In this document: positions 1 to 64,000 of the stretch, piece after piece | Layout of the letters: the number at the start of each line of letters is the position of its first letter | Numbering within the stretch: position 1 is the first letter of the stretch | Assembly (NCBI GenBank): GCA_946221495.1 | Contig: CAMIFA010000005.1 | Coordinates: 4,208-68,207 of the forward strand | DNA length: 64,000 nt | Reading direction: 5' to 3' | DNA from: an uncultured cyanobacterium | GTDB taxonomy: Bacteria; Cyanobacteriota; Cyanobacteriia; Cyanobacteriales; Chroococcidiopsidaceae | Made by a program: the position numbers and the translations under genes | The notes under the pieces: model-generated | Databases searched by the model: none | The model's input: the letters and a program-made list of their open reading frames with translations, nothing else | Told to the model about the DNA's origin: nothing

Positions 1-518
1 ATAGAAATACCATGTCTTTGAGCAACTGCTCTATAAATAACAGATGTTGTATAGGCTGTTTCCGAAAAACTAGAAAATGCAACCAGCCCACCCTTTTTTA
101 AGAAACGATACCACGATCGCAAAACACCAGGTATATCACTAAACCAAGGAATAGCAGAAGAACAGAAGATCACATCAAAGGTGTTAGCGCTGAAATCCAA
201 GTAATCTGCATCTGCTTCCATAAGTTCAATGTTTTGCAAACAAGCCGCCGCAACTTTTCGCTGCGCTTGGCTTAACATTCCTGAAGAAATATCTACGCCT
301 ATAACTTTGCCTTGAGCGCCAACAATTTGTGCAGATGCTATTGCAACTATACCTGTACCAGTTGCTACATCTAATATTTTCTGTTCGCTTTGTAGTTGCG
401 CTAGTTGAACTAAAGGATTCGCTAGGCGATAACGTAAATCGTTGTCATAGTTAGTTCTCGAATTGAAGTCAGCAATTACTCGCTGCTTGTAATTATCAGT
501 ATTTGTTTGATTCACCAT
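1..518 (-). CDS. Class I SAM-dependent methyltransferase, 3' end truncated by the window edge
   Basis: Minus-strand ORF with ATG at 518 that runs off the window. Translation MVNQTNTDNYKQRVIADF...ILDVATGTGIVAIA carries the glycine-rich SAM-binding motif I. Not listed in the ORF track because it is open-ended. Confidence 0.6.
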   Translation of the reverse strand, partial: MVNQTNTDNYKQRVIADFNSRTNYDNDLRYRLANPLVQLAQLQSEQKILDVATGTGIVAIASAQIVGAQGKVIGVDISSGMLSQAQRKVAAACLQNIELMEADADYLDFSANTFDVIFCSSAIPWFSDIPGVLRSWYRFLKKGGLVAFSSFSETAYTTSVIYRAVAQRHGIS

Positions 519-785
519 TAGGAAAATTCTCTAAATGATTTATTTACTTAGGACGTATTGCTGCAAATTAATTGAGAGTTAGAGAAGATAAATATATTAG
601 TCTTCTGAACTTAACTATTACCTCCTAATTTCAACCAGCTAAATAAATCTGCTACAGTTAGCTGCAATGTCACAAAGTCGGGAATAGGTAGCAAATCATC
701 TTGTGTTAATATTTCTGGTTGCTGTTTTGATGGGTATGCTATTACAACGTGGGTCATTAAATACAGCTTAGGCATAGTAGAAATT

Positions 786-1217
786 ATGCACATAACTGAG
801 ATGGTTATAGATGATTATGAAGATGTCCTTCACCTTATGCAGAAAATACCAGGTATTACTGTTAGAGATGCAGATTCAAGAGAAGCTACCGAGCGATATC
901 TCCTTAGAAATCCAGGTTTGAGCTTTGTTGCTACTGACAATAAAAAAATTATTGGCTGTGTTATGTGTGGACATGACGGCAGACGTGGATATTTACAGCA
1001 CCTGATCGTTGCCAATAACTATCGCAATAAAGGTATTGGCTCTACTTTGATCAAGAAGTGTCTTAGCAAGCTTGAAGAACTTGGTATTTTTAAAACTCAC
1101 ATTGATATTTTAGTTGATAACAATAGTGCGAATCAATATTGGTCAAATCGCGGCTGGGTTAAGAGAACCGATATCTGTAGGTATTCTTTTAATAAATCTG
1201 ACAATGAAAATATTTAA
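786..1217 (+). CDS. GNAT family N-acetyltransferase
   Basis: 143 aa. Acetyl-CoA binding motif QHLIVANNYRNKGIGSTLIKK (Q/R-x-x-G-x-G/A). Confidence 0.7.
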   Translation: MHITEMVIDDYEDVLHLMQKIPGITVRDADSREATERYLLRNPGLSFVATDNKKIIGCVMCGHDGRRGYLQHLIVANNYRNKGIGSTLIKKCLSKLEELGIFKTHIDILVDNNSANQYWSNRGWVKRTDICRYSFNKSDNENI

Positions 1218-1266
1218 TAGTTTGTACAGAAGACAATCATCGAAAATTATTTTTTTGTCCTTTATG

Positions 1267-1770
1267 TCAAATCAATTTTTTCATAATACAACTCATATTA
1301 AATATTTCAATTTTTTCAAATCCTAGTTTCTGGTACAAATGCAAAGCATTAGCATTCGTTAAACCGCAACTTAAAGAAATTTGCTGATAACCATCTAATT
1401 TTGCTTGTTTAAGCAAATACAACATTAATACCTGCCCTAATCCTTTATTTCTATATTCTGAAAGAATTGCAATTGCTATTTCCGGAGTTTCGCTATTTAT
1501 ATATCCATATCCTTTGTCATCTTCTGTAAATAGACGATACCAAGCTGCTCCAATAGGTGATTGATTATCTGTATTGGTAGCAATAAATCCTTTATCTCCC
1601 CTCCGCCCCCAATCTTGAACATATTTAGCTAGTTCATGTGTTTTCAAAATATCTCTTGAAGGTAAAACTTTTCCTTCACGTAGACAACGCGCACAACGAA
1701 TTTCATATAACATATCCCAAAGAAAGGGAACATTGATTTTACTAATAAGTTGAATTTTATAATATTCCAT
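1267..1770 (-). CDS. GNAT family N-acetyltransferase
   Basis: 167 aa. Motif EYRNKGLGQVLMLYLLKQAK typical of GNAT motif A. Confidence 0.7.
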   Translation of the reverse strand: MEYYKIQLISKINVPFLWDMLYEIRCARCLREGKVLPSRDILKTHELAKYVQDWGRRGDKGFIATNTDNQSPIGAAWYRLFTEDDKGYGYINSETPEIAIAILSEYRNKGLGQVLMLYLLKQAKLDGYQQISLSCGLTNANALHLYQKLGFEKIEIFNMSCIMKKLI

Positions 1771-1820
1771 TTATCTTAGATCATACCTATGAAAAAGGTG
1801 GGCAATGCCCACCCTACGTA

Positions 1821-3968
1821 TTATCCCTTGACACAAATAACTTGCTTGAGAGTTGCTACAACTTCAACTAAATCTGCTTGATTAGCCATGACTTGATCTA
1901 TTGGTTTATATGCGCCAGGAATTTCATCTAAAACTCCGCCATCTTTGCGGCATTCTACGCCTTTGGTTTGTTGAAGTAAATCATCTAAGGTGAACTTAAG
2001 CTTCGCCTTATTACGAGACATCAAACGCCCCGCACCATGCGAACAAGAGCAGTAACTTTCAGTATTGCCTTTACCCTTAACGATGAAAGATTTTGCTCCC
2101 ATCGAACCAGGAATAATGCCGTAGTCTTCAAGCCGCGCTCTTACTGCACCCTTACGAGTAACGTAGATATCTTCGCCAAAATGCGCTTCTTTTTCAGCAT
2201 AATTGTGATGACAGTTTACCTCTAATAAAGGCTTAGTCGGCTTACCACCAGCAAGATGCTTTTCAACTAGCCGCTTGAAACGAGCCATCATTACATCCCG
2301 ATTGAAACGCGCATAGTCTTGCGCCCACTGTAAGTCGTGCCAGTAGGCAGCAAACTGAGGCGTACCAGCTACAAAGTAAGCTAAGTCTGGATCTGGTAAA
2401 CGAATATCTGCCAGCTTTGCTAATTCTTTAGCAGTACCAATATGGCACTGAGCTAGCATATTCCCAATGTGACGTGAACCAGAGTGTAGCATCAGCCAAA
2501 CTTGATTCTCAGTATCAAGGCAAACTTCTAAAAAGTGGTTGCCCCCACCAAGTGATCCCATTTGGTTGATTGCCTTGCTTTCTAGGCGTTGTACTCCTGA
2601 ATGCAAGTCTTTAAAGTTACTCCATCTTTGCCAATTAGTAACAGCTTTTTCGACATTTTTGTTTTCATTGAATCCAGTCGGAATGGCGGCTTCAATGTCA
2701 AGACGAATCTGCTTTAGCTTACCTTCTAGTTGTTCGGCGATAAACGGGGTTTTTATGGCACTCATCCCACAGTTATGTACAAAAACACCTGCTTTTAAGG
2801 CAAAGTTATGATGCTCAGGCACAGTCAAACAATAAACATCCTCTTGATAGTCAAGAGCCACAACTTGCAATACTTTATGATTACATTTATGTTCATTTTT
2901 TTTGTGATTATGTAACCCTATGGGAGTTTTAATTTCAGCCCCACAAATATCACAGGTGTAGTATCTGTTAGCAATTTCTTTAGTTTTTGCTCTACCTTTT
3001 TCACTTTGGTTGTATGCAATTAAGTATTGTTTTCCTCGCTTACCATTATTTGCAACAGCTTGTTTAAAATGTTCAGGCTGTTCTTGCATATAGCGAAGAA
3101 TATTTTGAGTTCCACGCTCTGCGTAATATTTGTAGCCTTCTGGGGTTTGTGCTTTTTGGGCGATCGCATTTAATCGATGAAGCTCAAATTCCGGAGACTG
3201 AAAATACTGATTACGTTCTACCAGTGATTGGTGATAAGCTGAATGCTCTCTAGCACCCATAAACTCTAGGTTCTCAGGACGATTATCTGACTCTTCAAAG
3301 TTTTTGTGATGAATAACAGTTCTTTGATTCTTGAATGCGGGAACTTTGCCTAGTAAACCTGAGCGAGCTACAATCCAATGGGCTTTCTGCCATCTACTAG
3401 AGTAAGGCTGGACAATTAATGTGTAACCGTCTCTATCGACTTTGGAATAAAAGGGCATTAAAGAAGTCTCTGGTTGGAGATTTTGTGCTTCTTCATAAGT
3501 TCCATCTCTAAGTAGAAATTTGTGATCTGGAGTGCAGACAATCTCTTCACCATTGTCCAGAAATACCTTAACTAAATTTGCATTTTTTCTAGTTAATTTA
3601 GCTGTCGCTTTGGTTGCAACAATCTTGCTTGTAGCATTGCAAGCATAAACTATAAATTCTGCACTTTGATTAGCAAGTTCACTAATTTTGTAAAATTTTC
3701 CGTCTAGTAAGGGAACTAGAGTATCTCCTACAAAACAACCGACATCTACGCCGACAGCAGCTGGCATAATTGCTTCTTTCGTAGCAATTACAGAACCTAC
3801 CAAGGCTCCTTTACCCAAGTGAACATCTGGCATTAATGCTACGTGCTTAAACACAAATGGCAGAGAGGCAACATTTTTAGCCATCTTAGTTTCTTCGGAG
3901 CCAAGAGCATGATTCGCCCAAGAAAGCACCGGAGATAGTGCTGATATTTGTAGTTGTTCGTATGGCAT
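1821..3968 (-). CDS. rtcB: RNA-splicing ligase RtcB precursor containing an intein
   Basis: 715 aa. The exteins match E. coli RtcB nearly end to end (HVALMPDVHLGKGALVGSVIATKEAIMPAAVGVDVG ... CGMSAIK ... HSGSRHIGN ... SCSHGAGR ... VICVKG). The N-extein is 77 aa and the C-extein 316 aa, giving 393 aa like canonical RtcB. A 322-aa insertion separates them. Confidence 0.85.
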   Translation of the reverse strand: MPYEQLQISALSPVLSWANHALGSEETKMAKNVASLPFVFKHVALMPDVHLGKGALVGSVIATKEAIMPAAVGVDVGCFVGDTLVPLLDGKFYKISELANQSAEFIVYACNATSKIVATKATAKLTRKNANLVKVFLDNGEEIVCTPDHKFLLRDGTYEEAQNLQPETSLMPFYSKVDRDGYTLIVQPYSSRWQKAHWIVARSGLLGKVPAFKNQRTVIHHKNFEESDNRPENLEFMGAREHSAYHQSLVERNQYFQSPEFELHRLNAIAQKAQTPEGYKYYAERGTQNILRYMQEQPEHFKQAVANNGKRGKQYLIAYNQSEKGRAKTKEIANRYYTCDICGAEIKTPIGLHNHKKNEHKCNHKVLQVVALDYQEDVYCLTVPEHHNFALKAGVFVHNCGMSAIKTPFIAEQLEGKLKQIRLDIEAAIPTGFNENKNVEKAVTNWQRWSNFKDLHSGVQRLESKAINQMGSLGGGNHFLEVCLDTENQVWLMLHSGSRHIGNMLAQCHIGTAKELAKLADIRLPDPDLAYFVAGTPQFAAYWHDLQWAQDYARFNRDVMMARFKRLVEKHLAGGKPTKPLLEVNCHHNYAEKEAHFGEDIYVTRKGAVRARLEDYGIIPGSMGAKSFIVKGKGNTESYCSCSHGAGRLMSRNKAKLKFTLDDLLQQTKGVECRKDGGVLDEIPGAYKPIDQVMANQADLVEVVATLKQVICVKG
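2772..3737 (-). mobile_element. Intein inside rtcB, with an HNH-type homing endonuclease domain
   Basis: The intein begins CFVGDTLV (block A; Cys1 at nt 3737-3735) and ends VFVHN followed by +1 Cys (CGM). Internally TVIHHKNFEESDNRPENLEF...HSAYH is an HNH motif, and a Cys/His-rich segment CDICGAEIKTPIGLHNHKKNEHKCNHK follows. The insertion point is the conserved metal-ligand Cys of RtcB (GVD[V/I]G-CGM). Confidence 0.75.
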
Positions 3969-4190
3969 AATTTTTTACTTTGTGAATAGCAGTAATTAAC
4001 GTAATCGGTTTATATTACAAATATACTACAAAGTAATACGAAAGGCAAGTTGCTGAGTAATTGCGACAAGACTATCTAGGCATGATTTCAGCTCGTATAT
4101 TAAACTTTGTAAAGGAGGGGATATCAGCTTAGGTAGTCCCAACAGTGCAATCGCGTAGCGCTGCAATTAAATCAACTCAGGTAGACTCCT

Positions 4191-5051
4191 ATGGCACGTC
4201 AAGACACACTTTGGGAACGTTTCTTATCGCCCGTTGTTCGCTTGTTTATTGATGAGGAAGGGTTACGACGTTATTCTCAAAGTATTGATTGGCAGAAAGA
4301 AAGTAATCGCTTCCGGCGTGATATTCCAATTCCTGACTATTACAGTAGCCAGAACTTTCATGGCATTGAAGGCGGCTATCTCACCGCAGGTGCAGCAGTT
4401 TCCTACGATCCGATTACGCAGTATGTCTTGCCGCCGAATGAGACAATGGTACGCCAAGCCTTGATTGATTCTATTCAATGTCAGCCGAGGCGAATTTTAG
4501 ACTTAGGCTGCGGTACTGGTTCTACTACATTGATGTTAAAACAGGCTTTTCCCCAAGCTCAAGTAATTGGTTTAGACTTATCACCTTATATGCTGGTGAG
4601 GGCGGAAGACAAAGCAAAAACAGCTAATCTAGATATTCAATGGCATCATGGCGATGCTGAAAAAACTAAGTTTCCCGATCAATCTTTTGACTTAGTTACC
4701 GCTTCCTTGTTATTTCACGAAACACCACCAGCTGTATCTGAGGCAATTCTGCGTGAGAGTTTCCGATTGCTGACAAGTGGCGGAGAAGTCTTAATTTTAG
4801 ATGGCAATCAAAAAACATTGCGGCATCTGGAGTTTCTCAATAATGTATTTGAGGAGCCTTATATTCGTGACTATGCGGCGGGAAATATTGATGCTTGGAT
4901 GGGTAAAGCCGGATTTGAAGCAGTAGAGACTCAAGATTTTTGGCTGATCCAGCAAGTAACAAGGGGTGTTAAGCCACTACAGGATACAGGATACAAAAGG
5001 CAGCAGACAGAAGCTTTTAATGCTGATTGGATGCCAGCACCTAGTTATTAA
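4191..5051 (+). CDS. Class I SAM-dependent methyltransferase
   Basis: 286 aa. Motif I RILDLGCGTGSTT, acidic motif II VIGLDLS, motif III-like DLVTASLLFHE. Confidence 0.7.
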   Translation: MARQDTLWERFLSPVVRLFIDEEGLRRYSQSIDWQKESNRFRRDIPIPDYYSSQNFHGIEGGYLTAGAAVSYDPITQYVLPPNETMVRQALIDSIQCQPRRILDLGCGTGSTTLMLKQAFPQAQVIGLDLSPYMLVRAEDKAKTANLDIQWHHGDAEKTKFPDQSFDLVTASLLFHETPPAVSEAILRESFRLLTSGGEVLILDGNQKTLRHLEFLNNVFEEPYIRDYAAGNIDAWMGKAGFEAVETQDFWLIQQVTRGVKPLQDTGYKRQQTEAFNADWMPAPSY

Positions 5052-5062
5052 GGCGGCTAGGA

Positions 5063-5770
5063 ATGACTTTAAGAGCAGTTCTATTTGAGTACAACGGTGT
5101 GATCATTAATGATGACCTGATTCGCCAACAGATCATTGAGCAGATTTTGATTGAGGAGAATTTGCGTCCTCAACCAGGAGAGTTTAGGAAAGTTTGTCTA
5201 GGAAGAAGCGATCGCACTTGTCTTACTGATTTATTAAATCGCCGAGGTAGAGTTGTTAGCGAAAGTTATTTAAATCAACTGCTACAACGTAAGGCTGTGG
5301 CTTATCAACAGCAAATAGAAAAACAGGACGTAAAGTTTTACTCGGGCTTGGAAGATTTGCTTTTTCAACTGCAATCGCGATCGCTAAAATCAGCTATTGT
5401 AACTGGGGCGAGTTTTTCGGAAGTACAACTAGGATTGAATCGCGCTAATCTTGCTAAATACTTTCCCTTAGTTGTTGCTGGAGATCAAGTTAAAACTAGT
5501 AAACCAGAAATTGATGCTTATCTGCTGGTAGTGGAACGCTTAAATGAATTGTATCCTGATTTCAACCTCCAACTATCTCAATGTCTAGCCGTTGAAAGTA
5601 CCTTAGCTGGAATTCAAGGAGCTAAAAAAGCAGGTATGAAAGTGGTTGGAATCGCGAATATTTATCCATTTCATATGTTGCAGCGACAGGCAAACTGGAC
5701 AGTAGATTATCTGTGTGATTTAGATATGGATCGCGTACAGCAGCTATATACCCAAAAGCAAACAGCTTAA
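5063..5770 (+). CDS. HAD-superfamily hydrolase-like protein with non-canonical motif I
   Basis: 235 aa. HAD-like fold signatures: N-terminal VLFEYNGVII where the usual DxDG has become EYNG; K at motif III; GD...D near the C-terminus. Confidence 0.5.
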   Translation: MTLRAVLFEYNGVIINDDLIRQQIIEQILIEENLRPQPGEFRKVCLGRSDRTCLTDLLNRRGRVVSESYLNQLLQRKAVAYQQQIEKQDVKFYSGLEDLLFQLQSRSLKSAIVTGASFSEVQLGLNRANLAKYFPLVVAGDQVKTSKPEIDAYLLVVERLNELYPDFNLQLSQCLAVESTLAGIQGAKKAGMKVVGIANIYPFHMLQRQANWTVDYLCDLDMDRVQQLYTQKQTA

Positions 5771-5828
5771 AAGAGCAACTAATTGGCAGTGATATAATAA
5801 TTAAGCCCTGTTATTAGCAATACCTCAA

Positions 5829-5901
5829 GGGGAATTAGCTCAGTTGGTAGAGCGCTGCGATCGCACCGCAGAGGTCAGGGGTTCGAGTCTCCTATTCTCC
5901 A
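5829..5901 (+). tRNA. tRNA-Ala (anticodon CGC)
   Basis: Cloverleaf folded by hand. Acceptor GGGGAAT/ATTCTCC with the G3:U70 Ala identity pair. D-arm GCTC/GAGC. Anticodon stem CTGCG/CGCAG with loop AUCGCAC, anticodon CGC. T-arm AGGGG-TTCGAGT-CTCCT. Discriminator A. CCA not encoded. Confidence 0.85.
5843..5901 (+). repeat. attL: 59-bp direct repeat forming the 3' part of tRNA-Ala (identical copy at 12782..12840)
   Basis: GTTGGTAGAGCGCTGCGATCGCACCGCAGAGGTCAGGGGTTCGAGTCTCCTATTCTCCA occurs twice, 100% identical. The first copy sits inside the full tRNA. The second lacks the tRNA 5' half. Confidence 0.8.
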
Positions 5902-6046
5902 TAGCCCTAACGGGCTTTTACACCTTAAACCACCCTTAGCTGTCCTAAGTCTGTCCTAAGCATATCAGACACGGATCTAAGTCAGCTAGAGGTGTTTGTT
6001 AGTTATTCAGCGATCGCCGTTAGAAACTTAAATGGCTAGGGCGCTT

Positions 6047-6718
6047 CTAGGTTGTAGCTTTCTTAACGAAGTCGATCCAAGCTTCTAAGGGGGTCAGCAG
6101 ATGCCTTGGGACTGCGTAGCATAACTCGTTGCTGCTAACCTTGCCTTTCTGTCTTTGCCATGTGTCTGGTTCAGGTGCTACGAAAGCTTCGGATGTCTCT
6201 TGGTTTATCAGGATCAGTGCATCAACCTTAAACTTCTTCTCGTCCCACTTAGGACAGCAGCCAACTTGAACCATGTGGAACAAAAATGCTGATGGTTGTA
6301 AGGCTTTAACTTCTACAGATAACCGCTTAAACTTCCCAACCTTAACCATAACGTCACGCTGATAGCCCCTATACAATGATGCATCGTGGGCTGGGTTGCC
6401 AGCTCTCACCCTATATGTTGGATGCGGCTTGAAGTCTGGTCTATAAGGCACTCTAGCAAATGTTTGTATGCCTGTGTATTGTAGGTCACAATGAAGGACA
6501 TCCAACCACCCATTATCTAAAGCTTCCTTCCACCATGCCCTATCGGTTCTAAGCTTGTGGGCTCTAACAAAGCTTTGGCGGGGTCTATAGGATGGCAAAC
6601 CGTTAGCTGTCAAGTTGTCTGCTAATATGTCCTCCCATGCTTCACCTAGTTCTCGGTGATAGCCATCTGGGTTGGCTGTCCTAAGTTGACAGGCTGGAAT
6701 AGTGTGCGTTAGCATCAT
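6047..6718 (-). CDS. Hypothetical protein (island cargo)
   Basis: 223-aa ORF downstream of the VapE-like gene on the same strand. No motif recognised by eye. Confidence 0.4.
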   Translation of the reverse strand: MMLTHTIPACQLRTANPDGYHRELGEAWEDILADNLTANGLPSYRPRQSFVRAHKLRTDRAWWKEALDNGWLDVLHCDLQYTGIQTFARVPYRPDFKPHPTYRVRAGNPAHDASLYRGYQRDVMVKVGKFKRLSVEVKALQPSAFLFHMVQVGCCPKWDEKKFKVDALILINQETSEAFVAPEPDTWQRQKGKVSSNELCYAVPRHLLTPLEAWIDFVKKATT

Positions 6719-6924
6719 GATAGAAATATCCTTTGGTTATCCATAAAGCTCAATAGTTTGGACGCTAGGAGCCTCATGGGTTTACGTTTAGTGTCTATTT
6801 GCTTCTTAGTTGGTTCCTAAGAAGCAGATAGGTTATGCCGTAGGGTTAGTTGTCGCTAACTTTTTGGCTATTTATTAGGTTTGTTAGCCACTAGGTCTTG
6901 TTTGGTCTAGTGGCTTTGGCTTTA

Positions 6925-8352
6925 TTAGCTGAACGTCCTTGGTTGCCTACGGTTAGGGTCTGGGTTGCGTAACCTAGCGGACGTTACAATATCAACCATA
7001 TCTAAGCAAAACGGCGTGGGGTCTTCAACGTCTGGCTTGACATAGTGCCAACCGTTAAGCTTCTTGTTCCCAAAGCTCCTTCTGATGTAGCCTAAACTTG
7101 TAAAGGCTGCTTTTAGCTCGCGTTCGTGACGTTTAAGGTTTCCAGGGGCAATATTAAGGAAATATCGGGCGGCATCACAAGCTTTGATAGCGATAGGTTG
7201 GTCTTCTATATCTAATATCTCTAAAGCTGTTCTTAATGGTTCCTCTAATGGGTTTTCTGTTTGATAGGTTTTGTTAGCTCTTTCACTTAGTTCCTCCTCC
7301 TCTGGAGTTAACCACCAGTTCTTTTTAGCTAAATAGAGGTGATAAGCTACAGCCCAGATGCGATCGCGGTTAGCCTTAACCCAGCTAACAGGGATAATAT
7401 GATCGCCTGCGTCTATAACCCAAAAGCGACGAGAGCCTGTATTGTCATTTAAGAAGGCTGTCTCGTTGGTAGTTCCTGCAAAGACACAATGCCTTGGTCT
7501 GGGTGCGCCTAACTCTTTGTTGAGGTCTCTGAAGCTGTCATGAGTTTCAGTCAGGAAAGCTTTTAACGCTGAAATATCTTTAGCTCTAAAAGTGGCTTCC
7601 AGTTCTCCAAGTTCAGCGCCCCAACAGTTTTGGATGTTTCTTTGTTGTTCTAGTTGGCTTTGGCTGCTGTGGAGGGTTCTGAAGTGTTCCCCAAATAAGG
7701 CAGCAAGCAAGCTAGTTTTTCCGATGCCTTGTTTGCCTCGGATGACTAATGCGGTGTCCATTTTGCAACCAGGTTCTATCGCTCTAGCTACAGCCCCGAT
7801 CAGCCACCTTGTTAGCTTAACTTGAACCAAATGTTCAGAAGTGCCAAATAGCTTGTCAGCTAATGTAAGCCATTCTGCCCAGTCATTAGGAGTTAGCTTT
7901 GGGAGTCCTTTAAGATAGTTTTCTATAGGGTGGAAGGTGCGATATTTGACCATAGCGTCTAGTCGACGGTCTAAGAAGCTATGATGTAAAGGCAATGCTG
8001 TATCTAAGATATCTTCAAGTCTGTTTAGCATAGTGCCTATGTTGGTCTTGTTTATCGGGCTTATGGAGCCTAAAAAGATATCACCAGACCAAGCGTTAAC
8101 ATGGATGCTGTCTTTATATACAGCCTCGAATATTCGCCAGATCGTCAAGGGGTTATATTTGGTCTGTATCAGCCAAGTTTTAGCGTCATAACGTGCTTGT
8201 TTGATGTCTCTAGCATCCCTGTTGTCGTAGCTAGAACTGCCTAGCTCTGTCTTGGCTGTTGAGATGAAGTCGAGTCCAAGTCTACGGATGTCAGCTTGAA
8301 CCTGATCAGGTTTAACCTTTTGGTCGTCGTCGTCGTAAATGGAATAAGACAT
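6925..8352 (-). CDS. VapE/VirE-family P-loop NTPase (phage/plasmid primase-helicase C-terminal-domain-like replication protein)
   Basis: 475 aa. Walker A GKQGIGKTS and the family-typical D-x-TG-x-RRFW motif (DNTGSRRFWVIDAG), with an arginine-rich tail. Confidence 0.65.
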   Translation of the reverse strand: MSYSIYDDDDQKVKPDQVQADIRRLGLDFISTAKTELGSSSYDNRDARDIKQARYDAKTWLIQTKYNPLTIWRIFEAVYKDSIHVNAWSGDIFLGSISPINKTNIGTMLNRLEDILDTALPLHHSFLDRRLDAMVKYRTFHPIENYLKGLPKLTPNDWAEWLTLADKLFGTSEHLVQVKLTRWLIGAVARAIEPGCKMDTALVIRGKQGIGKTSLLAALFGEHFRTLHSSQSQLEQQRNIQNCWGAELGELEATFRAKDISALKAFLTETHDSFRDLNKELGAPRPRHCVFAGTTNETAFLNDNTGSRRFWVIDAGDHIIPVSWVKANRDRIWAVAYHLYLAKKNWWLTPEEEELSERANKTYQTENPLEEPLRTALEILDIEDQPIAIKACDAARYFLNIAPGNLKRHERELKAAFTSLGYIRRSFGNKKLNGWHYVKPDVEDPTPFCLDMVDIVTSARLRNPDPNRRQPRTFS

Positions 8353-8424
8353 ATTATTTATAGAATAGGTTTACATTTGCGCCATCAGGGTTGTCTTAGG
8401 ACTCTGGTGGCTTTGTCTTTGGGT

Positions 8425-8595
8425 CTAGATAACGTCTTGGGGCTGCTTAGGAACTGTAAAATATTGCCTTAAGGCAACCCTGATCACAGCAGATACAGAG
8501 CGATCGCTTAGTTCTGCTTCTGTCTGCACTGCCTCCATTAGCTCTAGGGGCAATAACAGAGGAAACCGAGCTTGGTTACGATGCATAGTCGCCAT
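8425..8595 (-). CDS. Small ribbon-helix-helix (CopG/Arc-like) DNA-binding protein; not in the ORF track (<60 aa)
   Basis: 56-aa ORF immediately upstream of, and co-oriented with, the VapE-like gene. Translation MATMHRNQARFPLLLPLELMEAVQTEAELSDRSVSAVIRVALRQYFTV has the RHH pattern (beta strand R-F-x-L-x-L, then two helices ending ...AL..YF). Confidence 0.5.
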   Translation of the reverse strand: MATMHRNQARFPLLLPLELMEAVQTEAELSDRSVSAVIRVALRQYFTVPKQPQDVI

Positions 8596-9020
8596 TTGAT
8601 GATGTGTCCTTGATGTCTAGTTGGTGTTCATATCTAAGTTGTCCTAAAGTGTCCTAAAGTCAGGTCTTAAGCTGCTCTAAGACCCCAAAGTTAGATATAG
8701 CAAGCAATACAGCTATTTAAGGGTTCTAACGTGATATCAAAAGTGATATCAGATGTGGTATTACACTATTTGAATGTTTTATGTTTATAAATATAATGAT
8801 AAGTTTTTTCTATAATATATTTGGGTTAGGCTTATGAAACTGTTAGGTGTCTTTAATGGCAGTTAGAACCTCGTCAGCTATTGAGGAACTTTAAGACCGC
8901 CTAAGAAGCCTAAGAACCAAGGGAGTTAAAAAAACACCCCCCAAAATGGATAGAACCTTATGCTGGTAAGGTTTCTAGGGGGGGCTGGGAAACATCCGGC
9001 TGGTTTGTAAGGTTTAGGCT

Positions 9021-9325
9021 CTCTAACACCCCTCTCCAACGTCTAAAGCTTATGGGATAAGCATTACAGCCATTCCTCTCCAACACTCTCCAACGTCTAA
9101 AGGGATGTTGGAGAGCATCTAAAGCCTTATCCTGTAAGCATCCTAGCCATTCCTCTCCAACCTCTCCAACCTTTTTTAAGAAATAAAGAATAAAGAATAG
9201 CTATAGGAGCCAACCAACTAAAATATGTTGGAGAGGTTGGAGAGGATCGACACAAACCTTGCTACATAGGGGTTTGAGGTTGGAGAGGGGTGTTGGAGAG
9301 TGTTGGAGAGGTTAGAGAGGATCTA
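9021..9325. repeat. Iteron array: about 6 direct CTCTCCAAC and about 7 inverted GTTGGAGAG copies
   Basis: Direct copies at approximately 9032, 9076, 9086, 9153 and 9163. Inverted copies at approximately 9107, 9227, 9236, 9280, 9293, 9303 and 9312. Longer repeats CCTCTCCAACGTCTAAAG and CATCTAAAG are also present. An AT-rich tract lies at 8760-8830. The array sits in a 1.1-kb non-coding gap next to the replication-protein operon. Confidence 0.7.
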
Positions 9326-9454
9326 GCAATGCCCTAAGCCTGCCTCGACACTTACGGATATCCAAGGATACAATAGCAGATAATATAACACTGTTTTTTA
9401 AAATGCCTAAGTGTGTATTAGAAAACCCACGATAACCAACTATAGAGAAATATT

Positions 9455-9769
9455 ATGTTAGTTCAAATGGCGAAAGGCACTCTTTTAGTGACTAAGCTAG
9501 TCATAAACACTTGGACAGGTGAAGCGTTTGTCTTTGGTCTGCCAGAGCATATGCTGTGTCCTACAGGACAATACATGGACGCATCGGATGGTTCCTGTAA
9601 CACAGGTTTTTATAACAGGGTTGGCGAAGTTCGTATCCCCACTGAAGTTGACTTTGACGGCGATGGTGCGGCGGATACAGTCTTTCTATACGATCCTGAG
9701 AATGACACTTGGGTTGATATGGCTGAAAATGACCCGTGCAAAGGTTACGAGGATGACCCGACCTGCTGA
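9455..9769 (+). CDS. Hypothetical acidic Cys-containing small protein (island cargo)
   Basis: 104 aa with an acidic C-terminus DFDGDGAADTVFLYDPENDTWVDMAENDPCKGYEDDPTC. The overlapping alternative frame 9519..9794 is less protein-like. Confidence 0.3.
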   Translation: MLVQMAKGTLLVTKLVINTWTGEAFVFGLPEHMLCPTGQYMDASDGSCNTGFYNRVGEVRIPTEVDFDGDGAADTVFLYDPENDTWVDMAENDPCKGYEDDPTC

Positions 9770-9974
9770 TGGTCTTAGGAAGCCAAAGCCCTAACGATGC
9801 CAGACTTAGACCCCCCTGTTGATGCCATATAAGCAGACAGGGGTTTTTACATATTCACTTGTAGGCAACACAAGGGGGCTTGGATGCCTGAAGATGGACA
9901 AGCGATGTATGCTGAGTTATCATTAAGACACTTGATCAGGAGAACGATCATACAAGCCAACGGGACTATCACTA

Positions 9975-10127
9975 ATGGCAACTAAATATCAACTAAGGTT
10001 GACTGAAGACCAACACCAAGCATTTACAGAAACCGCTAAAAGTCTAGGTTTATCTCTGGCTGACTTTCTAAGACTTGCAGCGATCGAGAAGGTTGAACAG
10101 GTGCGGAAGGATCGCAAGTCTGCATAA
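9975..10127 (+). CDS. Small RHH/CopG-like protein (50 aa; not in the ORF track)
   Basis: MATKYQLRLTEDQHQAFTETAKSLGLSLADFLRLAAIEKVEQVRKDRKSA: an L-R-L-T beta strand followed by two helices, the classic ribbon-helix-helix layout. ATG at 9975, stop TAA at 10125-10127. Confidence 0.45.
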   Translation: MATKYQLRLTEDQHQAFTETAKSLGLSLADFLRLAAIEKVEQVRKDRKSA

Positions 10128-10297
10128 TAGCTCCCTAGAATAGCTGATAAGTTATTGTTATAGCTGCATGGAGCTACATAAACCATCTGTATGTATCCTG
10201 CTATTTAAAGAGATGGACAAACAATGGATACGGAGTTATAATAGAAACATCAAAAGGCAAATAACTCTACACAACGCCTCCAAAAAGACTTAAGACC

Positions 10298-10864
10298 ATG
10301 AACTACAAAGACTATCAGAACGCCCTAAAGAACCTACGTAATGACGGCTACGATGTCCAAGTCAAACTCAACAGCAAGCTAGAGGTTCTTAAGGTTGAAT
10401 ATGATCGCCTGATGACCGTCCCAGAGCATTTACAGCAACTAGAACCTCTGACGGCTGATGAGTTTAACGAGATGGTTTACGGCATATCACCTGTAGAAGC
10501 TATAGCAACCCCTTCCGAGACTTCCAAGAGTCTAGAACCCTTACAGGCTATAGCAGAAACCAATATCGCCTTAAAACCTGTAGAAGTCCTAGAACCCTTA
10601 CAGGCAAATGATGAAACGTATTTCGCCAAGTCAACCAAGGACTATTGGATAGACAGGACTGGGGTATCAAGTCAGCTAGAGATAACGCAAGTCCAAGCGT
10701 TTAGGAACCTCCAAGATGGGTGGCGATCCCTCAAGCAACTAGGCAGAAACCTACAAAGCTTTAAGAAGGGTTTTGATGATCGTCTGAAGCAACTAGAGGC
10801 ATCTAAGAAGCCCAAAACTAATAATGTCGTCCAGATGCCTTTAAGGATGCCCCAAGCTGCTTAA
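10298..10864 (+). CDS. Hypothetical protein (island cargo)
   Basis: 188 aa with an internal near-repeat SLEPLQAIAETNIALKPVEVLEPLQANDE. No recognised domain. Confidence 0.4.
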   Translation: MNYKDYQNALKNLRNDGYDVQVKLNSKLEVLKVEYDRLMTVPEHLQQLEPLTADEFNEMVYGISPVEAIATPSETSKSLEPLQAIAETNIALKPVEVLEPLQANDETYFAKSTKDYWIDRTGVSSQLEITQVQAFRNLQDGWRSLKQLGRNLQSFKKGFDDRLKQLEASKKPKTNNVVQMPLRMPQAA

Positions 10865-11014
10865 GGAGTTTCGATAGCCCCCCTTGGCTATCTGAGAGAA
10901 CCTGTCAGACGGGTTGTAAACCACCAATGCTCTAAAGAACACGGATAGACCTGAGAACGTCTCTAAACTTCTCAATGTCCCAACTAAGTCCCTAAAAAAA
11001 TAAAGCTAGAAACT

Positions 11015-11275
11015 ATGTTTATTGATATTCCTGAAGGCTTGCGTATAGCTCTGTATGTAACGCTTATCAATGAGGATGTTCTAAATGGAACTTACAGCGA
11101 CCTCAGATCCGCTCTAAAAGCTAAAAACTGGTTCCTGTATGAATATCGGCAAATGGTGAGAGACGCTAGACGGGCTGGATATGCGGTGGAGTCTTTAGAC
11201 ACTCAAGGTGATCTGAGAGCCAGACGGACAAGACTTGAAACTCTATATCAGGGGGTCTTAGCAAAAAACTGTTAA
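11015..11275 (+). CDS. Hypothetical small protein (island cargo)
   Basis: 86-aa ORF in the co-oriented block preceding the integrase. Confidence 0.35.
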   Translation: MFIDIPEGLRIALYVTLINEDVLNGTYSDLRSALKAKNWFLYEYRQMVRDARRAGYAVESLDTQGDLRARRTRLETLYQGVLAKNC

Positions 11276-11366
11276 GCACAAAATATGGATAGGACATCTT
11301 AAGGGCATCAAGAACCCATGTCAACAGACCCGACGTTAAACATTCTTTAGAAACCATCAATACAAA

Positions 11367-11564
11367 ATGTCTCAAAGTCTTGCAGATAAACAAAAGAATA
11401 GCCCCCTGCAACAACTGAAGCGGTCTAGGGCAAATGCTAGAAGACATAAGGTTATTCTGAGGTTTCTAGAGAAAGTCAGAGATAACCCCGATATGTCCCC
11501 AGAACAAAAACGAGAAGTTGCCATCAAAGTTAGGGAACTTCTCGAACAACTAGAGACGGCGTAG
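11367..11564 (+). CDS. Hypothetical small basic protein (possible excisionase/regulator)
   Basis: 65 aa, basic and helical (KRSRANARRHKVILRFLEKVRDN). It sits just upstream of the convergent integrase. Confidence 0.3.
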   Translation: MSQSLADKQKNSPLQQLKRSRANARRHKVILRFLEKVRDNPDMSPEQKREVAIKVRELLEQLETA

Positions 11565-11625
11565 AGATATAGAAGAACTCATTATCAAACTACAGCCCCC
11601 TCAGAATGACTAAGGGGGCTTTGGC

Positions 11626-12714
11626 TTACACAGGCATCTTAGGCAAACTAGGACGGTTAACTATATGTCCGTAGGTTTGGATAACCATCCTAGTGTTCTT
11701 ATGACCTGCTAGATAGGCTACACCAGTTAGAGAAGTGCCTTGCTCTACAGCATAACTTAGTGTCGTATGCCGGATAGCGTGTAGCTTTCTATAAGGGATG
11801 TCACAAGCTGCTAAAACTTTAACCCAGTGCCTCTCACGGAAGTTATCAGCGTCAATAACACAACCCTTAACCGTAGTGAAGACTAGGCACTCAGGTTTAA
11901 CCTCTGAGGGTCTAAGGGTTAACAACAAGCTTCTAAGTTCTGGACTAAGTGTTAAATGCCTGACACTGCCTGTTTTAGTTTCTTTCCGTATCCTTTGATA
12001 GCCGTTGCCTGTAACATCTTTGGATAAGGACTCGCTTATCGTCAACTCATTACGCTTAAAGTCTATACGGTTCCACCTAAGCCCTATGGCTTCAGATATT
12101 CTAACTCCAGTCAGAAATAAGAACCTAACAAACGGGACATAATGAGGCGCTTGATCTTCAAAACCTTTGACTATCAAAGCCGTCTCGCTTATGCTAAATG
12201 GCTTAACCTCCTTAAAGGGCTTCTTACGAGACTTAAGGCTTTCAAATGAGTTGACCAAGCCTTGTTTAGCAGCCCATTTGCCAAAAGACTTAAGATAACT
12301 TAGGCGATCATTGTAGGTTACAGCAGCGAGAGGAGCTTGAGTAAACCATGTTGTATCTGTAAGGCTTGGGTTAGCCTTGAGGATCATTCGCCTAACCCAT
12401 TCGTAGTGATCTGCCTTAGTTGCTGCTGAGAGGTCTAAGGTGTTAACCCAAAGATCCCAAAGCTCTAACAAGTTATTAGGCTTAGTTAACTCAGGCGTTG
12501 TCTTAGGTGCTAGTCGATATTTCTGTAGTGTCGGATCAAGACACCCCGCTAGGATGTCGTTCTGTATTTTAACCGCGATCGCTTTAGCTGTCTGTAGGTC
12601 TCTTTTGTTGCTGTAGTCACCACCTGGAATAGGGTTAAAGCTGTATCGTTTGCTTCCGTAACTAAACTTAAGTTGTATAGATCCGTTGTTGTTAAAAGGC
12701 TTTATTTCTCTCAT
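11626..12714 (-). CDS. int: Tyrosine-type site-specific integrase/recombinase
   Basis: 362 aa. Catalytic signature R (LTGVRISEA) ... K ... H-x-x-R (HAIRHT) ... H (AGHKN) ... Y (IQTYGH). The start codon is 68 bp from attR. Confidence 0.85.
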   Translation of the reverse strand: MREIKPFNNNGSIQLKFSYGSKRYSFNPIPGGDYSNKRDLQTAKAIAVKIQNDILAGCLDPTLQKYRLAPKTTPELTKPNNLLELWDLWVNTLDLSAATKADHYEWVRRMILKANPSLTDTTWFTQAPLAAVTYNDRLSYLKSFGKWAAKQGLVNSFESLKSRKKPFKEVKPFSISETALIVKGFEDQAPHYVPFVRFLFLTGVRISEAIGLRWNRIDFKRNELTISESLSKDVTGNGYQRIRKETKTGSVRHLTLSPELRSLLLTLRPSEVKPECLVFTTVKGCVIDADNFRERHWVKVLAACDIPYRKLHAIRHTTLSYAVEQGTSLTGVAYLAGHKNTRMVIQTYGHIVNRPSLPKMPV

Positions 12715-12781
12715 CAGTCCTAGACCTGTCCTAAAGAAATATCCTTAGAACAGCTAGATGGCTCTACATTAGTTCTTTGAG

Positions 12782-12840
12782 GTTGGTAGAGCGCTGCGAT
12801 CGCACCGCAGAGGTCAGGGGTTCGAGTCTCCTATTCTCCA
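12782..12840 (+). repeat. attR: partial tRNA-Ala 3' copy, second copy of the 59-bp direct repeat
   Basis: Identical to 5843..5901. It lies 68 bp from the integrase start codon. No 5' acceptor/D-stem precedes it, so it is not a functional tRNA. Confidence 0.8.
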
Positions 12841-12987
12841 TTCGATAGAACCCTGTGATTAAGAGGGTTTTGTCATCGTATAGAGCAAATTTCAGCGTCC
12901 CATTCTTAATAAGTAACTTCAGACTAGAGGAGATTTCTGTAAATAGTTTATTACGTACCGGAGCAAGCTTCCCTTTTGTTATTCAAT

Positions 12988-13344
12988 TCACCACCAAGGT
13001 TGAAAGCTTCCGCCACCACCCAGAAACTCACCTAACGTCCGCATAGTATCTGTAATCATCTTTCGCTCCTCAAGCTTTTCCTGACGACGTTGCTCTATTT
13101 TTCGCTCTTGTTCATCCTGTTGCTGCATCTGCATTTGTTGCTGCTGATGTGCTTCGTATGCTAGTTCCAATTCTAATTGCTCCAAATATTCTATCGGCTG
13201 TTGTTCTAGCTCTTTCAGCAAAGCTGCCGCTTGTTGAATGTCTTTTTGGGCTTCTTGCTTAACTGCCGTAGCAAGAAATGGATATTTTTCTTCAGTAATA
13301 GGAACCGCAAAACTAGGTTTTGCTACACCAAAAAAAGTAATCAC
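12988..13344 (-). CDS. Hypothetical secreted coiled-coil protein
   Basis: 118 aa. N-terminal hydrophobic signal-like segment, then a Q/E-rich coiled coil (QQQMQMQQQDEQERKIEQRRQEKLEERK). Confidence 0.4.
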   Translation of the reverse strand: MITFFGVAKPSFAVPITEEKYPFLATAVKQEAQKDIQQAAALLKELEQQPIEYLEQLELELAYEAHQQQQMQMQQQDEQERKIEQRRQEKLEERKMITDTMRTLGEFLGGGGSFQPWW

Positions 13345-13906
13345 GATTAGAGTAATTATAGGTATTTTGTGAATAACAGATTTCTTTTAAATCTCCTAAT
13401 CTTTATACAAAATTATTCTTTTAATCAATTCTTCTATTTCAGTCGATATATTATCTTGAATAAGAACACTTTTTAGCCATTGATGCGATCACATCTTCAC
13501 TTGCTTTATCCATACCTCTTCTGAAACATTGGATTTAACCTTTGTTGAATCAGCGTCCAGGTAAGTTGTCTCTGCGCTTCATCGGCTAAACGCTCGTCGG
13601 CGTATACTCCCACAAAGCTCCAATTTCTGCCATAATCAACTGAGTAAAGCAAACTGATGGTGCGTTGGGTTTTGTAGCCATAATTGTTGTAGTTATACAT
13701 ATTCTTTTCCTTCTTATTAATTAGGATTTACTAGCACTATTGCTGGGTTTTGTATTAATTGAAATAATCTGAATCCAGTATGGCTTGCTGTGACCATAGT
13801 TGCCATTAGTGGAATTACACACACCCCTTTAAAGATTTGATAAACATCAGGAGCAATCATACCTGTGGTTAAACATTTGCACTTGCCAATTCTTAATAGA
13901 TTAGTT

Positions 13907-14329
13907 TCATCGCTGTTCGCAAAAAATTCCAAACAACGAACCAGGGTGAATTCCTTCCCACTTAGAATTGACAGAGACTACTGCTAAAGGTTCTCCGTCA
14001 CTCGAAATAATAATAGGGGGATACTCAGCACGAGGATTATAGGCGCTGAAGTCTGAATATCTACTGCCGTAATCTCCATACTGTGATAACAAGCTTAAAT
14101 CTGAATATTTACTGCCGTAATCCCCGTAGCGATTGCAGATAGATTTATCACTATAACGATCACTAGAGATAACCCCCAAAAACTGTTGAGTTTTGGGATT
14201 AAATATAAAAGCATTGCCATCTAAGTCAGATAAACCCTCAGCCGAGCCAGGTAATGGCGCGCTCATAAGTAGCGCCGAGGCTGAAATTGCCGCCGTCAAA
14301 AACTTCATCTTCATAAAATGAATTTCCAC
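13907..14329 (-). CDS. Hypothetical secreted protein with YGDYGS(K/R)YSD repeats
   Basis: 140 aa. Signal peptide MKFLTAAISASALLMSAPLPGSA. Tandem motifs YGDYGSKYSDLS / YGDYGSRYSDFS. Confidence 0.4.
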   Translation of the reverse strand: MEIHFMKMKFLTAAISASALLMSAPLPGSAEGLSDLDGNAFIFNPKTQQFLGVISSDRYSDKSICNRYGDYGSKYSDLSLLSQYGDYGSRYSDFSAYNPRAEYPPIIISSDGEPLAVVSVNSKWEGIHPGSLFGIFCEQR

Positions 14330-14651
14330 AAGTCAGTTATTAATGTTGAATGCGATCGCCTTTTTAAAAATTAGATACAATCGCCTCTTGATTAATATCA
14401 TCGTTTCTGAACTTGGCTAATTTCCTCGGAATTATTACTAGAATTGATTCCTTTTACAAACTCTTCATAACTGTGTTTTTACTGAAATAACTTTGCACTA
14501 ACAAAAATGCACTCAATTTCAAAATGCTGACGCTGATTTAGCAAAACTGATTTTGCTTGATAGCTGTCAATTGCATCCATCAATTTTTAAGCAATGGTAA
14601 AGAGGCATCCCAAACCTGAGTTGGCTATTTTACGGCAACTACGACGTATTC

Positions 14652-14864
14652 ATGGCTTATCATAGGGCTATGAGAAAACGGGATACACAGTCAGGGCAGT
14701 TTGTGACAGATTCGGAGCCAGTAGTTAGCAAGCCGATTAGCGTTCGGTTGCCACCGAGTCTTGAGGCTGAACTTAGAGAGGTTGCTGGCGATGCGATCGC
14801 CCCTTGGATTAGAGAAGCGATTGCTGAGAAACTCAAGAGAGAAAAGCATCATAAATCTGCATAA
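14652..14864 (+). CDS. Hypothetical small protein, possibly RHH-like
   Basis: 70 aa. ISVRLPPSLEAELREVAGDAIAPWIREAIAEKL resembles a beta strand plus two helices. Weak call. Confidence 0.3.
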   Translation: MAYHRAMRKRDTQSGQFVTDSEPVVSKPISVRLPPSLEAELREVAGDAIAPWIREAIAEKLKREKHHKSA

Positions 14865-14953
14865 TCCCATGTCTACATGGTAAAATCAGGTGATACTAAT
14901 TCTAATTACTTGATGGCTGCGTTCATTAAACGCGGACACAGTCGTATACAACT

Positions 14954-15280
14954 ATGACTAACAGCAATAACAAACTTGACCGGATTGAAGCTCTACTAGA
15001 ACGCTCTATTGTTGCCAGTGACGAGCGGATGACGCGCCTAGAACAGTCAATACTAGCTAGCGACGAGCGATTAAGTCGTATTGAGCAAGGGCTAGAACGT
15101 TTAGAGCAGGTGGTTACTTCAAATAACCGTTTTTTGGAGTCGTTCAGCACAGATATCAAGCGTTATGTTGACATGATGAATAACTTGGCGACTCGGATTG
15201 ATGGCGTGATTGCCACAAATAATCAAGATAGGCAGGAAACCAACTCACGGCTGGCTACAATCCAGCGCTGCTGTAAGTGA
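14954..15280 (+). CDS. Hypothetical coiled-coil protein
   Basis: 108 aa. Repeated LERS..ASDER..RLEQ heptads. Confidence 0.4.
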   Translation: MTNSNNKLDRIEALLERSIVASDERMTRLEQSILASDERLSRIEQGLERLEQVVTSNNRFLESFSTDIKRYVDMMNNLATRIDGVIATNNQDRQETNSRLATIQRCCK

Positions 15281-15329
15281 GATCGCCAGACATTTAGGGG
15301 TAATATGAAGTCCGAGTGCGACAGGATTC

Positions 15330-16184
15330 TTAGATCCAGGGTTCATCGTCATCTTCTATAGTTGTTGGATCTGTTGCTTGGGTTGGGTTACTAGTTGGTG
15401 CAGAGAACTCTGGTGGAATATGAGATTTCTTAATTGCTGGTTCTAAATTCTCTTTAACTTGCTCTGTCAAAGTTTGAGTATTTTCTTTAACTTGTTCGCC
15501 AATAATTTGCGTGCGTTCTCTTACTTGTTTAGCTAAATTTTGCGTTCCTTCTTTGAGTTGTTCATTGAACGATTGCACCCCATCCTTTGCTTGTTCTGCT
15601 AGCGATCGCAACTCTTGGGTAGCGATTATATAGTCTTCTTTAAAGATATTTTTTGCTTTAGATAATTTGCGCTTAATGCCTTCGCTATACACTGCTAAAT
15701 TTTGGGTTGCTGCTTCTGAAACTAGAACTCGTTTGTTACCAAAACTCAAAATTTTACTCGGTGGTAGTAAATAAACACTACCCGCAATTCCACCCCAGCC
15801 GTTTGAAACAAATAAATAATGAATGATTTCCCCAGTTTTAAAGTTAAATAAGCAGTCAACTATTCTGCCAGTTTTATTTCCCGCGTCACTCCAAACTTCA
15901 CAATTAATCAAAGATTCCAGCTGCCGAACTTTCTCCGAATCTGTCTCCACTGGCTTGGCATTAACCAAAATACTATTTGCTCCCAATGTTTTGATTTGAG
16001 ATAGGTTAAATGCTGTTTTTTTAGTTCCTAAAAAGCCAGACTTACAAATAAAACCTAACACTCGATGTACTGGCGGATGCATCCACAACACATCTATGTG
16101 TCCGAGTTCTGCCATACTGCTACGATCAAGAACTAATTGGTTCAGCAAGTCACTTTGCCTGACAACCTCTGGTTGAGTCGCCAT
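15330..16184 (-). CDS. PRC-barrel domain protein with C-terminal helical repeats
   Basis: 284 aa. Two PRC-barrel-like segments (GHIDVLWMHPPVHRVLGFI... and GRIVDCLFNFKTGEIIHYLFV...GSVYLLPPSKI), then repeated EQ.KE.TQ.L helices. Confidence 0.5.
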   Translation of the reverse strand: MATQPEVVRQSDLLNQLVLDRSSMAELGHIDVLWMHPPVHRVLGFICKSGFLGTKKTAFNLSQIKTLGANSILVNAKPVETDSEKVRQLESLINCEVWSDAGNKTGRIVDCLFNFKTGEIIHYLFVSNGWGGIAGSVYLLPPSKILSFGNKRVLVSEAATQNLAVYSEGIKRKLSKAKNIFKEDYIIATQELRSLAEQAKDGVQSFNEQLKEGTQNLAKQVRERTQIIGEQVKENTQTLTEQVKENLEPAIKKSHIPPEFSAPTSNPTQATDPTTIEDDDEPWI

Positions 16185-16505
16185 AAAAACTTTAAGATTG
16201 GTAATACCTGTATTTTTAAGTTTATCTTAGTGACTTAGAGTAATAGTGATTCAAACTGATGCCCTACAGTAAAACTTTATATAAGTAATCTATCTTAAGG
16301 CTGATATAAGATAAACTTTTTTATCTAAACTAAAAATGATGGTGAATGCAGTCAAATCAGGGGTTTGATAAGTTTATGTCAAGTTATTGATCACTTTGTT
16401 AAGCATTTCGTAACTCTTGTATCATCTTGTGTAATCTAGTCTTTGATACCTTTACGATGAGGCTATCTTCAAAAGAAGATAAAGAAATTATTAAGGAAAT
16501 GTCTT

Positions 16506-16715
16506 ATGACTCCAACAATCTTGCGTCAGCTATGGTCTGTAGTTGAAACAACTCAGGCGCACATACTGTTAAAGCTGGATGATGCAAGCCTAGTGCAGTG
16601 GTTACTGAAGCAAATTAAAACCCAAGCATCGCTCGATCAACAAGAAATGCATATTCTCAAAGAATATATTTACTCTCGGCTAAATCTGATTCGGGATTTA
16701 GCTGAAGAACGCTAG
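16506..16715 (+). CDS. Hypothetical small protein
   Basis: 69-aa ORF with balanced composition. Confidence 0.3.
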   Translation: MTPTILRQLWSVVETTQAHILLKLDDASLVQWLLKQIKTQASLDQQEMHILKEYIYSRLNLIRDLAEER

Positions 16716-16737
16716 TAATTTTTTTAGTAGAATTAGC

Positions 16738-17337
16738 TTAATTTCTTTCTATATAAGGACTTGGTGATTGTTCTAAAGGGGGAAAAGCAGCAGGTATTGG
16801 TGCTTGACTTGAAGAGGCAAGTGTTCGTGAGACTAAAGTGTATCCCAGGTAAGCAGGTAGAATTAAAGCTACCATTGCGGCGATCGCACTAAACCAAATT
16901 CCCGGCTGCCAAGTAGAACCATACTGGCATCGATAAGGGTCAAAATTTAGGAAATCAGCTTTAATAATTTCTCTTAAGGCGATCGGACGCTTAAACCGGA
17001 CACGCCGATCATCAAGCTTTTCCAACATAATCCAGCCAGCTTCTGCTTCTTCCTCACACAAGCACTGGAAAATTGCTGGATCTCGAAATAAGTTGCGATT
17101 AGCGCGGACAATCTTGAATTCCCAACCAACTAAACGTGGATCTTTAGACTGCTGCTTGCCAGAACCATTCAGTTGCTGATGCACTACAAGCGCATTTTCT
17201 TTAGATTCGTATTGAGTCAAAATTTCCTCCTCCTCTTCTTGATTAGCCCTCATCTGCCGCCAGCGCATCCAGCTACCAATTACCACAGCTTCTAACCCTA
17301 GACTACTGACAAGGCTGCCTAACACAATTTCGAGCAT
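16738..17337 (-). CDS. Hypothetical membrane protein
   Basis: 199 aa. N- and C-terminal hydrophobic helices flank a charged domain. Confidence 0.4.
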   Translation of the reverse strand: MLEIVLGSLVSSLGLEAVVIGSWMRWRQMRANQEEEEEILTQYESKENALVVHQQLNGSGKQQSKDPRLVGWEFKIVRANRNLFRDPAIFQCLCEEEAEAGWIMLEKLDDRRVRFKRPIALREIIKADFLNFDPYRCQYGSTWQPGIWFSAIAAMVALILPAYLGYTLVSRTLASSSQAPIPAAFPPLEQSPSPYIERN

Positions 17338-17376
17338 ATTAGGTGTTTATTACACTAAATTAAAGGGATAGTAGCT

Positions 17377-18558
17377 TTACTTAAGATTTAAAGGCAAATA
17401 TCCTTCTACTAAACAATCCGTTCCTACAGTCCGCCAGGTTGTTCTTTCTAGCGATAGTGCCTGAGGCATGGCTGTGAAACCTAAATCGCCAACAGGTGTA
17501 GGAGCATTACTGCCACCAATAATTTTAGGAGCAATAAAGGCAAGAATTTTTTGGACTGCTCCTTCAGCGATCGCGCTTGCAGCTAATGTGCCGCCACATT
17601 CCCATAACACAGACAAAAACCCCCGTTCATACAAGTACGCCATTGCTGTCGTGGGAGTCAAAGACATTAACTCCACCACCTCCACTTTCTTTTGCCGCAG
17701 CAAGTCTTGAAAATCTGGATTAGCTTTCACCTTTGTTAACACCAAAGTAGGAACTTCATGCGTTTGCCACAAATATGCTTCAGTTGGTAAGTCTAGAGTG
17801 CGACTCATAACCACGCGCAAAGGATTAGGAGCCTGTTGTTGATGACTAGTTAAATGCGGATTGTCTCGCCGCATTGTATTACCGCCAATAATTATCGCAT
17901 CACAAGCAGAGCGCAACCTATGTACTTCATTTCGGGCTTCTATGCTAGTGATCCAGGCACTGTGACCGTTACTAGTGGCAATTTTGCCATCTAAGGTCAT
18001 CGCATATTTTAAGATCCCAAAAGGTTTGTGGTAGAGGATACGGTGGATAAAAGCTTCATTTAAGGAGCGACAATCATTTTCTTCCACCCCTACTAATACT
18101 TCAATGCCTGCCTCTTGCAATGTAGCAATGCCACCCCCCGATACTCGCGGATCAGGATCGACCATTCCTACCACTACTTTTGCCACTCCAGCTGCTACTA
18201 AAGCAGAAGCACAAGGGGGGGTGCGCCCGTAATGATTACAAGGCTCTAGATTGACATAAACAGTTGCACCTAAGCCACGATCGCCAGCTGCTTTCAGGGC
18301 AAAAACTTCCGCATGGGGTTGACCTGCTCCTGGGTGAAAACCTTCGCCAACAATTTGCCGATCTTGGACAATGACAGATCCTACTAAGGGATTTGGTGCA
18401 GTGCGTCCTAAAGCAGAACGAGCAAGTGTCAAACATCGCTGCATCATTTCGCGGTCAAAAACAGTTCCCACTTTTTCTGATGCTGTCGGAAATGGCGATC
18501 GCCCTGGGGTGGAGTCCTGAATGTAAGTTCTGTCTAAGCCATCTGGTTGAGCGTTCAC
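17377..18558 (-). CDS. ribD: Bifunctional riboflavin biosynthesis protein RibD (pyrimidine deaminase / reductase)
   Basis: 393 aa. CMP/dCMP deaminase zinc motif HAE...PCxxC (GQPHAEVFAL...LEPCNHYGRTPPCA), then a RibD C-terminal reductase domain. Confidence 0.85.
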   Translation of the reverse strand: MNAQPDGLDRTYIQDSTPGRSPFPTASEKVGTVFDREMMQRCLTLARSALGRTAPNPLVGSVIVQDRQIVGEGFHPGAGQPHAEVFALKAAGDRGLGATVYVNLEPCNHYGRTPPCASALVAAGVAKVVVGMVDPDPRVSGGGIATLQEAGIEVLVGVEENDCRSLNEAFIHRILYHKPFGILKYAMTLDGKIATSNGHSAWITSIEARNEVHRLRSACDAIIIGGNTMRRDNPHLTSHQQQAPNPLRVVMSRTLDLPTEAYLWQTHEVPTLVLTKVKANPDFQDLLRQKKVEVVELMSLTPTTAMAYLYERGFLSVLWECGGTLAASAIAEGAVQKILAFIAPKIIGGSNAPTPVGDLGFTAMPQALSLERTTWRTVGTDCLVEGYLPLNLK

Positions 18559-18686
18559 CGTAAAATTATCTATAGAATCTGGGCATATTATAAAGTCGCT
18601 GGCATATTAGTTTTTGGTCTTCAGACATTAGACTTAATAGGCACTTTACACGAGTATTGCAACACCATTATTGGGTTTTCTGTTAA

Positions 18687-19730
18687 ATGACCTACTTTTC
18701 AAAGAATATTAACGCAATGTCTGGCTATGAGCCTGGTGAACAGCCGCTAGGCGCTGAAGTCATTAAGCTTAACACCAATGAGAACCCTTACCCGCCCTCG
18801 CCAGCAGCATTAGATATTCTGCGTAACTTGGACACAGAGCTTTTGCGCCGCTACCCAGATCCAATGGCTGGACATTTTCGTGATGCCGTTAGTCAAGTTT
18901 TAAATATCCCTACAGACTGGATTCTTGTCGGCAATGGTAGCGACGATCTTTTAACTATGATTACCCGTGCCTGTGCCAATTCAAGTCGGACAATCGTTTA
19001 TCCCACACCAACATACGTTTTGTACCGTACCCTAGCACAGATCCAAGATGCAGAGTTTGTAGAAGTTCCATATAACGACGACTACAATTTGCCTTTTGAG
19101 CAACTTATTGCCGCCAAAGGAGCAATTACATTTATTGCCTCGCCTCATAGTCCATCTGGTGCGGCTGTACCTGTAGCGGTACTGAATGATCTAGCTACTC
19201 AGTTGTCAGGTTTGTTAATTGTTGACGAGGCTTATATTGATTTTGCGGAAGAAAATGCTTTGGAATTAGTTAAACACAACAACGTTATAGTCTTGAGAAC
19301 CTTATCTAAGGGTTATTCGCTAGCTGGACTTAGGTTAGGCTTCTGTATTGCTAACCCAGCTTTATTGGCAGGGCTGATTAAGGTAAAAGATAGCTACAAT
19401 GTCGATGCTATAGCGTGTAGAGTTGGGGCAGCAGCTATTAAAGATCAAGACTACAAAATTGCTAATGCCCAGAAGGTGAAAGTTTCGCGGACGAAATTAG
19501 CAAATGATTTAAAGCAATTAGGTTTTCATGTTTGGTCATCGCAAGCTAACTTCCTACTTGTGCGATCGCCTAATAATGATGCCTCTTTCCTCTACCAAAA
19601 GCTGAAAACTCAGGGGATATTAGTGAGATATTTTAATCAACCACAACTAAAAGACAAACTCCGGATCACCATCGGCACAAATGAGCAAAACGATCTGCTT
19701 GTCAAGCTGCTTGCCCAATTAGTGGCATAA
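18687..19730 (+). CDS. hisC: Histidinol-phosphate aminotransferase
   Basis: 347 aa. Class-II aminotransferase with PLP-lysine context LRTLSKGYSLAGLRLGF and an N-terminal GYEPGEQP. Confidence 0.85.
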   Translation: MTYFSKNINAMSGYEPGEQPLGAEVIKLNTNENPYPPSPAALDILRNLDTELLRRYPDPMAGHFRDAVSQVLNIPTDWILVGNGSDDLLTMITRACANSSRTIVYPTPTYVLYRTLAQIQDAEFVEVPYNDDYNLPFEQLIAAKGAITFIASPHSPSGAAVPVAVLNDLATQLSGLLIVDEAYIDFAEENALELVKHNNVIVLRTLSKGYSLAGLRLGFCIANPALLAGLIKVKDSYNVDAIACRVGAAAIKDQDYKIANAQKVKVSRTKLANDLKQLGFHVWSSQANFLLVRSPNNDASFLYQKLKTQGILVRYFNQPQLKDKLRITIGTNEQNDLLVKLLAQLVA

Positions 19731-19791
19731 CTTTGAATACAGAAAGCAGAAGATGAAATCCAGAAAAATTCTCTATCTCTCCTAGCTTTCT

Positions 19792-20379
19792 TCACGAAGG
19801 CTCAAAAACATTCATCTTCTCCCACCAAAGATTCAAAGGATAATAAACCACTGGAGCCCAAAGACTACTCAAAATTGCGGAAGCAAGGGCATTGCGCTGT
19901 TGGGATGCCCAAAGTTGGACGAAGCTTGTAGCATATTCATTTGTATTTGCGGCGGCATTGCTTAAAAAACTGAACTGGAGCGTAGTAACTATCTCAGCCA
20001 GCATTGCCATACCAAAGACAATTATCGCCACAGAAATAAAGTCTTCTTGTATATAGCGCTGCTTTTGCAAGCGAGCAGTTAAAATTCCCACTATTACTAA
20101 ACTTAAAGTATGGGTAGGATTGGGTGAGGTCATGCCATCTTGAAGTAGTCCGATTACAAAACCAGCGATCGCTCCTTGAACAACTGTACGCTTCACACTC
20201 CAAGTAACTACCCAAATTAACAGCCAGTTAGGGGCAATTCCTAGCAATGCCATTCCTGGTAAACGCATTGGCAAAAGTAGTAAACATAACAGCACAGAGC
20301 CAACTGTCACTAGCCAGTTGATTATTTGGCGTTTCTGGGGATGCCAACGCGAGCGGTTCATAGCATTTTGAATTTTCAA
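19792..20379 (-). CDS. mreD: Rod shape-determining protein MreD
   Basis: 195 aa, polytopic and hydrophobic, last gene of the mreB-mreC-mreD cluster. The track start is TTG; an in-frame ATG at 20361 (MNRSRW...) is the more likely start. Confidence 0.6.
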   Translation of the reverse strand: MKIQNAMNRSRWHPQKRQIINWLVTVGSVLLCLLLLPMRLPGMALLGIAPNWLLIWVVTWSVKRTVVQGAIAGFVIGLLQDGMTSPNPTHTLSLVIVGILTARLQKQRYIQEDFISVAIIVFGMAMLAEIVTTLQFSFLSNAAANTNEYATSFVQLWASQQRNALASAILSSLWAPVVYYPLNLWWEKMNVFEPS

Positions 20380-20392
20380 TTATCTCGATTCC

Positions 20393-20490
20393 CCTTGTCT
20401 CCTTGTCTCCTTGTCTCCTAGTCCCCTAGTCCCCTAGTCCCCTAGTCTCCTAGTCCCCTAGTCCCCTAGTCCCCGTCTCCTCAACAACCT
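20393..20490. repeat. Octamer tandem repeat array (CCTTGTCT x3, CCTAGTCC/CCTAGTCT x about 8), STRR-like
   Basis: Read directly from sequence: ccttgtct ccttgtct ccttgtct cctagtcc cctagtcc cctagtcc cctagtct cctagtcc cctagtcc cctagtcc ccgtctcc, in the mreC-mreD intergenic region. Confidence 0.8.
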
Positions 20491-20501
20491 CCTAGATTTT
20501 A

Positions 20502-21248
20502 TTAACGATTTCCGGTTTTGGGGTAGACAGCAACCCATTCTAAATAAGGAATTGGTGCTGAAAGAGAGATTACTGCTTCTGGTGCAGGACTTTTACTGAG
20601 ATTTATCGACTCCACACGACCTATAGGCAAGCCAGATGGATATATTTGGCTATAAGGGGAAGTAGCGACAACATCGCCGCGCTTGACATCTGGGACTTTA
20701 TCAAAAAACTGCATTACAGCTTCATTAGTAGACTGTCCGCGCAGAAAACCCATGTGGCGACTACGGCTAATTGTTACACCCACCGAACTAGTGCGATCGC
20801 TAATTAACAATACCCGGCTGGTATGAGGAGTAACACTAATAATTCTACCGACAACACCCCCAGGAGCCGCGACAATGTAGCCGATTTTGATTCCGGAACT
20901 ACTACCACGACCTAGAGTTACTTGTTGCCACCAATGATCAGCACTACGTCCGACAACAGGAGCTGCGATCGCTTGTGTTTGTCCAGATTGGGGTTTTACA
21001 TAGCCCAATAACTCTTTGAGTTGTTGATTTTGGCTTTCTAGTTCTACTAGCCGTGCTTGCAATTCCAGCGATCGAGCATCACTCAGTTCCTCTGCTTGTG
21101 TTGTTTGTAGAGGATTGGTAATCACCTCGTAAACTTCAAAAATTGCTGCACCCTGAGTCTGCCGTAGCACCCAGGCAGCACCTAGACTTAGACTTACTAG
21201 CACCAGTGTTAACGCATGGCGCTCCCACCAGCGACGTATTATGTACAT
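20502..21248 (-). CDS. mreC: Rod shape-determining protein MreC
   Basis: 248 aa. N-terminal TM helix, a coiled coil (LQARLVELESQNQQLKELL), then a beta-rich C-terminal domain. Sits between mreB and mreD. Confidence 0.8.
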   Translation of the reverse strand: MYIIRRWWERHALTLVLVSLSLGAAWVLRQTQGAAIFEVYEVITNPLQTTQAEELSDARSLELQARLVELESQNQQLKELLGYVKPQSGQTQAIAAPVVGRSADHWWQQVTLGRGSSSGIKIGYIVAAPGGVVGRIISVTPHTSRVLLISDRTSSVGVTISRSRHMGFLRGQSTNEAVMQFFDKVPDVKRGDVVATSPYSQIYPSGLPIGRVESINLSKSPAPEAVISLSAPIPYLEWVAVYPKTGNR

Positions 21249-21390
21249 AACTTTCAGTGATCAGCTAGCTTTTGGCTAACTATTGTCTAACTTGATAAGG
21301 GGGTTATGTAGAGATATCAGTAATTGGATTTCTGACTCCCAACCCCCTTTATTTAAAGCAAATATCTAACTACAAATCTACTGCTAATAG

Positions 21391-22455
21391 TTATAAGTTG
21401 CGCGATCGCCCACTAAATACCTGTGCTAGCTGTTTGGGATTTTCTAGTACACGACCTGTTCCCAACACCACACAATTTAGGGGTTCAGCTGCTATATGAG
21501 TGACAATGCTAGTCTCATGGCTGATCAGCGTATCCAACCCCTTCAACAAAGCCCCACCCCCAGCTAGCATAATTCCCCGATCAATAATGTCTGCCGCCAA
21601 TTCTGGCGGGGTTCGTTCTAGGGTACGCTTAACCGCATCTATAATTACAGACAAAGGCTCTGACATACTTTCACGAATCTCTGGACTCTTAATTGTGACT
21701 GTACGCGGTAGCCCCGACAGCATATGTAATCCTCTCACCTCCATAAAGTTTTCATCATCATTGCGCATCGGATAAGCTGAACCAATCCGCAGTTTGATGT
21801 CCTCGGCGGTTCGTTCCCCAATCACCAGGCTATGAACTTTCTTCATGTAATGCATTATGCATTCATTTAATTCATCACCCGCAACCCGCACCGATTCACT
21901 GACAACCGTACCTTGAAGACTCAAAACAGCGACTTCTGTAGTTCCACCACCAATATCGATAATCATGTTACCAATCGGTTCCGCAACCGGAAGTCCCGCA
22001 CCAATTGCCGCCGCAACTGGCTCGTCAATTAAATAAACATCTCTAGCACCAGCTTGGGAAGCTGCATCCATCAGGGCGCGTCGTTCTACGCCAGTAACAC
22101 CGCTAGGAATGCCAATTACCATCCGGGGAGAAACAAGGGTTCTACCTTCGTGGACGCGCTGGATAAAGTGCTTAAGCATTAGTTCAGCTGTGTCAAAGTC
22201 AGCTATGACACCATCGCGGAGAGGACGGGTAACAATTACATTACCAGGTGTTCTGCCCAGCATTTTTTTGGCATCTTCTCCCACTACTGGTGGCATCTTA
22301 CCAGTTTGATCAACGGCGATTACTGAAGGCTCTTGAAGAACAATACCTTTACCAGATACATACACAAGTGTATTAGCGGTACCGAGGTCGATACCCATGT
22401 CTTTAGATAAAGAAAATCGATCGAAAATACCCACGCTCACTCCCCCACAATCCAA
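21391..22455 (-). CDS. mreB: Rod shape-determining actin homologue MreB
   Basis: 354 aa. Phosphate-1 motif GIDLGTANTLVY and other actin-fold motifs (DIGGGTTEVAV, GIMLAGGGALL). Confidence 0.9.
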   Translation of the reverse strand: MDCGGVSVGIFDRFSLSKDMGIDLGTANTLVYVSGKGIVLQEPSVIAVDQTGKMPPVVGEDAKKMLGRTPGNVIVTRPLRDGVIADFDTAELMLKHFIQRVHEGRTLVSPRMVIGIPSGVTGVERRALMDAASQAGARDVYLIDEPVAAAIGAGLPVAEPIGNMIIDIGGGTTEVAVLSLQGTVVSESVRVAGDELNECIMHYMKKVHSLVIGERTAEDIKLRIGSAYPMRNDDENFMEVRGLHMLSGLPRTVTIKSPEIRESMSEPLSVIIDAVKRTLERTPPELAADIIDRGIMLAGGGALLKGLDTLISHETSIVTHIAAEPLNCVVLGTGRVLENPKQLAQVFSGRSRNL

Positions 22456-23017
22456 TAGGTGCTTATCCGACGGTAATAATAACAGTGCTGAATTTTAATC
22501 CGTCTTCTATCTTTGAGTCTACTTGAGCAAAGAAATTTTTATTAACTTATCAATCCTTCTTATTCAAGGAGCTGCTATTACTGGAGCAGACAATAAATAA
22601 ATATAAGTTTGTTGAAAATTATACTTAAAAATCTTTATAGTCAAAGATAAATGATCCTTGTTATTGATCTGATGCTTCCTTTATCAACTAAAGCTCCCAA
22701 AGAAAATTAGCGCTACTTTGCTAAGTCTCCAACCGTAATTTCACTAGAAATACTACTTAATTTTAGGTTTTTCCTTAACAAATTTAAGTAAATTTACGAT
22801 GTTGCTCAAGAGAGCTTCGTGAATTAGGCAATTTTAGTCATACATTTTATTTATTTCTACTTCAGTAACCTGCTAATATTTTTTGTTATTTAAAACACAA
22901 TTTAGCTAGTCTCAAGAAAATCTTTAATAATTCTCCTTCTGTCTCTTTTAAAAGTCTTTTTAACTAGCATTGCCAGACTACATTTGTAATCGCTATGATT
23001 ATGAGTCACGATTAAAG

Positions 23018-23031
23018 AGTACACTTGTACT
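23018..23031 (+). promoter_or_regulatory. Putative cyanobacterial LexA box AGTACACTTGTACT at the ssb promoter
   Basis: Matches the heterocystous-cyanobacterial LexA operator consensus RGTAC-N3-DGTWCB exactly. It lies 11 bp upstream of the ssb ATG. Confidence 0.5.
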
Positions 23032-23041
23032 GGAAAACACT

Positions 23042-23105
23042 TATGAGCCTCAATGTTGTAACCTTAGTCGGTCGTGTAGGCACTGATCCGGATGTGAAGT
23101 ATTTT
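23042..23105 (+). CDS. ssb: Single-stranded DNA-binding protein, exon 1 (codons 1-21 plus 1 nt)
   Basis: MSLNVVTLVGRVGTDPDVKYF is the canonical SSB N-terminus. The reading frame breaks at GTGCG (the intron 5' end). Confidence 0.8.
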
Positions 23106-25527
23106 GGTGCGACCCGTTGAGTGAGAAACCAGTCTCCCTTGAGATTGGGTACCACTCGCAAGGATAAGTAGGAATACCTACCGAACCTTGAGAACTTAGC
23201 TCCTGAGAGGGTGAGAATTTGAAGGAATGTTAAGCAAACTTGGTTTCTTAACGCAATCTTTAGATTTCAATTCCCTCCTCTTAGATGCAAGGAGATGCAA
23301 CACCCCCGTCAGTAGGACTGACTATCAATCTGGCGAAGCGGGGTGTAACGGAGGTAACTCTAAACCTGATAGAGAATCCCTCCAAGCAGAGATGGGTATG
23401 GGTAAGGATATCTAAACCTGCGTCTGAACCGTCGTCACTGACAACAGCCTACACAGGTTATTGGCTGAGCCAAAAGGCAAGGATACGGGCTAGGCAACTC
23501 GAAGTTTGACCTAGAGCATCCCCAAAGAAACCCGGCGGATAGTAGGACTCTAACCCCAATCGCAATGCAGGAGCTAGGAACGGGATAACCTCTTAATTTC
23601 TCTCGGCAAGGTCGATAACCGAGCAGGCAGTCAGCCGTATGGAATTAAGAGGAGGGATTGGCTCAGAAGCCAATGCCTTTGGGAAAGCCAAAGGATATGC
23701 TGACAGAGCCACGATAACTCAGAGATGGGTAATTCAGTAGAAGTCAAAAAGTCATGGACACGGAAAATCAACCGATGTATGAATGGAAGACAATCAACTG
23801 GGCGAAAGCTCAGCGTGAGGTCTTCAAGCTTCAAAAGAGAATCTATCGAGCCTCTGAACGTGGTGATAGAAAAGCAGTTCGCAGGCTACAAAGGCTGTTG
23901 ACTCAATCAAGGTCTGCCAAGTTGGTAGCAGTCCGAAGAGTGACCCAGGATAATCAAGGCAAAAATACGCCCGGTGTGGATAAGGTAGCCAGACTACGAA
24001 ACCCACAGAAGGTAAAAATAGCCGAGAAACTGAAGCTCAACGACAAGTCTCAACCGACCAGAAGGGTATGGATTCCTAAACCTGGCAAGGACGAGAAAAG
24101 ACCACTTGGTATTCCAACGATGGAAGATAGAGCGAAGCAAGCTTTATTGAAACTGGCATTAGAACCAGAATGGGAGGCTAAATTTGAGCCAAACAGCTAT
24201 GGTTTCAGACCAGGGCGGTCTTGTCACGACGCAATCGCGGCTATATATAACGGAATCGTCCAGAAACCGAAATATGTACTGGACGCGGACATTGAGAAGT
24301 GTTTTGACCGGATCAACCACGAAAAGCTGCTGGATAAGCTACAAACATTCCCAACATTCAGAAGACAGATCAGAGCGTGGCTTAAATCTGGAGTTATGGA
24401 TGGAAAAAAACTATTCCCGACCGATGAAGGAAGCCCACAAGGGGGGGTAATTTCTCCTCTGCTGGCGAATATAGCCCTTCATGGAATGGAAGAAATGCTA
24501 ATGGGTCGCTACTCCAGACGGGTCGAAAATGGTAGAAAGCGAAAGGTAACTTTCGTGAGATCCGCTGACGACTTCGTTCTGATGGACGAAAGCCTAGAGG
24601 TAGTGTTGGAAGCTAAACAGCTAATTGAAGAGTGGTTGATGGAAATGGGGCTAGCCCTGAAAGAATCAAAAACCCGGATTACTCACACATTTGTTGAGCA
24701 TGAAGGAAAAATAGGATTCGATTTTCTGGGGTTCCATATCCGACAATACCCATGCAGTGATAAACAAAGTGGGTCAGTCGGTGGAACCGAAAGCAAGAGA
24801 GGGCATAAGACGTTCATCAAACCCAGTAAAGAGGCTATCAAACGGCATCTAGACAAATTAGATGACCTACTAGAGAGGAATGGCAAGTCAAAACAGGAGC
24901 AAGTTATTAACGCCCTTAATCCAGTTATCCGAGGATGGGCAGCATACTACTCTACAGTGGCGAGCAGCCAGACCTTCGATCTCATCGATAGCATCATGCA
25001 CCAAAAACTCTACGCATGGGCTAAGAAGAGAAGAAGCCACAGAGGTAACAATACCGATCTCGTATCAAATTATTGGGGAGTCAACAGAGGGTTAGGCTGG
25101 CGATTTATGACTCCAGATGATCAGTATGTACTGGAGAAACACCAGGAAACTAAGATAAAGCGACACATAAAAGTGAAGGAAAGCAAAAGTCCTTTCGACG
25201 GTGAATTTATCTACTGGAGCAATCGCTTAAACAATCACCCAATGCTTCGACGCACTGTTACCAGACTACTGAAGAAGCAGGAAGGTAAATGCGGAGAATG
25301 CAGCCTGATATTAACCAGCACCGATCTCTTGGAAGTACATCACAAGGATAGAAACCGAGGGAATAACAAGCTTGACAACTTAATGCTGGTTCATAGACAC
25401 TGCCATGACATCATCCACGCAGGAGGTACTGTCACTAGCTGAGTTATTGAGGAGCCGTGTGCGGTGAAAGCTGCAAGCACGGTTCTGAAACAGAGGTAAG
25501 CAGGGTGACTTGCTTATCGACTGTAAC
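23106..25527 (+). mobile_element. Group II intron (about 2.42 kb) inserted in ssb
   Basis: 5' end GTGCGAC. Domain V GAGCCGTGTGCGGTGAAAGCTGCAAGCACGGTTC at 25452..25485. Domain VI helix with a bulged A at 25520 (8 nt from the 3' end). 3' end ...TAAC (AY). The IEP ORF lies in domain IV. Confidence 0.8.
23754..25442 (+). CDS. Group II intron-encoded protein: reverse transcriptase / maturase (X) / DNA-binding / HNH endonuclease
   Basis: 562 aa. RT blocks include the catalytic motif SADD (YADD variant) in VRSADDFVLM. A maturase X domain follows (RGWAAYY). The C-terminal HNH is CGECSLILTSTDLLEVHHKDRNRGNNKLDNLMLVHRHCHDIIH. Confidence 0.9.
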   Translation: MDTENQPMYEWKTINWAKAQREVFKLQKRIYRASERGDRKAVRRLQRLLTQSRSAKLVAVRRVTQDNQGKNTPGVDKVARLRNPQKVKIAEKLKLNDKSQPTRRVWIPKPGKDEKRPLGIPTMEDRAKQALLKLALEPEWEAKFEPNSYGFRPGRSCHDAIAAIYNGIVQKPKYVLDADIEKCFDRINHEKLLDKLQTFPTFRRQIRAWLKSGVMDGKKLFPTDEGSPQGGVISPLLANIALHGMEEMLMGRYSRRVENGRKRKVTFVRSADDFVLMDESLEVVLEAKQLIEEWLMEMGLALKESKTRITHTFVEHEGKIGFDFLGFHIRQYPCSDKQSGSVGGTESKRGHKTFIKPSKEAIKRHLDKLDDLLERNGKSKQEQVINALNPVIRGWAAYYSTVASSQTFDLIDSIMHQKLYAWAKKRRSHRGNNTDLVSNYWGVNRGLGWRFMTPDDQYVLEKHQETKIKRHIKVKESKSPFDGEFIYWSNRLNNHPMLRRTVTRLLKKQEGKCGECSLILTSTDLLEVHHKDRNRGNNKLDNLMLVHRHCHDIIHAGGTVTS

Positions 25528-25826
25528 AATCTGGTAGCGTCAAGTGTAAATTGACGCTAGCCGTAAACCGTCGTAACCGCGAGGGAGATCAAACTGACTG
25601 GTTTAATTTGGAATTATGGGGCAAGACAGCAGAGGTTGCGGCTAATTACGTGACTAAAGGCAAACAAATTGCCGTCAAAGGTTCTTTAAAGTTTGATACT
25701 TGGAGCGATCGCAATACTGGCGCAACTCGCTCTTCGCCCGTTATTCAAGTTGACAGAATGGAGCTTTTAGGCTCTAAAAAAGACACAGATGCTAGTTTCG
25801 GCAATGGGCAAGACTCAGACTTCTAG
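25528..25826 (+). CDS. ssb: Single-stranded DNA-binding protein, exon 2
   Basis: Joining exon 1 (phase 1, nt g) with AA at 25528-29 gives GAA = Glu. The product reads ...KYF-E-SGSVKCKLTLAVNRRNREGDQTDWFNLELWGKTAEVAANYVTKG...IQVDRMELLGSK, a continuous OB-fold SSB of about 120 aa. Confidence 0.8.
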
Positions 25827-25863
25827 CTAGTAAAGAAGTAGAGAATGACAGAAGACAGAAGGA

Positions 25864-25889
25864 AACCCCATAACTTAAGTTATGGGGTT
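25864..25889 (+). terminator. Perfect hairpin downstream of ssb (AACCCCATAACTT/AAGTTATGGGGTT), possible terminator
   Basis: 11-bp stem with a TTAA loop, 38 nt after the ssb stop. The T-run (ATTATTTTTCT) is about 15 nt downstream rather than adjacent, hence the moderate confidence. Confidence 0.4.
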
Positions 25890-26151
25890 CTGAGTAGGAT
25901 TAATTATTTTTCTGCTTTCCATAAATGAATATAGCAGAAGTCAAAAGTCAACGCGCTGTGTCCAAGGCATCCCGCCTTTAAAAGGCGGGATTGCCACAGC
26001 GCGCTATCTAATTCTGGCGAAGCCGCCACAGCTTTTGGAGGTTTCCTCCAAGAGAATGGCGGAGGAACCGGACTAAATCCGCGCGTCAAAAGCATGATGC
26101 TTACCCCACAACAGTTTAAGCTATTTGTGAGCGTCCTAACCTTTATGGCAG

Positions 26152-26559
26152 TTGCTATATAACTTGGAATCTACCTATGCTAAGGGACAACGATTAATAG
26201 CACTAATTTTATTAATTACTATTGCTTACACTTGTGCAATCAGGGCAGACCGTCAATATCGCCATATGGGTTTACAAAAGTATGTTGGTCGTCTCCAAGA
26301 ATTAAAGCGAGCATCGAAACGCCATAGTCCGTTTTGGGTTGGTTTATATGGTCATTTATGGGTTGGTGCAATGGAACATTGGTCAGATTTAGCACTCAGT
26401 TTGATACGTCTTAAGCCTGGCTTTACTACCTTATTTCCAACGCGGTCTACGAGCCATGCAGCTTATCCTGTCTACTGTTTAGTTCCTCTGTCACCCCGTC
26501 AGGTTATTAGGTTACGATTATTAATTTGCGTTAGAGGTATCAGTGCTGATAATAGTTGA
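26152..26559 (+). CDS. Hypothetical ORF (doubtful; possible IS remnant)
   Basis: 135-aa ORF with a hydrophobic N-terminus, no motifs recognised, in a hairpin-rich gap. Could be non-coding. Confidence 0.2.
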   Translation: MLYNLESTYAKGQRLIALILLITIAYTCAIRADRQYRHMGLQKYVGRLQELKRASKRHSPFWVGLYGHLWVGAMEHWSDLALSLIRLKPGFTTLFPTRSTSHAAYPVYCLVPLSPRQVIRLRLLICVRGISADNS

Positions 26560-26567
26560 TAGCGAAA

Positions 26568-27962
26568 TTAAAACGTCAGCCAGTTATTTGAATTATCCCA
26601 GTCTTGACCTAGGCGAATTGTGATATCGGACTCTAAATCACCTGTAGAATTCACCTCAATATTACCCAAGCCTAAAGTTTGCTTAAGGTTTGTTGCTGCT
26701 TCTAAATTTCCTTGCTGGGCAATAATTTGGGTTTGGCGCTGCACGTCTGACCAATTGGGCACTGTGTATACGTTATCAAAGCCTTTATTTTTGAGATAGC
26801 GAACAAAACTATCACTCAAGCTAGGCTCTCCAGAAGCATTTTGGACAGCAATTTTCAGGCTATAAAGCGATCGCGGCTTGATTACAACATTACTTGCTCT
26901 CACGCCAAAAAACTCACCCATAACTGAGTTAATTCCAGAGGAATGCAGCCAGTAGCTACTAGGATCTTGACTAAATGGGCTGAGATTACCAGGCAACATT
27001 ACCATACGCAAATTTTCTTGTTGAACAACAAAGTTCACCAGGGCTAACGTTTCTTGCAAGCTCAGATTAGTATCAACGCTATTTTGGATAATGTGAATTA
27101 GTCGGGGTAGACGCGCTAAAGAAGCGGGACTCATCAGGCGATCGCGCAGTGCTGCTATTAATACCTGTTGTCGTTGAACTCGTGTTAATTCACCATTAGA
27201 AGAATCACGAAATCGGGCAAACTGTTCTGCTTGTTCGCCATTGAGAGTTTGCCAACCTGGATCGAGATCAATCTCTAGCTTTTGGGTAGCGTCTCGATAC
27301 AACATTTTTTTAGGGACAAAAACTTCTACACCACCGAGCTGATCTACTAATTCCCTAAATGCATTAGTAGTAATGCAGATATAGCGGTCAATAGAGACAT
27401 TATTCAACGTCCGACTAACTACCCGCGCCGCCAAAGATGTACCACCTATAGAGTTAGCTAGGGATATTTTCTCTAGTCCTACTTCCGGAATTACTACTTG
27501 GCTATCCTTGGGAATCGAAAGTAGCCTGATAGTTTTGTCGTTTGGGTTGAGCTGCACTAGCAGCATAGTATCGCTAGCACCAGTAAAAACTTGGGATGAC
27601 TCTTTAGTCAAAGAGAGAGGATCAATTCCCATTACTAAGATATTGACGGATCTCGATAGCTGATACTGGGTATTAATAGCAGAGCGCGTTTTCAAAAAAC
27701 CTTTGCCAGAATATTGTCGTTCTAATGCATTGGGATCGCTCCAGAGTGGAGTCACTAGCGCTAAACTTGCCCCTGTCAAAATCGCCAAGGTAGTCACACC
27801 GCCCCAAAACAGCAAGCGGTTTCTTCTAATCAAAAACCAGAAACGATGTAGGAAAAACAACGAATCCCGTTTTACAACTATTAACTTATGCTTTACCTTT
27901 GCTTTAGTAGGTTGTAGCCTTGACCAATTATCCGACCGTTCAACTCCTTTAACCACAGTCAC
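26568..27962 (-). CDS. LytR-CpsA-Psr (LCP) family cell-envelope protein
   Basis: 464 aa. N-terminal TM helix; LCP core (ILVMGIDP...SDTMLLVQLNP...IRLLSIPKDS...ISIDRYICITTNAFRELVDQLGGVEV); C-terminal LytR_C-like domain. Confidence 0.8.
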   Translation of the reverse strand: MTVVKGVERSDNWSRLQPTKAKVKHKLIVVKRDSLFFLHRFWFLIRRNRLLFWGGVTTLAILTGASLALVTPLWSDPNALERQYSGKGFLKTRSAINTQYQLSRSVNILVMGIDPLSLTKESSQVFTGASDTMLLVQLNPNDKTIRLLSIPKDSQVVIPEVGLEKISLANSIGGTSLAARVVSRTLNNVSIDRYICITTNAFRELVDQLGGVEVFVPKKMLYRDATQKLEIDLDPGWQTLNGEQAEQFARFRDSSNGELTRVQRQQVLIAALRDRLMSPASLARLPRLIHIIQNSVDTNLSLQETLALVNFVVQQENLRMVMLPGNLSPFSQDPSSYWLHSSGINSVMGEFFGVRASNVVIKPRSLYSLKIAVQNASGEPSLSDSFVRYLKNKGFDNVYTVPNWSDVQRQTQIIAQQGNLEAATNLKQTLGLGNIEVNSTGDLESDITIRLGQDWDNSNNWLTF

Positions 27963-28055
27963 CTTCCCAAATCAACCACACCTAATGGTCATGTTAATTC
28001 AAGCTGTTCTAATTGCCACTAGCAAATAGCATAAACTCAACAGACCTAACAATTT

Positions 28056-29126
28056 ATGTCTTCTATGAATAACCGATTAATACCTGTAATTCTCGCTGGC
28101 GGCAAAGGTGAGCGCTTTTGGCCTCTCAGCCGTAAACATCGACCTAAGCAGTTTTTAAGTTTAGATGGTAGTGGTAAAAGTCTTTTACAGGCAACAGCCG
28201 AGCGATTATTACCACTTGCAGGTAGTTGGGAAAATTTGTGGGTAGTAACTTCTAGCCAATTAGCAACGGGAGTGCAAGAGCAACTGCCACAAATCCCCAA
28301 AGAAAATGTATTAGCTGAACCAGAAGGACGCGACACAGCCCCAGCAGTGGCTTGGAGTACCCTAGAAATTGCCAAGCGTTATGGAGAGGACGCAACGATT
28401 GGCTTTTTTCCTGCCGATCCTTGGATTGACGATCCTCTAAGGTTTCAAGAGACTCTCCGGGCTGCGACACAGCTAGCATCAAGTCAGGATGCGATCGCAA
28501 CTTTAGGAGTAAAGCCCAGTTATCCAGCTATCGGCTACGGATACATTGAACAAGGCGAACAAGTTGGTACTTTTGATGATTTTCCAGCCTACCGCGTTAA
28601 CCGCTTTACCGAAAAGCCAGACCGCCAAACAGCCCAAGAATTCTTAGCAACTGGGCGCTTTAGTTGGAATAGTGGAATGTTCATTTTTCGCGCTGGAGTT
28701 GTTTTAAAAGAATTGCGGCTTCATGCACCAGAAATTATTACTCCCTTAGAAGCACAAGGCGCAGCAGCTTATCCGCAGTTGCCGAAAACCAGCATTGATT
28801 ATGCCTTGATGGAGAAAACTGATTTAGCTTATGTATTACCAGTAGATTTTGGCTGGGATGACTTGGGTGATTGGAATGCTATTGAACGTCTCTTAAAAGG
28901 CGATGCTGCTAATGTGGAATTGGCGAACCATATAGGACTGGATACCCAAGGAGCAATTCTTTATGCCACAGACGACCAAGAAGTAATTGTTACTATTGGT
29001 TTAGAGGATGTTGTAATTGTGCGCGATCGCAACGTCACTTTAATTGTCAAAAAAGACCGTACCCAAGAAATTAAACAGGTACTGAAACTTCTCCAAGATA
29101 ACCCAAACCTGATAGACCTCTTGTAA
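28056..29126 (+). CDS. Mannose-1-phosphate guanylyltransferase (nucleotidyltransferase family)
   Basis: 356 aa. N-terminal signature IPVILAGGKGERFWPLS and the rest of the NTP-transferase fold (FPADPWIDD). Confidence 0.8.
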   Translation: MSSMNNRLIPVILAGGKGERFWPLSRKHRPKQFLSLDGSGKSLLQATAERLLPLAGSWENLWVVTSSQLATGVQEQLPQIPKENVLAEPEGRDTAPAVAWSTLEIAKRYGEDATIGFFPADPWIDDPLRFQETLRAATQLASSQDAIATLGVKPSYPAIGYGYIEQGEQVGTFDDFPAYRVNRFTEKPDRQTAQEFLATGRFSWNSGMFIFRAGVVLKELRLHAPEIITPLEAQGAAAYPQLPKTSIDYALMEKTDLAYVLPVDFGWDDLGDWNAIERLLKGDAANVELANHIGLDTQGAILYATDDQEVIVTIGLEDVVIVRDRNVTLIVKKDRTQEIKQVLKLLQDNPNLIDLL

Positions 29127-29427
29127 AGAATCAACCCCTGACAGAGGCACAAACGCAGCTTATTAAGGTAAAAGTAACTTACCGATTGATAATTTGACCA
29201 TTATGCAAATCAGCAGCTTTGCTTTGGTAGCTAAGACAACAGCGCTTAACTTTATTAGTGGCTATCAAATTGCTCCCAAAAACTTCTCTTGTCCCTATAA
29301 ACTATTGCACAGTAGCTCATCTTAATTTAGGTTATGTCGAAAGCCTGCTGACAGTTAATAGAACTGCTGGTTTTAGGTATATGTTATTCCTTGCTCCCCC
29401 TGCTTCCCCTACTCCCCTTCCCCAACT

Positions 29428-31071
29428 GTGTTTTTAACTCAAACCACTTCTCGCCAAAGAGAAATAATTGAAGTCTTCTTCCGCAACGGTTGGGACTATA
29501 TGCGACGGCTCCTCACTGGGGGTAAAGCCGATAACCCACAGTTGCCGCCTCCGGCTGTTTTGCGTAATATCCTAGTTGACTTGGGACCTGTGTATGTCAA
29601 GCTAGGGCAGCTGATGAGTACCCGCCCTGATATACTGCCAGCAGCCTATATTGAGGAACTATCAACCCTCCAAGACGAAGTACCGCCAGTTGCTTGGTCA
29701 GAAGTTGAAGTAGCTATTAGGCAACAACTGACACGCCCTTTAGAAGAAACATTTGCTGCTTTTAATCCAATTCCGGTTGCAGCTGGCTCGATCGCCCAAA
29801 CCCATAAAGCTACATTAACAGATGGGCGGGATGTTGCTGTAAAAGTACAGCGCCCTGGTATTGATGTTACTATTGCCCAAGATATTGCTCTGATCCGAGG
29901 CGTGGCGGCTTTAGTTGCTCGTACTGAAATTGGACAAAGTTACGAAATTGATTCTTTAGCCGAAGAATTTGTTACAGCGCTACAAGCTGAGTTAGATTTC
30001 ACTAGAGAAGCCAGTTATACCGATCAGTTACGGCAGAATTTAACCGACAGTCGTTGGTTTGATTCTAAGCAGTTAGTTGTAGCAGAAATTTTTTGGGATT
30101 TGACTACGCCAAAAATCATGGTGATGGAGTGGCTGAACGGTGTACCACTTCTAGCAGCGAATTTGCACGAAACTAATGGTAAAGATCCGAGTGTGAAGCG
30201 AGGCGAAATTACAACTCTGCTATTCCGCGCTTTCTTTCAGCAAGTATACATTGACGGATTTTTTCACGCTGATCCGCATCCAGGAAATTTGTTTTATCTT
30301 AACGATGGTCGTGTTGCCTTGCTAGATTGTGGCATGGTAGGCAGACTCGATCCGCGTACCCAGCAGATTTTGACAGAGATGTTGCTGGCGATCGTAGACT
30401 TAGATGGTCAACGTTGCGCTCAGTTAACGCTACAACTAGCTGAATCTGCCCAACCAGTCATTTTATCGCGCTTGGAGAATGACTATGACCGGATGCTGCG
30501 AAAGTATTACAACCTAAATCTGTCTCAGATTAATTTTAGTCAGATATTTTATGAAGTGCTACAAGTTGCCCGTAATAATAAAATTCGGCTACCTAGTAAT
30601 TTAGGATTGTATGCTAAAACTTTGGCTAATTTGGAGGGTGTAACTCGCAAGTTCAATCCTGAAGTTAACTTGCTAGATGAAATTAAGCCATTGCTTACAG
30701 AGGTGTTTCGACGACAGTTATTTGGTAAGAATCCATTACAATCGCTGTTGAGAACTGCCCTTGATGTTAAAAGTCTTTCGTTACAATCTCCACGTCAAGT
30801 TGAGTTGCTATTAGATCGAGTTACGTCTGAAACTTTGCAGTGGAATTTATCGCTGCGGGGTTTAGATGGCTTGCGTAAAACCTTAGATGATTCTGCAAAT
30901 CGACTTTCTTTTAGTATTTTGGTTGGTTCGCTAATTATGGGCGCGGCGATTATTTCAACAAAGGCGCAAACTACGGAATTGTCTTTAGTTAGCAGTGTTT
31001 TGTTTGCTGTTGCTAGTTTATTAGGGCTGTGGTTAATTCTTTCTATCATCCGTTCTGGGCGGTTGCGCTAG
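29428..31071 (+). CDS. ABC1/AarF/UbiB-family atypical kinase
   Basis: 547 aa. ABC1 signatures: lysine in AVKVQRPG, catalytic-loop FFHADPHPGNL, DCGMVG. C-terminal TM helices. Confidence 0.8.
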   Translation: MFLTQTTSRQREIIEVFFRNGWDYMRRLLTGGKADNPQLPPPAVLRNILVDLGPVYVKLGQLMSTRPDILPAAYIEELSTLQDEVPPVAWSEVEVAIRQQLTRPLEETFAAFNPIPVAAGSIAQTHKATLTDGRDVAVKVQRPGIDVTIAQDIALIRGVAALVARTEIGQSYEIDSLAEEFVTALQAELDFTREASYTDQLRQNLTDSRWFDSKQLVVAEIFWDLTTPKIMVMEWLNGVPLLAANLHETNGKDPSVKRGEITTLLFRAFFQQVYIDGFFHADPHPGNLFYLNDGRVALLDCGMVGRLDPRTQQILTEMLLAIVDLDGQRCAQLTLQLAESAQPVILSRLENDYDRMLRKYYNLNLSQINFSQIFYEVLQVARNNKIRLPSNLGLYAKTLANLEGVTRKFNPEVNLLDEIKPLLTEVFRRQLFGKNPLQSLLRTALDVKSLSLQSPRQVELLLDRVTSETLQWNLSLRGLDGLRKTLDDSANRLSFSILVGSLIMGAAIISTKAQTTELSLVSSVLFAVASLLGLWLILSIIRSGRLR

Positions 31072-31252
31072 GAGTAATAGATAGTTAGTTTACTAGATAT
31101 GAAGAGTCCCCCATCCTTAGATTTAAAGGATTTTAGGGGGATGAAGTTTGTGTGTTTCATGTGTAAGTCTTTTGAAGGGGAAAAGTCTTTAAGGTTAAGC
31201 GCGATTAAAATATAAGATCCGTCATGCTACAACATGAGTAATCGCAACCAGT

Positions 31253-32130
31253 GTGAAAACTGACAGTATTTTCTATCGCCTGTTTCAAGAATTTCCTGAT
31301 ATCTTTTTTGAACTAATTGGCAATTTCCCATTAGCAACTAATACTTATCAGTTCTCATCTGTCGAGATCAAGCAAACAGCTTTCCGCATTGATGGTGTGT
31401 TTTTACCTCAACAAAGTAATGACAATCCTATTTACTTTGTTGAGGTGAACGGTACTCCGCCTTACGAAGGCGGAGCCTGCGTTCACCGCCTTCCGCGGTT
31501 CAATTTCAACCAGATACAGAATTTTACTCTCGGTTCTTTGCCGAAATATTTTTATACCTGCGTCAGAATAAACCCCAAAATAACTGGTGTGCGGTAGTTA
31601 TATATTCAAGTCAAAGTGTAGATGTAGGAGATATAAAACATTACCAGGAGTTCTTCACAAGCCAGCGAGTGATTTCAGTTTATCTAAATGAATTAAGCGC
31701 AGCAACTGAGCAATCAATTGGCATAGGAACGCTGAGATTGGTAATTCTCCCAGAATCAACAGTAGTTGAACAAGCAAAGGGTTTAATAGACAGAGTAAGG
31801 CAAGAAATAGCCAACGAACTACAACAGCGTGAGTTATTACAATTAATAGAGACAATCTTGTTTTATAAATTGCCAAATGCAAGTCGGGAGGAGATAGAAG
31901 CAATGTTTGGATTGAGCGATCTAAAACAAACAAGAGTTTATCAAGAAGCCAAGCAAGAAGGTAAGCAAGAAGGTAAGCAGGAAGGTAAGCAGGAAGGTAA
32001 GCTAGAGGCTAAATTAGAATCAGTACCTCGGTTACTGGCATTAAATTTGACTGTAGAACAAGTAGCAGCAGCTTTAGGTTTGAGTATAGAAGAAGTTAGA
32101 CAAGCCGCACAAAGTCAGCCTTTAGAGTAA
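31253..32130 (+). pseudogene. Rpn-family (PD-(D/E)XK nuclease / putative transposase, DUF4351 C-terminus) gene disrupted by a 53-bp insertion
   Basis: Two ORFs (31253..31597 in frame 2; 31450..32130 in frame 1) together span one protein: MKTDSIFYRLFQEFPDIFFELIG...IYFVEV | QFQPDTEFYSRFFAEIFLYLRQNKPQNNWCAVVIY...KQEGKQEGKQEG. Deleting nt 31448..31500 restores YFVEV-QFQPD in one frame. Confidence 0.65.
31448..31500. repeat. 53-bp hairpin-containing insertion (MITE-like small palindromic element) causing a frameshift
   Basis: aacggtaCTCCGCCTTacgAAGGCGGAGcctgcgttcaccgccttccgcggtt contains a perfect 9-bp inverted repeat. 53 bp is not a multiple of 3. Confidence 0.5.
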
Positions 32131-32190
32131 TGCTACTGCTCACCCTACCTCATCTCTAAGATGATGTAATTATCAATTGAGCATTAAATT

Positions 32191-33921
32191 TTGTTACGAT
32201 TGATTGAACTCAAGCGATCGCCTTCTGGAGACATAATGCTGCGACTAGAACATATCAGTAAAATTTACCCCACAGGCGAAGTCCTCAAAGATGTTAACTG
32301 GGAAGTAAAGAGTGGCGATCGCATTGGCTTAGTCGGTGTTAATGGTGCAGGTAAATCAACGCAATTAAAGATCATTGCTGGCGAAATGGAACCGACGGCG
32401 GGGGAAATAATCCGTCCAGCGAGTTTACACATTGCCTACCTTACTCAAGAATTTGAAGTAGATCCTAGCCGTACTGTAAAAGAAGAATTTTGGCGCGCCT
32501 TTGGAGAAGCAAATAGAGTCCATGAATCCCTAGCGCGGGTACATCAAGACATGGAAACTGCCAATCCTGAAGAATTAGATAAATTGATCCATAAAATGGA
32601 TCGCCTCCAACGTTCCTTTGAAGCTCTAGATGGCTACGGCTTAGAAGCACAGATTGAGAAGCTATTGCCAGAAATGGGGTTTGAGCAAGCCGACGGCGAT
32701 CGCCTTGTTAGTGCTTTTAGTGGTGGCTGGCAAATGCGGATGAGTTTAGGTAAGATTCTGCTGCAAAAACCTGACTTATTGCTGCTAGACGAGCCAACAA
32801 ACCACCTTGATTTAGAAACGATAGAGTGGCTAGAAACTTACCTCAAAGGGCTGAATACCCCGATGGTAATTGTCTCCCACGATCGGGAGTTTCTGGATCG
32901 CCTTTGCACCCAAATTGTGGAAACTGAACGCGGTGTTTCCACTACCTACTTGGGAAATTACTCTGGTTATCTTCAACAAAAAGCCGAGGCGCAAGTAGCA
33001 CAACTAAGCGCTTACGAACGTCAGCAAAAAGAACTAGAGAAACAACAAGCTTTTGTTGATCGCTTCCGCGCCAGTGCTACTCGGAGTACCCAAGCTAAAA
33101 GTAGAGAAAAGCAACTAGATAAAATTGAGCGCATTGAAGCACCAACAGGTGATCTGAGAACTTTGCACTTCCGCTTTCCACCAGCACCCCGTAGTGGACG
33201 TGAAGTAGTAATAATTAAAGACTTGGTACATACCTACGACGACAAAATTCTATTTTTAGGCACAGATTTGTTGATCGAAAGAGGCGATCGCATTGCCTTC
33301 CTAGGTCCTAATGGCGCTGGTAAATCTACTTTACTACGCTTAATTACAGGCATGGAACAGCCCAGTGAAGGGCTAGTTAAGGTAGGCGATCATAACGTGA
33401 TCCCTGGCTACTTTGAGCAGAATCAAGCGGAAGCCCTAGAACTTACCAAAACTGTCATGGAGACAATCCATGACGAAGTACCTGACTGGAAAAATGAGGA
33501 AGTCCGCACACTTCTAGGACGATTTCTTTTTAGTGGCGATACAGTGTTTAAACAAGTAGCAGCTCTAAGTGGCGGCGAAAAAGCTCGTCTTGCTTTGGCA
33601 AAAATGCTTTTACGTCCAGCTAATTTACTGATATTAGATGAGCCGACGAACCATCTAGATATCCCTGCTAAAGAAATGCTGGAATCAGCAATCCAGCACT
33701 ACGACGGTACTGTAGTTGTAGTTTCCCACGATCGCTATTTCATCTCCCAAGTAGCCAACAAAATTGTCGAGATCCGCGACGGCGAATTCCGCATCTATCG
33801 CGGTGACTATCATTACTATCTAGACAAAATTGCTCAAGAAAAAGAGCAGGCAAGGTTAGAGGCGATCGCTGCTGAAAAAGCGGCTAAAAAAGCAGCCAAG
33901 GTTAGTGGTAAACGTAAATAA
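32191..33921 (+). CDS. ABC-F family ATPase (tandem ABC domains, no TMD; translation-factor type)
   Basis: 576 aa. Two Walker A motifs (GVNGAGKST, GPNGAGKST), two LSGG signatures (FSGGWQMR, LSGGEKAR), an interdomain linker, and a C-terminal K/A-rich tail. The probable start is the internal M (MLRLEH). Confidence 0.85.
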   Translation: MLRLIELKRSPSGDIMLRLEHISKIYPTGEVLKDVNWEVKSGDRIGLVGVNGAGKSTQLKIIAGEMEPTAGEIIRPASLHIAYLTQEFEVDPSRTVKEEFWRAFGEANRVHESLARVHQDMETANPEELDKLIHKMDRLQRSFEALDGYGLEAQIEKLLPEMGFEQADGDRLVSAFSGGWQMRMSLGKILLQKPDLLLLDEPTNHLDLETIEWLETYLKGLNTPMVIVSHDREFLDRLCTQIVETERGVSTTYLGNYSGYLQQKAEAQVAQLSAYERQQKELEKQQAFVDRFRASATRSTQAKSREKQLDKIERIEAPTGDLRTLHFRFPPAPRSGREVVIIKDLVHTYDDKILFLGTDLLIERGDRIAFLGPNGAGKSTLLRLITGMEQPSEGLVKVGDHNVIPGYFEQNQAEALELTKTVMETIHDEVPDWKNEEVRTLLGRFLFSGDTVFKQVAALSGGEKARLALAKMLLRPANLLILDEPTNHLDIPAKEMLESAIQHYDGTVVVVSHDRYFISQVANKIVEIRDGEFRIYRGDYHYYLDKIAQEKEQARLEAIAAEKAAKKAAKVSGKRK

Positions 33922-34361
33922 CTAGTAAGAGTCATTAGTTCTGATTATTATCAGGGGATGGGTTATGTACCTAAAACTGTAAGAGTCATTATTGTCAGGA
34001 CTTACGCAAAAACCCTTTCAAACTCTTATTTCTTTGTGTTCTTTGTGTTCTAAACGCTGTCGCTACACTACGTGAATGCGGTAGCCTGCGGCAAGCCGCG
34101 AAGCGTCTACGTTTTTCCGTCACTGGTGCATAAGTCCTACTTCTTGTAATTCATAGCCCACTTTATAAAGCTCTGTTGCTAAGGACTACTGACTAATTTG
34201 AGAATGGATCTCATCATTAACAGCTAAACAGCGATCCCCGCAGAAAAACTTCCTAAAGTAGTAGAAAAAATATTTAAAAAACGACAAAAAGACCCCTTGC
34301 AGTGACAGAAAGCAGTGGTATTATTCGATGAGTTATCCAAAAAATAAAGGGCGAGATAAAT

Positions 34362-35960
34362 ATGACCCAAGCACCTGTTGCTCCTGTGGTGCTAGTCATT
34401 TTAGACGGGTGGGGCTACCGTGAGGAAACAGAAGGAAACGCGATCGCAGGCGCTAATATCCCTGTAATGAAAAGCCTCTGGGCTGCTTATCCTAAAACCC
34501 TGATCCACACCTCTGGTAAAGCAGTTGGGCTACCAGAAGGTCAAATGGGCAACTCCGAAGTCGGGCATATAAACATCGGCGCTGGGCGAGTAGTACCGCA
34601 AGAATTAGTGCGGATCTCAGATGCCGTAGAAGATGGTTCGATTCTCAGCAATCCAGCCCTAGTGCGGATTTGTGAGTCAGTCCGGAATCGTAACAGCAAG
34701 CTGCACTTAATCGGGCTAACATCCGTTGGTGGAGTTCACTCTCATCTAAACCATTTGTTAGGATTACTTGACTTAGCAAAAAAACAAGAAATTTCCGAAG
34801 TTTGCATTCATGCAATTACAGATGGTCGCGATACACTGCCGACAGATGGTGTAGCAGCAATTGAGAAAATTCAAGATTACATCGACTTGTATGGAGTCGG
34901 GCGGATTGTTACTATAAGCGGTCGTTACTACGCAATGGATCGCGATCGCCGTTGGGATAGAGTTAAACGTGCCTACGACGTAATGACTCAGGACGAAATC
35001 ACAGATACTCGTTCGGCAATTGAAATATTAAAAGCATCCTATGTAGAAGGGGTGACAGACGAATTTATCAACCCCACGCGGATTGCCTCTGGCGCAATTG
35101 AACCAGGGGATGGAGTGATATTTTATAACTTCCGTCCAGATAGAGCCAGACAATTAACCCAGGCTTTTGTAAATAGCGATTTTAATGGTTTTGAACGTCA
35201 GCAAATCAGCCCTTTATCTTTTGTGACGTTCACTCAATACGAGCCAGATTTACCAGTTGCAGTTGCCTTTGAACCGCAAAATTTTAACAATATCCTGGGA
35301 GAAGTAATTGCCCAGCATAATTTAAAGCAGTTTCGGACTGCGGAGACAGAAAAATACGCTCATGTCACGTACTTTTTCAATGGCGGGCTGGAGGAGCCTT
35401 TTGAGGGTGAAGATCGGGAATTAGTAATGAGTCCGATGGTAGCGACTTATGATCGCGCTCCGGCGATGTCAGCTGATGCTGTTACCGATGTCGCGATCGC
35501 CGCCGTTAAAAAACGCATTTACTCTCTAGTTGTAATTAACTACGCTAACCCAGATATGGTAGGGCATACGGGGCAGATTCCAGCGACAATTACCGCAGTT
35601 GAAACTGTTGATCGGTGTTTGGGACGCTTGCTAGAAAGTATTAGCAAAGTTGGCGGTACAGCAATCATCACTGCTGATCATGGCAATGCTGAATATATGC
35701 GGGACGAACATGGTAATGCCTGGACAGCTCACACTACTAACCCAGTTCCCTTAATCTTAGTTGAAGGAGAAAAAGCTAAAATCTCTGGACACGGCACTCA
35801 TCTTAATTTACGCACAGATGGTAGTCTTGCCGATATTGCGCCGACAATTCTAGATATTTTGCAGCTACCTAAACCTGTTGAGATGAAAGGTTGTTCTTTA
35901 ATAAAACCAGCTGAATATGAAGTTGCCGCTACTCGTACTTCTTTACAAGCTGCTCGATAA
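34362..35960 (+). CDS. gpmI: 2,3-bisphosphoglycerate-independent phosphoglycerate mutase
   Basis: 532 aa. iPGM signatures VVLVILDGWGYRE, NSEVGHINIGAGR, and a C-terminal metal-binding domain (ADHGNAE). Confidence 0.9.
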   Translation: MTQAPVAPVVLVILDGWGYREETEGNAIAGANIPVMKSLWAAYPKTLIHTSGKAVGLPEGQMGNSEVGHINIGAGRVVPQELVRISDAVEDGSILSNPALVRICESVRNRNSKLHLIGLTSVGGVHSHLNHLLGLLDLAKKQEISEVCIHAITDGRDTLPTDGVAAIEKIQDYIDLYGVGRIVTISGRYYAMDRDRRWDRVKRAYDVMTQDEITDTRSAIEILKASYVEGVTDEFINPTRIASGAIEPGDGVIFYNFRPDRARQLTQAFVNSDFNGFERQQISPLSFVTFTQYEPDLPVAVAFEPQNFNNILGEVIAQHNLKQFRTAETEKYAHVTYFFNGGLEEPFEGEDRELVMSPMVATYDRAPAMSADAVTDVAIAAVKKRIYSLVVINYANPDMVGHTGQIPATITAVETVDRCLGRLLESISKVGGTAIITADHGNAEYMRDEHGNAWTAHTTNPVPLILVEGEKAKISGHGTHLNLRTDGSLADIAPTILDILQLPKPVEMKGCSLIKPAEYEVAATRTSLQAAR

Positions 35961-36172
35961 GGGCTGTAATTAAGTTAAAATTAACAAACTTAGTTATTAG
36001 TCAATAGTTATTAGGAGTACGGATATTAAGTTCATGACCCTACTCAGAGTAGTTGGGGTTAACTCATATCAATGAATAAGAACTCGGATCTAGCGCGTTC
36101 AACTAATGACTAATGATTGAGGACTAATGACTCGCAAAGCGCTTTTAACACTGGTTTAATAAAATTACTAAC

Positions 36173-36406
36173 ATGAGCATTACTAACGTTATCCAAGCAA
36201 TCTGGTCACTTTCTGCTCTAGGCCTAATTGTCTTGGTGCTGTTGCATAGTCCTAAAGGAGATGGAGTTGGCGCTATTGGTGGTCAAGCTCAATTGTTTAC
36301 TAGTACCAAAAGTGCAGAAACCACATTAAACAGAGTTACTTGGACGCTGACAGTGATCTTTTTGAGTTTGACTGTAGTTTTGAGTGCAAATTGGCTGGGA
36401 CGATAA
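36173..36406 (+). CDS. secG: Preprotein translocase subunit SecG
   Basis: 77 aa. Two TM helices with a glycine-rich loop (LLHSPKGDGVGAIGGQAQLF). The gpmI-secG neighbourhood is conserved. Confidence 0.7.
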   Translation: MSITNVIQAIWSLSALGLIVLVLLHSPKGDGVGAIGGQAQLFTSTKSAETTLNRVTWTLTVIFLSLTVVLSANWLGR

Positions 36407-36418
36407 CATTTACACTGC

Positions 36419-37267
36419 TTGAAAAATCCTACTACAAGGCGATCGCGGCGCTGCATCAGTAGAGTGCATAGATATTTTGGTCAGCTTTTTCAGAGTTGGC
36501 GGCAGTTTTTGGTAATGTTAATAGTTATAGCTCTAACATCTGGACAATTCATTGTCAGTGCTGAAATCACTTCTAACAAAGTTTTAGCAACATCTCTAGC
36601 CTCGATAGCAGCAAAACCTCATCCTTTACCGCCAACGCTAGCTCAGTGGCAAGATGATCAAAGTGACGACTACTTCTCGCAGGTGAAATTAACTGAAGTA
36701 GGCTACCTAGTTTGGTCGCAGTTTCCAATCAAAGTTTATATTAAGCAACCCCAAGGACATAACAGCACTGACCAAGCAAAGAAATGGTTTAACAGCGTTC
36801 TACGAGCAGTACAAGAGTGGAATGTTTATTTACCTCTAGTTGTGGTAGAAAAATCAGCAGGTGCTGATATTACAATTGAGCGATCGCGTCCACCACTAAC
36901 ACTATCTCCAGATAATACTCCGCAGGCGCGATCGGCAGAAACTCGCTACGAACTCTATATCAGCAAAGCAATTCCCAGTGTATTATCCCATCGCTGCACA
37001 ATCTTACTTAGTCCCAACCAGACAAATAACTACGTCCAAGCAGCTGCCCGTCATGAACTTGGTCACGCATTAGGAATTTGGGGGCATAGTCCAGTATCAA
37101 CGGATGCTCTGTACTTTTCCCAAGTCCGCAATCCCTTACCAATCTCTGCTAGAGATATTAATACTCTCAAAACAGTTTATCAACAACCTACTAAACTGGG
37201 ATGGGCTTTAAGCAAGTCAAAAGTTAAAAGTCAAAAGTCAAAAAGTCAAAACCTATTAGTGAGTTAG
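36419..37267 (+). CDS. Putative secreted zinc metallopeptidase (metzincin/matrixin-like HExxHxxGxxH)
   Basis: 282 aa. HELGHALGIWGH motif. The start is probably the internal M at 36515 (MLIVIALTSGQFIVSA, a signal peptide). The C-terminal KSKVKSQKSKSQ tail is encoded by AAGTCAA heptamer repeats. Confidence 0.5.
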   Translation: MKNPTTRRSRRCISRVHRYFGQLFQSWRQFLVMLIVIALTSGQFIVSAEITSNKVLATSLASIAAKPHPLPPTLAQWQDDQSDDYFSQVKLTEVGYLVWSQFPIKVYIKQPQGHNSTDQAKKWFNSVLRAVQEWNVYLPLVVVEKSAGADITIERSRPPLTLSPDNTPQARSAETRYELYISKAIPSVLSHRCTILLSPNQTNNYVQAAARHELGHALGIWGHSPVSTDALYFSQVRNPLPISARDINTLKTVYQQPTKLGWALSKSKVKSQKSKSQNLLVS

Positions 37268-37273
37268 TTGAAT

Positions 37274-38425
37274 TCAATACTTAAAACTTAAAACTGTATT
37301 GTTGCGTCGCTGCTCCAAAACTTGCGTATAAAGTTGTTCTAGCTGCGTAATATTGTTGTCCAGTGTATAGCGCTCTAAGACCCTTTGGCGCGCTTTCTGC
37401 CCTAATAAAGTTGTTAGCTCTGGGTGATTTTGACAAAGTGGCAGGAGAATTCGTAATTCCGACATTACTCGCTGGGTACTAAGAACTACACCTGCTCCTC
37501 CTTCCAAAACTTCACCATCTGCTCCCGCGTCTGTTGCCAGACACGCCACACCACACGCCATTGCTTCTAGTAAAGATATTGACAGTCCCTCGACTAGCGA
37601 AGGCAGAATAAAAACGTCTGCTCCTCGGAGAATTTCAATCCGACGATTTTCATCAGCAACAAATCCTAGCCATTCAATGCCGTATTCAGCTCCATAAAAT
37701 GGCTTTAAAGCCGATGTTAATGGTCCATCACCAACAATAAGTAATTTACTATCTAAATTCATTTCCGCCTGCTTCCAGGCTCTTAGAAGTGCCTCTACGT
37801 TCTTCTCTGTAGCAAGCCGCCCTTGATAGACAAATAAACGCTTGGCTTTAAATTCCTGCTTTAGTTTGGCAGCACCAGGAGAATATTTTGTAACATCTAC
37901 GCCGTTAGGAATTACGGCAACATTCTCTGCAAGTAAGCCGAGTCTGGCTAACAACTCGCGTTGGACTTGAGAAAAAACAATTACGCGATCGTAGTTAACC
38001 AAAAAAGGTGCATAAAGTTGATACGCCAAAAGTTGCGTTCCTGATTTAAGTTTTGCTCCTTTACCAGCAAACGGCGTATGGAAAGTTGCTACTAAAGGTA
38101 AATTTAGCTCCGCACAGATTTCTGGTAGAAGGAAGTCGAGCGGCGACAAAGTTAGAGAAGCATGAACTAAATGTGGCTTCAGCCGCCGTAACGACTGGGT
38201 TAAAACTTTAGTAGCTTTCAGCGTCGGAATTGTGTAGACCTGAGACTTATAAAGAAACGGCAGGGAAACTTCGCGGCACTCTGGCCAGTTATCCGGATCG
38301 GCTTCTTGGGCGAAGTGCAGGAAGCTAACCTGATGTCCTCGGTCTAGTAAGGCATTAGTGACTTCTCGACTATAAGTAACATTGCCACAAAACGGTGATT
38401 TTTTTCCAATCCAGGCAATATGCAT
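37274..38425 (-). CDS. Glycosyltransferase family 4 (GT-B, GT1 domain)
   Basis: 383 aa. E-x7-E motif region PSLVEGLSISLLEAMACGVACLATD. Confidence 0.8.
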   Translation of the reverse strand: MHIAWIGKKSPFCGNVTYSREVTNALLDRGHQVSFLHFAQEADPDNWPECREVSLPFLYKSQVYTIPTLKATKVLTQSLRRLKPHLVHASLTLSPLDFLLPEICAELNLPLVATFHTPFAGKGAKLKSGTQLLAYQLYAPFLVNYDRVIVFSQVQRELLARLGLLAENVAVIPNGVDVTKYSPGAAKLKQEFKAKRLFVYQGRLATEKNVEALLRAWKQAEMNLDSKLLIVGDGPLTSALKPFYGAEYGIEWLGFVADENRRIEILRGADVFILPSLVEGLSISLLEAMACGVACLATDAGADGEVLEGGAGVVLSTQRVMSELRILLPLCQNHPELTTLLGQKARQRVLERYTLDNNITQLEQLYTQVLEQRRNNTVLSFKY

Positions 38426-38520
38426 TCCAGGTGAAACTCGATTTTCTGATTTAGATAATGAGACAGCATGAAAAATTAGGCAGAGGTTTCGCCTCGCCTA
38501 TGAACCTCTGAGTGAGAGTT

Positions 38521-40167
38521 TTAGTTGATAGATTGTGTCTCTGTACGGCAAATATACCAGGTTAAGAGACCTCCTGCGATCGCAATTGCCGCTAAACTCA
38601 GAAAAACTGCTTGTAATCCGATTAATGTCTCTGCCACGCCTGCTAAAGCTAGAGGTAAACTAAGGGCAATATTAATCACGTTGTTTTGCAGTCCAAAGAC
38701 TTTGCCGCGCATTTCCGGCGGGGTTTCTTTTTGAATTGTAGTCTGCATGGGGATGGCAACTAAAGCCGCAAAGCCGCCTAAAAGGGCGATTAACAGCAAC
38801 ACAATCCACAGTTGCTTGGTAAATATAGAAAGACCAATTAATGAGGCGGCGATCCCGATAGAACCGTAGAGACTTAACAGAGTATGAGAAAAACGCTGAC
38901 CATAATTACCCAGAAGTGTTGCCCCGACAGCGATCCCAACTCCTCCAGCTGCTAATAAAAAGCCGAATTGAGATGATTTCATACCTGGAATTACTTCTGC
39001 CATCCGTACAGCAAGGACAGCTAGAGCTGCAAACACAGAAAATAGAATTACGAGTTGAATTAGGGCATTGCGGATGCGATGATTTTGTCCTAGATACCGT
39101 AGACCATCGCGCAAATCCTGGAAAACGTGGGGCGGTTCTTGTTGGGGATCTGCGTGTTTTTCCCCGGTTTTGAGTAGCAACAGCAGTCCGCCAGCGATCG
39201 CATAACTACTTCCCACGACTAATTCTTTGCCAAGTCCAGTCGCAAAACCCAGCTCATTTGTTACAGTATCCGCGATCGCTAGTAACGGTTCACCAACGGC
39301 AAATCCTACTACGACTAAAGCCATCATTGTAGTTGTGTATAGCGAGTTAGCCGACAGCAGATGCCGATTTTCCACCACTAAAGGAATTGCTGCTTGTTCT
39401 GCTGGGGCAAAAAACTGGGTAAGGGTAGAAATTAAGAAAGAAAGTCCTAGTAAAATTCCAAAACCCACTGGCAACCCACCTAGAGGTGTCCAATCTTGAG
39501 TTAGCCACAGTAGGAAGGGAATTGCCAATACTAAAATACCGCGCAGGACATTTGTTGCTACCAATACTCCCTTTTTAGACCACCGATCCACATACACACC
39601 AGCAACAGAACCAAACAAAACGGCGGGAATCGTGAAAGCCATCATAATTGCCGATACCCAGCCGCTAATACTTTGGTTCCCGGTTTGAAAGCGACTGGAA
39701 ATAATCGCAATCATTAATACCAGATACACCTTATCTGCGAGTTGAGAAAAAACTTGACCACTCCACAGTGCTAGGAAATTGCGGTTTCTGAGGACAGGCA
39801 AAAACCCAAGTTCTTTAGACTCCTCAGTTTCCTCAGTGGAAGATTGATTGCCACTGCTGCCTCCAGATTGATCGACAACACTTATATCCTCAGCTGCTGA
39901 GTGTGTAGGAGATAGTTCACTTAACTGTTCTACTATTGGCGGTTTAATATCTTCAATAGCCTTGCCTTGATCGTCAAAGGCGATCGCATCACGCTCTGAA
40001 TTCTCGCTATTGAGGTTCTCCTGGGATGTCTCTGCTGCGGACATTTCGCTGGCTGGAGATTTGGAAACAGCAGGATGCTGATGAGTTTGCGCCGCCTCAC
40101 TGTCGAGCGGACTTATGCGGCTAGGGGATGGTGTAAAAATTTTTGTATCCAAATCAGGCGGTTGCAT
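38521..40167 (-). CDS. Major facilitator superfamily transporter with an N-terminal low-complexity extension
   Basis: 548 aa. About 140 aa of Ser/Glu/Gln-rich N-terminus, then 12 predicted TM helices with MFS motifs (GxxxDRxGKK-like YVDRWSKKG). Confidence 0.75.
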   Translation of the reverse strand: MQPPDLDTKIFTPSPSRISPLDSEAAQTHQHPAVSKSPASEMSAAETSQENLNSENSERDAIAFDDQGKAIEDIKPPIVEQLSELSPTHSAAEDISVVDQSGGSSGNQSSTEETEESKELGFLPVLRNRNFLALWSGQVFSQLADKVYLVLMIAIISSRFQTGNQSISGWVSAIMMAFTIPAVLFGSVAGVYVDRWSKKGVLVATNVLRGILVLAIPFLLWLTQDWTPLGGLPVGFGILLGLSFLISTLTQFFAPAEQAAIPLVVENRHLLSANSLYTTTMMALVVVGFAVGEPLLAIADTVTNELGFATGLGKELVVGSSYAIAGGLLLLLKTGEKHADPQQEPPHVFQDLRDGLRYLGQNHRIRNALIQLVILFSVFAALAVLAVRMAEVIPGMKSSQFGFLLAAGGVGIAVGATLLGNYGQRFSHTLLSLYGSIGIAASLIGLSIFTKQLWIVLLLIALLGGFAALVAIPMQTTIQKETPPEMRGKVFGLQNNVINIALSLPLALAGVAETLIGLQAVFLSLAAIAIAGGLLTWYICRTETQSIN

Positions 40168-40172
40168 TATCT

Positions 40173-41117
40173 TTATTTAAAAGAATTTGGCAAGGAAGCA
40201 AAATAACTGTCAAGTAAAGTAGCAGAACGAATAGGGCGACCTAAGTGATATTGGGTGTATTGACGCAAAATTTGTTCTATAAATTGCCAGTTTGTATCTG
40301 GAGAAACAGACTTATCTAGCAATAATTTATCTAATTGGTTTAGTTCTGCTGCTGCTAGCTGCTGGAGTAGCGCAAGTTCTGTAGCATTAATGCGGGTATT
40401 TAAAAGGGGTACTTCTTGGCGATGAGTGACTGTCTGATAGCCTGGACTTGTTGCTTCAGCTACCATGCCTTTTTTAGATGACGTAGAAGCAGGGGGAATC
40501 TTTACCAATCCTCTTGTCCCCTTGTTTCCTTCTGCTTGTAGGCGTTCCAAGGCAGGCAAAGTAACTGTTCCACCTGCTGGTATACTAAAGCCTACCCGCC
40601 AGTTCGGGTCACTAAAGTCTGGGTCTAAAGAACGTTGCGTCAGGCAACAAACTTGAACTTGAGGGGTTATTCCTGCTAGAGCTAGTAGGTGAAAAACAGC
40701 ATGGGATAGATGTGGTAATAGAGCAGGAGTGCTAGACAAGCTCTCTAATCTACTGAGATGTTCGTTTAGTAAGTAATATAGTTCCTCTTGGGGTTGGTCA
40801 GTTAGGGCTTGGCATAAGACCATTTCTGCTAAGTATTGACTAGCTGCAAGTTTACCCAAGTCTTGACTTAGACGTGGATAAGATTCCAGAGTTTCAGCCT
40901 GAGTAATTTTATCAAGCGATCGCCCTTTAGCAAGCAACAGCTCATTTACTACAAACAGCCCACTTCTACCACCTAGTTTCGAGTTTTGTTTACGTGCTCC
41001 TGGTGCGACGACGCGAAGCAAACCAAATTCTTGAGTCAAAATCGTTAGTAGCCGATCTGACTCGCCCAGTGGCATACTTTTAAGATTAATTCCAGTAGCT
41101 TTATAAGTTCGGCTCAT
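40173..41117 (-). CDS. recO: DNA repair protein RecO
   Basis: 314 aa. N-terminal OB-fold signature ([39 protein letters not shown]) and overall RecO layout. Confidence 0.75.
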
Positions 41118-41156
41118 AACAAGGGGCTAGGGATTATGGACTAGGGGCTAGTTTTG

Positions 41157-41840
41157 TTAACCTCTTGCCTCTTTATCCAGAGTATCGCGTTGGCGGAGCA
41201 AATCGACACCGCGAGATGTGCCTAACCTAGTTGCACCCGCTAAGATTAACTCTATTGCTTGGTTAATAGTGCGAATACCCCCGGATGCTTTAATCCCCAC
41301 CCGTTCTTTTGTCACGTCTTTTAAAAGTTTCACATCTGCCACCGTTGCACCTCCATTCCAGCCGGTGCTTGTTTTCAAAAACAACGCTCCCGCATCCATA
41401 CATACTTCAGCTACAAGTTGTTTCTCTGCATCCGTCAGCAGGGTGGTTTCTAAAATTGCCTTTACTGTTTGTCCGGTTTCCTCACAAATTTGAGCTAATT
41501 CGCGGTGCAGTTCCTCAGTTCTTCCAGTTTTTAACCAGCCTAAATTAATTACTACATCTAGTTCCGTTGCGCCATTTTCTACCGCATCTTGAGCTTCGTA
41601 CAGCTTAGTTGCTGATGTTGTTGCACCAGTGGGAAAGCCAATTACTGTACAAACTTTAGGATTCTTCCCACGTAGTAGTTCAGCCGCTTGACGTACGTAT
41701 GCAGGATAGACACAAACAGCCGCAAATTGAAACCTGTCTGCCTCATTACACAATTTTTCAACTTGTTCTGGGGTTGCTGTAGGAATCAGCAGTGTATGGT
41801 CAATTAAGGGAGCAATATCATCGGAATAGTCTGCCGCCAT
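41157..41840 (-). CDS. deoC: Deoxyribose-phosphate aldolase
   Basis: 227 aa. IDHTLL, the Schiff-base lysine region [16 protein letters not shown]. Confidence 0.85.
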
Positions 41841-42211
41841 GATTTCTGTTCCCAGGAAGTGATTTTAAACTTTTATTAGATTAACGTGAGTTCGGGATAA
41901 GAAAGGGACTAAACAGATAGGCAGAAAGTGCTAAATTCTCAACAATCTGCTTGTCCGATGCTGAGTCTAGAAGACCTGTTTTGCGCTGTCGATGATTTTC
42001 TGGCTTCAAATTACATCTTGTCAATGAGCGCGGCGACCTGCTCAATTTCAGCTTGACCCCTGGCAACAGTGATCACCGTCATCTGGTAGCTTTTCCCAAG
42101 TAATTTGGTAATTGGTGGTACTGAGCATAGTAGGGTACTGATGTGGGCGATCGCGCTAACTTAGGAACGATAGCAACTTAATATCTATAACTAAATCAAG
42201 TTGATTAAACT

Positions 42212-42718
42212 ATGCAAAAGCTGTTGCTACGCCTAATAAGTCTAATTCTAGTTATTTGCCTCGCCTGTTTGTGGATAATACTTACTCCCAAGCCTGGTTT
42301 AGCGCAGGCAAAAACAATTAATTACAGTAATACAAATCTAGAAAACCGCGATTTTTCCAATACCGATTTAGTTGGTGGCGTATTTGTGGCAGCAGAAATG
42401 CGAGGAGCAAACTTTAAAGACGCTAACCTAAGCAACGCTATTCTGACTATGGGAGTTTTATTAAAAGCTAATTTAGAAGGAGCAAACCTTACAGGTGCTT
42501 TGGTTGATCGGGCAACTTTGGATGGGGCAAATCTTACTAATACAATCTTCCAAGAAGCAACTTTGACTCGCTCTCGATTGTACGATGCCAATATTACTGG
42601 TGCTGACTTTACTGACGCTTTAATAGACCGCTATCAAGTAGCGCAACTTTGCGATCGCGCAGATGGTGTAAATTCAATAACTGGTGTTTCGACAAGAGAA
42701 AGTTTAGGTTGCCGTTAA
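42212..42718 (+). CDS. Pentapeptide-repeat protein with signal peptide (lumenal/periplasmic)
   Basis: 168 aa. Hydrophobic N-terminus, then A(D/N)LxG pentapeptide repeats ([41 protein letters not shown]). Confidence 0.8.
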
Positions 42719-43383
42719 GCTAATAATTCTGTTGCTACTAATCCTTTTTGAATTGCTAAAACTGCGGCTTGAGTGCGATCGCGTACTTCCAGTTTCTGCA
42801 AAATAGCGTGGACATGAACCCGCACTGTACCAGGAGTAATGTAGAGTAGAGCGCCAATTTCTTGATTTGTTTTACCAGTAGCAATCAACGCTAATATTTC
42901 TTGCTCTCGTCTAGTTAGCGGATTTACTAAGATTTCAGTTGCTTTTAAGTTTGGTTTACTGCCAAAAGCTGCGCGAATCTCTGCTGTAACAGTTTTATCC
43001 CACCAGGAAGCGCCTGCTGCTACTGAACGTAGTGCTAAAATTAAAACTTCAACTTCAATTCCTTTGAGACAGTAACCTTGAGCGCCGGCGGCAATTAATC
43101 GTGAAATTAGTAGTTTTTCCGAATGAGATGTTAAAACCAAGATCGGTAAATTTGGATGCTGCTGCTTAATTAGACGACACGCCTCTACGCCGCCTACTCC
43201 TGGTAGTCCGACATCAAGCAGAATAATATCAAGCTCATATTGGTTTACTAGCTCTATTGCTCGCTCACCGTCTTCTGCTTCTGCCACAACTTCTAATCCT
43301 GCTTCCTGTAACCGCATCCGCAATCCCAGGCGAAACAGTTCATCATCTTCAACTAGTAAAATTCGTAGCGAAGCAGATTTCAT
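42715..43383 (-). CDS. Response regulator, NarL/FixJ family (REC + LuxR-type HTH)
   Basis: 222 aa. REC domain (LLVEDD...[11 protein letters not shown]...LVLTS) and a C-terminal LuxR HTH ([43 protein letters not shown]). Confidence 0.85.
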
Positions 43384-43415
43384 CGAATGAATGGAATTTA
43401 ATAATTATGCAGATT

Positions 43416-44495
43416 TTATCCTTGATTGAGTTCACTAGGAGGACTGGCGGGCAGTCGGAATCCAAATAACGCACCTCCCTGTGTAAGGTTCTCTGCCCAG
43501 ATTGTACCGCTATGAGCTGTAATAATTTGGCGAGTTAGGTATAGCCCTAGTCCCGATCCTTTTGCTTGGCGATCGCTATGTCCTTGGTAGAAGCGCTGAA
43601 ATAAAAGGGGGAGTTCGCTGGTTGTTATGCCTGCACCACTGTCTTGAATCTTCACCACTTGGTAACTAGAATACGATTCTAATAAAACTTGCACATCGCC
43701 ACCACGCGGCGAATGATTGATAGCATTTGTCAGTAAGTTGGCGAAGACTCGTAAAAGTTGCAACGCATCTCCATTTACCCACAAAGCTCGTCGAAAATCA
43801 GATTCACCATACTGCAAACGTATATGTACTCGTCGTGCTGCTGCTAAATCAATTAGGGTAGCGATCGATTCTTCAGCCAAAGCTGCCAAATTCACTGATT
43901 CCAGATGTAATTGCAGTCCTTCTGTGTCGTTGCGATAGACATCTAAAAGCGTTTCTACAAGTTGCAGTGTTGAGGAGTGCGATCGCATGATCATCGCCAA
44001 CACTTTTTGCTGATTTGAGGTGACTGCGCCAAATTTACCTGCATTAAGAGATTTTAAAGTTTCAATTGCTCCTAATAGCGGCGTTTTCAGGTCGTGTGTC
44101 AGCGTGGAGAAGAAATCTTCTCGCATACTCGCTAACTTCTTTGCAGCTTGTAGTTGTGCTTGCTGTTGGGCGATCGCTTCTTCATTGCGGCGGTTACGAT
44201 TACTTAGCCAACCTGTTACCACTAGGGCGACAGCAGCAATTAATCTGTTAGCTACAGTAGCAGGATTAATGAATTCATAATCTGGTACAAACAAATTCGT
44301 CATCGTCAGGATGCAAGCTACTAGTGTTACTTGTAGTGTTGCCCTTGCACTTAAGCGCGAATTTACTATTAAAATCGGTGCTGTGTAAAGGTAGCCAAAG
44401 ACATACGCTGGCGGTGTCGAGAACTCCAAGGTGATTACTGTAATGAACGTCCCAGCAATTAACCCCCATGTAGAGCGCTGCTCCTTAGTCATCAA
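43416..44495 (-). CDS. Membrane sensor histidine kinase (HisKA + HATPase_c)
   Basis: 359 aa. 3-4 N-terminal TM helices; H-box FFSTLTHDLKTPL; N/G1/G2 boxes (LLTNAINHS, IQDSGAGI, GSGLGLYL). Confidence 0.8.
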   Translation of the reverse strand: MMTKEQRSTWGLIAGTFITVITLEFSTPPAYVFGYLYTAPILIVNSRLSARATLQVTLVACILTMTNLFVPDYEFINPATVANRLIAAVALVVTGWLSNRNRRNEEAIAQQQAQLQAAKKLASMREDFFSTLTHDLKTPLLGAIETLKSLNAGKFGAVTSNQQKVLAMIMRSHSSTLQLVETLLDVYRNDTEGLQLHLESVNLAALAEESIATLIDLAAARRVHIRLQYGESDFRRALWVNGDALQLLRVFANLLTNAINHSPRGGDVQVLLESYSSYQVVKIQDSGAGITTSELPLLFQRFYQGHSDRQAKGSGLGLYLTRQIITAHSGTIWAENLTQGGALFGFRLPASPPSELNQG

Positions 44496-44914
44496 CTTTC
44501 AACTACTATTTATATAAAATATATCTTAGGACAGATGCTAATTAATTTTACGTTGCTAAGTGCAATTGAATTTTTATTAACAAACTTAAAAGTAGTTTTT
44601 AGTAATGTCCTATACCTGTAAATATATATGCTCTGTTATATTTACTTCTTTAAGATAACAATAATAAACTAAATTTGATTAGTTACTGATTTATAGATAT
44701 CAATTTTACTACCAGGAAGTTAATAGACAACACACTTAAAAACTAGACAAAATAGAACATTCAGAAAGTGAGCAATATCTTAAATAGTTAAGAGTAATTA
44801 TCTCTGTTTACCTGATGAATATAAAACAGCCTAAAGCAGAGTTATAAAGCTTTGATGTAATATCAAACTTCTGTAGGTTTAACTAAACAATTGCCTTGTG
44901 AGTTCAATTAATTC

Positions 44915-46600
44915 ATGTTTCAAGGATTCATTCAAATTGCTTTAACGCTAGTGATTTTAGTAGCGATCGCTCCTATCCTCGGAAGATACATAGCGCGTGT
45001 CTTCTTAGGAGAAAAAACCCCGCTTGAACCTGTAATCATCCCTATAGAGCGAACAATCTATACTTTAGGTGGCATCCGTGCCACTGATAGCATGACAGGT
45101 TGGCAGTATGCCCAGGCATTGCTCTACACCAATCTTGTCATGGGCATTTTTGTATATCTGCTGATCATGCTGCAAGAATTTCTACCCTTAAATCCCACTG
45201 AGTTAAGCGCACCTAGTTGGCATTTAGGGTTGCACACCACGATCTCATTTTTGACCAACACAGATCAGCAACACTACTCCGGCGAGACAACTATAAGTTA
45301 TTTAAGTCAGGTAGCGGGTTTAGCCTTTTTGATGTTTACCTCAGCCGCAACAGGTTTAGCAGTAGGAATTGCCTTTATTCGCGGTTTAACAGGTAGACCA
45401 CTGGGTAATTTTTACGTTGATTTGACTCACTCAATCACTAGAATATTATTGCCAATTTCGATTATTACTGCATTATTACTGCTCATATTAGGTGTTCCCC
45501 AAACATTTGCCCCACCTGCGACTGTTACTACCCTAGAAGGAGTAAATCAGTACATTGCCAGAGGTCCAGTTGCTGCTTTTGAAAGTATTAAACAGCTAGG
45601 GGAAAACGGCGGTGGCTTTTTTGGAATTAACTCCGCTCACCCTTTTGAAAATTCCAATGGTGGCACTAATCTAATAGAAACATTAGCGATGCTCTGCATT
45701 CCTGCTGCTTTAATTTTCACCTATGGCGTGTTTGCTAACAATATAAAGCAGGCTTGGTTACTTTTCTGGATGGTATTTACTATCTTTGTGATTTTAGTTG
45801 GAGTAACTGCCATTGGTGAAGCTCAAGGCAATGAACTTGTTAATTCCATTTTGGGATCAGAACAGCCAAATCTAGAAGGTAAAGAAGTTAGATTTGGATG
45901 GGCAGAAACAGCGTTTTGGGCAGTTGCAACAACAGGAACAATGTGTGGAGGAGTTAACGGGATGCACGACTCCCTAATGCCAACAGGCGGATTTTCTACC
46001 TTATTAAATTTATTTTTGCAGATTGTCTGGGGTGGTCAAGGTACAGGAACTGCTTACTTATTTATTTATCTAATTTTGACAGTGTTCCTGACGGGATTAA
46101 TGGTCGGCAGAACTCCAGAGTTTTTCAGCCGCAAAATTGAGAAGCGCGAAATAGTTCTTGCTAGCGTAGTGCTGCTTGTTCACCCGATTTTGGTACTAAT
46201 TCCCAGTGCAATTACTTTGGCTTTCCCTGACGCTTTATCTGGAATTAGCAACCCAGGCTTTCACGGACTTTCTCAGGTAGTTTATGAATACACCTCAGCT
46301 GCTGCAAATAATGGCTCTGGTTTTGAAGGATTGGGGGACAACACACTCTGGTGGAATTTAACTACGATTGTCAGCATACTGGGTGGTCGCTATATCCCAA
46401 TAGTTGCCATGCTACTTTTGGCAGATAGCATGGCTCAAAAACAGCCAGTACCTGAAACCTCCGGAACATTAAGAACAGATTCGCTGCTATTTACAGGAGT
46501 CACAGCTGGAGTCATTTTGATTCTAGGAGTGCTGACCTTCTTTCCCGTTCTAGCTTTAGGACCGATCGCTGAAGCCTTTCAAATTTCTAGCGGTCAATAG
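44915..46600 (+). CDS. kdpA: Potassium-transporting ATPase subunit A
   Basis: 561-aa polytopic protein with the KdpA N-terminus [30 protein letters not shown] and selectivity-filter-like glycine motifs. Confidence 0.9.
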
Positions 46601-46706
46601 TCAGTAGCCAGCCTACTAATTTACTGGTTTCTAAAACCAAGCTAGAGCAAAATCTACACCTTCTACAAACACTAAAAGCTGATCGCTGATCGCTGATCGC
46701 TAAATT

Positions 46707-48836
46707 ATGACCTCTGCAAATTCTGACTCCCCTCGCTCCTCACGACCTCAACCTGGGGGTTCTCGCTCCTCACGCAAACATACACCAAAAGTAAACACGC
46801 AAGGACTTTACCAAAGAGCGATTAAAGATGCTTTTGTAAAGCTTAACCCCAAGCAGATGATCAAAAACCCAGTAATGTTTTTGGTTTGGGTAGGTACGAT
46901 TGTCACTTTATTAGTAACAATCGATCCTAATTTATTTGGGACAACGCCAGGACAAAATCCGCGACTTTTCAACGGCTTAATTACCCTAATTTTGTTTCTC
47001 ACCGTTGTATTTGCCAACTTCGCAGAAGCAGTAGCTGAAGGACGCGGTAAGGCGCAAGCTGATGCTTTACGCTCAACCAAATCAGACACGATCGCCCGTA
47101 AACTTTTACCGGATAGTTCGATTGTAGAAGTAAGTTCCACTACTCTGCACCAAGGCGATATCGTCAAAGTAATTTCTGGTGATATTATTCCCGCCGATGG
47201 GGAAGTAATTGCTGGTGTCGCCTCGGTAGATGAATCGGCAATTACCGGAGAATCAGCACCAGTTCTCAAGGAAACTGGCTCGGATGTTGCTAGTTCTGTT
47301 ACAGGTGGGACGCGGATTATTTCTGATGAACTAACAATTCGGATTACATCCGATCCAGGCAAAGGATTTATTGACCGGATGATTGCCTTAGTTGAGGGCG
47401 CAGAAAGAGCGAAGACACCGAATGAAATCGCACTGACAGTATTACTAGCAGTTCTGACACTAGTTTTTCTATTTGTAATCGCAACGCTCTCGCCGATCGC
47501 TAACTATGTAAATAGTCCAGTTAGTATAGCAGTTTTAATTGCTTTACTAGTAGCCCTAATTCCGACCACGATTGGCGGGTTACTCAGTGCAATTGGCATT
47601 GCTGGGATGGATCGAGTTGCTCAATTTAATGTGATTGCTACATCTGGACGAGCCGTAGAAGCGTGTGGTGATGTTAATACCCTAGTTTTAGACAAAACGG
47701 GTACGATTACACTAGGGAATCGGCTAGCAGAGGAATTCATCCCCGTTAATGGTCACTCAATCACAGATATTGCCAATGTCGCACTGGCGGCGAGTGTGTT
47801 TGATGACACGCCAGAGGGGAAATCAATTGTGCGCCTAGCAGAGAAATTAGGCGCTCAGGCGAACTTTGATCGCACCTTAGCCGAAGGAATTGAATTTTCG
47901 GCGAAAACGCGCATGAGTGGTACAAATTTGCCTGATGGTAGAGAAGTGCGTAAGGGAGCAGTAGATGCAATTAAAGGATTCGTGCGATCGCGTAGTGTGG
48001 GCGAAGCGCATTCGCGTAGTGGCAAAATCACGCTTCAACTTGATGCCGCCTACCAACGAGTTTCTCAACTAGGAGGTACACCGCTAGCTGTTTGCCAAAA
48101 TAACGATATCTACGGCGTAATTTATCTCAAAGACATTGTTAAACCCGGTATTAAAGAACGTTTTGACCAGTTGCGCCGCATGGGAGTACGGACAATCATG
48201 CTCACTGGCGATAACTCAATTACTGCTTCTGTGATTGCCCAAGAAGCCGGAGTTGATGACTTTATTGCCGAAGCAACGCCAGAAGACAAAATCGCAGTCA
48301 TTCAAAGTGAGCAAGCACAAGGAAAATTAGTTGCAATGACTGGTGACGGCACAAACGATGCCCCGGCACTGGCACAGGCAAATGTCGGCGTAGCGATGAA
48401 TACGGGTACGCAAGCGGCGAAAGAAGCAGCCAACATGGTTGATTTGGACTCTGATCCTACAAAACTAATTGATATAGTTGCTATTGGTAAACAACTGCTA
48501 ATTACCAGAGGAGCGCTGACTACATTTTCCATCGCCAATGATATTGCCAAATACTTTGCAATTATTCCGGTAATATTTGCTGCTGCTAGGCTAGAAAGCC
48601 TCAATGTTATGAATTTAACCAGTACCAATTCTGCGGTTCTGTCAGCGCTAATTTACAACGCTTTGATTATTCCGGCTTTGATTCCCCTAGCACTTACAGG
48701 TGTAAAGTTTAGACCACTGACGGCAAACCAATTATTGCAACGCAACATTCTAATTTATGGCTTGGGCGGGGTAATTGCACCGTTTATTGCGATTAAGGTG
48801 ATTGATGTTGTGATCTCATTCGTGGGATTGGCTTAG
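46707..48836 (+). CDS. kdpB: Potassium-transporting P-type ATPase subunit B
   Basis: 709 aa. P-type ATPase motifs: phosphorylation site [21 protein letters not shown]. Confidence 0.9.
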
Positions 48837-48861
48837 AAGTAGACGTGAGGCTTTGTAAGGA

Positions 48862-49128
48862 ATGAAAAAAGTTAATTCAATTTGGGTTTCGCAGATCAAT
48901 TTAGCTGAAGGCATCGCTTTTGTTTGGTTTGAATGGCGCAGACAAAAGTTTCCCCTTGCTATTTTTCTCAGTTTATGCTTAGGAATGGTAATTGCTCCGG
49001 CTGTTTATGCTGCGAGTAACGGTACTCTAGAACGTCGCTCTGCTTGGGCAATTGGCATCCTTGGCTTGGTGACGCTGGGACTTGTAATTTATTTATTTGA
49101 TGTCGTTTTTCGACCGGAGCGCTACTAA
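48862..49128 (+). CDS. Small membrane protein between kdpB and kdpC (KdpG/KdpF-like)
   Basis: 88 aa with two hydrophobic helices. It occupies the position of the small extra subunit gene in cyanobacterial kdpABGCD operons. Confidence 0.45.
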   Translation: MKKVNSIWVSQINLAEGIAFVWFEWRRQKFPLAIFLSLCLGMVIAPAVYAASNGTLERRSAWAIGILGLVTLGLVIYLFDVVFRPERY

Positions 49129-49721
49129 TGTCTATTGTTCGAGAAACAATTAGAGCAATTCGCCTCACCCTAGCTCTTTGGCTCCTAACAGCAATTATTT
49201 ATCCTTTGGTTATTACCTTAATAGGTGGAGTTTTCTTTCCTTTTCAAGCTAACGGCAGCATAGTAGAAAATCTCCAAGGACAAGCGATCGGTTCGGCTTT
49301 GATTGGTCAATCTTTCGCAAGTGAGCAATATTTTCAAAGTCGTCCGAGTACAGTTGAATACAGTCAAAATCCAGACGTGAAGGCAACAGGTGTATCTGGT
49401 GCTAGTAATCTAGCTCCTAGCAACCCAAATTTACTTAAACGTATTGCAGAACAGGTAACACAGCTACAAGAAAACAGTATTCAACCCACCGCCGATCTGG
49501 TTTATACCTCTGGCTCTGGTTTAGACCCGCATATTACAGTGGAATCAGCTTATGCTCAAATAAAGCGCGTAGCTGATGCTCGTAGCGTATCTGAAGACGA
49601 GATAGCTGCGGCAATAGATAAACATACACAAAGTAGATTCTTAGGAATTTTTGGGGAACCAGCAGTTAATGTTTTGAAACTGAATTATGAACTTGATGTT
49701 CAGCAAGCTGCTAACCAGTGA
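49128..49721 (+). CDS. kdpC: Potassium-transporting ATPase subunit C
   Basis: 197 aa. Single N-terminal TM helix plus a periplasmic domain with KdpC signatures (LIGQSF, SGSGLDPHIT). Confidence 0.85.
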   Translation: MSIVRETIRAIRLTLALWLLTAIIYPLVITLIGGVFFPFQANGSIVENLQGQAIGSALIGQSFASEQYFQSRPSTVEYSQNPDVKATGVSGASNLAPSNPNLLKRIAEQVTQLQENSIQPTADLVYTSGSGLDPHITVESAYAQIKRVADARSVSEDEIAAAIDKHTQSRFLGIFGEPAVNVLKLNYELDVQQAANQ

Positions 49722-49746
49722 AAAAGTAGAATTTTCATGTTTGTAG

Positions 49747-50928
49747 TTGATACTTATGATTACCGATAATCCTGACGTGGCGGGTATCACTCCACTTGCT
49801 GCTAAAAGCTCTACAATTCGTGCAGCACGGCGGGGTAAACACAAAATTTTTATTGGCATGGCTCCTGGCGTAGGTAAAACCTACCGGATGTTGGAAGAAG
49901 CTCATGCACTCAAACAAGAAGGCATTGATGTTGTAATTGGGCTATTAGAAACTCACGGACGCAAGGATACGGCGCAGAAGGCGACGGGTTTGGAACTAGT
50001 ACCAAGAATGGAAATCCCTCGCGGTGGTTTGACGTTGACCCAAATGAATACGAAGGCAATTTTAGAGCGATCGCCGCAGCTTGTGTTAGTAGATGAACTA
50101 GCGCATACTAATGTCCCTGGTTCACCACGAGAAAAGCGCTATCAAGATGTAGAAATCATTTTGGTAGCAGGGATTGATGTCTACTCCACTATGAATATTC
50201 AGCATCTAGAAAGTCTTAACGACTTAGTGGCACGAATTACTGGTGTAGTAGTGCGCGAACGAGTCCCTGATCGCTTGCTAGAAGAAGCGGACGAAGTGGT
50301 ATTAGTTGATGTCACCCCAGAAACTTTACAAGAAAGGTTGCTAGAAGGCAAAATTTACGCACCCCAAAAAGTCCAAGAATCACTGGCTAACTTTTTCCAG
50401 CGCCGCAATCTAATTGCCTTACGAGAACTGGCACTGCGGGAAGTTGCAGATAACGTTGAGGAAGATGGAATCGCCTGTACTCCTGGTGATCTGTTCTGTA
50501 ATATCCATGAGCGGGTTTTGGTGTGCATATCTACTTATCCTAATTCAGTGCAACTGTTGCGGCGGGGAGCGCGGATTTCTGGCTATATGAATGCTCCTCT
50601 TTATGCGCTGTTTGTCGCTGATCCTGATCGATTTCTGACTAGAGAAGAAAGCTTAGATATTGAAACTTGTGAGAAACTTTGTAAAGAATTCGGCGGCACA
50701 TTTATTCATGTTAAGAGTCATGATGTAGCTACGGCGATCGCTAATGTTGCCAAGGAATACCACATTACCCAAATTGTGATCGGTGAAAGCCAGCACTCTC
50801 GCTGGAAAATCTTGCTTCGAGGATCTTTGACTCAAAAGTTGGTGCGATTGCTCAAGCACGTTGATTTACATATAATGGCGACTGAAAAAGGAACTGTACC
50901 CAGCCGTCTAGCGGCTCCAGAAGGATGA
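49747..50928 (+). CDS. kdpD: Truncated KdpD: N-terminal sensor domain + UspA domain only, no kinase domain
   Basis: 393 aa. Walker-A-like [13 protein letters not shown] and the KdpD N-terminal domain, then a Usp domain (RVLVCIS...). No TM, HisKA or ATPase region. Confidence 0.8.
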
Positions 50929-52139
50929 CAAGGGTAATTGGCTTAATAAGCGGTACGTCGGTTGATGGTATTGACGCTGCTTTGGTAGATATCAGTGGTA
51001 CTGACTGGGATTTAAAAGTTCAACTGATAACTGGCAAAACTTATCCCTACCCAGAGGAATTAAGAAAGCAGATATTAGCAGTTTGTGGTGGCGTAGCTGT
51101 TTCAATGGCTGAATTGGCTCAATTAGATGATGCGATCGCCTACTCTTTTGCTAAAGCCGCCCAAGATATTCAAAAAAATCACACTCCAGCTCAATTAATT
51201 GGCTCTCACGGTCAAACAGTTTATCATCGACCACCTGGGGGAGCTGGGGGGACAAAGGGACAAGGGGACAAGGAGACAAGGGGAGAATTATCCTCTTTAC
51301 CTTCCACTACGCTACTTGGATATAGTTTGCAACTAGGGCGGGGTTCTGTTATTGCTAGGGTTACTGGTATTCCTACAGTAAGTAATTTTCGCTCTGCTGA
51401 TATTGCTGCTGGCGGTCAAGGTGCGCCTCTGGTGTCGAGGGTAGATGCTTATTTACTTAGTCATCCCCAAGAGTCTCGTTGCATCCAAAATATTGGTGGT
51501 ATTGGCAATGTAACTTATCTACCGCCTCGGCTTAACTCTAGTTGGACTGAGAAAATTCTAGGGTGGGACACAGGACCTGGAAATTCACTTCTAGATTTAG
51601 CAGTGCAGCATTTAACCAATGGTACTAAGACTTACGACGAAAACGGCGATTGGGCAGCAACTGGTACTCCTTGTTACGACTTAGTAGAACAATGGTTAAG
51701 CGGCGACTTCTTTGAGCAGCTACCGCCTAAATCTACAGGTCGGGAACTATTCGGATGGGAATATTTGCAGCAGTGTTTAGCAGATGCCGAACCATATCAG
51801 CTTAGTTCTGCCAATTTTTTAGCGACACTAACCCAACTAACTGTTGCTTCAATTGTCAAAGAATACAACACTTTTTTACCTGATCTACCTGAGCGTGTGT
51901 TGTTATGTGGCGGTGGTAGTCGGAACCTTTATTTGAAAGAGCGGTTACAAACTTGTTTAGAACCAGTAGAGGTGTTAACTACTAATGAAGTGGGATTGAG
52001 TGCAGATTTTAAAGAAGCGATCGCCTTTGCAGTTCTGGCACACTGGCGCAATCTCGGTATTCCTGGCAATTTGCCTCAAGTCACTGGCGCAAAAACAGAG
52101 GTTCTTCTAGGAGATATTTCCTCTGTCTACAACGTCTAA
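50925..52139 (+). CDS. anmK: Anhydro-N-acetylmuramic acid kinase with an in-frame octamer-repeat insertion
   Basis: 404 aa. N-terminal [16 protein letters not shown] and the rest of the AnmK fold. A low-complexity insert [19 protein letters not shown] is encoded by GGACAAGG octamer repeats at about 51244-51288. Confidence 0.8.
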
Positions 52140-52317
52140 GGTCTAGAACTTACGCACTTCCACTGTTGACCCGCAACTTATTTACCAGATATTACATTGA
52201 TATGACGGCTAACTTTTTAATAAGACAGTTGTACATAATTAATGCTGTAAATTTTCCAGTTTCACATCTGCTACCCAACATTTTATTAGCGAAAGCTGTA
52301 TTTATAAATATCTCCAA

Positions 52318-53886
52318 ATGCTGCCAACTGCTCAAGCCCATCCTATGACAGACCCCTACATTGGTCGCTTAATTGCCAAGCGCTATCAGATCCAAGAATT
52401 AATTGGAACTGGTGCAATGGGACGGGTTTATCGAGCAGAAGATATGTTGCTGGGAGGCGTACCTGTTGCTATTAAGTTTCTGAGCCTGTCAATTCACAAT
52501 CACAGACTCAAAGTACAGGAGCGCTTTGAGCGAGAAGCAAAAACATCTGCGCTGCTAAGTCAAAAAAGCATTCATATTGTTAGAGTGATGGACTATGGCG
52601 TAGACGACAACGGTACTGCGTTCTACGTTATGGAATATTTAATTGGCAAAAGCTTGAGCGATGTTATCCGCCTCCAACCTCTTTCTTTACCAAGATTTTT
52701 GAGTATGGCGCGGCAAATTAGCTTAGGTTTACAGTGCGCTCACCAAGGTATTCCTGTTGATGATCAAATCTGCCCAATCATCCATCGAGATATTAAACCT
52801 AGCAATATTTTAGTAAATCAAGATTCTAGTTTTGGCGAATTGGTGAAAATTCTCGATTTTGGAATTGCCAAGCTGGTGCAATCGGATAGTGCTAGGACTA
52901 ACTGCTATCTAGGAACTTTAGCTTATTCTTCTCCTGAACAAATGGAGGGTCAAGAACTTGATAATCGCTCGGATATTTACAGTTTGGGCGTAATGATGTT
53001 TGAAATGCTAACAGGCAAAATCCCTGTACAAGCAGATAGTGATTCCTTTGGTGGATGGTACAGAGCGCATCACTCCCAACCACCACGTTCTTTTGCTACA
53101 GCCGCTCCCCGCTTAAGACTACCTACGGGAGTCGAAAATTTGGTCATGGACTGTCTAGCCAAGTCGCCGAGCGATCGCCCACAAAGTATTACTGAAATAC
53201 TCCAAACATTAATATCTCTAGAGCAGCGTTATGGTGTTGTTGCTCCAGTTGAGCAGTTCGTTGGAGAGACACTAATTAAGCAGACTCTTATCCCTCAAGA
53301 AGAATATGTTGCCGAAGCGCGATCAGCAACTGAAATTTGTCAATTAACTTCTTGGCCTCAAGATAAACCGATTGCCAATATTGTATTTCCTCATTCGATC
53401 AAGGTTAACAATCAGTTAACCCCTGCATTGTGGGTAATGCTGCCACAAGAGGAAATTCAAAAGCGTCTCCAAAGCACACGCTACAACCAATTTCTATTTA
53501 TAACGTCTCCTCACCCCATGATGTTGTGGATTACAGTTCTCCACAATCGTGAACATGGTGCTAAATGGTTTCCTTATTACTTTGATTTAAAAACGAGTCA
53601 AGGGCAAGAAACTACTAGGCTCTTAGCAGAAACAGGAGCCTACCGATTATTATTATTTACGCGAGAATCTCCCCAACACCCTAGCAATTGTTTACTAATA
53701 AGCATTGCTCCTGCTCAATGCAAGCTATTACAAGAATGGCTTACATTGAGTCAAAATTTAGTTTCAACTGCGGAGCCACAAGTTAGTAAAAGCTTGCTTA
53801 AAGAAGAATTTGAAAAGCTTAAACCTCAGCTTTTGATGAAGCTAGAGGTGATTCATACCGAGTCTACAGCTAGTTTCTCAGCTTAA
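52318..53886 (+). CDS. Ser/Thr protein kinase with a C-terminal non-kinase domain
   Basis: 522 aa. Hanks motifs GTGAMGRVY, VAIK, HRDIKPSNILV, DFGIAK, SPE. Confidence 0.85.
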   Translation: MLPTAQAHPMTDPYIGRLIAKRYQIQELIGTGAMGRVYRAEDMLLGGVPVAIKFLSLSIHNHRLKVQERFEREAKTSALLSQKSIHIVRVMDYGVDDNGTAFYVMEYLIGKSLSDVIRLQPLSLPRFLSMARQISLGLQCAHQGIPVDDQICPIIHRDIKPSNILVNQDSSFGELVKILDFGIAKLVQSDSARTNCYLGTLAYSSPEQMEGQELDNRSDIYSLGVMMFEMLTGKIPVQADSDSFGGWYRAHHSQPPRSFATAAPRLRLPTGVENLVMDCLAKSPSDRPQSITEILQTLISLEQRYGVVAPVEQFVGETLIKQTLIPQEEYVAEARSATEICQLTSWPQDKPIANIVFPHSIKVNNQLTPALWVMLPQEEIQKRLQSTRYNQFLFITSPHPMMLWITVLHNREHGAKWFPYYFDLKTSQGQETTRLLAETGAYRLLLFTRESPQHPSNCLLISIAPAQCKLLQEWLTLSQNLVSTAEPQVSKSLLKEEFEKLKPQLLMKLEVIHTESTASFSA

Positions 53887-54192
53887 GTTATCGTAGATGA
53901 TTGAATAGTTTTAAGGAAAATTTGGATTTTATTTAGTTAATTTTTTTATTTAAATTTAGTGATCTTTCAAATTTTGATCCAGTAGGATTTAATTTTTTTA
54001 TTAATTATATTTTTAAAGTTTAATTATAAATATTATCTATTCAATTGCTAATTAGCAAATAGCTTTTAAGTTCAAAATAATAATGCCAAAATCTTTGATT
54101 TAAGAACGTTAATTCGACGGCCCAGCATTCCCAGCTCTTTTCTTGTCTAGAACTAAGCAAGAAACGGAGGTCGCCTAGATTGGTTGTAACAA

Positions 54193-54402
54193 CTATGCTG
54201 CCCAAGGACTTTGCTCAATGCCCCACTGGTGCTTCAGAAGCTGTTTGTAAGTTGCTTCTCGCATCACCATTTGTTGATATAGCTTGATCAAGAAGTCCTG
54301 TGCTTGTTCATGGCTCATTTTATGAACCTGTGTCTCAAAGGAGCGGATATTGAATTGCTGCTCTAGGGATAGTTCGATTGGTTGATTCATGGCTAACTCC
54401 AA
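54193..54402 (-). CDS. nblA: Phycobilisome degradation protein NblA
   Basis: MNQPIELSLEQQFNIRSFETQVHKMSHEQAQDFLIKLYQQMVMREATYKQLLKHQWG matches the about 60-aa helix-loop-helix NblA family of heterocystous cyanobacteria as I remember it. The true start is likely the internal MNQP (54390). Confidence 0.6.
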   Translation of the reverse strand: MELAMNQPIELSLEQQFNIRSFETQVHKMSHEQAQDFLIKLYQQMVMREATYKQLLKHQWGIEQSPWAA

Positions 54403-54744
54403 TAAAAGAAATAGTATTGATTAGCAGAAAACCCCATTACATAGGAGCTTGGTTTAAATGGAACCTGTAGTTGTCCCAACTTGTTAATAAATATAACAAA
54501 AGTTTGACAAGTTGCACCTACCTCTAATTAGGTACTTATGCTAACCAAAAGAAAGAACCTGAACACGGGTAGCTAATAGCAAGGCTAAAGGCTAGCCATA
54601 GTTCTACCAATTTATAAATGGCAAAAATGCTCAGGCTGAACAAACCTGAGTATATATACTCAATTATTGACAGGGCATTCTTCTTGTTTTAATGCCTAGT
54701 TCTTAGTCCCCAATTAATCAAGGCGCTTCCTAGATTCGGAAGCC

Positions 54745-56060
54745 GGAGTCATTACGTTAAACCCCATTCACTCCGATTACAGGTGATGAAGATCATCAGA
54801 ATTTGTGGGTGGAAACCCCGTCCTTTAAGGACGGCTTTATATGGTATGCTGGGATGAGTTATTAACCCAGTCAAATGCAAACGATATCTGTCAAATGTAA
54901 GCTTCAAGTTCCTATAGAGTTGCGCTCCGAAGTAGACCGCACTTTGCAGGGATTTGCTGACGCTTGCAATCAGATATATGAGGTTGCAAAACGAGAGAAT
55001 TGCTGGAACACAACTAAGCTTCACCACAAGGTTTATAAGCCAGTGAGAGAAGTTACGGGTTTGAAGGCAAACCATGTGTGTCAAGCAATTCATCGTGTGA
55101 TTGGTAACGCCAAAGCCGTTAAGCAAGTCCACAAATTCAGACCAACATCCATTAATCTGGATGTTCGGACTTTTCAGTATATTGAGGATTTGCAAACTGT
55201 TGGGATTACCTTGATGTGTGGTCGAGTTAAGCTCAAGTTGAGTATTGGTAATTACCAATTGGCACTGTTGAAAGGACAATCCCCAACGGCTGCTACCCTC
55301 AATAAAACTAAACGGGGTGACTACTACATCAATATCTGTGTTGACCTGCCTACCAATCCCACAGGTACAACTCCTAAAGTTATTGGGGTTGACTTGGGTA
55401 GGCGTGACATAGCTACCACTTCTAGAGGTGTCTCTTGGAGTGGCAAGCAAATTCAAGCTACTCGTGACCGATATAGCAAGGTCAGAGCTAATGTTCAATC
55501 CAAACGCACTCGCAGTTCTAGGCGACTGTTGAGAAGGCTTTCTGGGAAAGAGCAGAAGTTTCAAACGTGGCTGAATCACAATATCTCGAAGCAACTGGTT
55601 CAAGATGCCAAACAAAGTAATTCTGCTTTGGCTTTTGAAGACTTGACCAATATCAGACAATCGCTTAACCAACAACCTAGAAGCAAAACTGAACGTCGGA
55701 GAACTAACAATTGGGCGTTCTATCAGTTGCGTTTGTTTGTGGGGTACAAAGCTAAGGTTGCTGGTGTTCCAGTGGTATTTGTTCCCCCTGCATACACGAG
55801 TCAAACTTGTTCCCGATGCGGACATATTCACCCAACTAAGGGCAAATCTTTCCGCAATAGTAAGTTTTTCAAGTGTGAGTATTGTGGATTTAAACATGAT
55901 GCTGATATAAACGCAGCTAATAATATTGCTGCTTTGGGGAAGTCTGTAAGCCTTCCTGAAAGTCCGGGGATGAGTTGTCAACTGGGGGGTCAAATGACCC
56001 TCTTCCCGACGATTCAAATCTGTGGCTAAAGCCTCGTACCTTCAGGTCGAGCTAAGCTTA
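54745..56060 (+). mobile_element. IS200/IS605-family insertion sequence, tnpB-only (IS1341-type), boundaries approximate
   Basis: The left end has a subterminal hairpin CCGTCCTTTAAGGACGG (about 54820-54836). tnpB occupies the body. The right end lies just beyond the tnpB stop. Confidence 0.5.
54875..56029 (+). CDS. tnpB: TnpB (OrfB) RNA-guided endonuclease-like transposon protein
   Basis: 384 aa. N-terminal MQTISVKCKLQ; the RuvC-like split motifs; C-terminal zinc finger CSRCGHIHP...CEYCGFKHDADINAANNIA. Confidence 0.85.
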   Translation: MQTISVKCKLQVPIELRSEVDRTLQGFADACNQIYEVAKRENCWNTTKLHHKVYKPVREVTGLKANHVCQAIHRVIGNAKAVKQVHKFRPTSINLDVRTFQYIEDLQTVGITLMCGRVKLKLSIGNYQLALLKGQSPTAATLNKTKRGDYYINICVDLPTNPTGTTPKVIGVDLGRRDIATTSRGVSWSGKQIQATRDRYSKVRANVQSKRTRSSRRLLRRLSGKEQKFQTWLNHNISKQLVQDAKQSNSALAFEDLTNIRQSLNQQPRSKTERRRTNNWAFYQLRLFVGYKAKVAGVPVVFVPPAYTSQTCSRCGHIHPTKGKSFRNSKFFKCEYCGFKHDADINAANNIAALGKSVSLPESPGMSCQLGGQMTLFPTIQICG

Positions 56061-56114
56061 CAAATATTTCTATACCTATCAACTAAGGACTAAGGACTAA
56101 CGACTAGTGACTAA

Positions 56115-56834
56115 TTAATCAATCGCCACAATTAACGCCGTAATATTATCATGTCCACCCTTAGCTTTAGCTGCCTCTACAAGCGCGAAAACAGCTTTAT
56201 CAATATCTGAATGTTGGAGGTGAGAGGCAATTACTGGGTCAGAAAGTTCTTCTGTAAGACCATCACTGCATAACAGTAAGCGATCGCCTACTTGCACATC
56301 CAGCGCTTCAACATCAATTAACTCAACATCTTCACGACCTAAACACTGCAATAAAATATGGCGGTAGGGATGAGTCCGCGCTTCTTGCGGTTTAAGTTCA
56401 CCGAGTTGTAAAGCTCTAGCTACCCAGGTGTGATCTTGAGTAATCTGCTGTAGGTATGCACTGCGGAGGCGATAAAGGCGAGAGTCTCCAATATGAGCGT
56501 AGTAAACTTGTTGCTCTCTAAAAATTACGGCAACAACCGTTGTCCCCATATCAGAGCGTTGGGGGTGCTTTTGCTGATCTTGGACGATCGCGCTATTTGC
56601 CTGCAATAAAGCGCACTCTAACAAAGTTGAAGTAGGCGTAACCGAATCCCAACGCTCAACTAGATAAGCCTCAATTACTTGGGTAGCGATGCGACTCGCT
56701 TCCTCACCGCCAGCGTGTCCACCCATGCCATCGGCGACAATGAAGAATCGCCCCTCCGCATCAATGTAATAAGCATCTTGGTTGACAGAGCGAACCAGTC
56801 CCACATCGCTAAGACCAGTAAAGCGAAATTTCAT
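56115..56834 (-). CDS. PP2C-family Ser/Thr protein phosphatase
   Basis: 239 aa. GLSDVGLVRSVNQDAYY, VADGMGGHAGGE, and C-terminal DNITALIV. Confidence 0.85.
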   Translation of the reverse strand: MKFRFTGLSDVGLVRSVNQDAYYIDAEGRFFIVADGMGGHAGGEEASRIATQVIEAYLVERWDSVTPTSTLLECALLQANSAIVQDQQKHPQRSDMGTTVVAVIFREQQVYYAHIGDSRLYRLRSAYLQQITQDHTWVARALQLGELKPQEARTHPYRHILLQCLGREDVELIDVEALDVQVGDRLLLCSDGLTEELSDPVIASHLQHSDIDKAVFALVEAAKAKGGHDNITALIVAID

Positions 56835-56850
56835 AAGTTATTTACGGCAA

Positions 56851-58587
56851 TTAATACATTCGATCGTAGCGATCAAGACGAATAAGCAGTCGAATTAGCG
56901 CCACTCCTGCTACTGCTGCTATTAAAGCAGGAACTACAGCCAACCATACATAATTATTGACTAATAAAATTGTGGCAGATAAAGTGAAAGCACTGACTAT
57001 CAAAGCGTACGTAGTGCCAATTTGGAGACTACTCTGCCGCCGCATTAATCGCTCTGTTTCTATAGAACGCACGCGCACGCGCAAGTCTCCGTTTTCTAGT
57101 TTATAGAGAGTATCTTCCAGCCGACGTGGTAGGCTCAAGGCTGTACTACCAACTTGGGCTGCTTGACGACCGATTTCATTGAGAATGCTTTTGGTTTCCG
57201 AATTATTTCCATTAGTCATAATCTGCATCGCAAAAGGTCTAGCAACTTCCATAAAATTAAACTCTGGATCTAAACCCTTCCCTACCCCTTCTAAAGTAGA
57301 GAACGCCCGCATCACAAAAGTGAAGGTAGCCGGAAACCGAAATGGTTGGTTGTAGGCAATGTCGTACAAATCATTACTAATTGCACTAACCGACTGGTTT
57401 TCAAACGGCTTATCCATGAAATGATCCAGCATATATTGGACGGAACGCCGCACTGGTCCCATATCATCTACTGGCGCAAGTGCTCCTAATTCCACCAAAG
57501 AAGTGACAACGCGATCGCCATCTTTTTGGGCAATGCCAAACAGCGTATCCATCAATCCTTCTCGAATGTTGGACTTAATTTGTCCCATCATCCCGAAATC
57601 GTAGAAGATTAGCGAACCTTCAGGACTTACCGCAATATTGCCAGGATGCGGATCGGCATGGAAAAAGCCATCATTCAGCAACTGCCTTAAATAAGCTTCA
57701 GCACCCTGACGCGCTACTACTTTACGATCTATACCTGCTGCCTCTAAAGCTTCATAGTGGCTAATTTTAATCCCAGGAGCATATTCCAGCGTCAGAACTC
57801 GCGGCGACGTATAACGCCAATAAACACGCGGTACTTTTACCCACTCATGCTCACGAAAATTGCGCCGAAATGTATCAGCGTTGCGCCCTTCGTTGAGATA
57901 TTCAATTTCTTCCCATAAAATTCGACAACACTCCTCGTAAATACCTAGCCAATCTCTACCACGTCCCCATTCTGGATGATTTTGAAAGTAGCGAGTAATT
58001 CCCTTAAGGATCTTTAAATCAATTTCAAATAATTTTCTTAAGCCTGGTCGTTGTACCTTAACTACAACTGTTTCACCTGAATGCAGTTGCGCTTTGTGTA
58101 CTTGTCCTAAGCTAGCAGCAGCTAAGGGAATTGGGTCAAAAGAGTGAAAAAGCTCAGGAATTTTCTTACCCAACTCTTGCTCAACAATTGTTTCTACCTG
58201 CTCGTAGCTAAAAGCTGGAACCTTGTCTTGCAGCTTGGCAAGTTCTTCTACGTATTCGCTAGGAAATAAATCGGCACGAGTGGAGAACAACTGCCCAATT
58301 TTGATAAAGGTTGGTCCTAAATCTAATAAGGTATTGCGAATCCAGACAGCTTGTTCTTTGCGTCTAGCTGCTTGCTTTGCTTCAGTCATTCCCCCTGGAT
58401 AGCTCCAAGATTTTTTGTCGAGCCAGAAGCCAGCCATTAATTTGAACACAAAGCCCCAGATGTCAAAAAAACGCCGTCTACTAGAGTAATTTTCCTGGCT
58501 CCATCGGTATGCCTTCTCTTTGTATCCTGTTTCCAGACGCTTGGCATACCTCTGGTGTTTTGGCGAGTCAGCAGGAATAACAGACAC
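56851..58587 (-). CDS. ABC1/AarF/UbiB-family atypical kinase (second copy)
   Basis: 578 aa. VVKVQRPG, FFHADPHPGNI, DFGMMG, and a C-terminal TM segment. Confidence 0.8.
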   Translation of the reverse strand: MSVIPADSPKHQRYAKRLETGYKEKAYRWSQENYSSRRRFFDIWGFVFKLMAGFWLDKKSWSYPGGMTEAKQAARRKEQAVWIRNTLLDLGPTFIKIGQLFSTRADLFPSEYVEELAKLQDKVPAFSYEQVETIVEQELGKKIPELFHSFDPIPLAAASLGQVHKAQLHSGETVVVKVQRPGLRKLFEIDLKILKGITRYFQNHPEWGRGRDWLGIYEECCRILWEEIEYLNEGRNADTFRRNFREHEWVKVPRVYWRYTSPRVLTLEYAPGIKISHYEALEAAGIDRKVVARQGAEAYLRQLLNDGFFHADPHPGNIAVSPEGSLIFYDFGMMGQIKSNIREGLMDTLFGIAQKDGDRVVTSLVELGALAPVDDMGPVRRSVQYMLDHFMDKPFENQSVSAISNDLYDIAYNQPFRFPATFTFVMRAFSTLEGVGKGLDPEFNFMEVARPFAMQIMTNGNNSETKSILNEIGRQAAQVGSTALSLPRRLEDTLYKLENGDLRVRVRSIETERLMRRQSSLQIGTTYALIVSAFTLSATILLVNNYVWLAVVPALIAAVAGVALIRLLIRLDRYDRMY

Positions 58588-58767
58588 TTCGTATCCTAAA
58601 TTTGGTTGTTATATTTAGCGTGAGTGCAAACAAAATGCTGTAAAGCAAATGATGTGAATTTAAAATTTTGTCCGAACTATTGAAGCGAAAATATCTTTGG
58701 AATAATCGAAATTTTCCCCAATACTCCTCTTACAAATTTAAAACTTTTTTCTGAGTCTTGCTTACCT

Positions 58768-59088
58768 TTATACAGAATTACTACGATAGCGCTGCAATTG
58801 GGCTCTGAGAAGCGCAATCTCAGCTCTTAGTTCATCAATCATTACTTGGATGTCGACTGAGCCTGTCTGAGAGACTGTTGTTGCTCTTTGACCTACTGTA
58901 GCAGTTTCTGCTTCGCGATTTGCTCGTTCCATAACTTGCTCTGTAAACTGCCGCAGACGCTCTCGCTGCTCTGCATCAAATTTACCTAACTCACTAAGAG
59001 CATCGGTCAAGGCGTTTTCTAGCTGCTCGTTAAGCATTTCAGCTGCCGCTCTGCCTACAAAAAAGGCTTGAACAAGGGGATTAGTCAT
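58768..59088 (-). CDS. Hypothetical conserved helical protein
   Basis: 106 aa, entirely helical/coiled-coil in composition. No motif recognised. Confidence 0.4.
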   Translation of the reverse strand: MTNPLVQAFFVGRAAAEMLNEQLENALTDALSELGKFDAEQRERLRQFTEQVMERANREAETATVGQRATTVSQTGSVDIQVMIDELRAEIALLRAQLQRYRSNSV

Positions 59089-59498
59089 AAATTAAGATTT
59101 CTGTAAGCATCCGCAAAGATTATAACTTGCTTGTATGCGATACTGCCTCAGCTAAAGTGATGGTAAATATATAAACAATTTACTAACTGAAATATCAACT
59201 ATCTACATATTTATTTTAACTTATCTAACTAATACAAGTTATCAAATGTATTAAAGTATGCTCTCGAATTGAAATTGTAGTTTTGTCCACGTTCGGAGGT
59301 TTTAGTCATCGCTCTTTAGTTAACCATAGCCGCGAGAAATATGTTCGTAGAAGTTGGGGAATGAAGTGCGCTACAGCGCGAGTCATTAGTTAAACATCAT
59401 TCTCTCTTCAGCAGGGCATGAACATAATAAATACTCTTAATGCCCATTGACTAGGGACTAATGACTACTTAATCAAAGATAATTACCGCGATCGCTCT

Positions 59499-62195
59499 TT
59501 ATCGCTCTGGATAATGTGCTGCTAAGAATGCTTTAGCCGCAGCCCGAATTTCTGCTGGTGAGGTGTTGGTTTCAATAACACCATCTAGAGTTGCCGCTAA
59601 TAAATCATCTAAAATTTGGCGGTACTGTGGTCCTGGCTGATAGCCCAAAGCTTTGAGATCGTTACCATTTAATGGCGACTGAACGTTAACCCAATGAGTG
59701 AGATATTGCCAAATTGGCTGTCTAACAGAACGCGGACTTTGGACAGCTAGTAAAATCAGCGTTGGCAAGTCGTAGCGCCGTAATTGGTATACTACCTGAC
59801 TTGGTAACTGACATAAAGGCAATGCTATTACTTCAGCTTGAGATTGAGCAAGAGTTTTTAACCGCTTAATCGAGTCATCTGGTAGTTGCAAATTTTCAGC
59901 AACCTGAGCGCGATATTCTGGTTTAAGGTGAGCAATTATTACTTCCAACCGCAATAGCCACTGGCTGAGGGAATGATTGTTCAACCGTCTTAAACAGCGC
60001 TCTAATAACCGCAATCGTAGCCACAACTGGCGATCTAGCTCTAAGGTGGGATGGATACATTTTAGTGCGTCTAAAGAAGCTAGTAAGCGTAATGCTGCTT
60101 GCCAGTAGGGGGCTTGGAGAATGTATTTTAGTTCACTCTTAAGCCTCGTAGAAAGTGCAGGTCTAATATGATCGCCTGGGGGTTGGTTGTAAATGCCACT
60201 AGCGATCGCATAACGGATATATACTTCTGTTTGCGGCTCAATGTCAAAACCCAAACGCACAGCAAACCGCACAGCGCGATAAATCCGCGTGGGATCTTCA
60301 ATAAAGCTGTTAGGGTGTAAAACCCGAATTTGTTTTGCTTTAAGGTCGAGTAAACCGCCAAAAAAATCTAATAATTCTCCAGCACGAGGATTTGTGAGCC
60401 GGATAGCTAGGGCATTGATCGTGAAATCTCGCCGATATAAGTCTTGACGAATCGAGCTAGCTTCAACTTCGGGATTCGCAGCTGGATAGGGATAAAATTC
60501 TGTGCGGGCGGTGGCAATATCTACCCACAGGGAGCCTAAAGCCTCGTCTTTATGCCATAAAAGAGCGGCGGTTTGAAAAGCGCCATGAACTTCTAGACGG
60601 GCAGAGGGATAAATTTGTCTTAATGCGTGTGCTAGTTGAACACCAGCACCAACATCTGTGTAACCATCCACCACAAGGTCAATATCTTGAATAATCAGTT
60701 GATCAGTGCTTTCTTTAGCAAGCAGCAAGTCGCGCACAGCGCCGCCAACAAGATAAAGATTCCAACTTCGTTGTTCTGCTTGCTTCGAGGCTAAGGTGAG
60801 AAACTCCCAAAATTGCGGCGCAAGGCGATCGCGCAATAAATTTAAGAATGAGGAACTAGAAGTGAGAGATACAGAATTACCTTTTGCCTCTGCTCGATTG
60901 CCTCTGCTCGATTGCCTCTGCAACTCGCGGACAACATCTGTACGAGTAACAATTCCGCTTAACTGCCCTGCCTTTAAAACTGGTAAGCGACCAATATCGT
61001 AAGTTACCATCAGTGTCTGAATTTCTGGCAGTGTTGTTTGCGGGGTAATCGTCTTCAGATTTGTCCTCATATAGCCTTTTACAGGCGCGTGGCTGAAGCC
61101 GTGATGCAGAGCTATATCAATATCCCGCCTAGAGACAATACCTACTAATTGACCTCCAGCATTCACTACACATAAGCCAGAATGCCCGTAGCGTAGCAGA
61201 ATTCGCTGTGCTTCTTTGATGGTGGTTTCAGGTCGAATTGTCCGCACTGGCGAGGACATTAAATCTTCTGCTATGGGTGGATGGGGAATTTGGGCTTTGA
61301 GTTGGTCAACCAGCTGTTTTAAAGTTGTTTGAGGATCTCCTGAGTGCAACGACACAGAAGCTGCCTGAGCATGACCCCCACCACCGAGAGATTGGAATAA
61401 TTGATTCAAATTGGTGCTAGAGATTTGCGTTCGCCCAATTATCGTCAATCGCTGTTCCCCTGCTGCTAGCAGTAAGGCATCGCTTTGAGTTAGCTCCATT
61501 AGCTGCGAGGCAAGAGTAGATAATCCTGACACATAACCGGATGTTTTCAACAGTACCCAGGAGATTGTGTAGCCTCTGATAATTTCCGATTGCAAGTTAG
61601 CCAATGCCTGACTCAATAATTCTTGTAACTGGAGAGACAACCCAGGCTCAACGTATTGGGCAATTAAGGGTAAGCTGGCTTTTTGCTGCATTAACCATGC
61701 TAAAGCGATCGCATCTCGTGCTGTTGAGGAGTCAAATGTTAACGAACCTGTATCAACGTGAATACCCAAAGCCATTACTGTTGCTTGGGCTGGGGTGAGA
61801 TTAATGAGTAAAAGTTGTAATTCTTCTGCTATTAAGGTAGTAGTGGCTCCTACAGGCGAAATATGAGTAGAAGTAGCGGGAATATCTGTTTCGACATCTA
61901 GGTGATGGTCATAGATAGTGATTGCTGCAAGCGGTAAATCTAACCACTCGCCTGCTTTACCCAAGCGATCGCGCCTTTGGGTATCAACGATCGTCAGTGT
62001 GCGGATTTGTTCTGGGTTAACAGCTCGACGTTCAATCAAGGCATATTCATCTCGATGCAACGCCAAAAATTCCTGCACAGCTGGATGACAACCGCCAGGT
62101 ACAACAATCTTACTCCCTGGTAACAGCTGCGTTAGTCCCACTGCTGCGCCCAAGGTGTCAAAGTCTGCGGTTGTATGACACAAAATTAAATCCAT
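59499..62195 (-). CDS. Multidomain DHH-DHHA1 phosphoesterase / tandem CBS / poly(A) polymerase-tRNA nucleotidyltransferase-family protein
   Basis: 898 aa. DHH motif (IYDHHLD); GGGH of DHHA1; two CBS domains; a nucleotidyltransferase head LYLVGGAVRDLLL...DIDLVV; a C-terminal helical domain. Confidence 0.8.
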   Translation of the reverse strand: MDLILCHTTADFDTLGAAVGLTQLLPGSKIVVPGGCHPAVQEFLALHRDEYALIERRAVNPEQIRTLTIVDTQRRDRLGKAGEWLDLPLAAITIYDHHLDVETDIPATSTHISPVGATTTLIAEELQLLLINLTPAQATVMALGIHVDTGSLTFDSSTARDAIALAWLMQQKASLPLIAQYVEPGLSLQLQELLSQALANLQSEIIRGYTISWVLLKTSGYVSGLSTLASQLMELTQSDALLLAAGEQRLTIIGRTQISSTNLNQLFQSLGGGGHAQAASVSLHSGDPQTTLKQLVDQLKAQIPHPPIAEDLMSSPVRTIRPETTIKEAQRILLRYGHSGLCVVNAGGQLVGIVSRRDIDIALHHGFSHAPVKGYMRTNLKTITPQTTLPEIQTLMVTYDIGRLPVLKAGQLSGIVTRTDVVRELQRQSSRGNRAEAKGNSVSLTSSSSFLNLLRDRLAPQFWEFLTLASKQAEQRSWNLYLVGGAVRDLLLAKESTDQLIIQDIDLVVDGYTDVGAGVQLAHALRQIYPSARLEVHGAFQTAALLWHKDEALGSLWVDIATARTEFYPYPAANPEVEASSIRQDLYRRDFTINALAIRLTNPRAGELLDFFGGLLDLKAKQIRVLHPNSFIEDPTRIYRAVRFAVRLGFDIEPQTEVYIRYAIASGIYNQPPGDHIRPALSTRLKSELKYILQAPYWQAALRLLASLDALKCIHPTLELDRQLWLRLRLLERCLRRLNNHSLSQWLLRLEVIIAHLKPEYRAQVAENLQLPDDSIKRLKTLAQSQAEVIALPLCQLPSQVVYQLRRYDLPTLILLAVQSPRSVRQPIWQYLTHWVNVQSPLNGNDLKALGYQPGPQYRQILDDLLAATLDGVIETNTSPAEIRAAAKAFLAAHYPER

Positions 62196-62376
62196 CTGTT
62201 GGGGGTTAGGGGATCAAATGTCAAGGAATTAAATAGCTACTTACCTACTCTTTACTTCCTACTCCCTATAGTGGTGCAATTTCTGATAGCTTACAAATAA
62301 GGAATGCTCGAAAAATAGCAAGCGTTACGCCCCATAGTTTTTTATTCACTTTAATGCTGTCTTAGGAGAAGCACTA

Positions 62377-62568
62377 ATGTTTACAATCCTATTCCAAATT
62401 GCCTTAGTCGCTCTAGTCGCCCTGTCGTTTGTGATGATTATAGGCGTTCCCGTTGCCTATGCCACTCCTCAGAATTGGAATGAATCAAAAAGGCTCCTTT
62501 GGGTGGGTTCTATCACCTGGTTTGCCTTAGTGTTTTTGGTTGGTGGCTTAAACTTCTTAGTGACATAA
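62377..62568 (+). CDS. psbZ: Photosystem II protein PsbZ (Ycf9)
   Basis: 62-63 aa with two TM helices. [34 protein letters not shown]...[12 protein letters not shown] matches the PsbZ pattern. Confidence 0.7.
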
Positions 62569-62752
62569 GCACGTTTATGTAGGGGTAATACGTGCATTAC
62601 CCCTATATTGCACTCAAGCTTAAGAATGCCTTGCTAAAACCTACCAGAAGAATTGGCAAAGCTTAAAAAAGCACTCGTCAGTTCAAAATGAAATTTTGAA
62701 TGATAATTTATCTTTAAGACTTACAGCTAATTGGTAGTATCACCCAAATAAT

Positions 62753-63349
62753 TTGAGAATTATAGCAATGGCAGTTTTCGAGGGAACTTTTACTCAGACG
62801 GAACCTTTGCGGTTAGCGCTTGTAATTGGTCGCTTCAACGATTTAATTACTACTAAGTTACTGGAAGGCTGTCAAGATTGTTTGAAACGTCACGGTATAG
62901 ATCCTAATCCTCACGGCACTCAAGTTGACTATTTTTGGGTTCCAGGAAGCTTTGAAGTACCGATGGTAGCTCGGCAACTGGCTCTTAGCGATCGCTACGA
63001 TGCGATAATTTGTCTTGGTGCTGTAATTCGCGGTCAAACTCCTCATTTTGATTATGTAGCCAGTGAGGTAGCCAAGGGAATTGCCGCAGCTGGCTTTCAA
63101 AGTGGAGTTCCGGTAATTTTTGGCATTTTAACAGCTGATACTATGCAGCAAGCCCTAGAAAGAGCAGGAATTAAAAGCAACAAGGGTTGGGACTACGCTA
63201 TGAATGCTCTTGAAATGGCTAGTCTGATGCGTCAATTGCGCTCAAGTGTAACTATAGACTCCTACGGTAGTAATTCTCAGTCTCTACCCGCCTCGCTAAA
63301 AAGTGCCATAGCTGCTGATTTATCTACTGCTCCAGAAGAATTGGGCTAG
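62753..63349 (+). CDS. ribH: 6,7-dimethyl-8-ribityllumazine synthase
   Basis: Lumazine synthase signatures [41 protein letters not shown]. The likely start is MAVFEG at 62768. It has a C-terminal extension. Confidence 0.85.
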
Positions 63350-63434
63350 TTAGTTATTTGTCATTAGGAAATAGGGACTAAGAAAAGGGTTGACAAATTG
63401 CAATTAATTTGGGACGCTAGTATATACGCAAATT

Positions 63435-63506
63435 GCGGGTATAGCTCAGTGGTAGAGCGTCACCTTGCCAAGGTGAATGTCGCGCGTTCGAATCGCGTTA
63501 CCCGCT
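63435..63506 (+). tRNA. tRNA-Gly (anticodon GCC)
   Basis: Folded by hand. Acceptor GCGGGTA/TACCCGC. D-arm GCTC-AGTGGTA-GAGC. Anticodon stem TCACC/GGTGA with loop TTGCCAA. T-arm CGCGC-GTTCGAATC-GCGTT region. Confidence 0.85.
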
Positions 63507-63715
63507 TAGTAAAAGAGCGGGCAAAATTTAAAAAAGCTTTGCCTAAACGTCCTGGAAAAATTATAAAATCTCTAGGGTGGATATTTCTATTATCGGTAGC
63601 ACTTGAGGAAAGCAGTAGTTGATAAGTAATTAGCAAAAATTGCTGAAGTGCTTGGTCATTTTAGATGTTTTAGATACACTCGTGAAATAACCACTTTTTG
63701 GTTCTACGACGGCTT

Positions 63716-64000
63716 GTGCAATCACAAAAGGGCAGAAAAATTGATTTGAACGTCGAGTACCCGTGTCCATGCCGACGACGCGGGCGCTTAATTCCGATTA
63801 CGCTTACAGAAGCTTTTGGTTGCGATCGCTGTCAGCAGCTATTTGTAGTGGAAAATAACGGGTATGTGCTGGAGCAACTAGCTACTAGTTATCCTTACAA
63901 ACGGGCTTGGCGGTGGGCGGGGAATCGTTGGGTTGTTTCCCAAACTCGGTTTGGACAAAGTTATTTACCTGTAGCTTTGGGCATTATCTTGGTGCTGCTG
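63716..64000 (+). CDS. Partial ORF (runs off the window): Cys-rich N-terminus plus hydrophobic segment; start uncertain
   Basis: Frame open from 63686 to the window end. CPCRRRG...CDRC looks like a zinc ribbon, then ...YLPVALGIILVLL is hydrophobic. No ATG start; GTG at 63716 or TTG are candidates. Confidence 0.25.
   Translation, partial: MQSQKGRKIDLNVEYPCPCRRRGRLIPITLTEAFGCDRCQQLFVVENNGYVLEQLATSYPYKRAWRWAGNRWVVSQTRFGQSYLPVALGIILVLL

What the first reader, a model, noticed from the sequence alone, without database searches (positions are those of the whole stretch)
5829..12840. Candidate phage-satellite / integrated-plasmid-like island (about 6.9 kb) in tRNA-Ala(CGC), bounded by a perfect 59-bp direct repeat
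Seen in sequence: the 3' 59 nt of tRNA-Ala (5843-5901) reappear at 12782-12840. A tyrosine integrase starts 68 bp inside the right-hand copy. The cargo is minimal: a VapE/VirE-type P-loop primase-helicase-like protein preceded by a 56-aa RHH gene; a second RHH ORF; an iteron array plus an AT-rich tract; and 5-6 small hypothetical ORFs. There are no capsid, tail or terminase genes. Integrase plus VapE-like replication module plus small regulators in under 10 kb is the architecture of PICI/P4-like phage satellites and of small integrative replicons. Such elements are essentially uncharacterised in cyanobacteria. The att core includes the HIP1 octamer GCGATCGC.
Basis: partly seen in the sequence, partly recalled or inferred. 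Interest (0 to 1): 0.75.

Follow-up and report, generated by a model that had tools for sequence, protein, structure and literature searches.

The report
Small self-replicating island in tRNA-Ala
A 6.9-kb mobile element sits in a cyanobacterial tRNA-Ala gene and carries its own integrase, a SaPI-type replication helicase with its origin, and a resolvase-like nuclease; a sister strain lacks it exactly, so it is a real but fairly ordinary kind of mobile island whose link to a phage is unproven.

Summary
tRNA-Ala(CGC) lies at 5829-5901, and its last 59 nt plus one base (60 nt, 5843-5902) recur perfectly at 12782-12841. A sister strain (98.4% identical flank) has the tRNA joined directly to the 12842+ flank with one copy of the 60 nt. 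This is a precise empty site.

The 6,879 bp between the repeats encode nine genes:
- an intact tyrosine integrase;
- a 475-aa VapE protein homologous over its whole length to SaPI1 Rep, a self-loading initiator-helicase;
- an RHH gene just upstream of it;
- a 223-aa Hjc-like PD-(D/E)xK nuclease;
- a second RHH protein;
- four orphan proteins.

Thirteen 9-bp iterons (CTCTCCAAC) form two inverted sets around a 75% AT spacer, as in a SaPI origin.

Relatives in other filamentous cyanobacteria share Int, VapE and nuclease. They have their own iterons and sit in tRNA-Ala, Asp, Val, Cys or Thr genes.

No primase, capsid, terminase or relaxase gene is detectable. It is therefore an integrative, self-replicating element of the tycheposon / SaPI-replicon kind. 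Satellite status is possible but unshown.

The parts
5829..5901 (+). tRNA-Ala(CGC), the integration target. It is complete in the occupied site.
   Evidence: ARAGORN. The same tRNA is followed directly by the right flank in the empty-site contig L003.
5843..5902 (+). attL: left copy of the perfect 60-nt direct repeat (tRNA positions 15-73 plus 1 nt). It includes the anticodon stem-loop.
5941..5959 (+). Pair of TGTCCTAA motifs 11 bp apart, 39 nt inside attL. Putative arm-type integrase sites.
   Evidence: 7 of the 9 window copies lie in the island, and no shuffle reached 9. The GTCCTAA core of the motif sits beside the att ends in relatives that use other tRNAs. Protein binding is inferred.
6047..6718 (-). 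223-aa Hjc-like PD-(D/E)xK nuclease, a conserved core gene of the family.
6925..8352 (-). 475-aa VapE-family initiator-helicase, a homologue of SaPI Rep. N-terminal domain of unknown role, P-loop ATPase core at 163-364, and a helix/beta-hairpin C-terminal domain.
   Evidence: PF05272 E 6e-61. Family profile against PDB 7PDS (SaPI1 Rep1, deposited as 'Similar to D. nodosus vapE') E 3.9e-43. Foldseek to 7PDS E 1.8e-17 over about 445 columns. AF2 pLDDT 82.
8425..8595 (-). 56-aa ribbon-helix-helix protein, first gene of the RHH-VapE-nuclease string. Putative CopG-like autoregulator.
   Evidence: PF01402 E 2e-6 and Arc-like repressor PHROG. 72% identical homologue in the same position in L168. An RHH gene also precedes VapE in L010. 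The regulatory role is inferred.
8640..8657 (+). Second pair of TGTCCTAA motifs, 10 bp apart, 45-60 nt upstream of the RHH56 start.
   Evidence: Function unknown (operator, or an integrase site coupling excision and replication); inferred.
8735..8830 (.). AT-rich tract (78% AT). It contains the most AT-rich 60-mers of the island (up to 87% AT).
9019..9319 (.). Putative origin of replication. Six CTCTC[C/T]AAC iterons on the + strand (plus one reversed at 9107), a 75% AT spacer at 9171-9226, then six iterons on the - strand.
   Evidence: Relatives have the same geometry with different 9-mers: L168 CTCTCCATG/CTCTCTATG, L171 CCCCATCAT, L004 TAACCATC. It matches the SaPI ori description in PMC9371898. 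Origin activity is inferred.
9455..9769 (+). 104-aa protein of unknown function.
   Evidence: ORF. 38% identical homologue at the same position in L168. Only a sub-threshold Kelch hit.
9975..10127 (+). 50-aa ribbon-helix-helix protein (NikA-like / RelB-like / MobA-like by weak profile hits).
   Evidence: PF21983 at 30 bits against a cut-off of 27. NCBIfam hits all fall below their cut-offs. 82% identical homologue in L168.
10298..10864 (+). 188-aa orphan protein with internal LEPLQA repeats.
   Evidence: 41 representatives among 1.84 billion proteins and no consistent Pfam domain. 46% identical homologue in L168.
11015..11275 (+). 86-aa orphan protein.
   Evidence: ORF. 45% identical homologue in L168.
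11367..11564 (+). 65-aa basic helical orphan protein, convergent with int. An excisionase role is a guess.
   Evidence: ORF. 38% identical homologue in L168, at a different position.
11626..12714 (-). 362-aa tyrosine integrase.
   Evidence: PF00589 and PHROG_1. Motifs expected to hold the catalytic R205, H312/R315, H338 and Y348 are present. 57-71% identical integrases lie in related tRNA-bounded elements.
12716..12734 (+). AGTCCTAG and TGTCCTAA motifs 48-66 nt inside attR. Putative arm-type sites.
   Evidence: (D12).
12782..12841 (+). attR: right copy of the 60-nt repeat (displaced 3' tRNA fragment).
   Evidence: In L003 the single copy is joined to 12842-12943 at 99.4% identity.

Best explanation
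This is a 6.9-kb integrative, self-replicating mobile element inserted in the tRNA-Ala(CGC) gene of a filamentous-type cyanobacterium. It belongs to a small family whose core is integrase + RHH + VapE/Rep + Hjc-like nuclease.

Proposed working:
1. The tyrosine integrase recombines a 60-nt attP that copies tRNA positions 15-73 with the chromosomal tRNA. The crossover is probably at the anticodon stem-loop, helped by GTCCTAA arm sites on both sides. The tRNA is restored and a 3' fragment is left at the far end. The reverse reaction gives a circle and a clean attB.
2. In the circle, the VapE protein acts like SaPI Rep. It reads the element-specific 9-bp iterons, presumably through its C-terminal domain. 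It assembles over the two inverted iteron sets, opens the AT-rich centre and loads itself as the replicative helicase. Priming and synthesis are left to host enzymes, or to a co-infecting phage, because the element has no primase or polymerase.
3. The RHH gene at the head of the rep string acts as a CopG-like autorepressor. The second RHH controls the rightward genes.
4. The Hjc-like nuclease resolves branched or multimeric replication products.
5. Cell-to-cell transfer needs outside help and is not settled: a phage capsid, a vesicle, or free DNA.

Shown: element boundaries, mobility (empty site), gene identities and folds, origin-like architecture, family conservation.
Inferred: every biochemical step.
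For: Boundaries and mobility:
- tRNA and perfect 60-nt repeats.
- Contig L003 from a 98.4%-identical strain carries one copy of the 60 nt joining 5902 to 12842.
- The orthologous tRNA-Ala(CGC) locus of Scytonema hofmanni UTEX 2349 (same methyltransferase and HAD flank) holds a different element of the family: Int 63%, VapE 29%, nuclease 36% identity, 51-nt repeat.
- Other relatives are bounded by fragments of tRNA-Ala(GGC), Cys, Val, Thr, Trp and Asp.

Integrase:
- Conserved active-site motifs all present.
- GTCCTAA motifs lie next to the att ends in the window and in most relatives, whatever the target tRNA.

Replicon:
- PF05272 E 6e-61.
- Family profile against SaPI1 Rep1 (7PDS) E 3.9e-43.
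- Full-length structural match, E 1.8e-17.
- 13 iterons in two inverted sets around a 75% AT spacer.
- Same geometry with different 9-mers in L168, L171 and L004. Arrays lie just downstream of VapE in L010 and L007.
- SaPI Rep is described as a self-loading helicase whose winged-helix CTD reads iterons placed on both sides of an AT-rich region in opposite directions (PMC9371898).
- The C-terminal part of the family is poorly conserved compared with the ATPase core, as expected of a specificity domain.

Genes are real: all nine proteins have homologues (38-82% identity) in element L168; eight are in the same order and only the p65 homologue is moved.
Against: - No circular form or attP junction was seen: 0 hits in JGI metagenomes. 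The Logan contigs break inside the repeat and cannot tell integrated from excised DNA.
- No primase, so autonomous replication is not guaranteed.
- No recognisable excisionase.
- The iterons could instead be operator or centromere-like sites for the RHH proteins.
- The window array lies about 420 bp upstream of the rep string rather than immediately downstream of rep as in SaPIs.
- The promoter/terminator scan is not enriched over shuffles.
- The transfer route is unknown.
Confidence: 0.78

Rival explanations
1. It is a true phage satellite (PICI / VEIME-like). It stays silent in the tRNA until a helper cyanophage infects, then excises and replicates with its Rep. It is packaged, probably as headful concatemers, into helper capsids without encoding any capsid or terminase gene. 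The Hjc-like nuclease would process the concatemers.
For: - The closest solved relative of the replication protein is the Rep of satellite SaPI1, and the origin geometry is that of SaPIs.
- Marine VEIMEs are described as integrase plus primase/helicase elements without capsid genes that fill capsids as concatemers. 'COG5545 ATPase' is listed among their 20 most common gene annotations (PMC9618062); from my own knowledge COG5545 is the VirE/VapE-type P-loop ATPase family.
- PICI-like tycheposons exist in picocyanobacteria.
- The element has no means of transfer of its own.
Against: - No terS, capsid, scaffold, Ppi/Cpm-like, Sid/Psu-like or AlpA-like protein is found by Pfam, PHROGs or NCBIfam.
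- No DNA similarity to 50,697 phage records, so no shared cos or pac stretch is visible.
- No close VapE relative and no nuclease-family member in IMG/VR.
- VapE proteins are also present on Nostoc and Microcystis plasmids, including a 3.1-kb record. The module is therefore not satellite-specific.
Confidence: 0.28
2. It is an integrative mobilizable element. The 50-aa NikA/MobA-like RHH protein is a relaxosome accessory factor that marks an oriT. A conjugative element elsewhere in the cell supplies the relaxase and the pore.
For: - RHH50 reaches the Pfam NikA-like threshold (30 bits against 27).
- It gives weak MobA and MbpA hits.
- RHH genes with NikA-like hits recur in relatives.
Against: - No relaxase or coupling protein is present.
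- The gene after the RHH is a 188-aa orphan with no Pfam match to any relaxase family; its few representatives give no consistent domain.
- RHH profiles cross-hit widely: the same protein also hits RelB, TacA and CopG.
- All NCBIfam mobilization hits are far below their cut-offs.
Confidence: 0.07
3. It is a decaying remnant of a prophage or plasmid, fixed in this lineage and no longer mobile. The strain without it lost it by recombination between the repeats.
For: - No excisionase or primase is recognisable.
- Some relatives are clearly degraded: the VapE reading frame is split in L006 and L082, and the integrase in L005.
Against: - The 60-nt repeats are perfect.
- All nine ORFs are intact and each has a conserved homologue in L168.
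- The integrase active-site motifs are complete.
- The same tRNA locus holds a different family member in another genus.
- There is no trace of phage structural genes.
Confidence: 0.07

Closest known systems
SaPI / PICI replication module (SaPI1 Rep1, PDB 7PDS; SaPI ori)
   Same: - The VapE-family initiator-helicase is homologous by sequence profile (E 3.9e-43).
- It matches structurally over the whole length.
- The origin is made of short iterons in two opposite sets around an AT-rich centre.
- The element is integrated by a tyrosine integrase.
   Different: - No primase gene (SaPIs have pri, or a Pri-Rep fusion).
- No Stl-type repressor was recognised.
- No terS or capsid-remodelling operon.
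- 6.9 kb instead of about 15 kb.
- Iterons of 9 bp rather than 5-6 bp, lying upstream of the rep string.
- The host is a cyanobacterium.
- An Hjc-like nuclease is a core gene.
Tycheposons of Prochlorococcus and marine Synechococcus (bioRxiv 10.1101/2020.12.28.424599)
   Same: - Cyanobacterial elements bounded by partial tRNAs.
- A tyrosine recombinase plus a small replication module that can include a VirE-type helicase, regulators and endonucleases.
- Most lack packaging genes.
   Different: - Tycheposons are defined as one gene-sharing group with a largely monophyletic integrase clade. That was not tested here.
- tblastn with this integrase found no hit in the Prochlorococcus and Synechococcus VapE loci fetched.
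- VapE identity to those loci is only 30-37% over the ATPase core.
- The host is a HIP1-rich, filamentous-type cyanobacterium.
- The element carries no recognisable metabolic cargo.
VEIMEs, virion-encapsidated integrative mobile elements (PMC9618062)
   Same: - Small integrase plus primase/helicase elements without capsid genes.
- Many orphan genes.
   Different: VEIMEs are defined by recovery from virus particles as concatemers. There is no such evidence here, and no family member is found in IMG/VR.
P4-like satellites
   Same: Integrase at a tRNA gene, and one large replication protein with its own origin.
   Different: - The P4 alpha protein has a primase domain fused to the helicase. None is present here.
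- No Sid, Psu, Delta or Cox-like proteins and no cos site were detected.
pRN-type plasmids and pSSVx/pSSVi of Sulfolobus; pMV158 CopG-RepB control (from my own knowledge of these systems)
   Same: - A small RHH copy-control gene sits directly upstream of, and is co-directional with, the replication gene.
- Some are integrative and some are virus satellites.
   Different: - They are archaeal or Gram-positive.
- Their replication proteins belong to other families (PrimPol-SF3 or rolling-circle RepB).
- There is no sequence relationship beyond the fold level.

Membership tests
tRNA-integrating island moved by a tyrosine recombinase | Intact tyrosine recombinase with conserved active-site motifs | tested here: met
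   PF00589 and PHROG_1. The motifs expected to hold R205, H312/R315, H338 and Y348 are present.
tRNA-integrating island moved by a tyrosine recombinase | Direct repeats made of a tRNA segment at both ends | tested here: met
   Perfect 60-nt repeat, 5843-5902 and 12782-12841.
tRNA-integrating island moved by a tyrosine recombinase | Empty site in a related genome with a single att copy | tested here: met
   L003: left flank 98.4% identical, right flank 99.4% identical, one 60-nt copy.
tRNA-integrating island moved by a tyrosine recombinase | Excised circular form (attP) | tested here: inconclusive
   The exact attP junction pattern gave 0 hits in JGI metagenomes. Raw reads of the host could not be searched.
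VapE / SaPI Rep family of initiator-helicases | VapE-like P-loop domain | tested here: met
   PF05272 E 6e-61. The Walker A motif GKQGIGKTS is conserved in the family.
VapE / SaPI Rep family of initiator-helicases | Homology to a characterised Rep over N-terminal, ATPase and C-terminal domains | tested here: met
   Profile against 7PDS E 3.9e-43, covering positions 53-324. Foldseek gives about 445 aligned columns, TM 0.55, E 1.8e-17.
VapE / SaPI Rep family of initiator-helicases | Cognate origin of iterons in opposite orientation around an AT-rich region | tested here: met
   Conserved geometry with element-specific 9-mers in relatives.
VapE / SaPI Rep family of initiator-helicases | Iteron binding, origin melting and helicase activity | not testable with these tools
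   Needs biochemistry.
PICI / SaPI phage satellites | Packaging or capsid-hijack genes (terS, capsid morphogenesis, interference) | tested here: not met
   No such hit for any of the nine proteins in Pfam, PHROGs or NCBIfam.
PICI / SaPI phage satellites | Primase accompanying Rep | tested here: not met
   No primase domain anywhere in the island. Longer VapE relatives do carry PF09250, PF12965 or PF13362.
PICI / SaPI phage satellites | Induction by, and transfer in particles of, a helper phage | not testable with these tools
   Indirect checks were negative: no DNA match to phages and the family is absent from IMG/VR.
P4-like satellites | Alpha-type primase-helicase, Sid/Psu/Delta, cos site | tested here: not met
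   No such domains or phage DNA matches.
Tycheposons | Site-specific recombinase at a tRNA plus a replication hallmark gene, without capsid or conjugation genes | tested here: met
   Definition taken.
Tycheposons | Integrase inside the tycheposon clade and shared hallmark gene pool | tested here: inconclusive
   No phylogeny was run. This integrase has no tblastn hit in the picocyanobacterial VapE loci. VapE identity there is 30-37% over the core.
Integrative mobilizable elements | Relaxase and oriT | tested here: not met
   No relaxase family hit. Only a generic RHH with a NikA-like score just above the cut-off.
Hjc-like PD-(D/E)xK nucleases (223-aa protein) | Restriction-endonuclease-like fold with an E...D...ExK active site | tested here: met
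Hjc-like PD-(D/E)xK nucleases (223-aa protein) | Cleavage of four-way junctions | not testable with these tools

The most novel reading that the evidence does not exclude
The element and its relatives are an undescribed family of minimal (5.5-10 kb), capsid-gene-free phage satellites of filamentous cyanobacteria. They would replicate with a primase-less SaPI-type Rep that borrows the helper's or host's primase. They would use a dedicated Hjc-like resolvase to cut their concatemers for headful packaging. The GTCCTAA sites found both at the att arms and at the rep promoter would couple excision to replication.
Probability: 0.2. Interest if true: 0.7.

Novelty: new member of a known kind. Interest (0 to 1): 0.42.

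Why it matters
Mobile elements of filamentous, often nitrogen-fixing or symbiotic cyanobacteria are poorly mapped. Genetic tools for these organisms are limited to a few replicons.

This window gives a fully delimited element with an empty-site control and a compact replicon of about 2.5 kb: RHH, Rep and a defined iteron origin. It also gives a set of relatives whose iterons differ, a ready system for studying initiator-origin specificity outside staphylococci.

The integrases offer site-specific integration into defined tRNA genes (Ala, Asp, Val, Cys, Thr). The replicon could serve as a base for new shuttle or integrative vectors.

If helper phages are involved, this would extend satellites to a phylum branch where none has been characterised. 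As it stands, it is an ordinary example of a known class of element, well supported but not surprising.

Tried and rejected
- A single-protein scan of genome contigs with the VapE protein found nothing. The alignment-based scan worked.
- The attP junction search in JGI metagenomes gave 0 hits.
- The nuclease family scan of metagenome contigs and of IMG/VR gave 0 confirmed relatives.
- The IMG/VR scan with the VapE family gave only distant relatives, at most 38% identity over the ATPase core.
- Plasmid and phage collections gave only distant VapE proteins and no DNA match.
- PADLOC found no defence system. NCBIfam added nothing for the orphans.
- The 188-aa orphan has 41 representatives in 1.84 billion proteins and no consistent domain. 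It is not a detectable paralogue of the 86-aa protein.
- Terminal overlaps that would show circular contigs were absent in L168, L170, L172, L173 and L174.
- The promoter/terminator scan was not enriched over shuffles.

Rejected readings:
- Chance repeat.
- Ancestral region. It is contradicted by the empty site and by a different element at the same locus in another genus.
- 'Primase-helicase'. No primase domain is present.
- Partition site reading of the iterons. There is no ParA, and in relatives the arrays track the rep gene.
- The HIP1 octamer as a meaningful att feature. It is simply the tRNA's anticodon arm.

Full report
**Observation**

ARAGORN places tRNA-Ala(CGC) at 5829-5901 on the + strand. 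The repeat finder returns a perfect 60-nt direct repeat, 5843-5902 and 12782-12841. The 'HIP1 octamer' GCGATCGC is just tRNA positions 29-36.

The region between the repeats is 6,879 bp and about 44% G+C, against 35-40% in the right flank.

**Mobility**

The flanking HAD-hydrolase protein was looked up by exact sequence. It recovered three things: the same occupied locus in an ENA assembly (L001), contigs of run SRR1950782 that are 100% identical to the window, and a contig of another run (L003, SRR12205386).

- L003 positions 1-2372 match window 3532-5902 at 98.4% identity.
- L003 positions 2313-2474 match window 12782-12943 at 99.4% identity.
- The two matches overlap by exactly one copy of the 60 nt.

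The SRR1950782 contigs break in the middle of the repeat. That is what a k-mer graph does at a repeat, and it says nothing about circular forms.

**Genes**

Nine ORFs fill the island.

Leftward:
- RHH56 (8425-8595; PF01402).
- A 475-aa VapE-family protein (6925-8352; PF05272 E 6e-61).
- A 223-aa protein without any family hit (6047-6718).

Rightward:
- p104.
- RHH50 (NikA-like, 30 bits against a cut-off of 27).
- p188, p86 and p65.

Leftward again, at the far end:
- The integrase (11626-12714; PF00589, PHROG_1).

The integrase carries all the conserved active-site motifs (TGVRISE, HAIRHT, GHKN, TYGH). NCBIfam and PADLOC add nothing. No protein resembles a capsid, tail, terminase, primase, polymerase or relaxase.

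**The replication protein**

The protein database gives a family of full-length (455-490 aa) cyanobacterial homologues at 38-66% identity. Named sources are Trichocoleus, Coleofasciculaceae and a 'Cyanobacteria bacterium' bin. More distant VapE proteins are longer and carry PrimPol, DUF3854 or Toprim domains, which this protein lacks.

- A profile of the family hits one PDB sequence, 7PDS, at E 3.9e-43.
- The AlphaFold model (pLDDT 82) matches the same entry over about 445 columns at E 1.8e-17. It ranks ahead of the SF3 helicases of phage NrS-1, ASFV and poxviruses.
- 7PDS is Rep1 of the phage satellite SaPI1.

The paper describing 7PDS (PMC9371898) calls SaPI Reps self-loading helicases. Their C-terminal winged-helix domain reads short iterons. 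The iterons lie on both sides of an AT-rich region and point in opposite directions.

In the model, residues about 387-438 form a helix/beta-hairpin unit at the equivalent place. In the family alignment this part is far less conserved than the ATPase core, as a specificity domain should be.

**The origin**

- CTCTCCAAC occurs 11 times exactly, and twice with one mismatch, in 9019-9319. It occurs once exactly in the other 63.7 kb.
- Six copies point rightward (plus one reversed), then comes a 56-bp spacer of 75% AT (9171-9226), then six copies point leftward.
- A second tract of 78% AT lies at 8735-8830.

Relatives have the same design with other words:
- L168: CTCTCCATG / CTCTCTATG around an A/T run.
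- L171: CCCCATCAT.
- L004: TAACCATC.
- All of these are 9-bp units in two inverted sets upstream of the RHH-VapE string.
- L010 and L007 have arrays just downstream of VapE, as in SaPIs.

Element-specific iterons that travel with the rep gene are the signature of an initiator-origin pair. They do not fit a generic regulatory site.

**The 223-aa protein**

- It has only 22 homologues among 5.8 billion proteins, several on contigs of the same length as those carrying VapE homologues.
- The gene is seen directly beside VapE or the integrase in L004, L005, L007, L010, L168, L169/L170 and L171.
- E29, D122 and E136-V-K138 are invariant, which is the PD-(D/E)xK active site.

I read it as a structure-specific nuclease that resolves branched or multimeric replication products. 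A homing or restriction-like role is not excluded.

**The family**

A scan of one genome per species with the VapE alignment returned 80 loci. Searching them with the island proteins shows integrase + VapE + nuclease together in L004, L005, L007 and L010. It also shows 57-63% identical integrases next to 29-34% identical VapE proteins in Anabaena lutea, Nostoc CHAB 5824, Scytonema hofmanni and N. punctiforme NIES-2108.

Many of these loci are bounded by a tRNA and a repeat of part of it:
- Ala(GGC), 7.9 kb.
- Cys, 7.1 kb.
- Val, 10.1 kb.
- Ala(CGC), 8.7 kb.
- Thr, 6.6 and 12.4 kb.
- Trp, 5.4 kb.

Three relatives deserve mention.
- L168 has homologues of all nine window proteins: Int 71%, p86 45%, p188 46%, RHH50 82%, p104 38%, RHH56 72%, VapE 58%, nuclease 53% and p65 38% identity. 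Eight are in the same order; the p65 homologue lies after the nuclease gene. L168 starts in a tRNA-Asp repeat.
- L169/L170 is a 5.7-kb minimal version with only integrase, a few tiny ORFs, VapE and the nuclease.
- L010 is the orthologous tRNA-Ala(CGC) locus of Scytonema hofmanni UTEX 2349. Its methyltransferase is 80% and its HAD protein 54% identical to those of the window, and it is occupied by a different member of the family.

The orphan genes are therefore real. The core is Int, RHH, VapE and nuclease. The same att site has been used independently.

**Arm sites**

TGTCCTAA occurs nine times in the window, seven of them in the island; no shuffle reached nine.
- One pair lies 39 nt inside attL.
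- One exact plus one degenerate copy lie 48-66 nt inside attR.
- One pair lies 45-60 nt upstream of RHH56.

Copies of its GTCCTAA core lie next to the element ends in L168, L170, L171, L005, L004, L036 and L010, whatever the target tRNA. The simplest reading is that these are arm-type sites for the conserved N-terminal part of the integrases. The pair at the rep promoter is unexplained.

In the circular form, RHH56, VapE, the nuclease, attP and int would lie in one direction on one strand. This might couple replication and integrase expression (inference only).

**What it is not shown to be**

Nothing satellite-specific was found.
- No packaging or interference gene.
- No DNA match to any phage record.
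- No close VapE relative and no nuclease-family member in IMG/VR.
- No attP junction in JGI metagenomes.

VapE proteins also occur on Nostoc and Microcystis plasmids, including a 3.1-kb record. The module therefore serves plasmids as well as satellites.

The NikA-like score of RHH50 is the only hint of conjugative mobilisation. It is a generic RHH signal, and no relaxase is present.

**Comparison with what is known**

Tycheposons of Prochlorococcus are tRNA-bounded elements with tyrosine recombinases. Their small replication modules include VirE-type helicases, regulators and endonucleases. Most have no packaging genes, and they are found in both vesicles and capsids.

VEIMEs are integrase plus primase/helicase elements without capsid genes, packaged as concatemers.

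The present element works like these and replicates like a SaPI. Membership in the tycheposon clade was not tested by phylogeny. The integrase shows no tblastn similarity in the picocyanobacterial loci fetched.

The four full-text searches run returned no paper describing this family in filamentous cyanobacteria.

**Verdict**

It is unproven about the phage, and wrong in implying a primase and a blank field.

I file it as a new member of a known kind of element, with moderate interest. It offers a clean, experimentally tractable replicon and integrase set for filamentous cyanobacteria, and a roughly one-in-four to one-in-five chance of being a minimal satellite.

Noticed in passing
window about 1821-3968 (-): The RtcB RNA ligase gene left of the island encodes a 715-aa product with an intein-splicing domain inserted between two RtcB halves, according to the gene calls of the identical contig L001.
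   Followed up: no
L010:8430-17175 (Scytonema hofmanni UTEX 2349): The orthologous tRNA-Ala(CGC) locus (same methyltransferase and HAD neighbours) holds a different 8.7-kb element: Int 63%, VapE 29%, nuclease 36% identity, a 51-nt repeat, and GAGGCTATCATTT iterons just downstream of VapE.
   Followed up: partly
L009:4897-15117 (Nostoc sp. CHAB 5824): The 51-nt repeat covers the 5' 46 nt of tRNA-Val plus 5 upstream bases, and the complete tRNA lies at the integrase end. This relative's attP therefore carries the 5' half of the tRNA rather than the usual 3' half.
   Followed up: partly
L036:3234-15726 (Nostoc punctiforme NIES-2108): A 12.4-kb relative bounded by a 96-nt repeat at tRNA-Thr carries two integrase genes in tandem (58% and 53% identical to the window integrase). 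This may be two elements inserted one after the other.
   Followed up: no
L076:3470-20273 (Synechococcus MAG): A 16.7-kb island bounded by tRNA-Thr carries an 828-aa VapE protein, a UvrD-like helicase and a protein with a large-terminase hit. It looks like a PICI-like tycheposon or a small prophage.
   Followed up: partly
window 8640-8657: The putative integrase arm-site motif TGTCCTAA also occurs as a tandem pair just upstream of the RHH-VapE string, far from either att end. No explanation was tested.
   Followed up: partly
window 10480-10627: The 188-aa orphan gene contains imperfect tandem DNA repeats that encode repeated LEPLQA-type segments (D7 and D11). Its homologues differ in length, 174-322 aa for most.
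   Followed up: no
L006:1918-4626 (Chlorogloea sp. CCALA 695): Another tRNA-Ala(CGC) is followed by a VapE gene that is 46% identical but broken into three ORFs. This is a decaying family member at the same kind of site.
   Followed up: no

What the first reader, a model, noticed from the sequence alone, without database searches (positions are those of the whole stretch)
23042..25826. Essential ssb gene is split by a mobile group II intron (RT-maturase-HNH); splice junction reconstructed
Exon 1 is 23042-23105 (MSLNVVTLVGRVGTDPDVKYF + g). The intron is 23106-25527, starting GTGCGAC and ending AAC, with domain V at 25452-25485 and a bulged A at 25520. Exon 2 starts at 25528; joining gives GAA (E) and the sequence ...KYFESGSVKCKLTLAVNRR... 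This matches the SSB of heterocystous cyanobacteria and yields an uninterrupted 120-aa OB-fold protein. Bacterial group II introns usually avoid housekeeping ORFs. An intron in ssb, downstream of a LexA box, makes SSB production depend on splicing.
Basis: partly seen in the sequence, partly recalled or inferred. Interest (0 to 1): 0.75.

Follow-up and report, generated by a model that had tools for sequence, protein, structure and literature searches.

The report
Group II intron splitting cyanobacterial ssb
A self-splicing mobile intron really does split the short single-strand-DNA-binding gene of this cyanobacterium; it belongs to a family of introns that always sits at this one spot in ssb across many cyanobacteria, which makes it a new example of a known kind, not a new kind.

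Summary
The ssb ATG is at 23043. Exon 1 is 23043-23106, the intron 23107-25527 (2421 nt, GUGCG...AC) and exon 2 25528-25826. Joining the exons gives a 363-nt ORF and a 120-aa full-length SSB domain, with the junction KYF|ESGSVKC exactly as in intron-less homologues.

The intron has a domain V/VI match in Rfam, a bulged A at 25520 and a 562-aa RT-maturase-HNH ORF. DI-DIII are supported by 54 compensatory base pairs among 13 relatives.

New here: the intron belongs to a discrete protein clade (69-93% identity). Every member I could read, about 20 ssb alleles from several cyanobacterial orders, sits at the same codon-22 site. Intron and host phylogenies disagree (IEP 98% against SSB 48%), so the family moves horizontally.

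The window copy alone carries SADD instead of YADD and has weak EBS2-IBS2 pairing, so it may no longer be mobile.

"Essential" is overstated. This is the Alr0088-type short SSB, and Anabaena has another, typical SSB (All4779). The LexA box is real by consensus and by conserved position.

Introns in conserved cyanobacterial genes are already known. Verdict: a new member of a known kind, of moderate interest.

The parts
22970..22999 (+). Promoter-like site (TTGCCA, 18 nt, TATGAT) upstream of ssb
   Evidence: Consensus scan: 10 of 12 matches, but the number of sites in the region is not above the shuffle expectation. Weak evidence.
23018..23031 (.). LexA-box-like palindrome AGTACACTTGTACT, 25 nt upstream of the ssb ATG
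   Evidence: The only match to RGTACNNNDGTWCB in the whole window. The same motif lies at -21 to -31 upstream of ssb in L004, L009, L011, L083 and the intron-less L092. A box AGTACTTATGTACT is predicted at alr0088 in PMC3091678.
23043..23106 (+). ssb exon 1 (MSLNVVTLVGRVGTDPDVKYF plus the first base of Glu22). IBS1 = ATTTTG (23101-23106); IBS2 region = GTGAA (23094-23098)
23107..25527 (+). Group II intron, 2421 nt, 5' GUGCGAC ... 3' CUGUAAC
   Evidence: The identical 2421 nt are present in two other assemblies, L001 and L002.
23113..23584 (+). Intron domain I
   Evidence: RNAalifold consensus of 13 ssb-site introns. Closing helix cols 7-12/483-488, with UA to CG double changes in 5-6 sequences. 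Coordinates mapped.
23438..23442 (+). EBS2 (CUGAC) in the register used by relatives. It pairs poorly with this exon (3 of 5); an alternative register CGUCAC (23432-23437) gives 5 of 6
   Evidence: Cognate EBS2/IBS2 helices score better than non-cognate ones across the family (Mann-Whitney p=0.002).
23500..23505 (+). EBS1 (CGAAGU) in the terminal loop of stem 23490-23514. It pairs with IBS1 AUUUUG over 6 bp, two of them G.U
23589..23652 (+). Intron domain II
   Evidence: cols 493-563, many compensatory pairs.
23659..23711 (+). Intron domain III
   Evidence: cols 570-622.
23754..25442 (+). Intron-encoded protein ORF in domain IV (562 aa plus stop): RVT_N, RT, maturase (GIIM) and HNH
   Evidence: Pfam. 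Best solved structure is 6ME0_C, the T.el4h maturase-RT, E=1e-104 over the full length.
24561..24572 (+). RT active-site motif reads SADD (TCC GCT GAC GAC) instead of YADD
   Evidence: Tyr in 24 of 24 clade members and 82 of 83 outgroup IEPs. The change is present in independent assemblies L001 and L002.
25290..25421 (+). HNH (En) domain of the IEP (aa 513-556; CxxC...EVHH...N...HRHCH)
   Evidence: Pfam PF01844, E=2.3e-4, 21.7 bits against a cut-off of 21.4.
25452..25485 (+). Domain V (AGC triad, GAAA loop, 2-nt bulge)
   Evidence: Rfam RF00029; fold.
25490..25524 (+). Domain VI, with the bulged branch-point A at 25520
   Evidence: Rfam alignment; fold.
25528..25826 (+). ssb exon 2 (last two bases of Glu22 through F120, plus TAG)
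25863..25890 (.). 12-bp palindromic hairpin downstream of ssb (possible terminator)
   Evidence: It was called on the minus strand; there is no T-run on the plus strand, so its role for ssb is uncertain.

Best explanation
A chloroplast-like (IIB-type) group II intron, 2421 nt long, interrupts codon 22 (Glu, phase 1) of the short Alr0088-type ssb gene of a Nostocales-like cyanobacterium.

Proposed mechanism. Transcription from the ssb promoter, which carries a LexA-type operator, yields a pre-mRNA. In that pre-mRNA, translation of exon 1 stops 4 codons into the intron. The 562-aa RT-maturase-HNH protein encoded in domain IV is inferred to bind the intron and help it fold. EBS1 (CGAAGU) and, weakly, EBS2 hold the 5' exon. 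The bulged A25520 of domain VI attacks the 5' splice site, the intron leaves as a lariat, and the exons are joined to restore GAA and a 120-aa SSB.

The intron belongs to a discrete clade that homes to exactly this ssb site and moves horizontally among cyanobacterial orders. Its EBS1 places G opposite the third positions of the Tyr and Phe codons, so it can pair with every synonymous version of the target.

The copy in this window carries YADD changed to SADD and has poor EBS2-IBS2 complementarity. It is probably impaired for retrohoming while still able to splice.

Shown here: the anatomy, the junction, the family, the site specificity, the covariation, and the incongruence between intron and host.
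Inferred: splicing in vivo, LexA control, and loss of mobility.
For: Junction and domains.

Empty site: an intron-less orthologue in the same mreDCB-ssb synteny, with the same LexA box, aligns straight across the insertion point (L092).

Clade: about 31 protein clusters at 69-93% identity, then a gap to 63% or less.

Site specificity: the same insertion site TAYTTYG|GTGCGAY...TAAY|AR is found in L003-L012, L014, L083-L091 and L095-L100.

RNA structure: 148 predicted pairs in DI-DIII, 54 of them with compensatory double changes.

Exon binding: cognate EBS2/IBS2 pairings are better than non-cognate ones (p=0.002). The EBS1 variants CGAAGU and CGAAAU are complementary to A[C/U]UU[C/U]G.

Host gene under selection: spliced ORFs are intact in every host. 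dN/dS is 0.06-0.19, including 0.07 for L009 against L012, which both carry the intron.

Horizontal movement: the Hydrococcus and Tolypothrix IEPs are 97.9% identical while their SSBs are 47.7% identical. Across all pairs r=0.19.

SADD: unique among 108 IEPs compared.

Precedent: TeI4h lies in an essential tRNA gene and has a natural YAGD; restoring YADD raises mobility about 1e5-fold (PMC2882425).
Against: - There are no RNA data, so splicing of this copy is not demonstrated.
- EBS2-IBS2 is weak here (3 of 5 in the family register) and EBS1-IBS1 includes two G.U pairs, so splicing could be inefficient.
- The SD-like motif before the IEP start is GAAG, where 12 relatives have GAGG, GGAG or AAGG.
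- The effect of Tyr to Ser in YADD on RT activity is inferred, not measured.
- Rfam's D1-D4 models gave no hit, so the subclass (CL1 or CL2) is not assigned.
- EBS3 and the delta-delta' interaction were not located.
- LexA binding is not tested, and several intron-bearing ssb loci lack the box.
Confidence: 0.85

Rival explanations
1. The insertion has inactivated this ssb copy. The intron does not splice usefully, and the cell relies on another SSB (All4779-type), so the locus is a young pseudogene.
For: - Anabaena has a second, typical SSB, and both types are reported across cyanobacteria (PMC3976300).
- In this copy EBS2-IBS2 is weak, the RT motif is mutated and the IEP SD-like motif is weakened.
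- The dN/dS between the window and L092 mostly reflects history before the insertion.
Against: - Both exons are intact and in frame.
- The catalytic elements are canonical: GUGCG, the DV AGC triad with GAAA loop, and the DVI bulged A.
- The IEP ORF is full length.
- About 20 other intron-bearing ssb alleles all keep intact ORFs. dN/dS is 0.07 for a pair that both carry the intron, and EBS2 covaries with the exon.
- The short ssb is present in all cyanobacteria surveyed (PMC5101192).
Confidence: 0.07
2. The intron is an ancient resident of ssb, inherited vertically like organellar introns, and not a mobile element that homes to the site.
For: - The position is identical in many orders.
- Some members have truncated IEPs without the C-terminal domain (470-513 aa).
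- This copy has SADD.
Against: - Most cyanobacterial ssb genes, including close relatives, lack the intron.
- IEP identity does not track SSB identity: 97.9% against 47.7%, 98.8% against 87%, and 93% IEP with 15 of 21 exon-1 residues; r=0.19.
- Most members keep YADD and HNH motifs.
Confidence: 0.05
3. The intron is used by the host or by itself as a regulatory device. LexA-controlled transcription times the production of intron RNP and SSB to DNA damage (the 'hijacking' idea), and splicing sets SSB dosage.
For: - A positionally conserved LexA box lies upstream.
- Group II introns are enriched next to replication/repair genes, ssDNA-binding genes among them (PMC7306698).
- A recA intron precedent, Chee and Takami 2005, is cited there.
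Against: - There are no expression data.
- Seven of the intron-bearing ssb loci examined have no recognisable LexA box.
- A target site in a conserved gene is enough to explain persistence without any regulatory role.
Confidence: 0.15

Closest known systems
T.el4h (TeI4h) group IIB intron of Thermosynechococcus elongatus (PDB 6ME0; Mohr et al. 2010, PMC2882425)
   Same: - Its IEP is the best solved-structure match (E=1e-104, full length).
- It is cyanobacterial and has RT, maturase and En domains.
- It sits inside a putatively essential single-copy gene (tRNA-Ile CAU).
- It has a naturally degenerate RT active site (YAGD), and related T. elongatus introns form twintrons at the start of the IEP ORF, as L009 does here.
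   Different: - The host gene is a tRNA, not a protein-coding ssb.
- TeI4h starts with U, this intron with the canonical G.
- The T. elongatus introns proliferated within one genome to many sites, whereas this clade keeps one site across many genomes.
- The mutation is in a different residue (D to G there, Y to S here).
Group II introns resident in conserved genes of cyanobacteria (CL lineage), as summarised by Zimmerly and Semper 2015 (PMC4424553). The Trichodesmium dnaN and ribonucleotide-reductase introns are recalled from memory and were not checked here.
   Same: - Chloroplast-like introns inside housekeeping ORFs that must splice.
- Multi-intron genes, ORF-less or degenerate partner introns, and twintrons. 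All of these occur in the ssb genes of relatives.
   Different: ssb as the host gene, and a clade dedicated to one ssb codon, were not found in the papers searched.
recA group II intron of Geobacillus kaustophilus (Chee and Takami 2005; cited in PMC7306698)
   Same: A group II intron inside a DNA-repair/SOS-type housekeeping gene.
   Different: A different phylum and host gene, and presumably a different intron class. I did not read the paper, only its citation.
Alr0088 of Anabaena sp. PCC 7120 (short SSB; Kirti et al., PMC3976300)
   Same: - About 120 aa (Alr0088 is 119 aa).
- An OB fold followed by a short tail.
- The gene neighbours mreB (alr0088 and all0087 primers in PMC7593598).
- A LexA box is predicted just upstream.
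   Different: alr0088 is not reported to have an intron. The window protein is 72-81% identical to the Nostoc-type 119-120-aa SSBs. I did not have the Alr0088 sequence itself for an alignment.

Membership tests
Group II intron (ribozyme) | 5' boundary GUGYG and 3' boundary AY | tested here: met
   GUGCG at 23107-23111...UAAC ends at 25527.
Group II intron (ribozyme) | Domain V: a ~34-nt hairpin with the AGC triad, a 2-nt bulge and a GNRA loop | tested here: met
   RF00029, 61.3 bits against a gathering score of 40. The fold shows a 15+5/10 helix with a GAAA loop and a 2-nt bulge.
Group II intron (ribozyme) | Domain VI with a bulged branch-point A 7-8 nt from the 3' splice site | tested here: met
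   A25520 is unpaired both in the Rfam alignment and in the MFE fold, 7 nt upstream of the 3' splice site.
Group II intron (ribozyme) | Domains I-III supported by covariation | tested here: met
   13 homologous introns: 148 pairs, 54 with compensatory double changes, covariation term -17.3 kcal/mol. No Rfam D1-D4 model matched.
Group II intron (ribozyme) | EBS1-IBS1 and EBS2-IBS2 pairings with the 5' exon | tested here: inconclusive
   EBS1 CGAAGU against AUUUUG gives 6 bp including 2 G.U. EBS2 in the family register pairs at only 3 of 5 positions in the window, but forms 5-7 bp in most relatives and covaries with the exon. EBS3/IBS3 was not located.
Group II intron (ribozyme) | Splicing through a lariat, in vivo or in vitro | not testable with these tools
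   Needs RT-PCR or RNA-seq.
Mobile group II intron IEP (RT-maturase-D-En) | RT domain, X/maturase domain and HNH endonuclease domain, encoded in domain IV | tested here: met
   RVT_N, RVT_1, GIIM and HNH (the HNH match is just above its cut-off). Full-length match to the T.el4h maturase-RT.
Mobile group II intron IEP (RT-maturase-D-En) | Intact YADD catalytic motif in the RT | tested here: not met
   SADD at aa 270-273. Y in 24 of 24 clade members and 82 of 83 outgroup relatives.
Mobile group II intron IEP (RT-maturase-D-En) | Site-specific retrohoming | not testable with these tools
   Inferred for the family from identical insertion sites and the incongruence between IEP and host. Doubtful for this copy.
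Bacterial SSB (PF00436) | Complete OB-fold SSB domain | tested here: met
   The spliced product matches 1-104 of 104 profile positions, E=3e-28.
Bacterial SSB (PF00436) | Long Pro/Gly-rich linker and acidic C-terminal tip, as in a typical E. coli-type SSB | tested here: not met
   Only about 18 residues follow the OB fold. The protein ends ...GQDSDF, and a terminal F preceded by acidic residues is conserved in the family. Kirti et al. class Alr0088 as truncated.
Bacterial SSB (PF00436) | Essentiality of this copy | not testable with these tools
   No second SSB lies in the 64-kb window, and the rest of the genome is not available. The literature points to a second, typical SSB in cyanobacteria.
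Cyanobacterial LexA regulon | Operator RGTACNNNDGTWCB near the promoter | tested here: met
   A single match in the window, at -25. It is conserved at the same position in 5 related loci and is similar to the predicted alr0088 box.
Cyanobacterial LexA regulon | LexA binding and damage-dependent expression | not testable with these tools
   Needs EMSA or expression data.

The most novel reading that the evidence does not exclude
The ssb-site clade is a specialised 'SOS-timed' retroelement. By living inside a LexA-controlled ssDNA-binding gene and using a wobble-tolerant EBS1, it is expressed just when ssDNA targets are exposed, and it can home into any synonymous version of ssb across cyanobacteria. 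The window copy (SADD, weak EBS2, weakened IEP ribosome-binding motif) would then be a bacterial intron caught turning from a mobile element into a splicing-only resident that gates SSB dosage, the same path organellar introns took.
Probability: 0.15. Interest if true: 0.6.

Novelty: new member of a known kind. Interest (0 to 1): 0.4.

Why it matters
Annotation. Gene callers report only a 91-aa 5'-truncated SSB here (P0080). The correct product is a 120-aa protein from two exons. The same error recurs in Tolypothrix, Planktothrix, Laspinema and other genomes.

Biology. The locus belongs to a compact natural system with several useful properties:
- one intron clade and one conserved target codon;
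- many hosts, with clear horizontal movement;
- an exon-binding site that tolerates synonymous variation in the target;
- companion introns at two further Glu codons of the same small gene;
- at least one twintron;
- a natural RT active-site variant.

That makes it a convenient model for studying how group II introns settle in conserved bacterial genes and lose mobility, and for testing whether placement in SOS or ssDNA-related genes serves the intron. It does not change what is known about the kinds of systems that exist.

Tried and rejected
- Rfam at the permissive threshold on 22900-25900 found only DV/DVI models and no group-II D1-D4 family. I therefore could not assign CL1 or CL2 from Rfam and relied on the T.el4h match and on covariation.
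- A viral-contig scan with the exon-intron junction pattern gave one hit (L094). It has no SSB, no IEP and no similarity to the intron, so it is a chance match. There is no evidence for phage carriage.
- Literature searches for an ssb group II intron found nothing specific. PMC6662634 is not held.
- Naming the organism failed. Exact-sequence look-ups returned members without names, and the window genome is not among the GTDB representatives hit by the IEP scan. I ran no further search on it.
- I looked for a second SSB or a second intron copy in the window and found none.
- I considered that SADD might be an assembly error. I rejected this because the identical protein is on record from NCBI, ENA and Logan assemblies, and L001 and L002 carry the identical 2421-nt intron.
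- My first candidate for EBS1, the invariant CCAAAAGG, was rejected. It cannot pair with the UUUCG exons, whereas the loop sequence CGAAGU/CGAAAU can.
Full report
**1. What is in the sequence**

Exon 1 is 23043-23106 (64 nt, ending TAT TTT G). The intervening sequence is 23107-25527 (2421 nt), beginning GTGCGAC and ending CTGTAAC. Exon 2 is 25528-25826.

Joining the exons restores a GAA codon and gives a 363-nt ORF for a 120-aa protein. That protein matches the Pfam SSB domain over its entire length (E=3e-28). In an alignment with 14 homologues, the junction sequence KYF|ESGSVKC is the conserved sequence of uninterrupted ~120-aa cyanobacterial SSBs.

An intron-less orthologue (L092, 85% identical protein) lies in the same mreD-mreC-mreB / ssb arrangement. 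It aligns straight through the insertion point at the DNA level.

**2. The intervening sequence is a group II intron**

- Rfam's group II model (domains V and VI) matches 25450-25527 at 61.3 bits, against a gathering score of 40.
- The fold of 25444-25527 shows a domain V hairpin with the AGC triad, a GAAA loop and a 2-nt bulge. It also shows a domain VI helix in which A25520 is unpaired, 7 nt upstream of the 3' splice site (z=-7.2).
- The 562-aa ORF at 23754-25442 has RVT_N, RT, maturase (GIIM) and HNH domains. The HNH match is only just above its cut-off.
- The closest solved structure is the maturase-RT of the Thermosynechococcus IIB intron T.el4h (6ME0, E=1e-104 over the full length).
- Rfam's D1-D4 models do not match. 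However, an RNAalifold consensus of 13 homologous introns gives domains I (23113-23584), II (23589-23652) and III (23659-23711). It has 148 pairs, 54 of which show compensatory double changes.

**3. It is one member of an ssb-specific intron family**

A scan of one genome per species with the IEP found its closest relatives (71-80% protein identity; intron DNA 71-78% identical over the whole 2.4 kb) in Symploca, Coleofasciculaceae, Oscillatoria, Snowella, Phormidium, Aerosakkonema, Floridaenema and Hydrococcus. Every one whose flanks could be read is inserted after TAYTTYG in codon 22 of an ssb gene.

The large protein search shows about 31 clusters at 69-93% identity, followed by a gap to 63% or less. 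Further members that I looked up are at the same site: Tolypothrix (again beside mreBCD), Planktothrix serta, Laspinema, an unnamed 93% relative, and six metagenome contigs. The next tier of relatives (52-58%) is not in this site.

After intron removal every host gene gives an intact ~120-aa ORF. dN/dS is 0.06-0.19, including 0.07 for a pair that both carry the intron. These genes are therefore maintained by selection, which implies that the introns splice.

**4. How the family recognises its target**

EBS1 is CGAAGU (23500-23505) or CGAAAU, in the terminal loop of a conserved stem. CGAAGU is perfectly complementary to ACUUCG (seen in L091 and L095). Through G.U pairs it is also compatible with every synonymous Tyr-Phe combination A[C/U]UU[C/U]G. 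In the window it forms 6 bp with two G.U pairs.

EBS2 (window 23438-23442) covaries with the exon at -13 to -9 in relatives: CUGAC/GUCAG, CUUAC/GUAAG, UUGAC/GUCAA, CGGAC/GUCCG, UUAAC/GUUAA. Cognate pairings score better than non-cognate ones (Mann-Whitney p=0.002). In the window the pairing is poor (3 of 5). Its EBS2 would fit a GTC-AAR exon better than the GTG-AAG that is present.

**5. Mobile or inherited?**

IEP identity does not follow host SSB identity:
- Hydrococcus against Tolypothrix: IEP 97.9%, SSB 47.7%.
- Oscillatoria against Laspinema: IEP 98.8%, SSB 87%.
- The 93% relative of the window IEP sits in an ssb whose exon 1 matches only 15 of 21 residues.
- Over all pairs, r=0.19.

Most cyanobacterial ssb genes are uninterrupted. 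The family therefore spreads horizontally by homing to this conserved site, and is not simply an ancient resident.

**6. Peculiarities of the copy in the window**

Its RT active site reads SADD (24561-24572). All 24 clade members have Tyr at that position, as do 82 of 83 outgroup proteins, with the remaining one Phe in the locus-derived set. The 93% relatives have YADD.

The identical sequence is present in two other assemblies, so this is not a read error.

In T.el4h a natural YAGD lowers mobility about 1e5-fold relative to YADD, yet the intron persists in a putatively essential tRNA gene (PMC2882425). By analogy, and as an inference only, this copy is probably a poor retrohomer while its maturase function may be unaffected. 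The weak EBS2 pairing and a weakened SD-like motif before the IEP start (GAAG, against GAGG/GGAG/AAGG in 12 relatives) point the same way.

**7. The host gene and its control**

The product is of the short Alr0088 type:
- Alr0088 is 119 aa.
- Primer names in an Anabaena mre study place alr0088 beside mreB (all0087).
- A LexA box is predicted 16 nt upstream of alr0088.

Kirti et al. argue that All4779, not Alr0088, is the typical major SSB of Anabaena, and state that homologues of both types occur across cyanobacteria. Another survey lists the short ssb among core genes present in all cyanobacteria. 'Essential' is thus plausible but unproven. The window holds no second SSB.

The box AGTACACTTGTACT (23018-23031) is the only match to the cyanobacterial LexA consensus in 64 kb. 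The same motif lies at -21 to -31 in five related ssb loci, one of them intron-less, though seven intron-bearing loci lack it. A promoter-like TTGCCA-18-TATGAT lies just upstream, but this is weak evidence.

In unspliced RNA the exon 1 frame stops at TGA 23118-23120, so full-length SSB requires splicing.

**8. Comparison with what is known**

A genome-neighbourhood survey lists ssDNA-binding proteins among the replication/repair genes found next to group II introns and proposes a 'hijacking' strategy. It also cites a recA intron in Geobacillus (PMC7306698).

I found no paper that describes an ssb intron or this clade. The finding is therefore a new member of a known kind. The family-level features (one codon, many hosts, a wobble-tolerant EBS1) appear to be undescribed.

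**9. Verdict**

- Observation: confirmed, with a one-base correction.
- Interpretation: partly supported.
- Mechanism: ordinary IEP-assisted group II splicing of a homing intron, with signs that this copy is losing mobility.
- Interest: moderate.

Noticed in passing
window 1821-3968 (- strand): A 715-aa ORF matches NCBIfam NF052663, 'intein-containing RtcB family protein' (1272 bits, cut-off 1050), with intein N- and C-terminal splicing regions. This is a second self-splicing element in the same window.
   Followed up: no
window 26152-26559 (+ strand): A 135-aa ORF just downstream of ssb weakly matches the C-terminal part of IS4-family transposases (E=6e-6). The intron-less and Tolypothrix relatives have a SIMPL-domain gene at this position instead.
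   Followed up: partly
L006 5865-7254; L007 from 5862; L008 2268-4666; L090 5865-7332; L013 from 3388: A second group II intron in the same small ssb gene, at codon Glu50 (...TTA G|GTGYGA...GTAAC|AA ATC TGG). In L006 and L090 it is short (about 1.4 kb) with only a degenerate RT remnant, so it may depend on the site-1 IEP in trans.
   Followed up: partly
L004 5886-8243: A third ssb insertion site at codon Glu57 (GCG G|GTGCGA...CGAAC|AA GTG), with its own 587-aa IEP (51% identical). All three ssb sites are phase 1 within a GAR Glu codon.
   Followed up: partly
L009 906-5696 (Phormidium sp. R1S1, CP143273.1): A twintron in ssb. An inner group II intron (1640-4004) with its own 600-aa IEP (38% identical) interrupts the outer intron's IEP ORF at about residue 29. 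This resembles the T. elongatus twintrons.
   Followed up: partly
window 23737-23753 and alignment A2 columns ~770-790: The SD-like motif upstream of the IEP start codon is GAAG in the window, but GAGG, GGAG or AAGG in all 12 aligned relatives.
   Followed up: no
window 23118-23120 and the same position in L003-L090: The exon 1 reading frame always ends 4 codons into the intron, at TGA or, in L007 and L089, at TAA. The stop is kept even where the base changes together with its pairing partner.
   Followed up: no
window 25809-25823 (C-terminus of the spliced SSB) and alignment A1: The 'truncated' short SSBs end in acidic residues followed by an almost invariant terminal Phe (DSDF, PEHF, PENF, DTEF, NDEF). 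This is reminiscent of the DDDIPF tip of typical SSBs, so they may not be entirely tail-less.
   Followed up: no
P0080; L001 6001-6276; L083 5801-6076: Public gene calls at intron-bearing loci report only a 91-aa protein with a TTG start, taken from exon 2. This is a systematic mis-annotation of ssb.
   Followed up: yes

What the first reader, a model, noticed from the sequence alone, without database searches (positions are those of the whole stretch)
31253..32130. Rpn/DUF4351 recombination-promoting nuclease gene inactivated by a 53-bp hairpin insertion
Two adjacent ORFs in different frames reconstitute one Rpn-family protein (MKTDSIFYRLFQEFPDIFFELIG...FVEV / QFQPDTEFYSRFFAEIFLYL...(KQEG)n) if nt 31448-31500 are removed. 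The inserted 53 bp contain a perfect CTCCGCCTT/AAGGCGGAG hairpin. Similar CCGCCTT...AAGGCGG hairpins occur at about 25988-26008. The insert may be a member of a small palindromic mobile-repeat family.
Basis: seen in the sequence. Interest (0 to 1): 0.55.

Follow-up and report, generated by a model that had tools for sequence, protein, structure and literature searches.

The report
Mobile 55-nt hairpin splits Rpn nuclease gene
A cyanobacterial toxin-nuclease (Rpn) gene has been knocked out by a tiny 55-base hairpin-forming mobile repeat that also occurs, almost letter for letter, in distantly related cyanobacteria; this is an ordinary kind of event, caused by a repeat family I could not find described.

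Summary
Window 31253-32130 is one DUF2887/TIGR01784 Rpn-family gene split by 53 extra nucleotides. Removing them restores a protein that matches PF11103 end to end (E 8.6e-84). Two syntenic orthologues (UbiB - rpn - ABC-F) have an empty site.

The insert belongs to a repeat family with a 55-nt conserved unit (31445-31499): GTGAACGGTACTCCGCCTT-loop-AAGGCGGAGCCTGCGTTCACCGCCTTCCGCGGT. I found 21 further unique copies, 96-100% identical outside the loop. They lie in Pleurocapsales genomes (Myxosarcina, at least 10 copies; Pleurocapsa; Waterburya; Chondrocystis) and in metagenomes. All of them are intergenic.

The unit has no terminal inverted repeats and no target duplication beyond a shared GT. 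It folds into a bulged hairpin plus a small 3' hairpin.

The insert sits inside the catalytic E-V|Q motif, so the nuclease (toxin) is dead. A conserved internal Shine-Dalgarno/ATG (31887/31903) and the KQEG four-residue repeats suggest an intact RpnS-type antitoxin ORF.

The hairpin near 25972 is not a family member. Pfam DUF4351 is not hit. The mobilising enzyme is unknown; a hairpin-recognising recombinase acting in trans is inferred.

Verdict: a new member of a known kind, of moderate-low interest.

The parts
31253..31447 (+). 5' segment of the rpn (DUF2887) gene, codons 1-65. It holds the conserved D4, D47 and E64 and ends at V65 of the E-V-Q motif.
   Evidence: The N-terminal ORF matches PF11103 positions 1-65.
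31253..31597 (+). Truncated ORF actually encoded in the window: 114 aa, made of 65 native residues plus 49 out-of-frame residues, then a stop.
   Evidence: It is called as a gene in the ENA assembly and is on record as protein P0242.
31445..31499 (+). 55-nt conserved unit of the dispersed hairpin repeat. The net insertion is 53 nt (for example 31447-31499 or 31448-31500) because GT is shared with the target. Outer stem: 31445-31451 with 31480-31486. Inner stem: 31455-31463 with 31467-31475. Loop: 31464-31466. Small 3' hairpin: 31485-31499.
   Evidence: copies and boundaries. Covariance model hit of 86.1 bits, E 5e-16. Folding.
31501..32130 (+). 3' segment of the rpn gene, codons 66-274 plus the stop. 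It is now out of frame with the start codon, and it begins with Q66 of the E-x-Q motif.
   Evidence: In one search the ORF from 31669 matches PF11103 positions 123-200.
31887..31894 (+). GGGAGGAG Shine-Dalgarno-like sequence, 8 nt upstream of an internal ATG. It is encoded by the conserved S-R-E-E codons.
   Evidence: Read directly. Identical in the window, L001 and L002. S193, R194, E196 and M200 are invariant in 13 homologues. That it works as a ribosome-binding site is inferred.
31903..32130 (+). Predicted intragenic small ORF (75 aa, MFGLSDLKQTRVYQEA(KQEG)4...). It is the candidate RpnS-type antitoxin and is untouched by the insertion.
   Evidence: Inferred together with PMC10400941. That paper reports that RpnS starts at an internal start codon and that the four-residue repeats begin 8-20 residues after it; here they begin 16 residues after M200.
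31951..31998 (+). Four tandem 12-nt units (AAGCARGAAGGT) encoding (KQEG)4. The two orthologues have two units.
   Evidence: family D2; a 24-nt length difference.

Best explanation
Shown:
- The locus is a single Rpn-family (DUF2887/TIGR01784, PD-(D/E)XK-type) gene.
- In this lineage it acquired one copy of a 55-nt dispersed hairpin repeat between codons V65 and Q66. That is inside the conserved E-V-Q motif, which corresponds by pattern to the RpnA catalytic residues E82 and Q84.
- The net gain is 53 nt, which shifts the frame and truncates the nuclease to 114 aa.
- The repeat is a non-coding, non-autonomous element. It has no terminal inverted repeats and no target-site duplication other than a GT present at both junctions.
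- Nearly identical copies occur in cyanobacteria of another order. Those copies are intergenic and often abut the 3' ends of genes.

Inferred:
- The insertion is recent. The rest of the gene has no other lesion, and its synonymous/non-synonymous substitution counts are like those of the intact orthologues.
- The element is moved in trans by an enzyme that recognises the folded hairpin and joins at a GT. My best guess is an HUH/Y1 (IS200/IS605- or RAYT-like) single-strand transposase, at about 0.35. Next is a serine- or DEDD-type recombinase that crosses over at a shared GT dinucleotide, at about 0.2.
- The gene is an RpnL/RpnS gene-within-gene toxin-antitoxin. The insertion kills the toxin and leaves the internal RpnS-like ORF (31903-32130) intact.
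- Deletion between the two GGT triplets that flank the hairpin would restore the gene exactly.
For: - Reconstitution and family match.
- Contiguous YFVEVQFQ in 13 homologues, with D47, E64 and Q66 invariant.
- Syntenic orthologues with an empty site (GTTGA-AA-TTCAA).
- The insert is present in two further assemblies, and the Logan contig breaks inside it.
- 21 further unique copies, of which 19 are exactly 55 nt and 2 carry extra DNA in the loop.
- None of the other copies lies within a credible ORF (the one ORF of at least 80 aa that spans a copy, L023:58-381, 107 aa, is judged spurious), and several touch the stop codons of hemE, fabI and panD.
- Flank statistics: A at position -1 in 16/22, A at +2 in 19/22, and no flank-flank direct repeat.
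- Stable two-hairpin fold, z about -5.
- One compensatory C:G to T:A change in the inner stem.
- No transposase family recurs among 97 flanking ORFs.
- Branch substitution counts (synonymous/non-synonymous): window 12/8, orthologues 18/6 and 10/10.
- Conserved internal SD/ATG and the 4-versus-2 KQEG repeat difference.
- RpnL/RpnS biology: PMC10400941. RpnA catalytic residues D63, E82 and Q84: PMC5350276.
Against: - No mobilising enzyme or full-length parent element was found.
- Only one copy exists in the 64-kb window. The copy number in the source genome is unknown.
- The exact 21-mer was absent from every Nostocales or Chroococcidiopsidales species representative.
- Covariation support is a single base pair and is not significant on its own (42 of 500 shuffles).
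- The IS608-type guide/target pairing rule is not obviously satisfied by the 4 nt 5' of the hairpin (my reading of the sequence).
- The ENA, Logan and NCBI assemblies may derive from the same reads, so they are not independent sequencing.
- RpnS expression is not shown. The C-terminal region has no detectable match to PF14261. The family-profile search (alignment A1) of solved structures matched only a designed helix-turn-helix repeat in the C-terminal region and no nuclease-domain relative.
- PADLOC has no hit.
Confidence: 0.8

Rival explanations
1. The element is a classical miniature inverted-repeat element moved by a DDE transposase. It duplicates a fixed GT target dinucleotide, as IS630/Tc1 elements duplicate TA.
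For: GT is present at both ends of 20 of 22 unique copies. The net gain of 53 nt equals 51 nt plus a duplicated GT.
Against: The ends are not inverted repeats. GAACGGTAC... against the reverse complement of the other end, CGCGGAAGG..., shows no match (read directly). At 55 nt the unit is well below the sizes of about 67 bp upwards, mostly 100-435 bp, tabulated for bacterial MITEs (PMC3184786). No DDE transposase recurs near the copies.
Confidence: 0.1
2. The element spreads through an RNA intermediate, as was proposed for the 21-27-nt SDR elements of Nostocaceae. It would be reverse-transcribed and inserted, for example by a group II intron reverse transcriptase.
For: Behaviour resembles SDRs: a very small hairpin unit, nested insertion of other small hairpins into it (L018, L003/L023), and a compensatory stem change. 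A group II intron reverse transcriptase gene lies in the window at 23754-25442. The SDR properties are from my memory of Elhai et al. 2008; the paper is not held.
Against: Nothing links the reverse transcriptase to the element. The sharp 55-nt boundaries and the shared GT look like DNA-level site-specific joining. Copies occur in both orientations relative to neighbouring genes.
Confidence: 0.1
3. The repeat is primarily a functional RNA or DNA structure, such as a REP-like 3'-end mRNA stabiliser or a protein-binding site. It would be kept by selection and copied by recombination. On this view the copy in rpn is an accident.
For: All 20 other loci are intergenic, and several copies lie exactly at stop codons. 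Sequence conservation across orders is extreme.
Against: A precise gain of one unit inside a coding sequence, with clean empty sites in the orthologues, is an insertion event and not a conserved regulatory site. No Rfam family matches the one related copy tested (the composite L003; the window itself was not scanned against Rfam). No T-tract follows the hairpin. A function in transcripts would not exclude mobility.
Confidence: 0.08
4. The gene is still expressed. Ribosomes would bypass the 53-nt gap from take-off codon GTG (31445-31447) to landing codon GTT (31498-31500), as in T4 gene 60 or the yeast mitochondrial byp elements. Alternatively, the element is a reversible on/off switch for a toxic nuclease.
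For: Val codons are matched at both edges of a hairpin-containing gap of about 50 nt (read directly). The remainder of the gene is undecayed. GGT triplets flank the hairpin and could mediate precise deletion.
Against: No stop or rare codon follows the take-off codon; AAC follows, and frame 0 stays open for 49 more codons. The GT ends belong to every copy of the family, and nearly all of those are intergenic. No intact allele of this exact protein is on record.
Confidence: 0.03
5. It is an assembly or sequencing artefact.
For: The source is a metagenome assembly. The three assemblies may share reads.
Against: The same junctions appear in MEGAHIT-type and Logan assemblies. The insert is a perfect full-length member of a family found in unrelated samples. 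A 53-nt structured insertion is not a typical sequencing error.
Confidence: 0.02

Closest known systems
REP/REPIN elements mobilised by RAYT (Y1/HUH) transposases (Bertels & Rainey 2011, PMC3116915; Di Nocera et al. 2013, PMC3733652)
   Same: Short GC-rich imperfect palindromes. Almost always extragenic and often at the 3' ends of genes. No inverted terminal repeats and no target duplication. Non-coding and dispersed in multiple copies. Some occur in cyanobacteria.
   Different: No GTAG or CGTC tag; the unpaired bases 5' of the inner stem are GGTA. Copies are singletons rather than inverted doublets. There is a conserved 13-nt 3' tail that forms a second small hairpin. No flanked RAYT gene was seen. 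Nearly identical copies occur across different orders.
Small dispersed repeats SDR1-8 of Nostocaceae (Elhai et al. 2008, Genome Res 18:1484; cited in PMC5861425 and PMC3733652; details are from my memory because the paper is not held)
   Same: Very small cyanobacterial hairpin repeats with evidence of recent mobility. There is a compensatory stem change. Small hairpin elements insert into one another. No transposase is known.
   Different: SDRs are 21-27 nt and are reported only in heterocyst-forming cyanobacteria. This unit is 55 nt and was found in Pleurocapsales and in an Aliterella-like lineage. I could not compare the sequence with the SDR consensus sequences.
Cyanobacterial MITEs (Nezha, MaeMITE, the Anabaena MITEs that inactivate mcy genes; reviewed in PMC3184786)
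   Same: Non-autonomous elements recognised through filled versus empty orthologous sites. They can inactivate genes by insertion.
   Different: MITEs are about 100-435 bp, with terminal inverted repeats and direct-repeat duplications that match a parent insertion sequence. None of these features is present here.
IS200/IS605-derived palindrome-associated elements (HUH single-strand transposition)
   Same: Asymmetric ends and conserved hairpins. No inverted repeats and no duplication. A short preferred sequence lies next to the left end.
   Different: A much shorter unit, with one large and one small hairpin rather than two like hairpins. The guide/target pairing rule is not evident. No TnpA gene was identified.
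RpnL/RpnS gene-within-gene toxin-antitoxin antiphage systems (Zhong et al. 2023, PMC10400941; Kingston et al. 2017, PMC5350276). This comparison concerns the interrupted gene.
   Same: TIGR01784 Rpn family membership and a D...E-x-Q motif. The C-terminal helical/HTH-like tail carries four-residue repeats whose number differs between close relatives. A conserved internal Met lies 16 residues before the repeats.
   Different: This is the cyanobacterial DUF2887 branch, not PF04754. There is no PF14261 or PADLOC hit. Nuclease activity, toxicity and RpnS translation are untested here.

Membership tests
Rpn family (TIGR01784) / Pfam DUF2887 | Full-length profile match above the curated cut-off | tested here: met
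   PF11103 positions 1-200 of 200, 281 bits against a cut-off of 24.1. TIGR01784 positions 1-272 of 273, 175.8 bits against 52.1. Both matches need the 53 nt to be removed first.
Rpn family (TIGR01784) / Pfam DUF2887 | PD-(D/E)XK-type catalytic residues (RpnA D63, E82, Q84; an E-x-Q motif) | tested here: met
   D47, E64 and Q66 are invariant in 13 homologues. The correspondence to the RpnA residues is by pattern and spacing (PMC5350276), not by a direct alignment or a structure.
RpnL/RpnS toxin-antitoxin | Variable number of four-residue repeats in the shared C-terminal helix, beginning 8-20 residues after the internal start | tested here: met
   (KQEG)4 in the window against (KQEG)2 in the orthologues. 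The repeats begin 16 residues after the invariant M200. The criterion comes from PMC10400941.
RpnL/RpnS toxin-antitoxin | The small protein is translated from an internal start and neutralises the toxic long form | not testable with these tools
   Only a conserved GGGAGGAG-N8-ATG is seen. No promoter was called.
   No PF14261 hit at E<=5. Only weak HTH-type hits were returned.
MITE (derived from a DDE insertion sequence) | Terminal inverted repeats | tested here: not met
   The two ends of the 55-nt consensus are not reverse complements of each other (read directly).
MITE (derived from a DDE insertion sequence) | Target-site duplication flanking each copy | tested here: not met
   Flank-to-flank repeats of 2-5 nt occur in 0-2 of 22 copies. 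Only the constant GT at both ends could be a duplication.
REP/REPIN-RAYT | GTAG or CGTC tag next to the palindrome | tested here: not met
   The unpaired bases 5' of the inner stem are GGTA, followed by a paired C. The criterion comes from PMC3733652.
REP/REPIN-RAYT | Extragenic location | tested here: met
   20 of 21 unique loci are intergenic. Only the window copy lies inside a gene.
REP/REPIN-RAYT | A RAYT gene flanked by the repeats, and inverted doublets | tested here: inconclusive
   No Y1 transposase appears among the recurrent families of 97 flanking ORFs. The ORF between the two L024 copies has no Pfam hit. Whole genomes could not be searched.
SDR elements (Elhai 2008) | Unit of 21-27 nt, confined to heterocyst-forming cyanobacteria | tested here: not met
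   The unit is 55 nt. The named hosts are Pleurocapsales. For the window organism the best named relative is Aliterella. The criterion is from memory and from PMC5861425.
SDR elements (Elhai 2008) | Sequence identity to the SDR1-8 consensus sequences | not testable with these tools
   The paper is not held. The element's 13-mers were not found in the paper library.
IS200/IS605-type single-strand elements | No inverted repeats, no duplication, subterminal hairpins, and a fixed short target 5' of the left end | tested here: inconclusive
   The first two features are met. The hairpins are one large and one small. The left flank is only biased, towards A-A then GT. No TnpA was identified.
Integron attC site | AAC...GTT in the outer stem, with cassette boundaries at G|TT inside the 3' arm | tested here: not met
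   AAC (31448-31450) and GTT (31481-31483) are present. However, the family boundaries lie at the 5' foot of the stem and 13 nt beyond its 3' foot, not inside it.

The most novel reading that the evidence does not exclude
The 55-nt unit would represent an undescribed class of ultra-small mobile DNA. It would be smaller than any MITE, with no inverted repeats and no duplication, and would be joined at a shared GT. It would have spread horizontally between cyanobacterial orders nearly unchanged, moved by an enzyme that is not linked to it. In this locus it would act as a reversible switch on a toxic antiphage nuclease: precise loss between the flanking GGT triplets would re-arm the toxin while the antitoxin ORF stays on.
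Probability: 0.1. Interest if true: 0.65.

Novelty: new member of a known kind. Interest (0 to 1): 0.35.

Why it matters
The case gives a clean filled-versus-empty site for one of the smallest bacterial mobile repeats. It defines the element's exact boundaries and its shared GT junction. It also shows that the same 55-mer is present in at least two cyanobacterial orders. Together these are a concrete handle for finding the enzyme that moves such hairpin repeats, which is still an open question for SDR-like and untagged REP-like elements.

For Rpn biology, this is a natural allele in which the nuclease (toxin) is destroyed inside its catalytic motif while the presumed intragenic antitoxin and its variable four-residue repeats remain. 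It also extends the RpnL/RpnS architecture, by inference, to the large cyanobacterial DUF2887 branch.

In practical terms, annotators will call this locus as two spurious genes.

Tried and rejected
- A first pattern with a 4-nt loop found nothing because the loop is 3 nt.
- BLAST of the insert against PLSDB plasmids gave only one cyanobacterial hit, the composite copy in Chondrocystis plasmid3. That hit revealed the true arms of the element.
- An 18-mer scan of viral contigs gave only chance hits in high-GC DNA.
- Rfam gave no match on the related copy.
- The covariance model R1 found no diverged copies in the window or in 29 loci.
- The hairpin at 25951-26002 is not a family member and has no plasmid match.
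- I looked for empty sites for the other copies among the held loci and found none.
- I looked for a recurrent transposase among 97 flanking ORFs and found none.
- I searched 5.8 billion proteins with the peptides that the element would encode, to find other interrupted genes. Only this window's ORF and one 66-aa ORF on the L012 contig came back.
- An exact look-up of the reconstituted protein, to detect an intact allele, found it is not on record.
- The Elhai 2008 SDR paper could not be read.
- A literature search for 13-mers of the element returned only unrelated primer sequences.
- PADLOC returned no hit.
- No solved structure is related to the nuclease domain.
- Models considered and rejected from the sequence itself: an integron attC site (boundaries wrong), an IS110/bridge-RNA-type element (targets too variable), a BHB-type RNA intron (wrong bulge geometry), and translational bypass (no stop after the take-off codon).
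Full report
**Observation.** A 114-aa ORF (31253-31597) and a 153-aa ORF (31669-32130) lie in different frames. Removing 31448-31500 (53 nt) yields a 274-codon ORF. This ORF matches Pfam DUF2887 (PF11103) over positions 1-200 of 200 (E 8.6e-84) and NCBIfam TIGR01784, the Rpn family of recombination-promoting nucleases (175.8 bits against a cut-off of 52.1). The two separate ORFs match profile positions 1-65 and 123-200 respectively. PF14261 (DUF4351) is not hit even at E<=5. The perfect hairpin is CTCCGCCTT (31455-31463), loop ACG, AAGGCGGAG (31467-31475). The region folds much better than shuffled sequence (z -4.5 to -5.0).

**It is an insertion and not a natural segment.** A search of 5.8 billion proteins gave 4838 homologues at E<=1e-20. 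Thirteen aligned homologues, including two at 93% and 91% identity in that alignment (90% and 88% by BLASTP), are contiguous across the junction (…YFVEV|QFQPD…), with D47, E64 and Q66 invariant. The two closest homologues come from contigs with the same gene order as the window: UbiB/ABC1 kinase, rpn, ABC-F. Their UbiB genes are 95.4% identical in DNA to the window's. At the DNA level they read GTTGA-AA-TTCAA where the window reads GTTGA-G[GTGAACGG…CCGCGG]TTCAA. The same junctions are present in an ENA assembly (L034). They are also present in a Logan assembly of SRR1950782 (L035), whose contig ends inside the insert, as expected at a repeated k-mer. These assemblies may share reads, so they argue against an assembler artefact but are not independent sequencing.

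**The insert is a member of a dispersed repeat family.** A plasmid BLAST hit in Chondrocystis sp. NIES-4102 showed the same two arms separated by 77 nt of other DNA. An exact 21-mer from the right arm then recovered copies in one metagenome scan and one scan of GTDB species representatives. After removing duplicate contigs there are 21 unique loci besides the window:
- 19 are exactly 55 nt. The consensus is GTGAACGGTACTCCGCCTT-(3-nt loop)-AAGGCGGAGCCTGCGTTCACCGCCTTCCGCGGT. They vary almost only in the loop.
- Two are composites, with another small hairpin element or 77 nt of other DNA replacing or interrupting the loop (L018 and L003/L023).

Named hosts are all Pleurocapsales: a Myxosarcina MAG with at least 10 copies, plus Pleurocapsa, Waterburya and Chondrocystis. 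The four metagenome (L008, L011, L014) and genome (L027) hits in DNA of 53-65% G+C, one of them Chitinophaga, lack the left arm and are chance matches.

The window organism is an uncultured cyanobacterium. Its UbiB is closest to that of Aliterella atlantica (86%), followed by Chlorogloeopsis, Fischerella and Scytonema (about 82%). The same 55-mer therefore occurs in at least two orders, while no Nostocales or Chroococcidiopsidales species representative carries the exact 21-mer. This pattern suggests recent horizontal spread or very strong constraint on the sequence.

A covariance model built from ten copies finds the window copy at 86.1 bits and nothing else convincing in the window. It finds no extra diverged copies in 29 loci, including the two orthologous contigs.

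**Anatomy.**
- The family-conserved unit occupies 31445-31499 (55 nt), but the net gain is 53 nt. Two nucleotides are therefore shared with the target.
- The unit starts with GT in all 22 unique copies and ends with GT in 21 of them (L007 ends GGA). The family consensus codons at this site are GAG GTN CAA (E-V-Q).
- The simplest reading is insertion at a GT. The GT was either duplicated (51 + 2 nt), or it marks a crossover or cleavage point without duplication.
- The ends are not inverted repeats. There is no flank-to-flank duplication: 0-2 of 22 copies for k = 2-5.
- The flanks are biased. A occurs at position -2 in 15/22 copies, at -1 in 16/22 and at +2 in 19/22; C occurs at +1 in 10/22.
- As a single strand the unit folds into a bulged hairpin: a 7-bp outer stem, a GTA/CCTG internal loop and a 9-bp inner stem. 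A 5-bp 3'-terminal hairpin follows. The free energy is -17.7 kcal/mol, with z about -5 on either strand.
- One inner-stem pair switches from C:G to T:A in five unique copies (L003/L023, L021, L026, L028, L032). Because the copies are so alike, this is the only covariation, and it is not significant by itself.

**Context of the other copies.**
- None of the other 20 loci has the element inside a credible ORF. The only spanning ORF of at least 80 aa is a 107-aa one that runs through the composite copy in L023, which I judge spurious.
- Several copies sit exactly at the 3' ends of genes: 1 nt after the hemE stop (L020), supplying the TGA stop of fabI (L033), and overlapping the ends of panD (L029) and of another ORF (L022).
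- Both orientations occur.
- Among 97 ORFs within about 3.5 kb of the copies, no transposase family recurs. The ORF between the two L024 copies has no Pfam hit.
- The element is therefore non-autonomous and normally survives only outside genes. The window copy is the exception.

**Consequence for the gene.** Kingston et al. showed that RpnA needs D63, E82 and Q84, an E-x-Q variant of the PD-(D/E)XK motif (PMC5350276). By pattern, E64-V65-Q66 is the equivalent motif here, and the insert lies between V65 and Q66. Translation continues through the element and stops at 31595-31597, giving a 114-aa product without Q66 or anything downstream. The nuclease is therefore inactivated.

The rest of the gene has no other lesion. 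Lineage-specific synonymous/non-synonymous changes are 12/8 for the window, against 18/6 and 10/10 for the intact orthologues. I infer that the insertion is recent.

**A second layer: the gene looks like an RpnL/RpnS toxin-antitoxin.** Zhong et al. showed the following (PMC10400941):
- rpn genes encode a toxic long nuclease and, from an internal start, a small C-terminal antitoxin.
- The shared helix carries four-residue repeats whose number varies between strains.
- The repeats begin 8-20 residues after the internal Met.
- Stand-alone RpnS genes are annotated DUF4351 in some species.

The same architecture is visible here:
- M200 and the preceding S-R-E-E are invariant in 13 homologues.
- Their codons form GGGAGGAG 8 nt upstream of ATG 31903, and this stretch is identical in the window and both orthologues.
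- The KQEG repeats begin 16 residues after M200.
- The window has four 12-nt units where the orthologues have two.

I therefore infer a 75-aa RpnS-like ORF (31903-32130) that the insertion leaves intact. On this reading the toxin is lost and the antitoxin kept. This is inference only: no promoter was called, there is no PF14261 or PADLOC hit, and no solved structure is related to the nuclease domain.

**How the element probably moves.** What is shown is a precise gain of one unit at a GT, with no inverted repeats, no variable duplication, conserved hairpins, no linked gene and A-rich preferred flanks.
- This excludes a conventional DDE-type MITE.
- It fits enzymes that recognise folded or specific ends and join at a fixed short sequence. 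HUH/Y1 single-strand transposases (IS200/IS605 TnpA, RAYT) are my preferred guess, at about 0.35, because the conserved feature is a hairpin. Serine (IS607-like) or DEDD (IS110-like) recombinases that cross over at a shared dinucleotide come next, at about 0.2. The weakly conserved targets argue against a bridge-RNA-type specificity.
- An RNA-mediated route, as proposed for SDRs, cannot be excluded (about 0.1).
- The GGT triplets at 31444-31446 and 31497-31499 flank the hairpin. Slippage between them would restore GAGGTTCAA exactly. This is a mechanistic inference and has not been observed; no intact allele of this protein is on record.

**Comparison with known families.** The element behaves like REP/REPIN and SDR elements and, functionally, like the MITEs that inactivate cyanobacterial genes. 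It fails defining tests for each:
- It has no GTAG or CGTC tag and forms no doublets, so it is not a tagged REP/REPIN (PMC3733652).
- It is twice the SDR size and lies outside the SDR host range (PMC5861425; my memory of Elhai 2008).
- It has no inverted repeats or duplication and is well below typical MITE size (PMC3184786).
- An attC-like reading fails because the family boundaries are not at the G|TT inside the stem, even though AAC…GTT is present in the outer stem.

Thirteen-mers of the element were not found in the searchable literature. I could not compare the unit with ISfinder or with the SDR consensus sequences. I classify it as a new member of a known kind, namely small non-autonomous hairpin repeats.

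A CCGCCTT…AAGGCGG hairpin exists at 25972-25988. It is the inner stem of a 52-nt nested hairpin at 25951-26002, downstream of ssb. It shares only the inner stem with the family (18.5 bits, model positions 7-36). It has no other copy in any held sequence or in PLSDB. Whether it belongs to a sister family is open.

**Verdict.** The event itself, a small mobile repeat knocking out an accessory gene, is ordinary. The modest interest lies in the exceptionally small, sharply bounded repeat shared across orders, whose mobilising enzyme is unknown, and in the natural toxin-dead, antitoxin-intact Rpn allele.

Noticed in passing
window 5829-12841: tRNA-Ala(CGC) lies at 5829-5901. A perfect 60-nt copy of its 3' part occurs at 12782-12841. 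Together they bracket a 6.9-kb island carrying a tyrosine integrase (11626-12714, minus strand), a VapE-like primase/helicase gene (6925-8352, minus strand) and small RHH-type genes. This looks like an integrated mobile element with att repeats.
   Followed up: partly
window 1821-3968 (minus strand): A 715-aa RtcB RNA ligase gene is interrupted by an intein; the precomputed Pfam order is RtcB - Intein_splicing - RtcB.
   Followed up: no
window 23754-25442: A group II intron reverse transcriptase/maturase ORF (RVT_N, RVT_1, GIIM) lies just upstream of ssb. The intron RNA boundaries were not mapped.
   Followed up: no
window 25951-26090: A very stable nested hairpin (CGCGCTGTG…TCCCGCCTTTAAAAGGCGGGA…CACAGCGCG; -25.5 kcal/mol, z -7.7) is followed by further palindromic sequence downstream of ssb. 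It has the same two-tier architecture and inner-stem sequence as the 55-nt element but is otherwise unrelated. No other copy was found in the held data or in plasmids.
   Followed up: partly
window 20382-20485: A tandem array of about 13 octamers (TCTCCTTG / TCCCCTAG), the kind of short tandem repeat typical of filamentous cyanobacteria (family D1).
   Followed up: no
window 31951-31998 compared with L001 and L002: The 12-nt unit encoding KQEG is present four times in the window and twice in both orthologues. This matches the strain-level four-residue repeat variation reported for RpnS/RpnL (PMC10400941).
   Followed up: yes
L018 5831-5928; L003 207-334 (identical to L023 139-266): Other small elements are nested inside copies of the 55-nt unit. 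In L018 a 43-nt hairpin (GAGAGATTTCGGGGCGGAA…TTCCGTCCCGAAACTCTCTC) is inserted in the inner stem. In Chondrocystis and Myxosarcina a 77-nt segment replaces the loop.
   Followed up: partly
L033 786-840; L022 4833-4887; L020 4720-4774; L029 5487-5541: Copies of the element sit exactly at gene ends. In fabI (L033) and in an unnamed ORF (L022) the element's own TGA provides the stop codon (TGA at unit positions 2-4 or 19-21). The window copy has loop ACG instead of GAA, which removes the frame-1 TGA and lets translation run through the element.
   Followed up: partly
protein P0003 (358 aa, homologue list): This homologue carries an extra N-terminal 86 residues. They consist of the first approximately 53 residues of another Rpn paralogue followed by unrelated sequence, fused in frame to a complete Rpn protein. 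It may be a tandem duplication or truncation of rpn genes, or another small insertion.
   Followed up: no
L035 (Logan SRR1950782 contig), end at 5377: The Logan contig stops inside the element at …CCTTCCGC. This is consistent with a graph branch at a repeated k-mer and hints that the source sample holds further copies.
   Followed up: no
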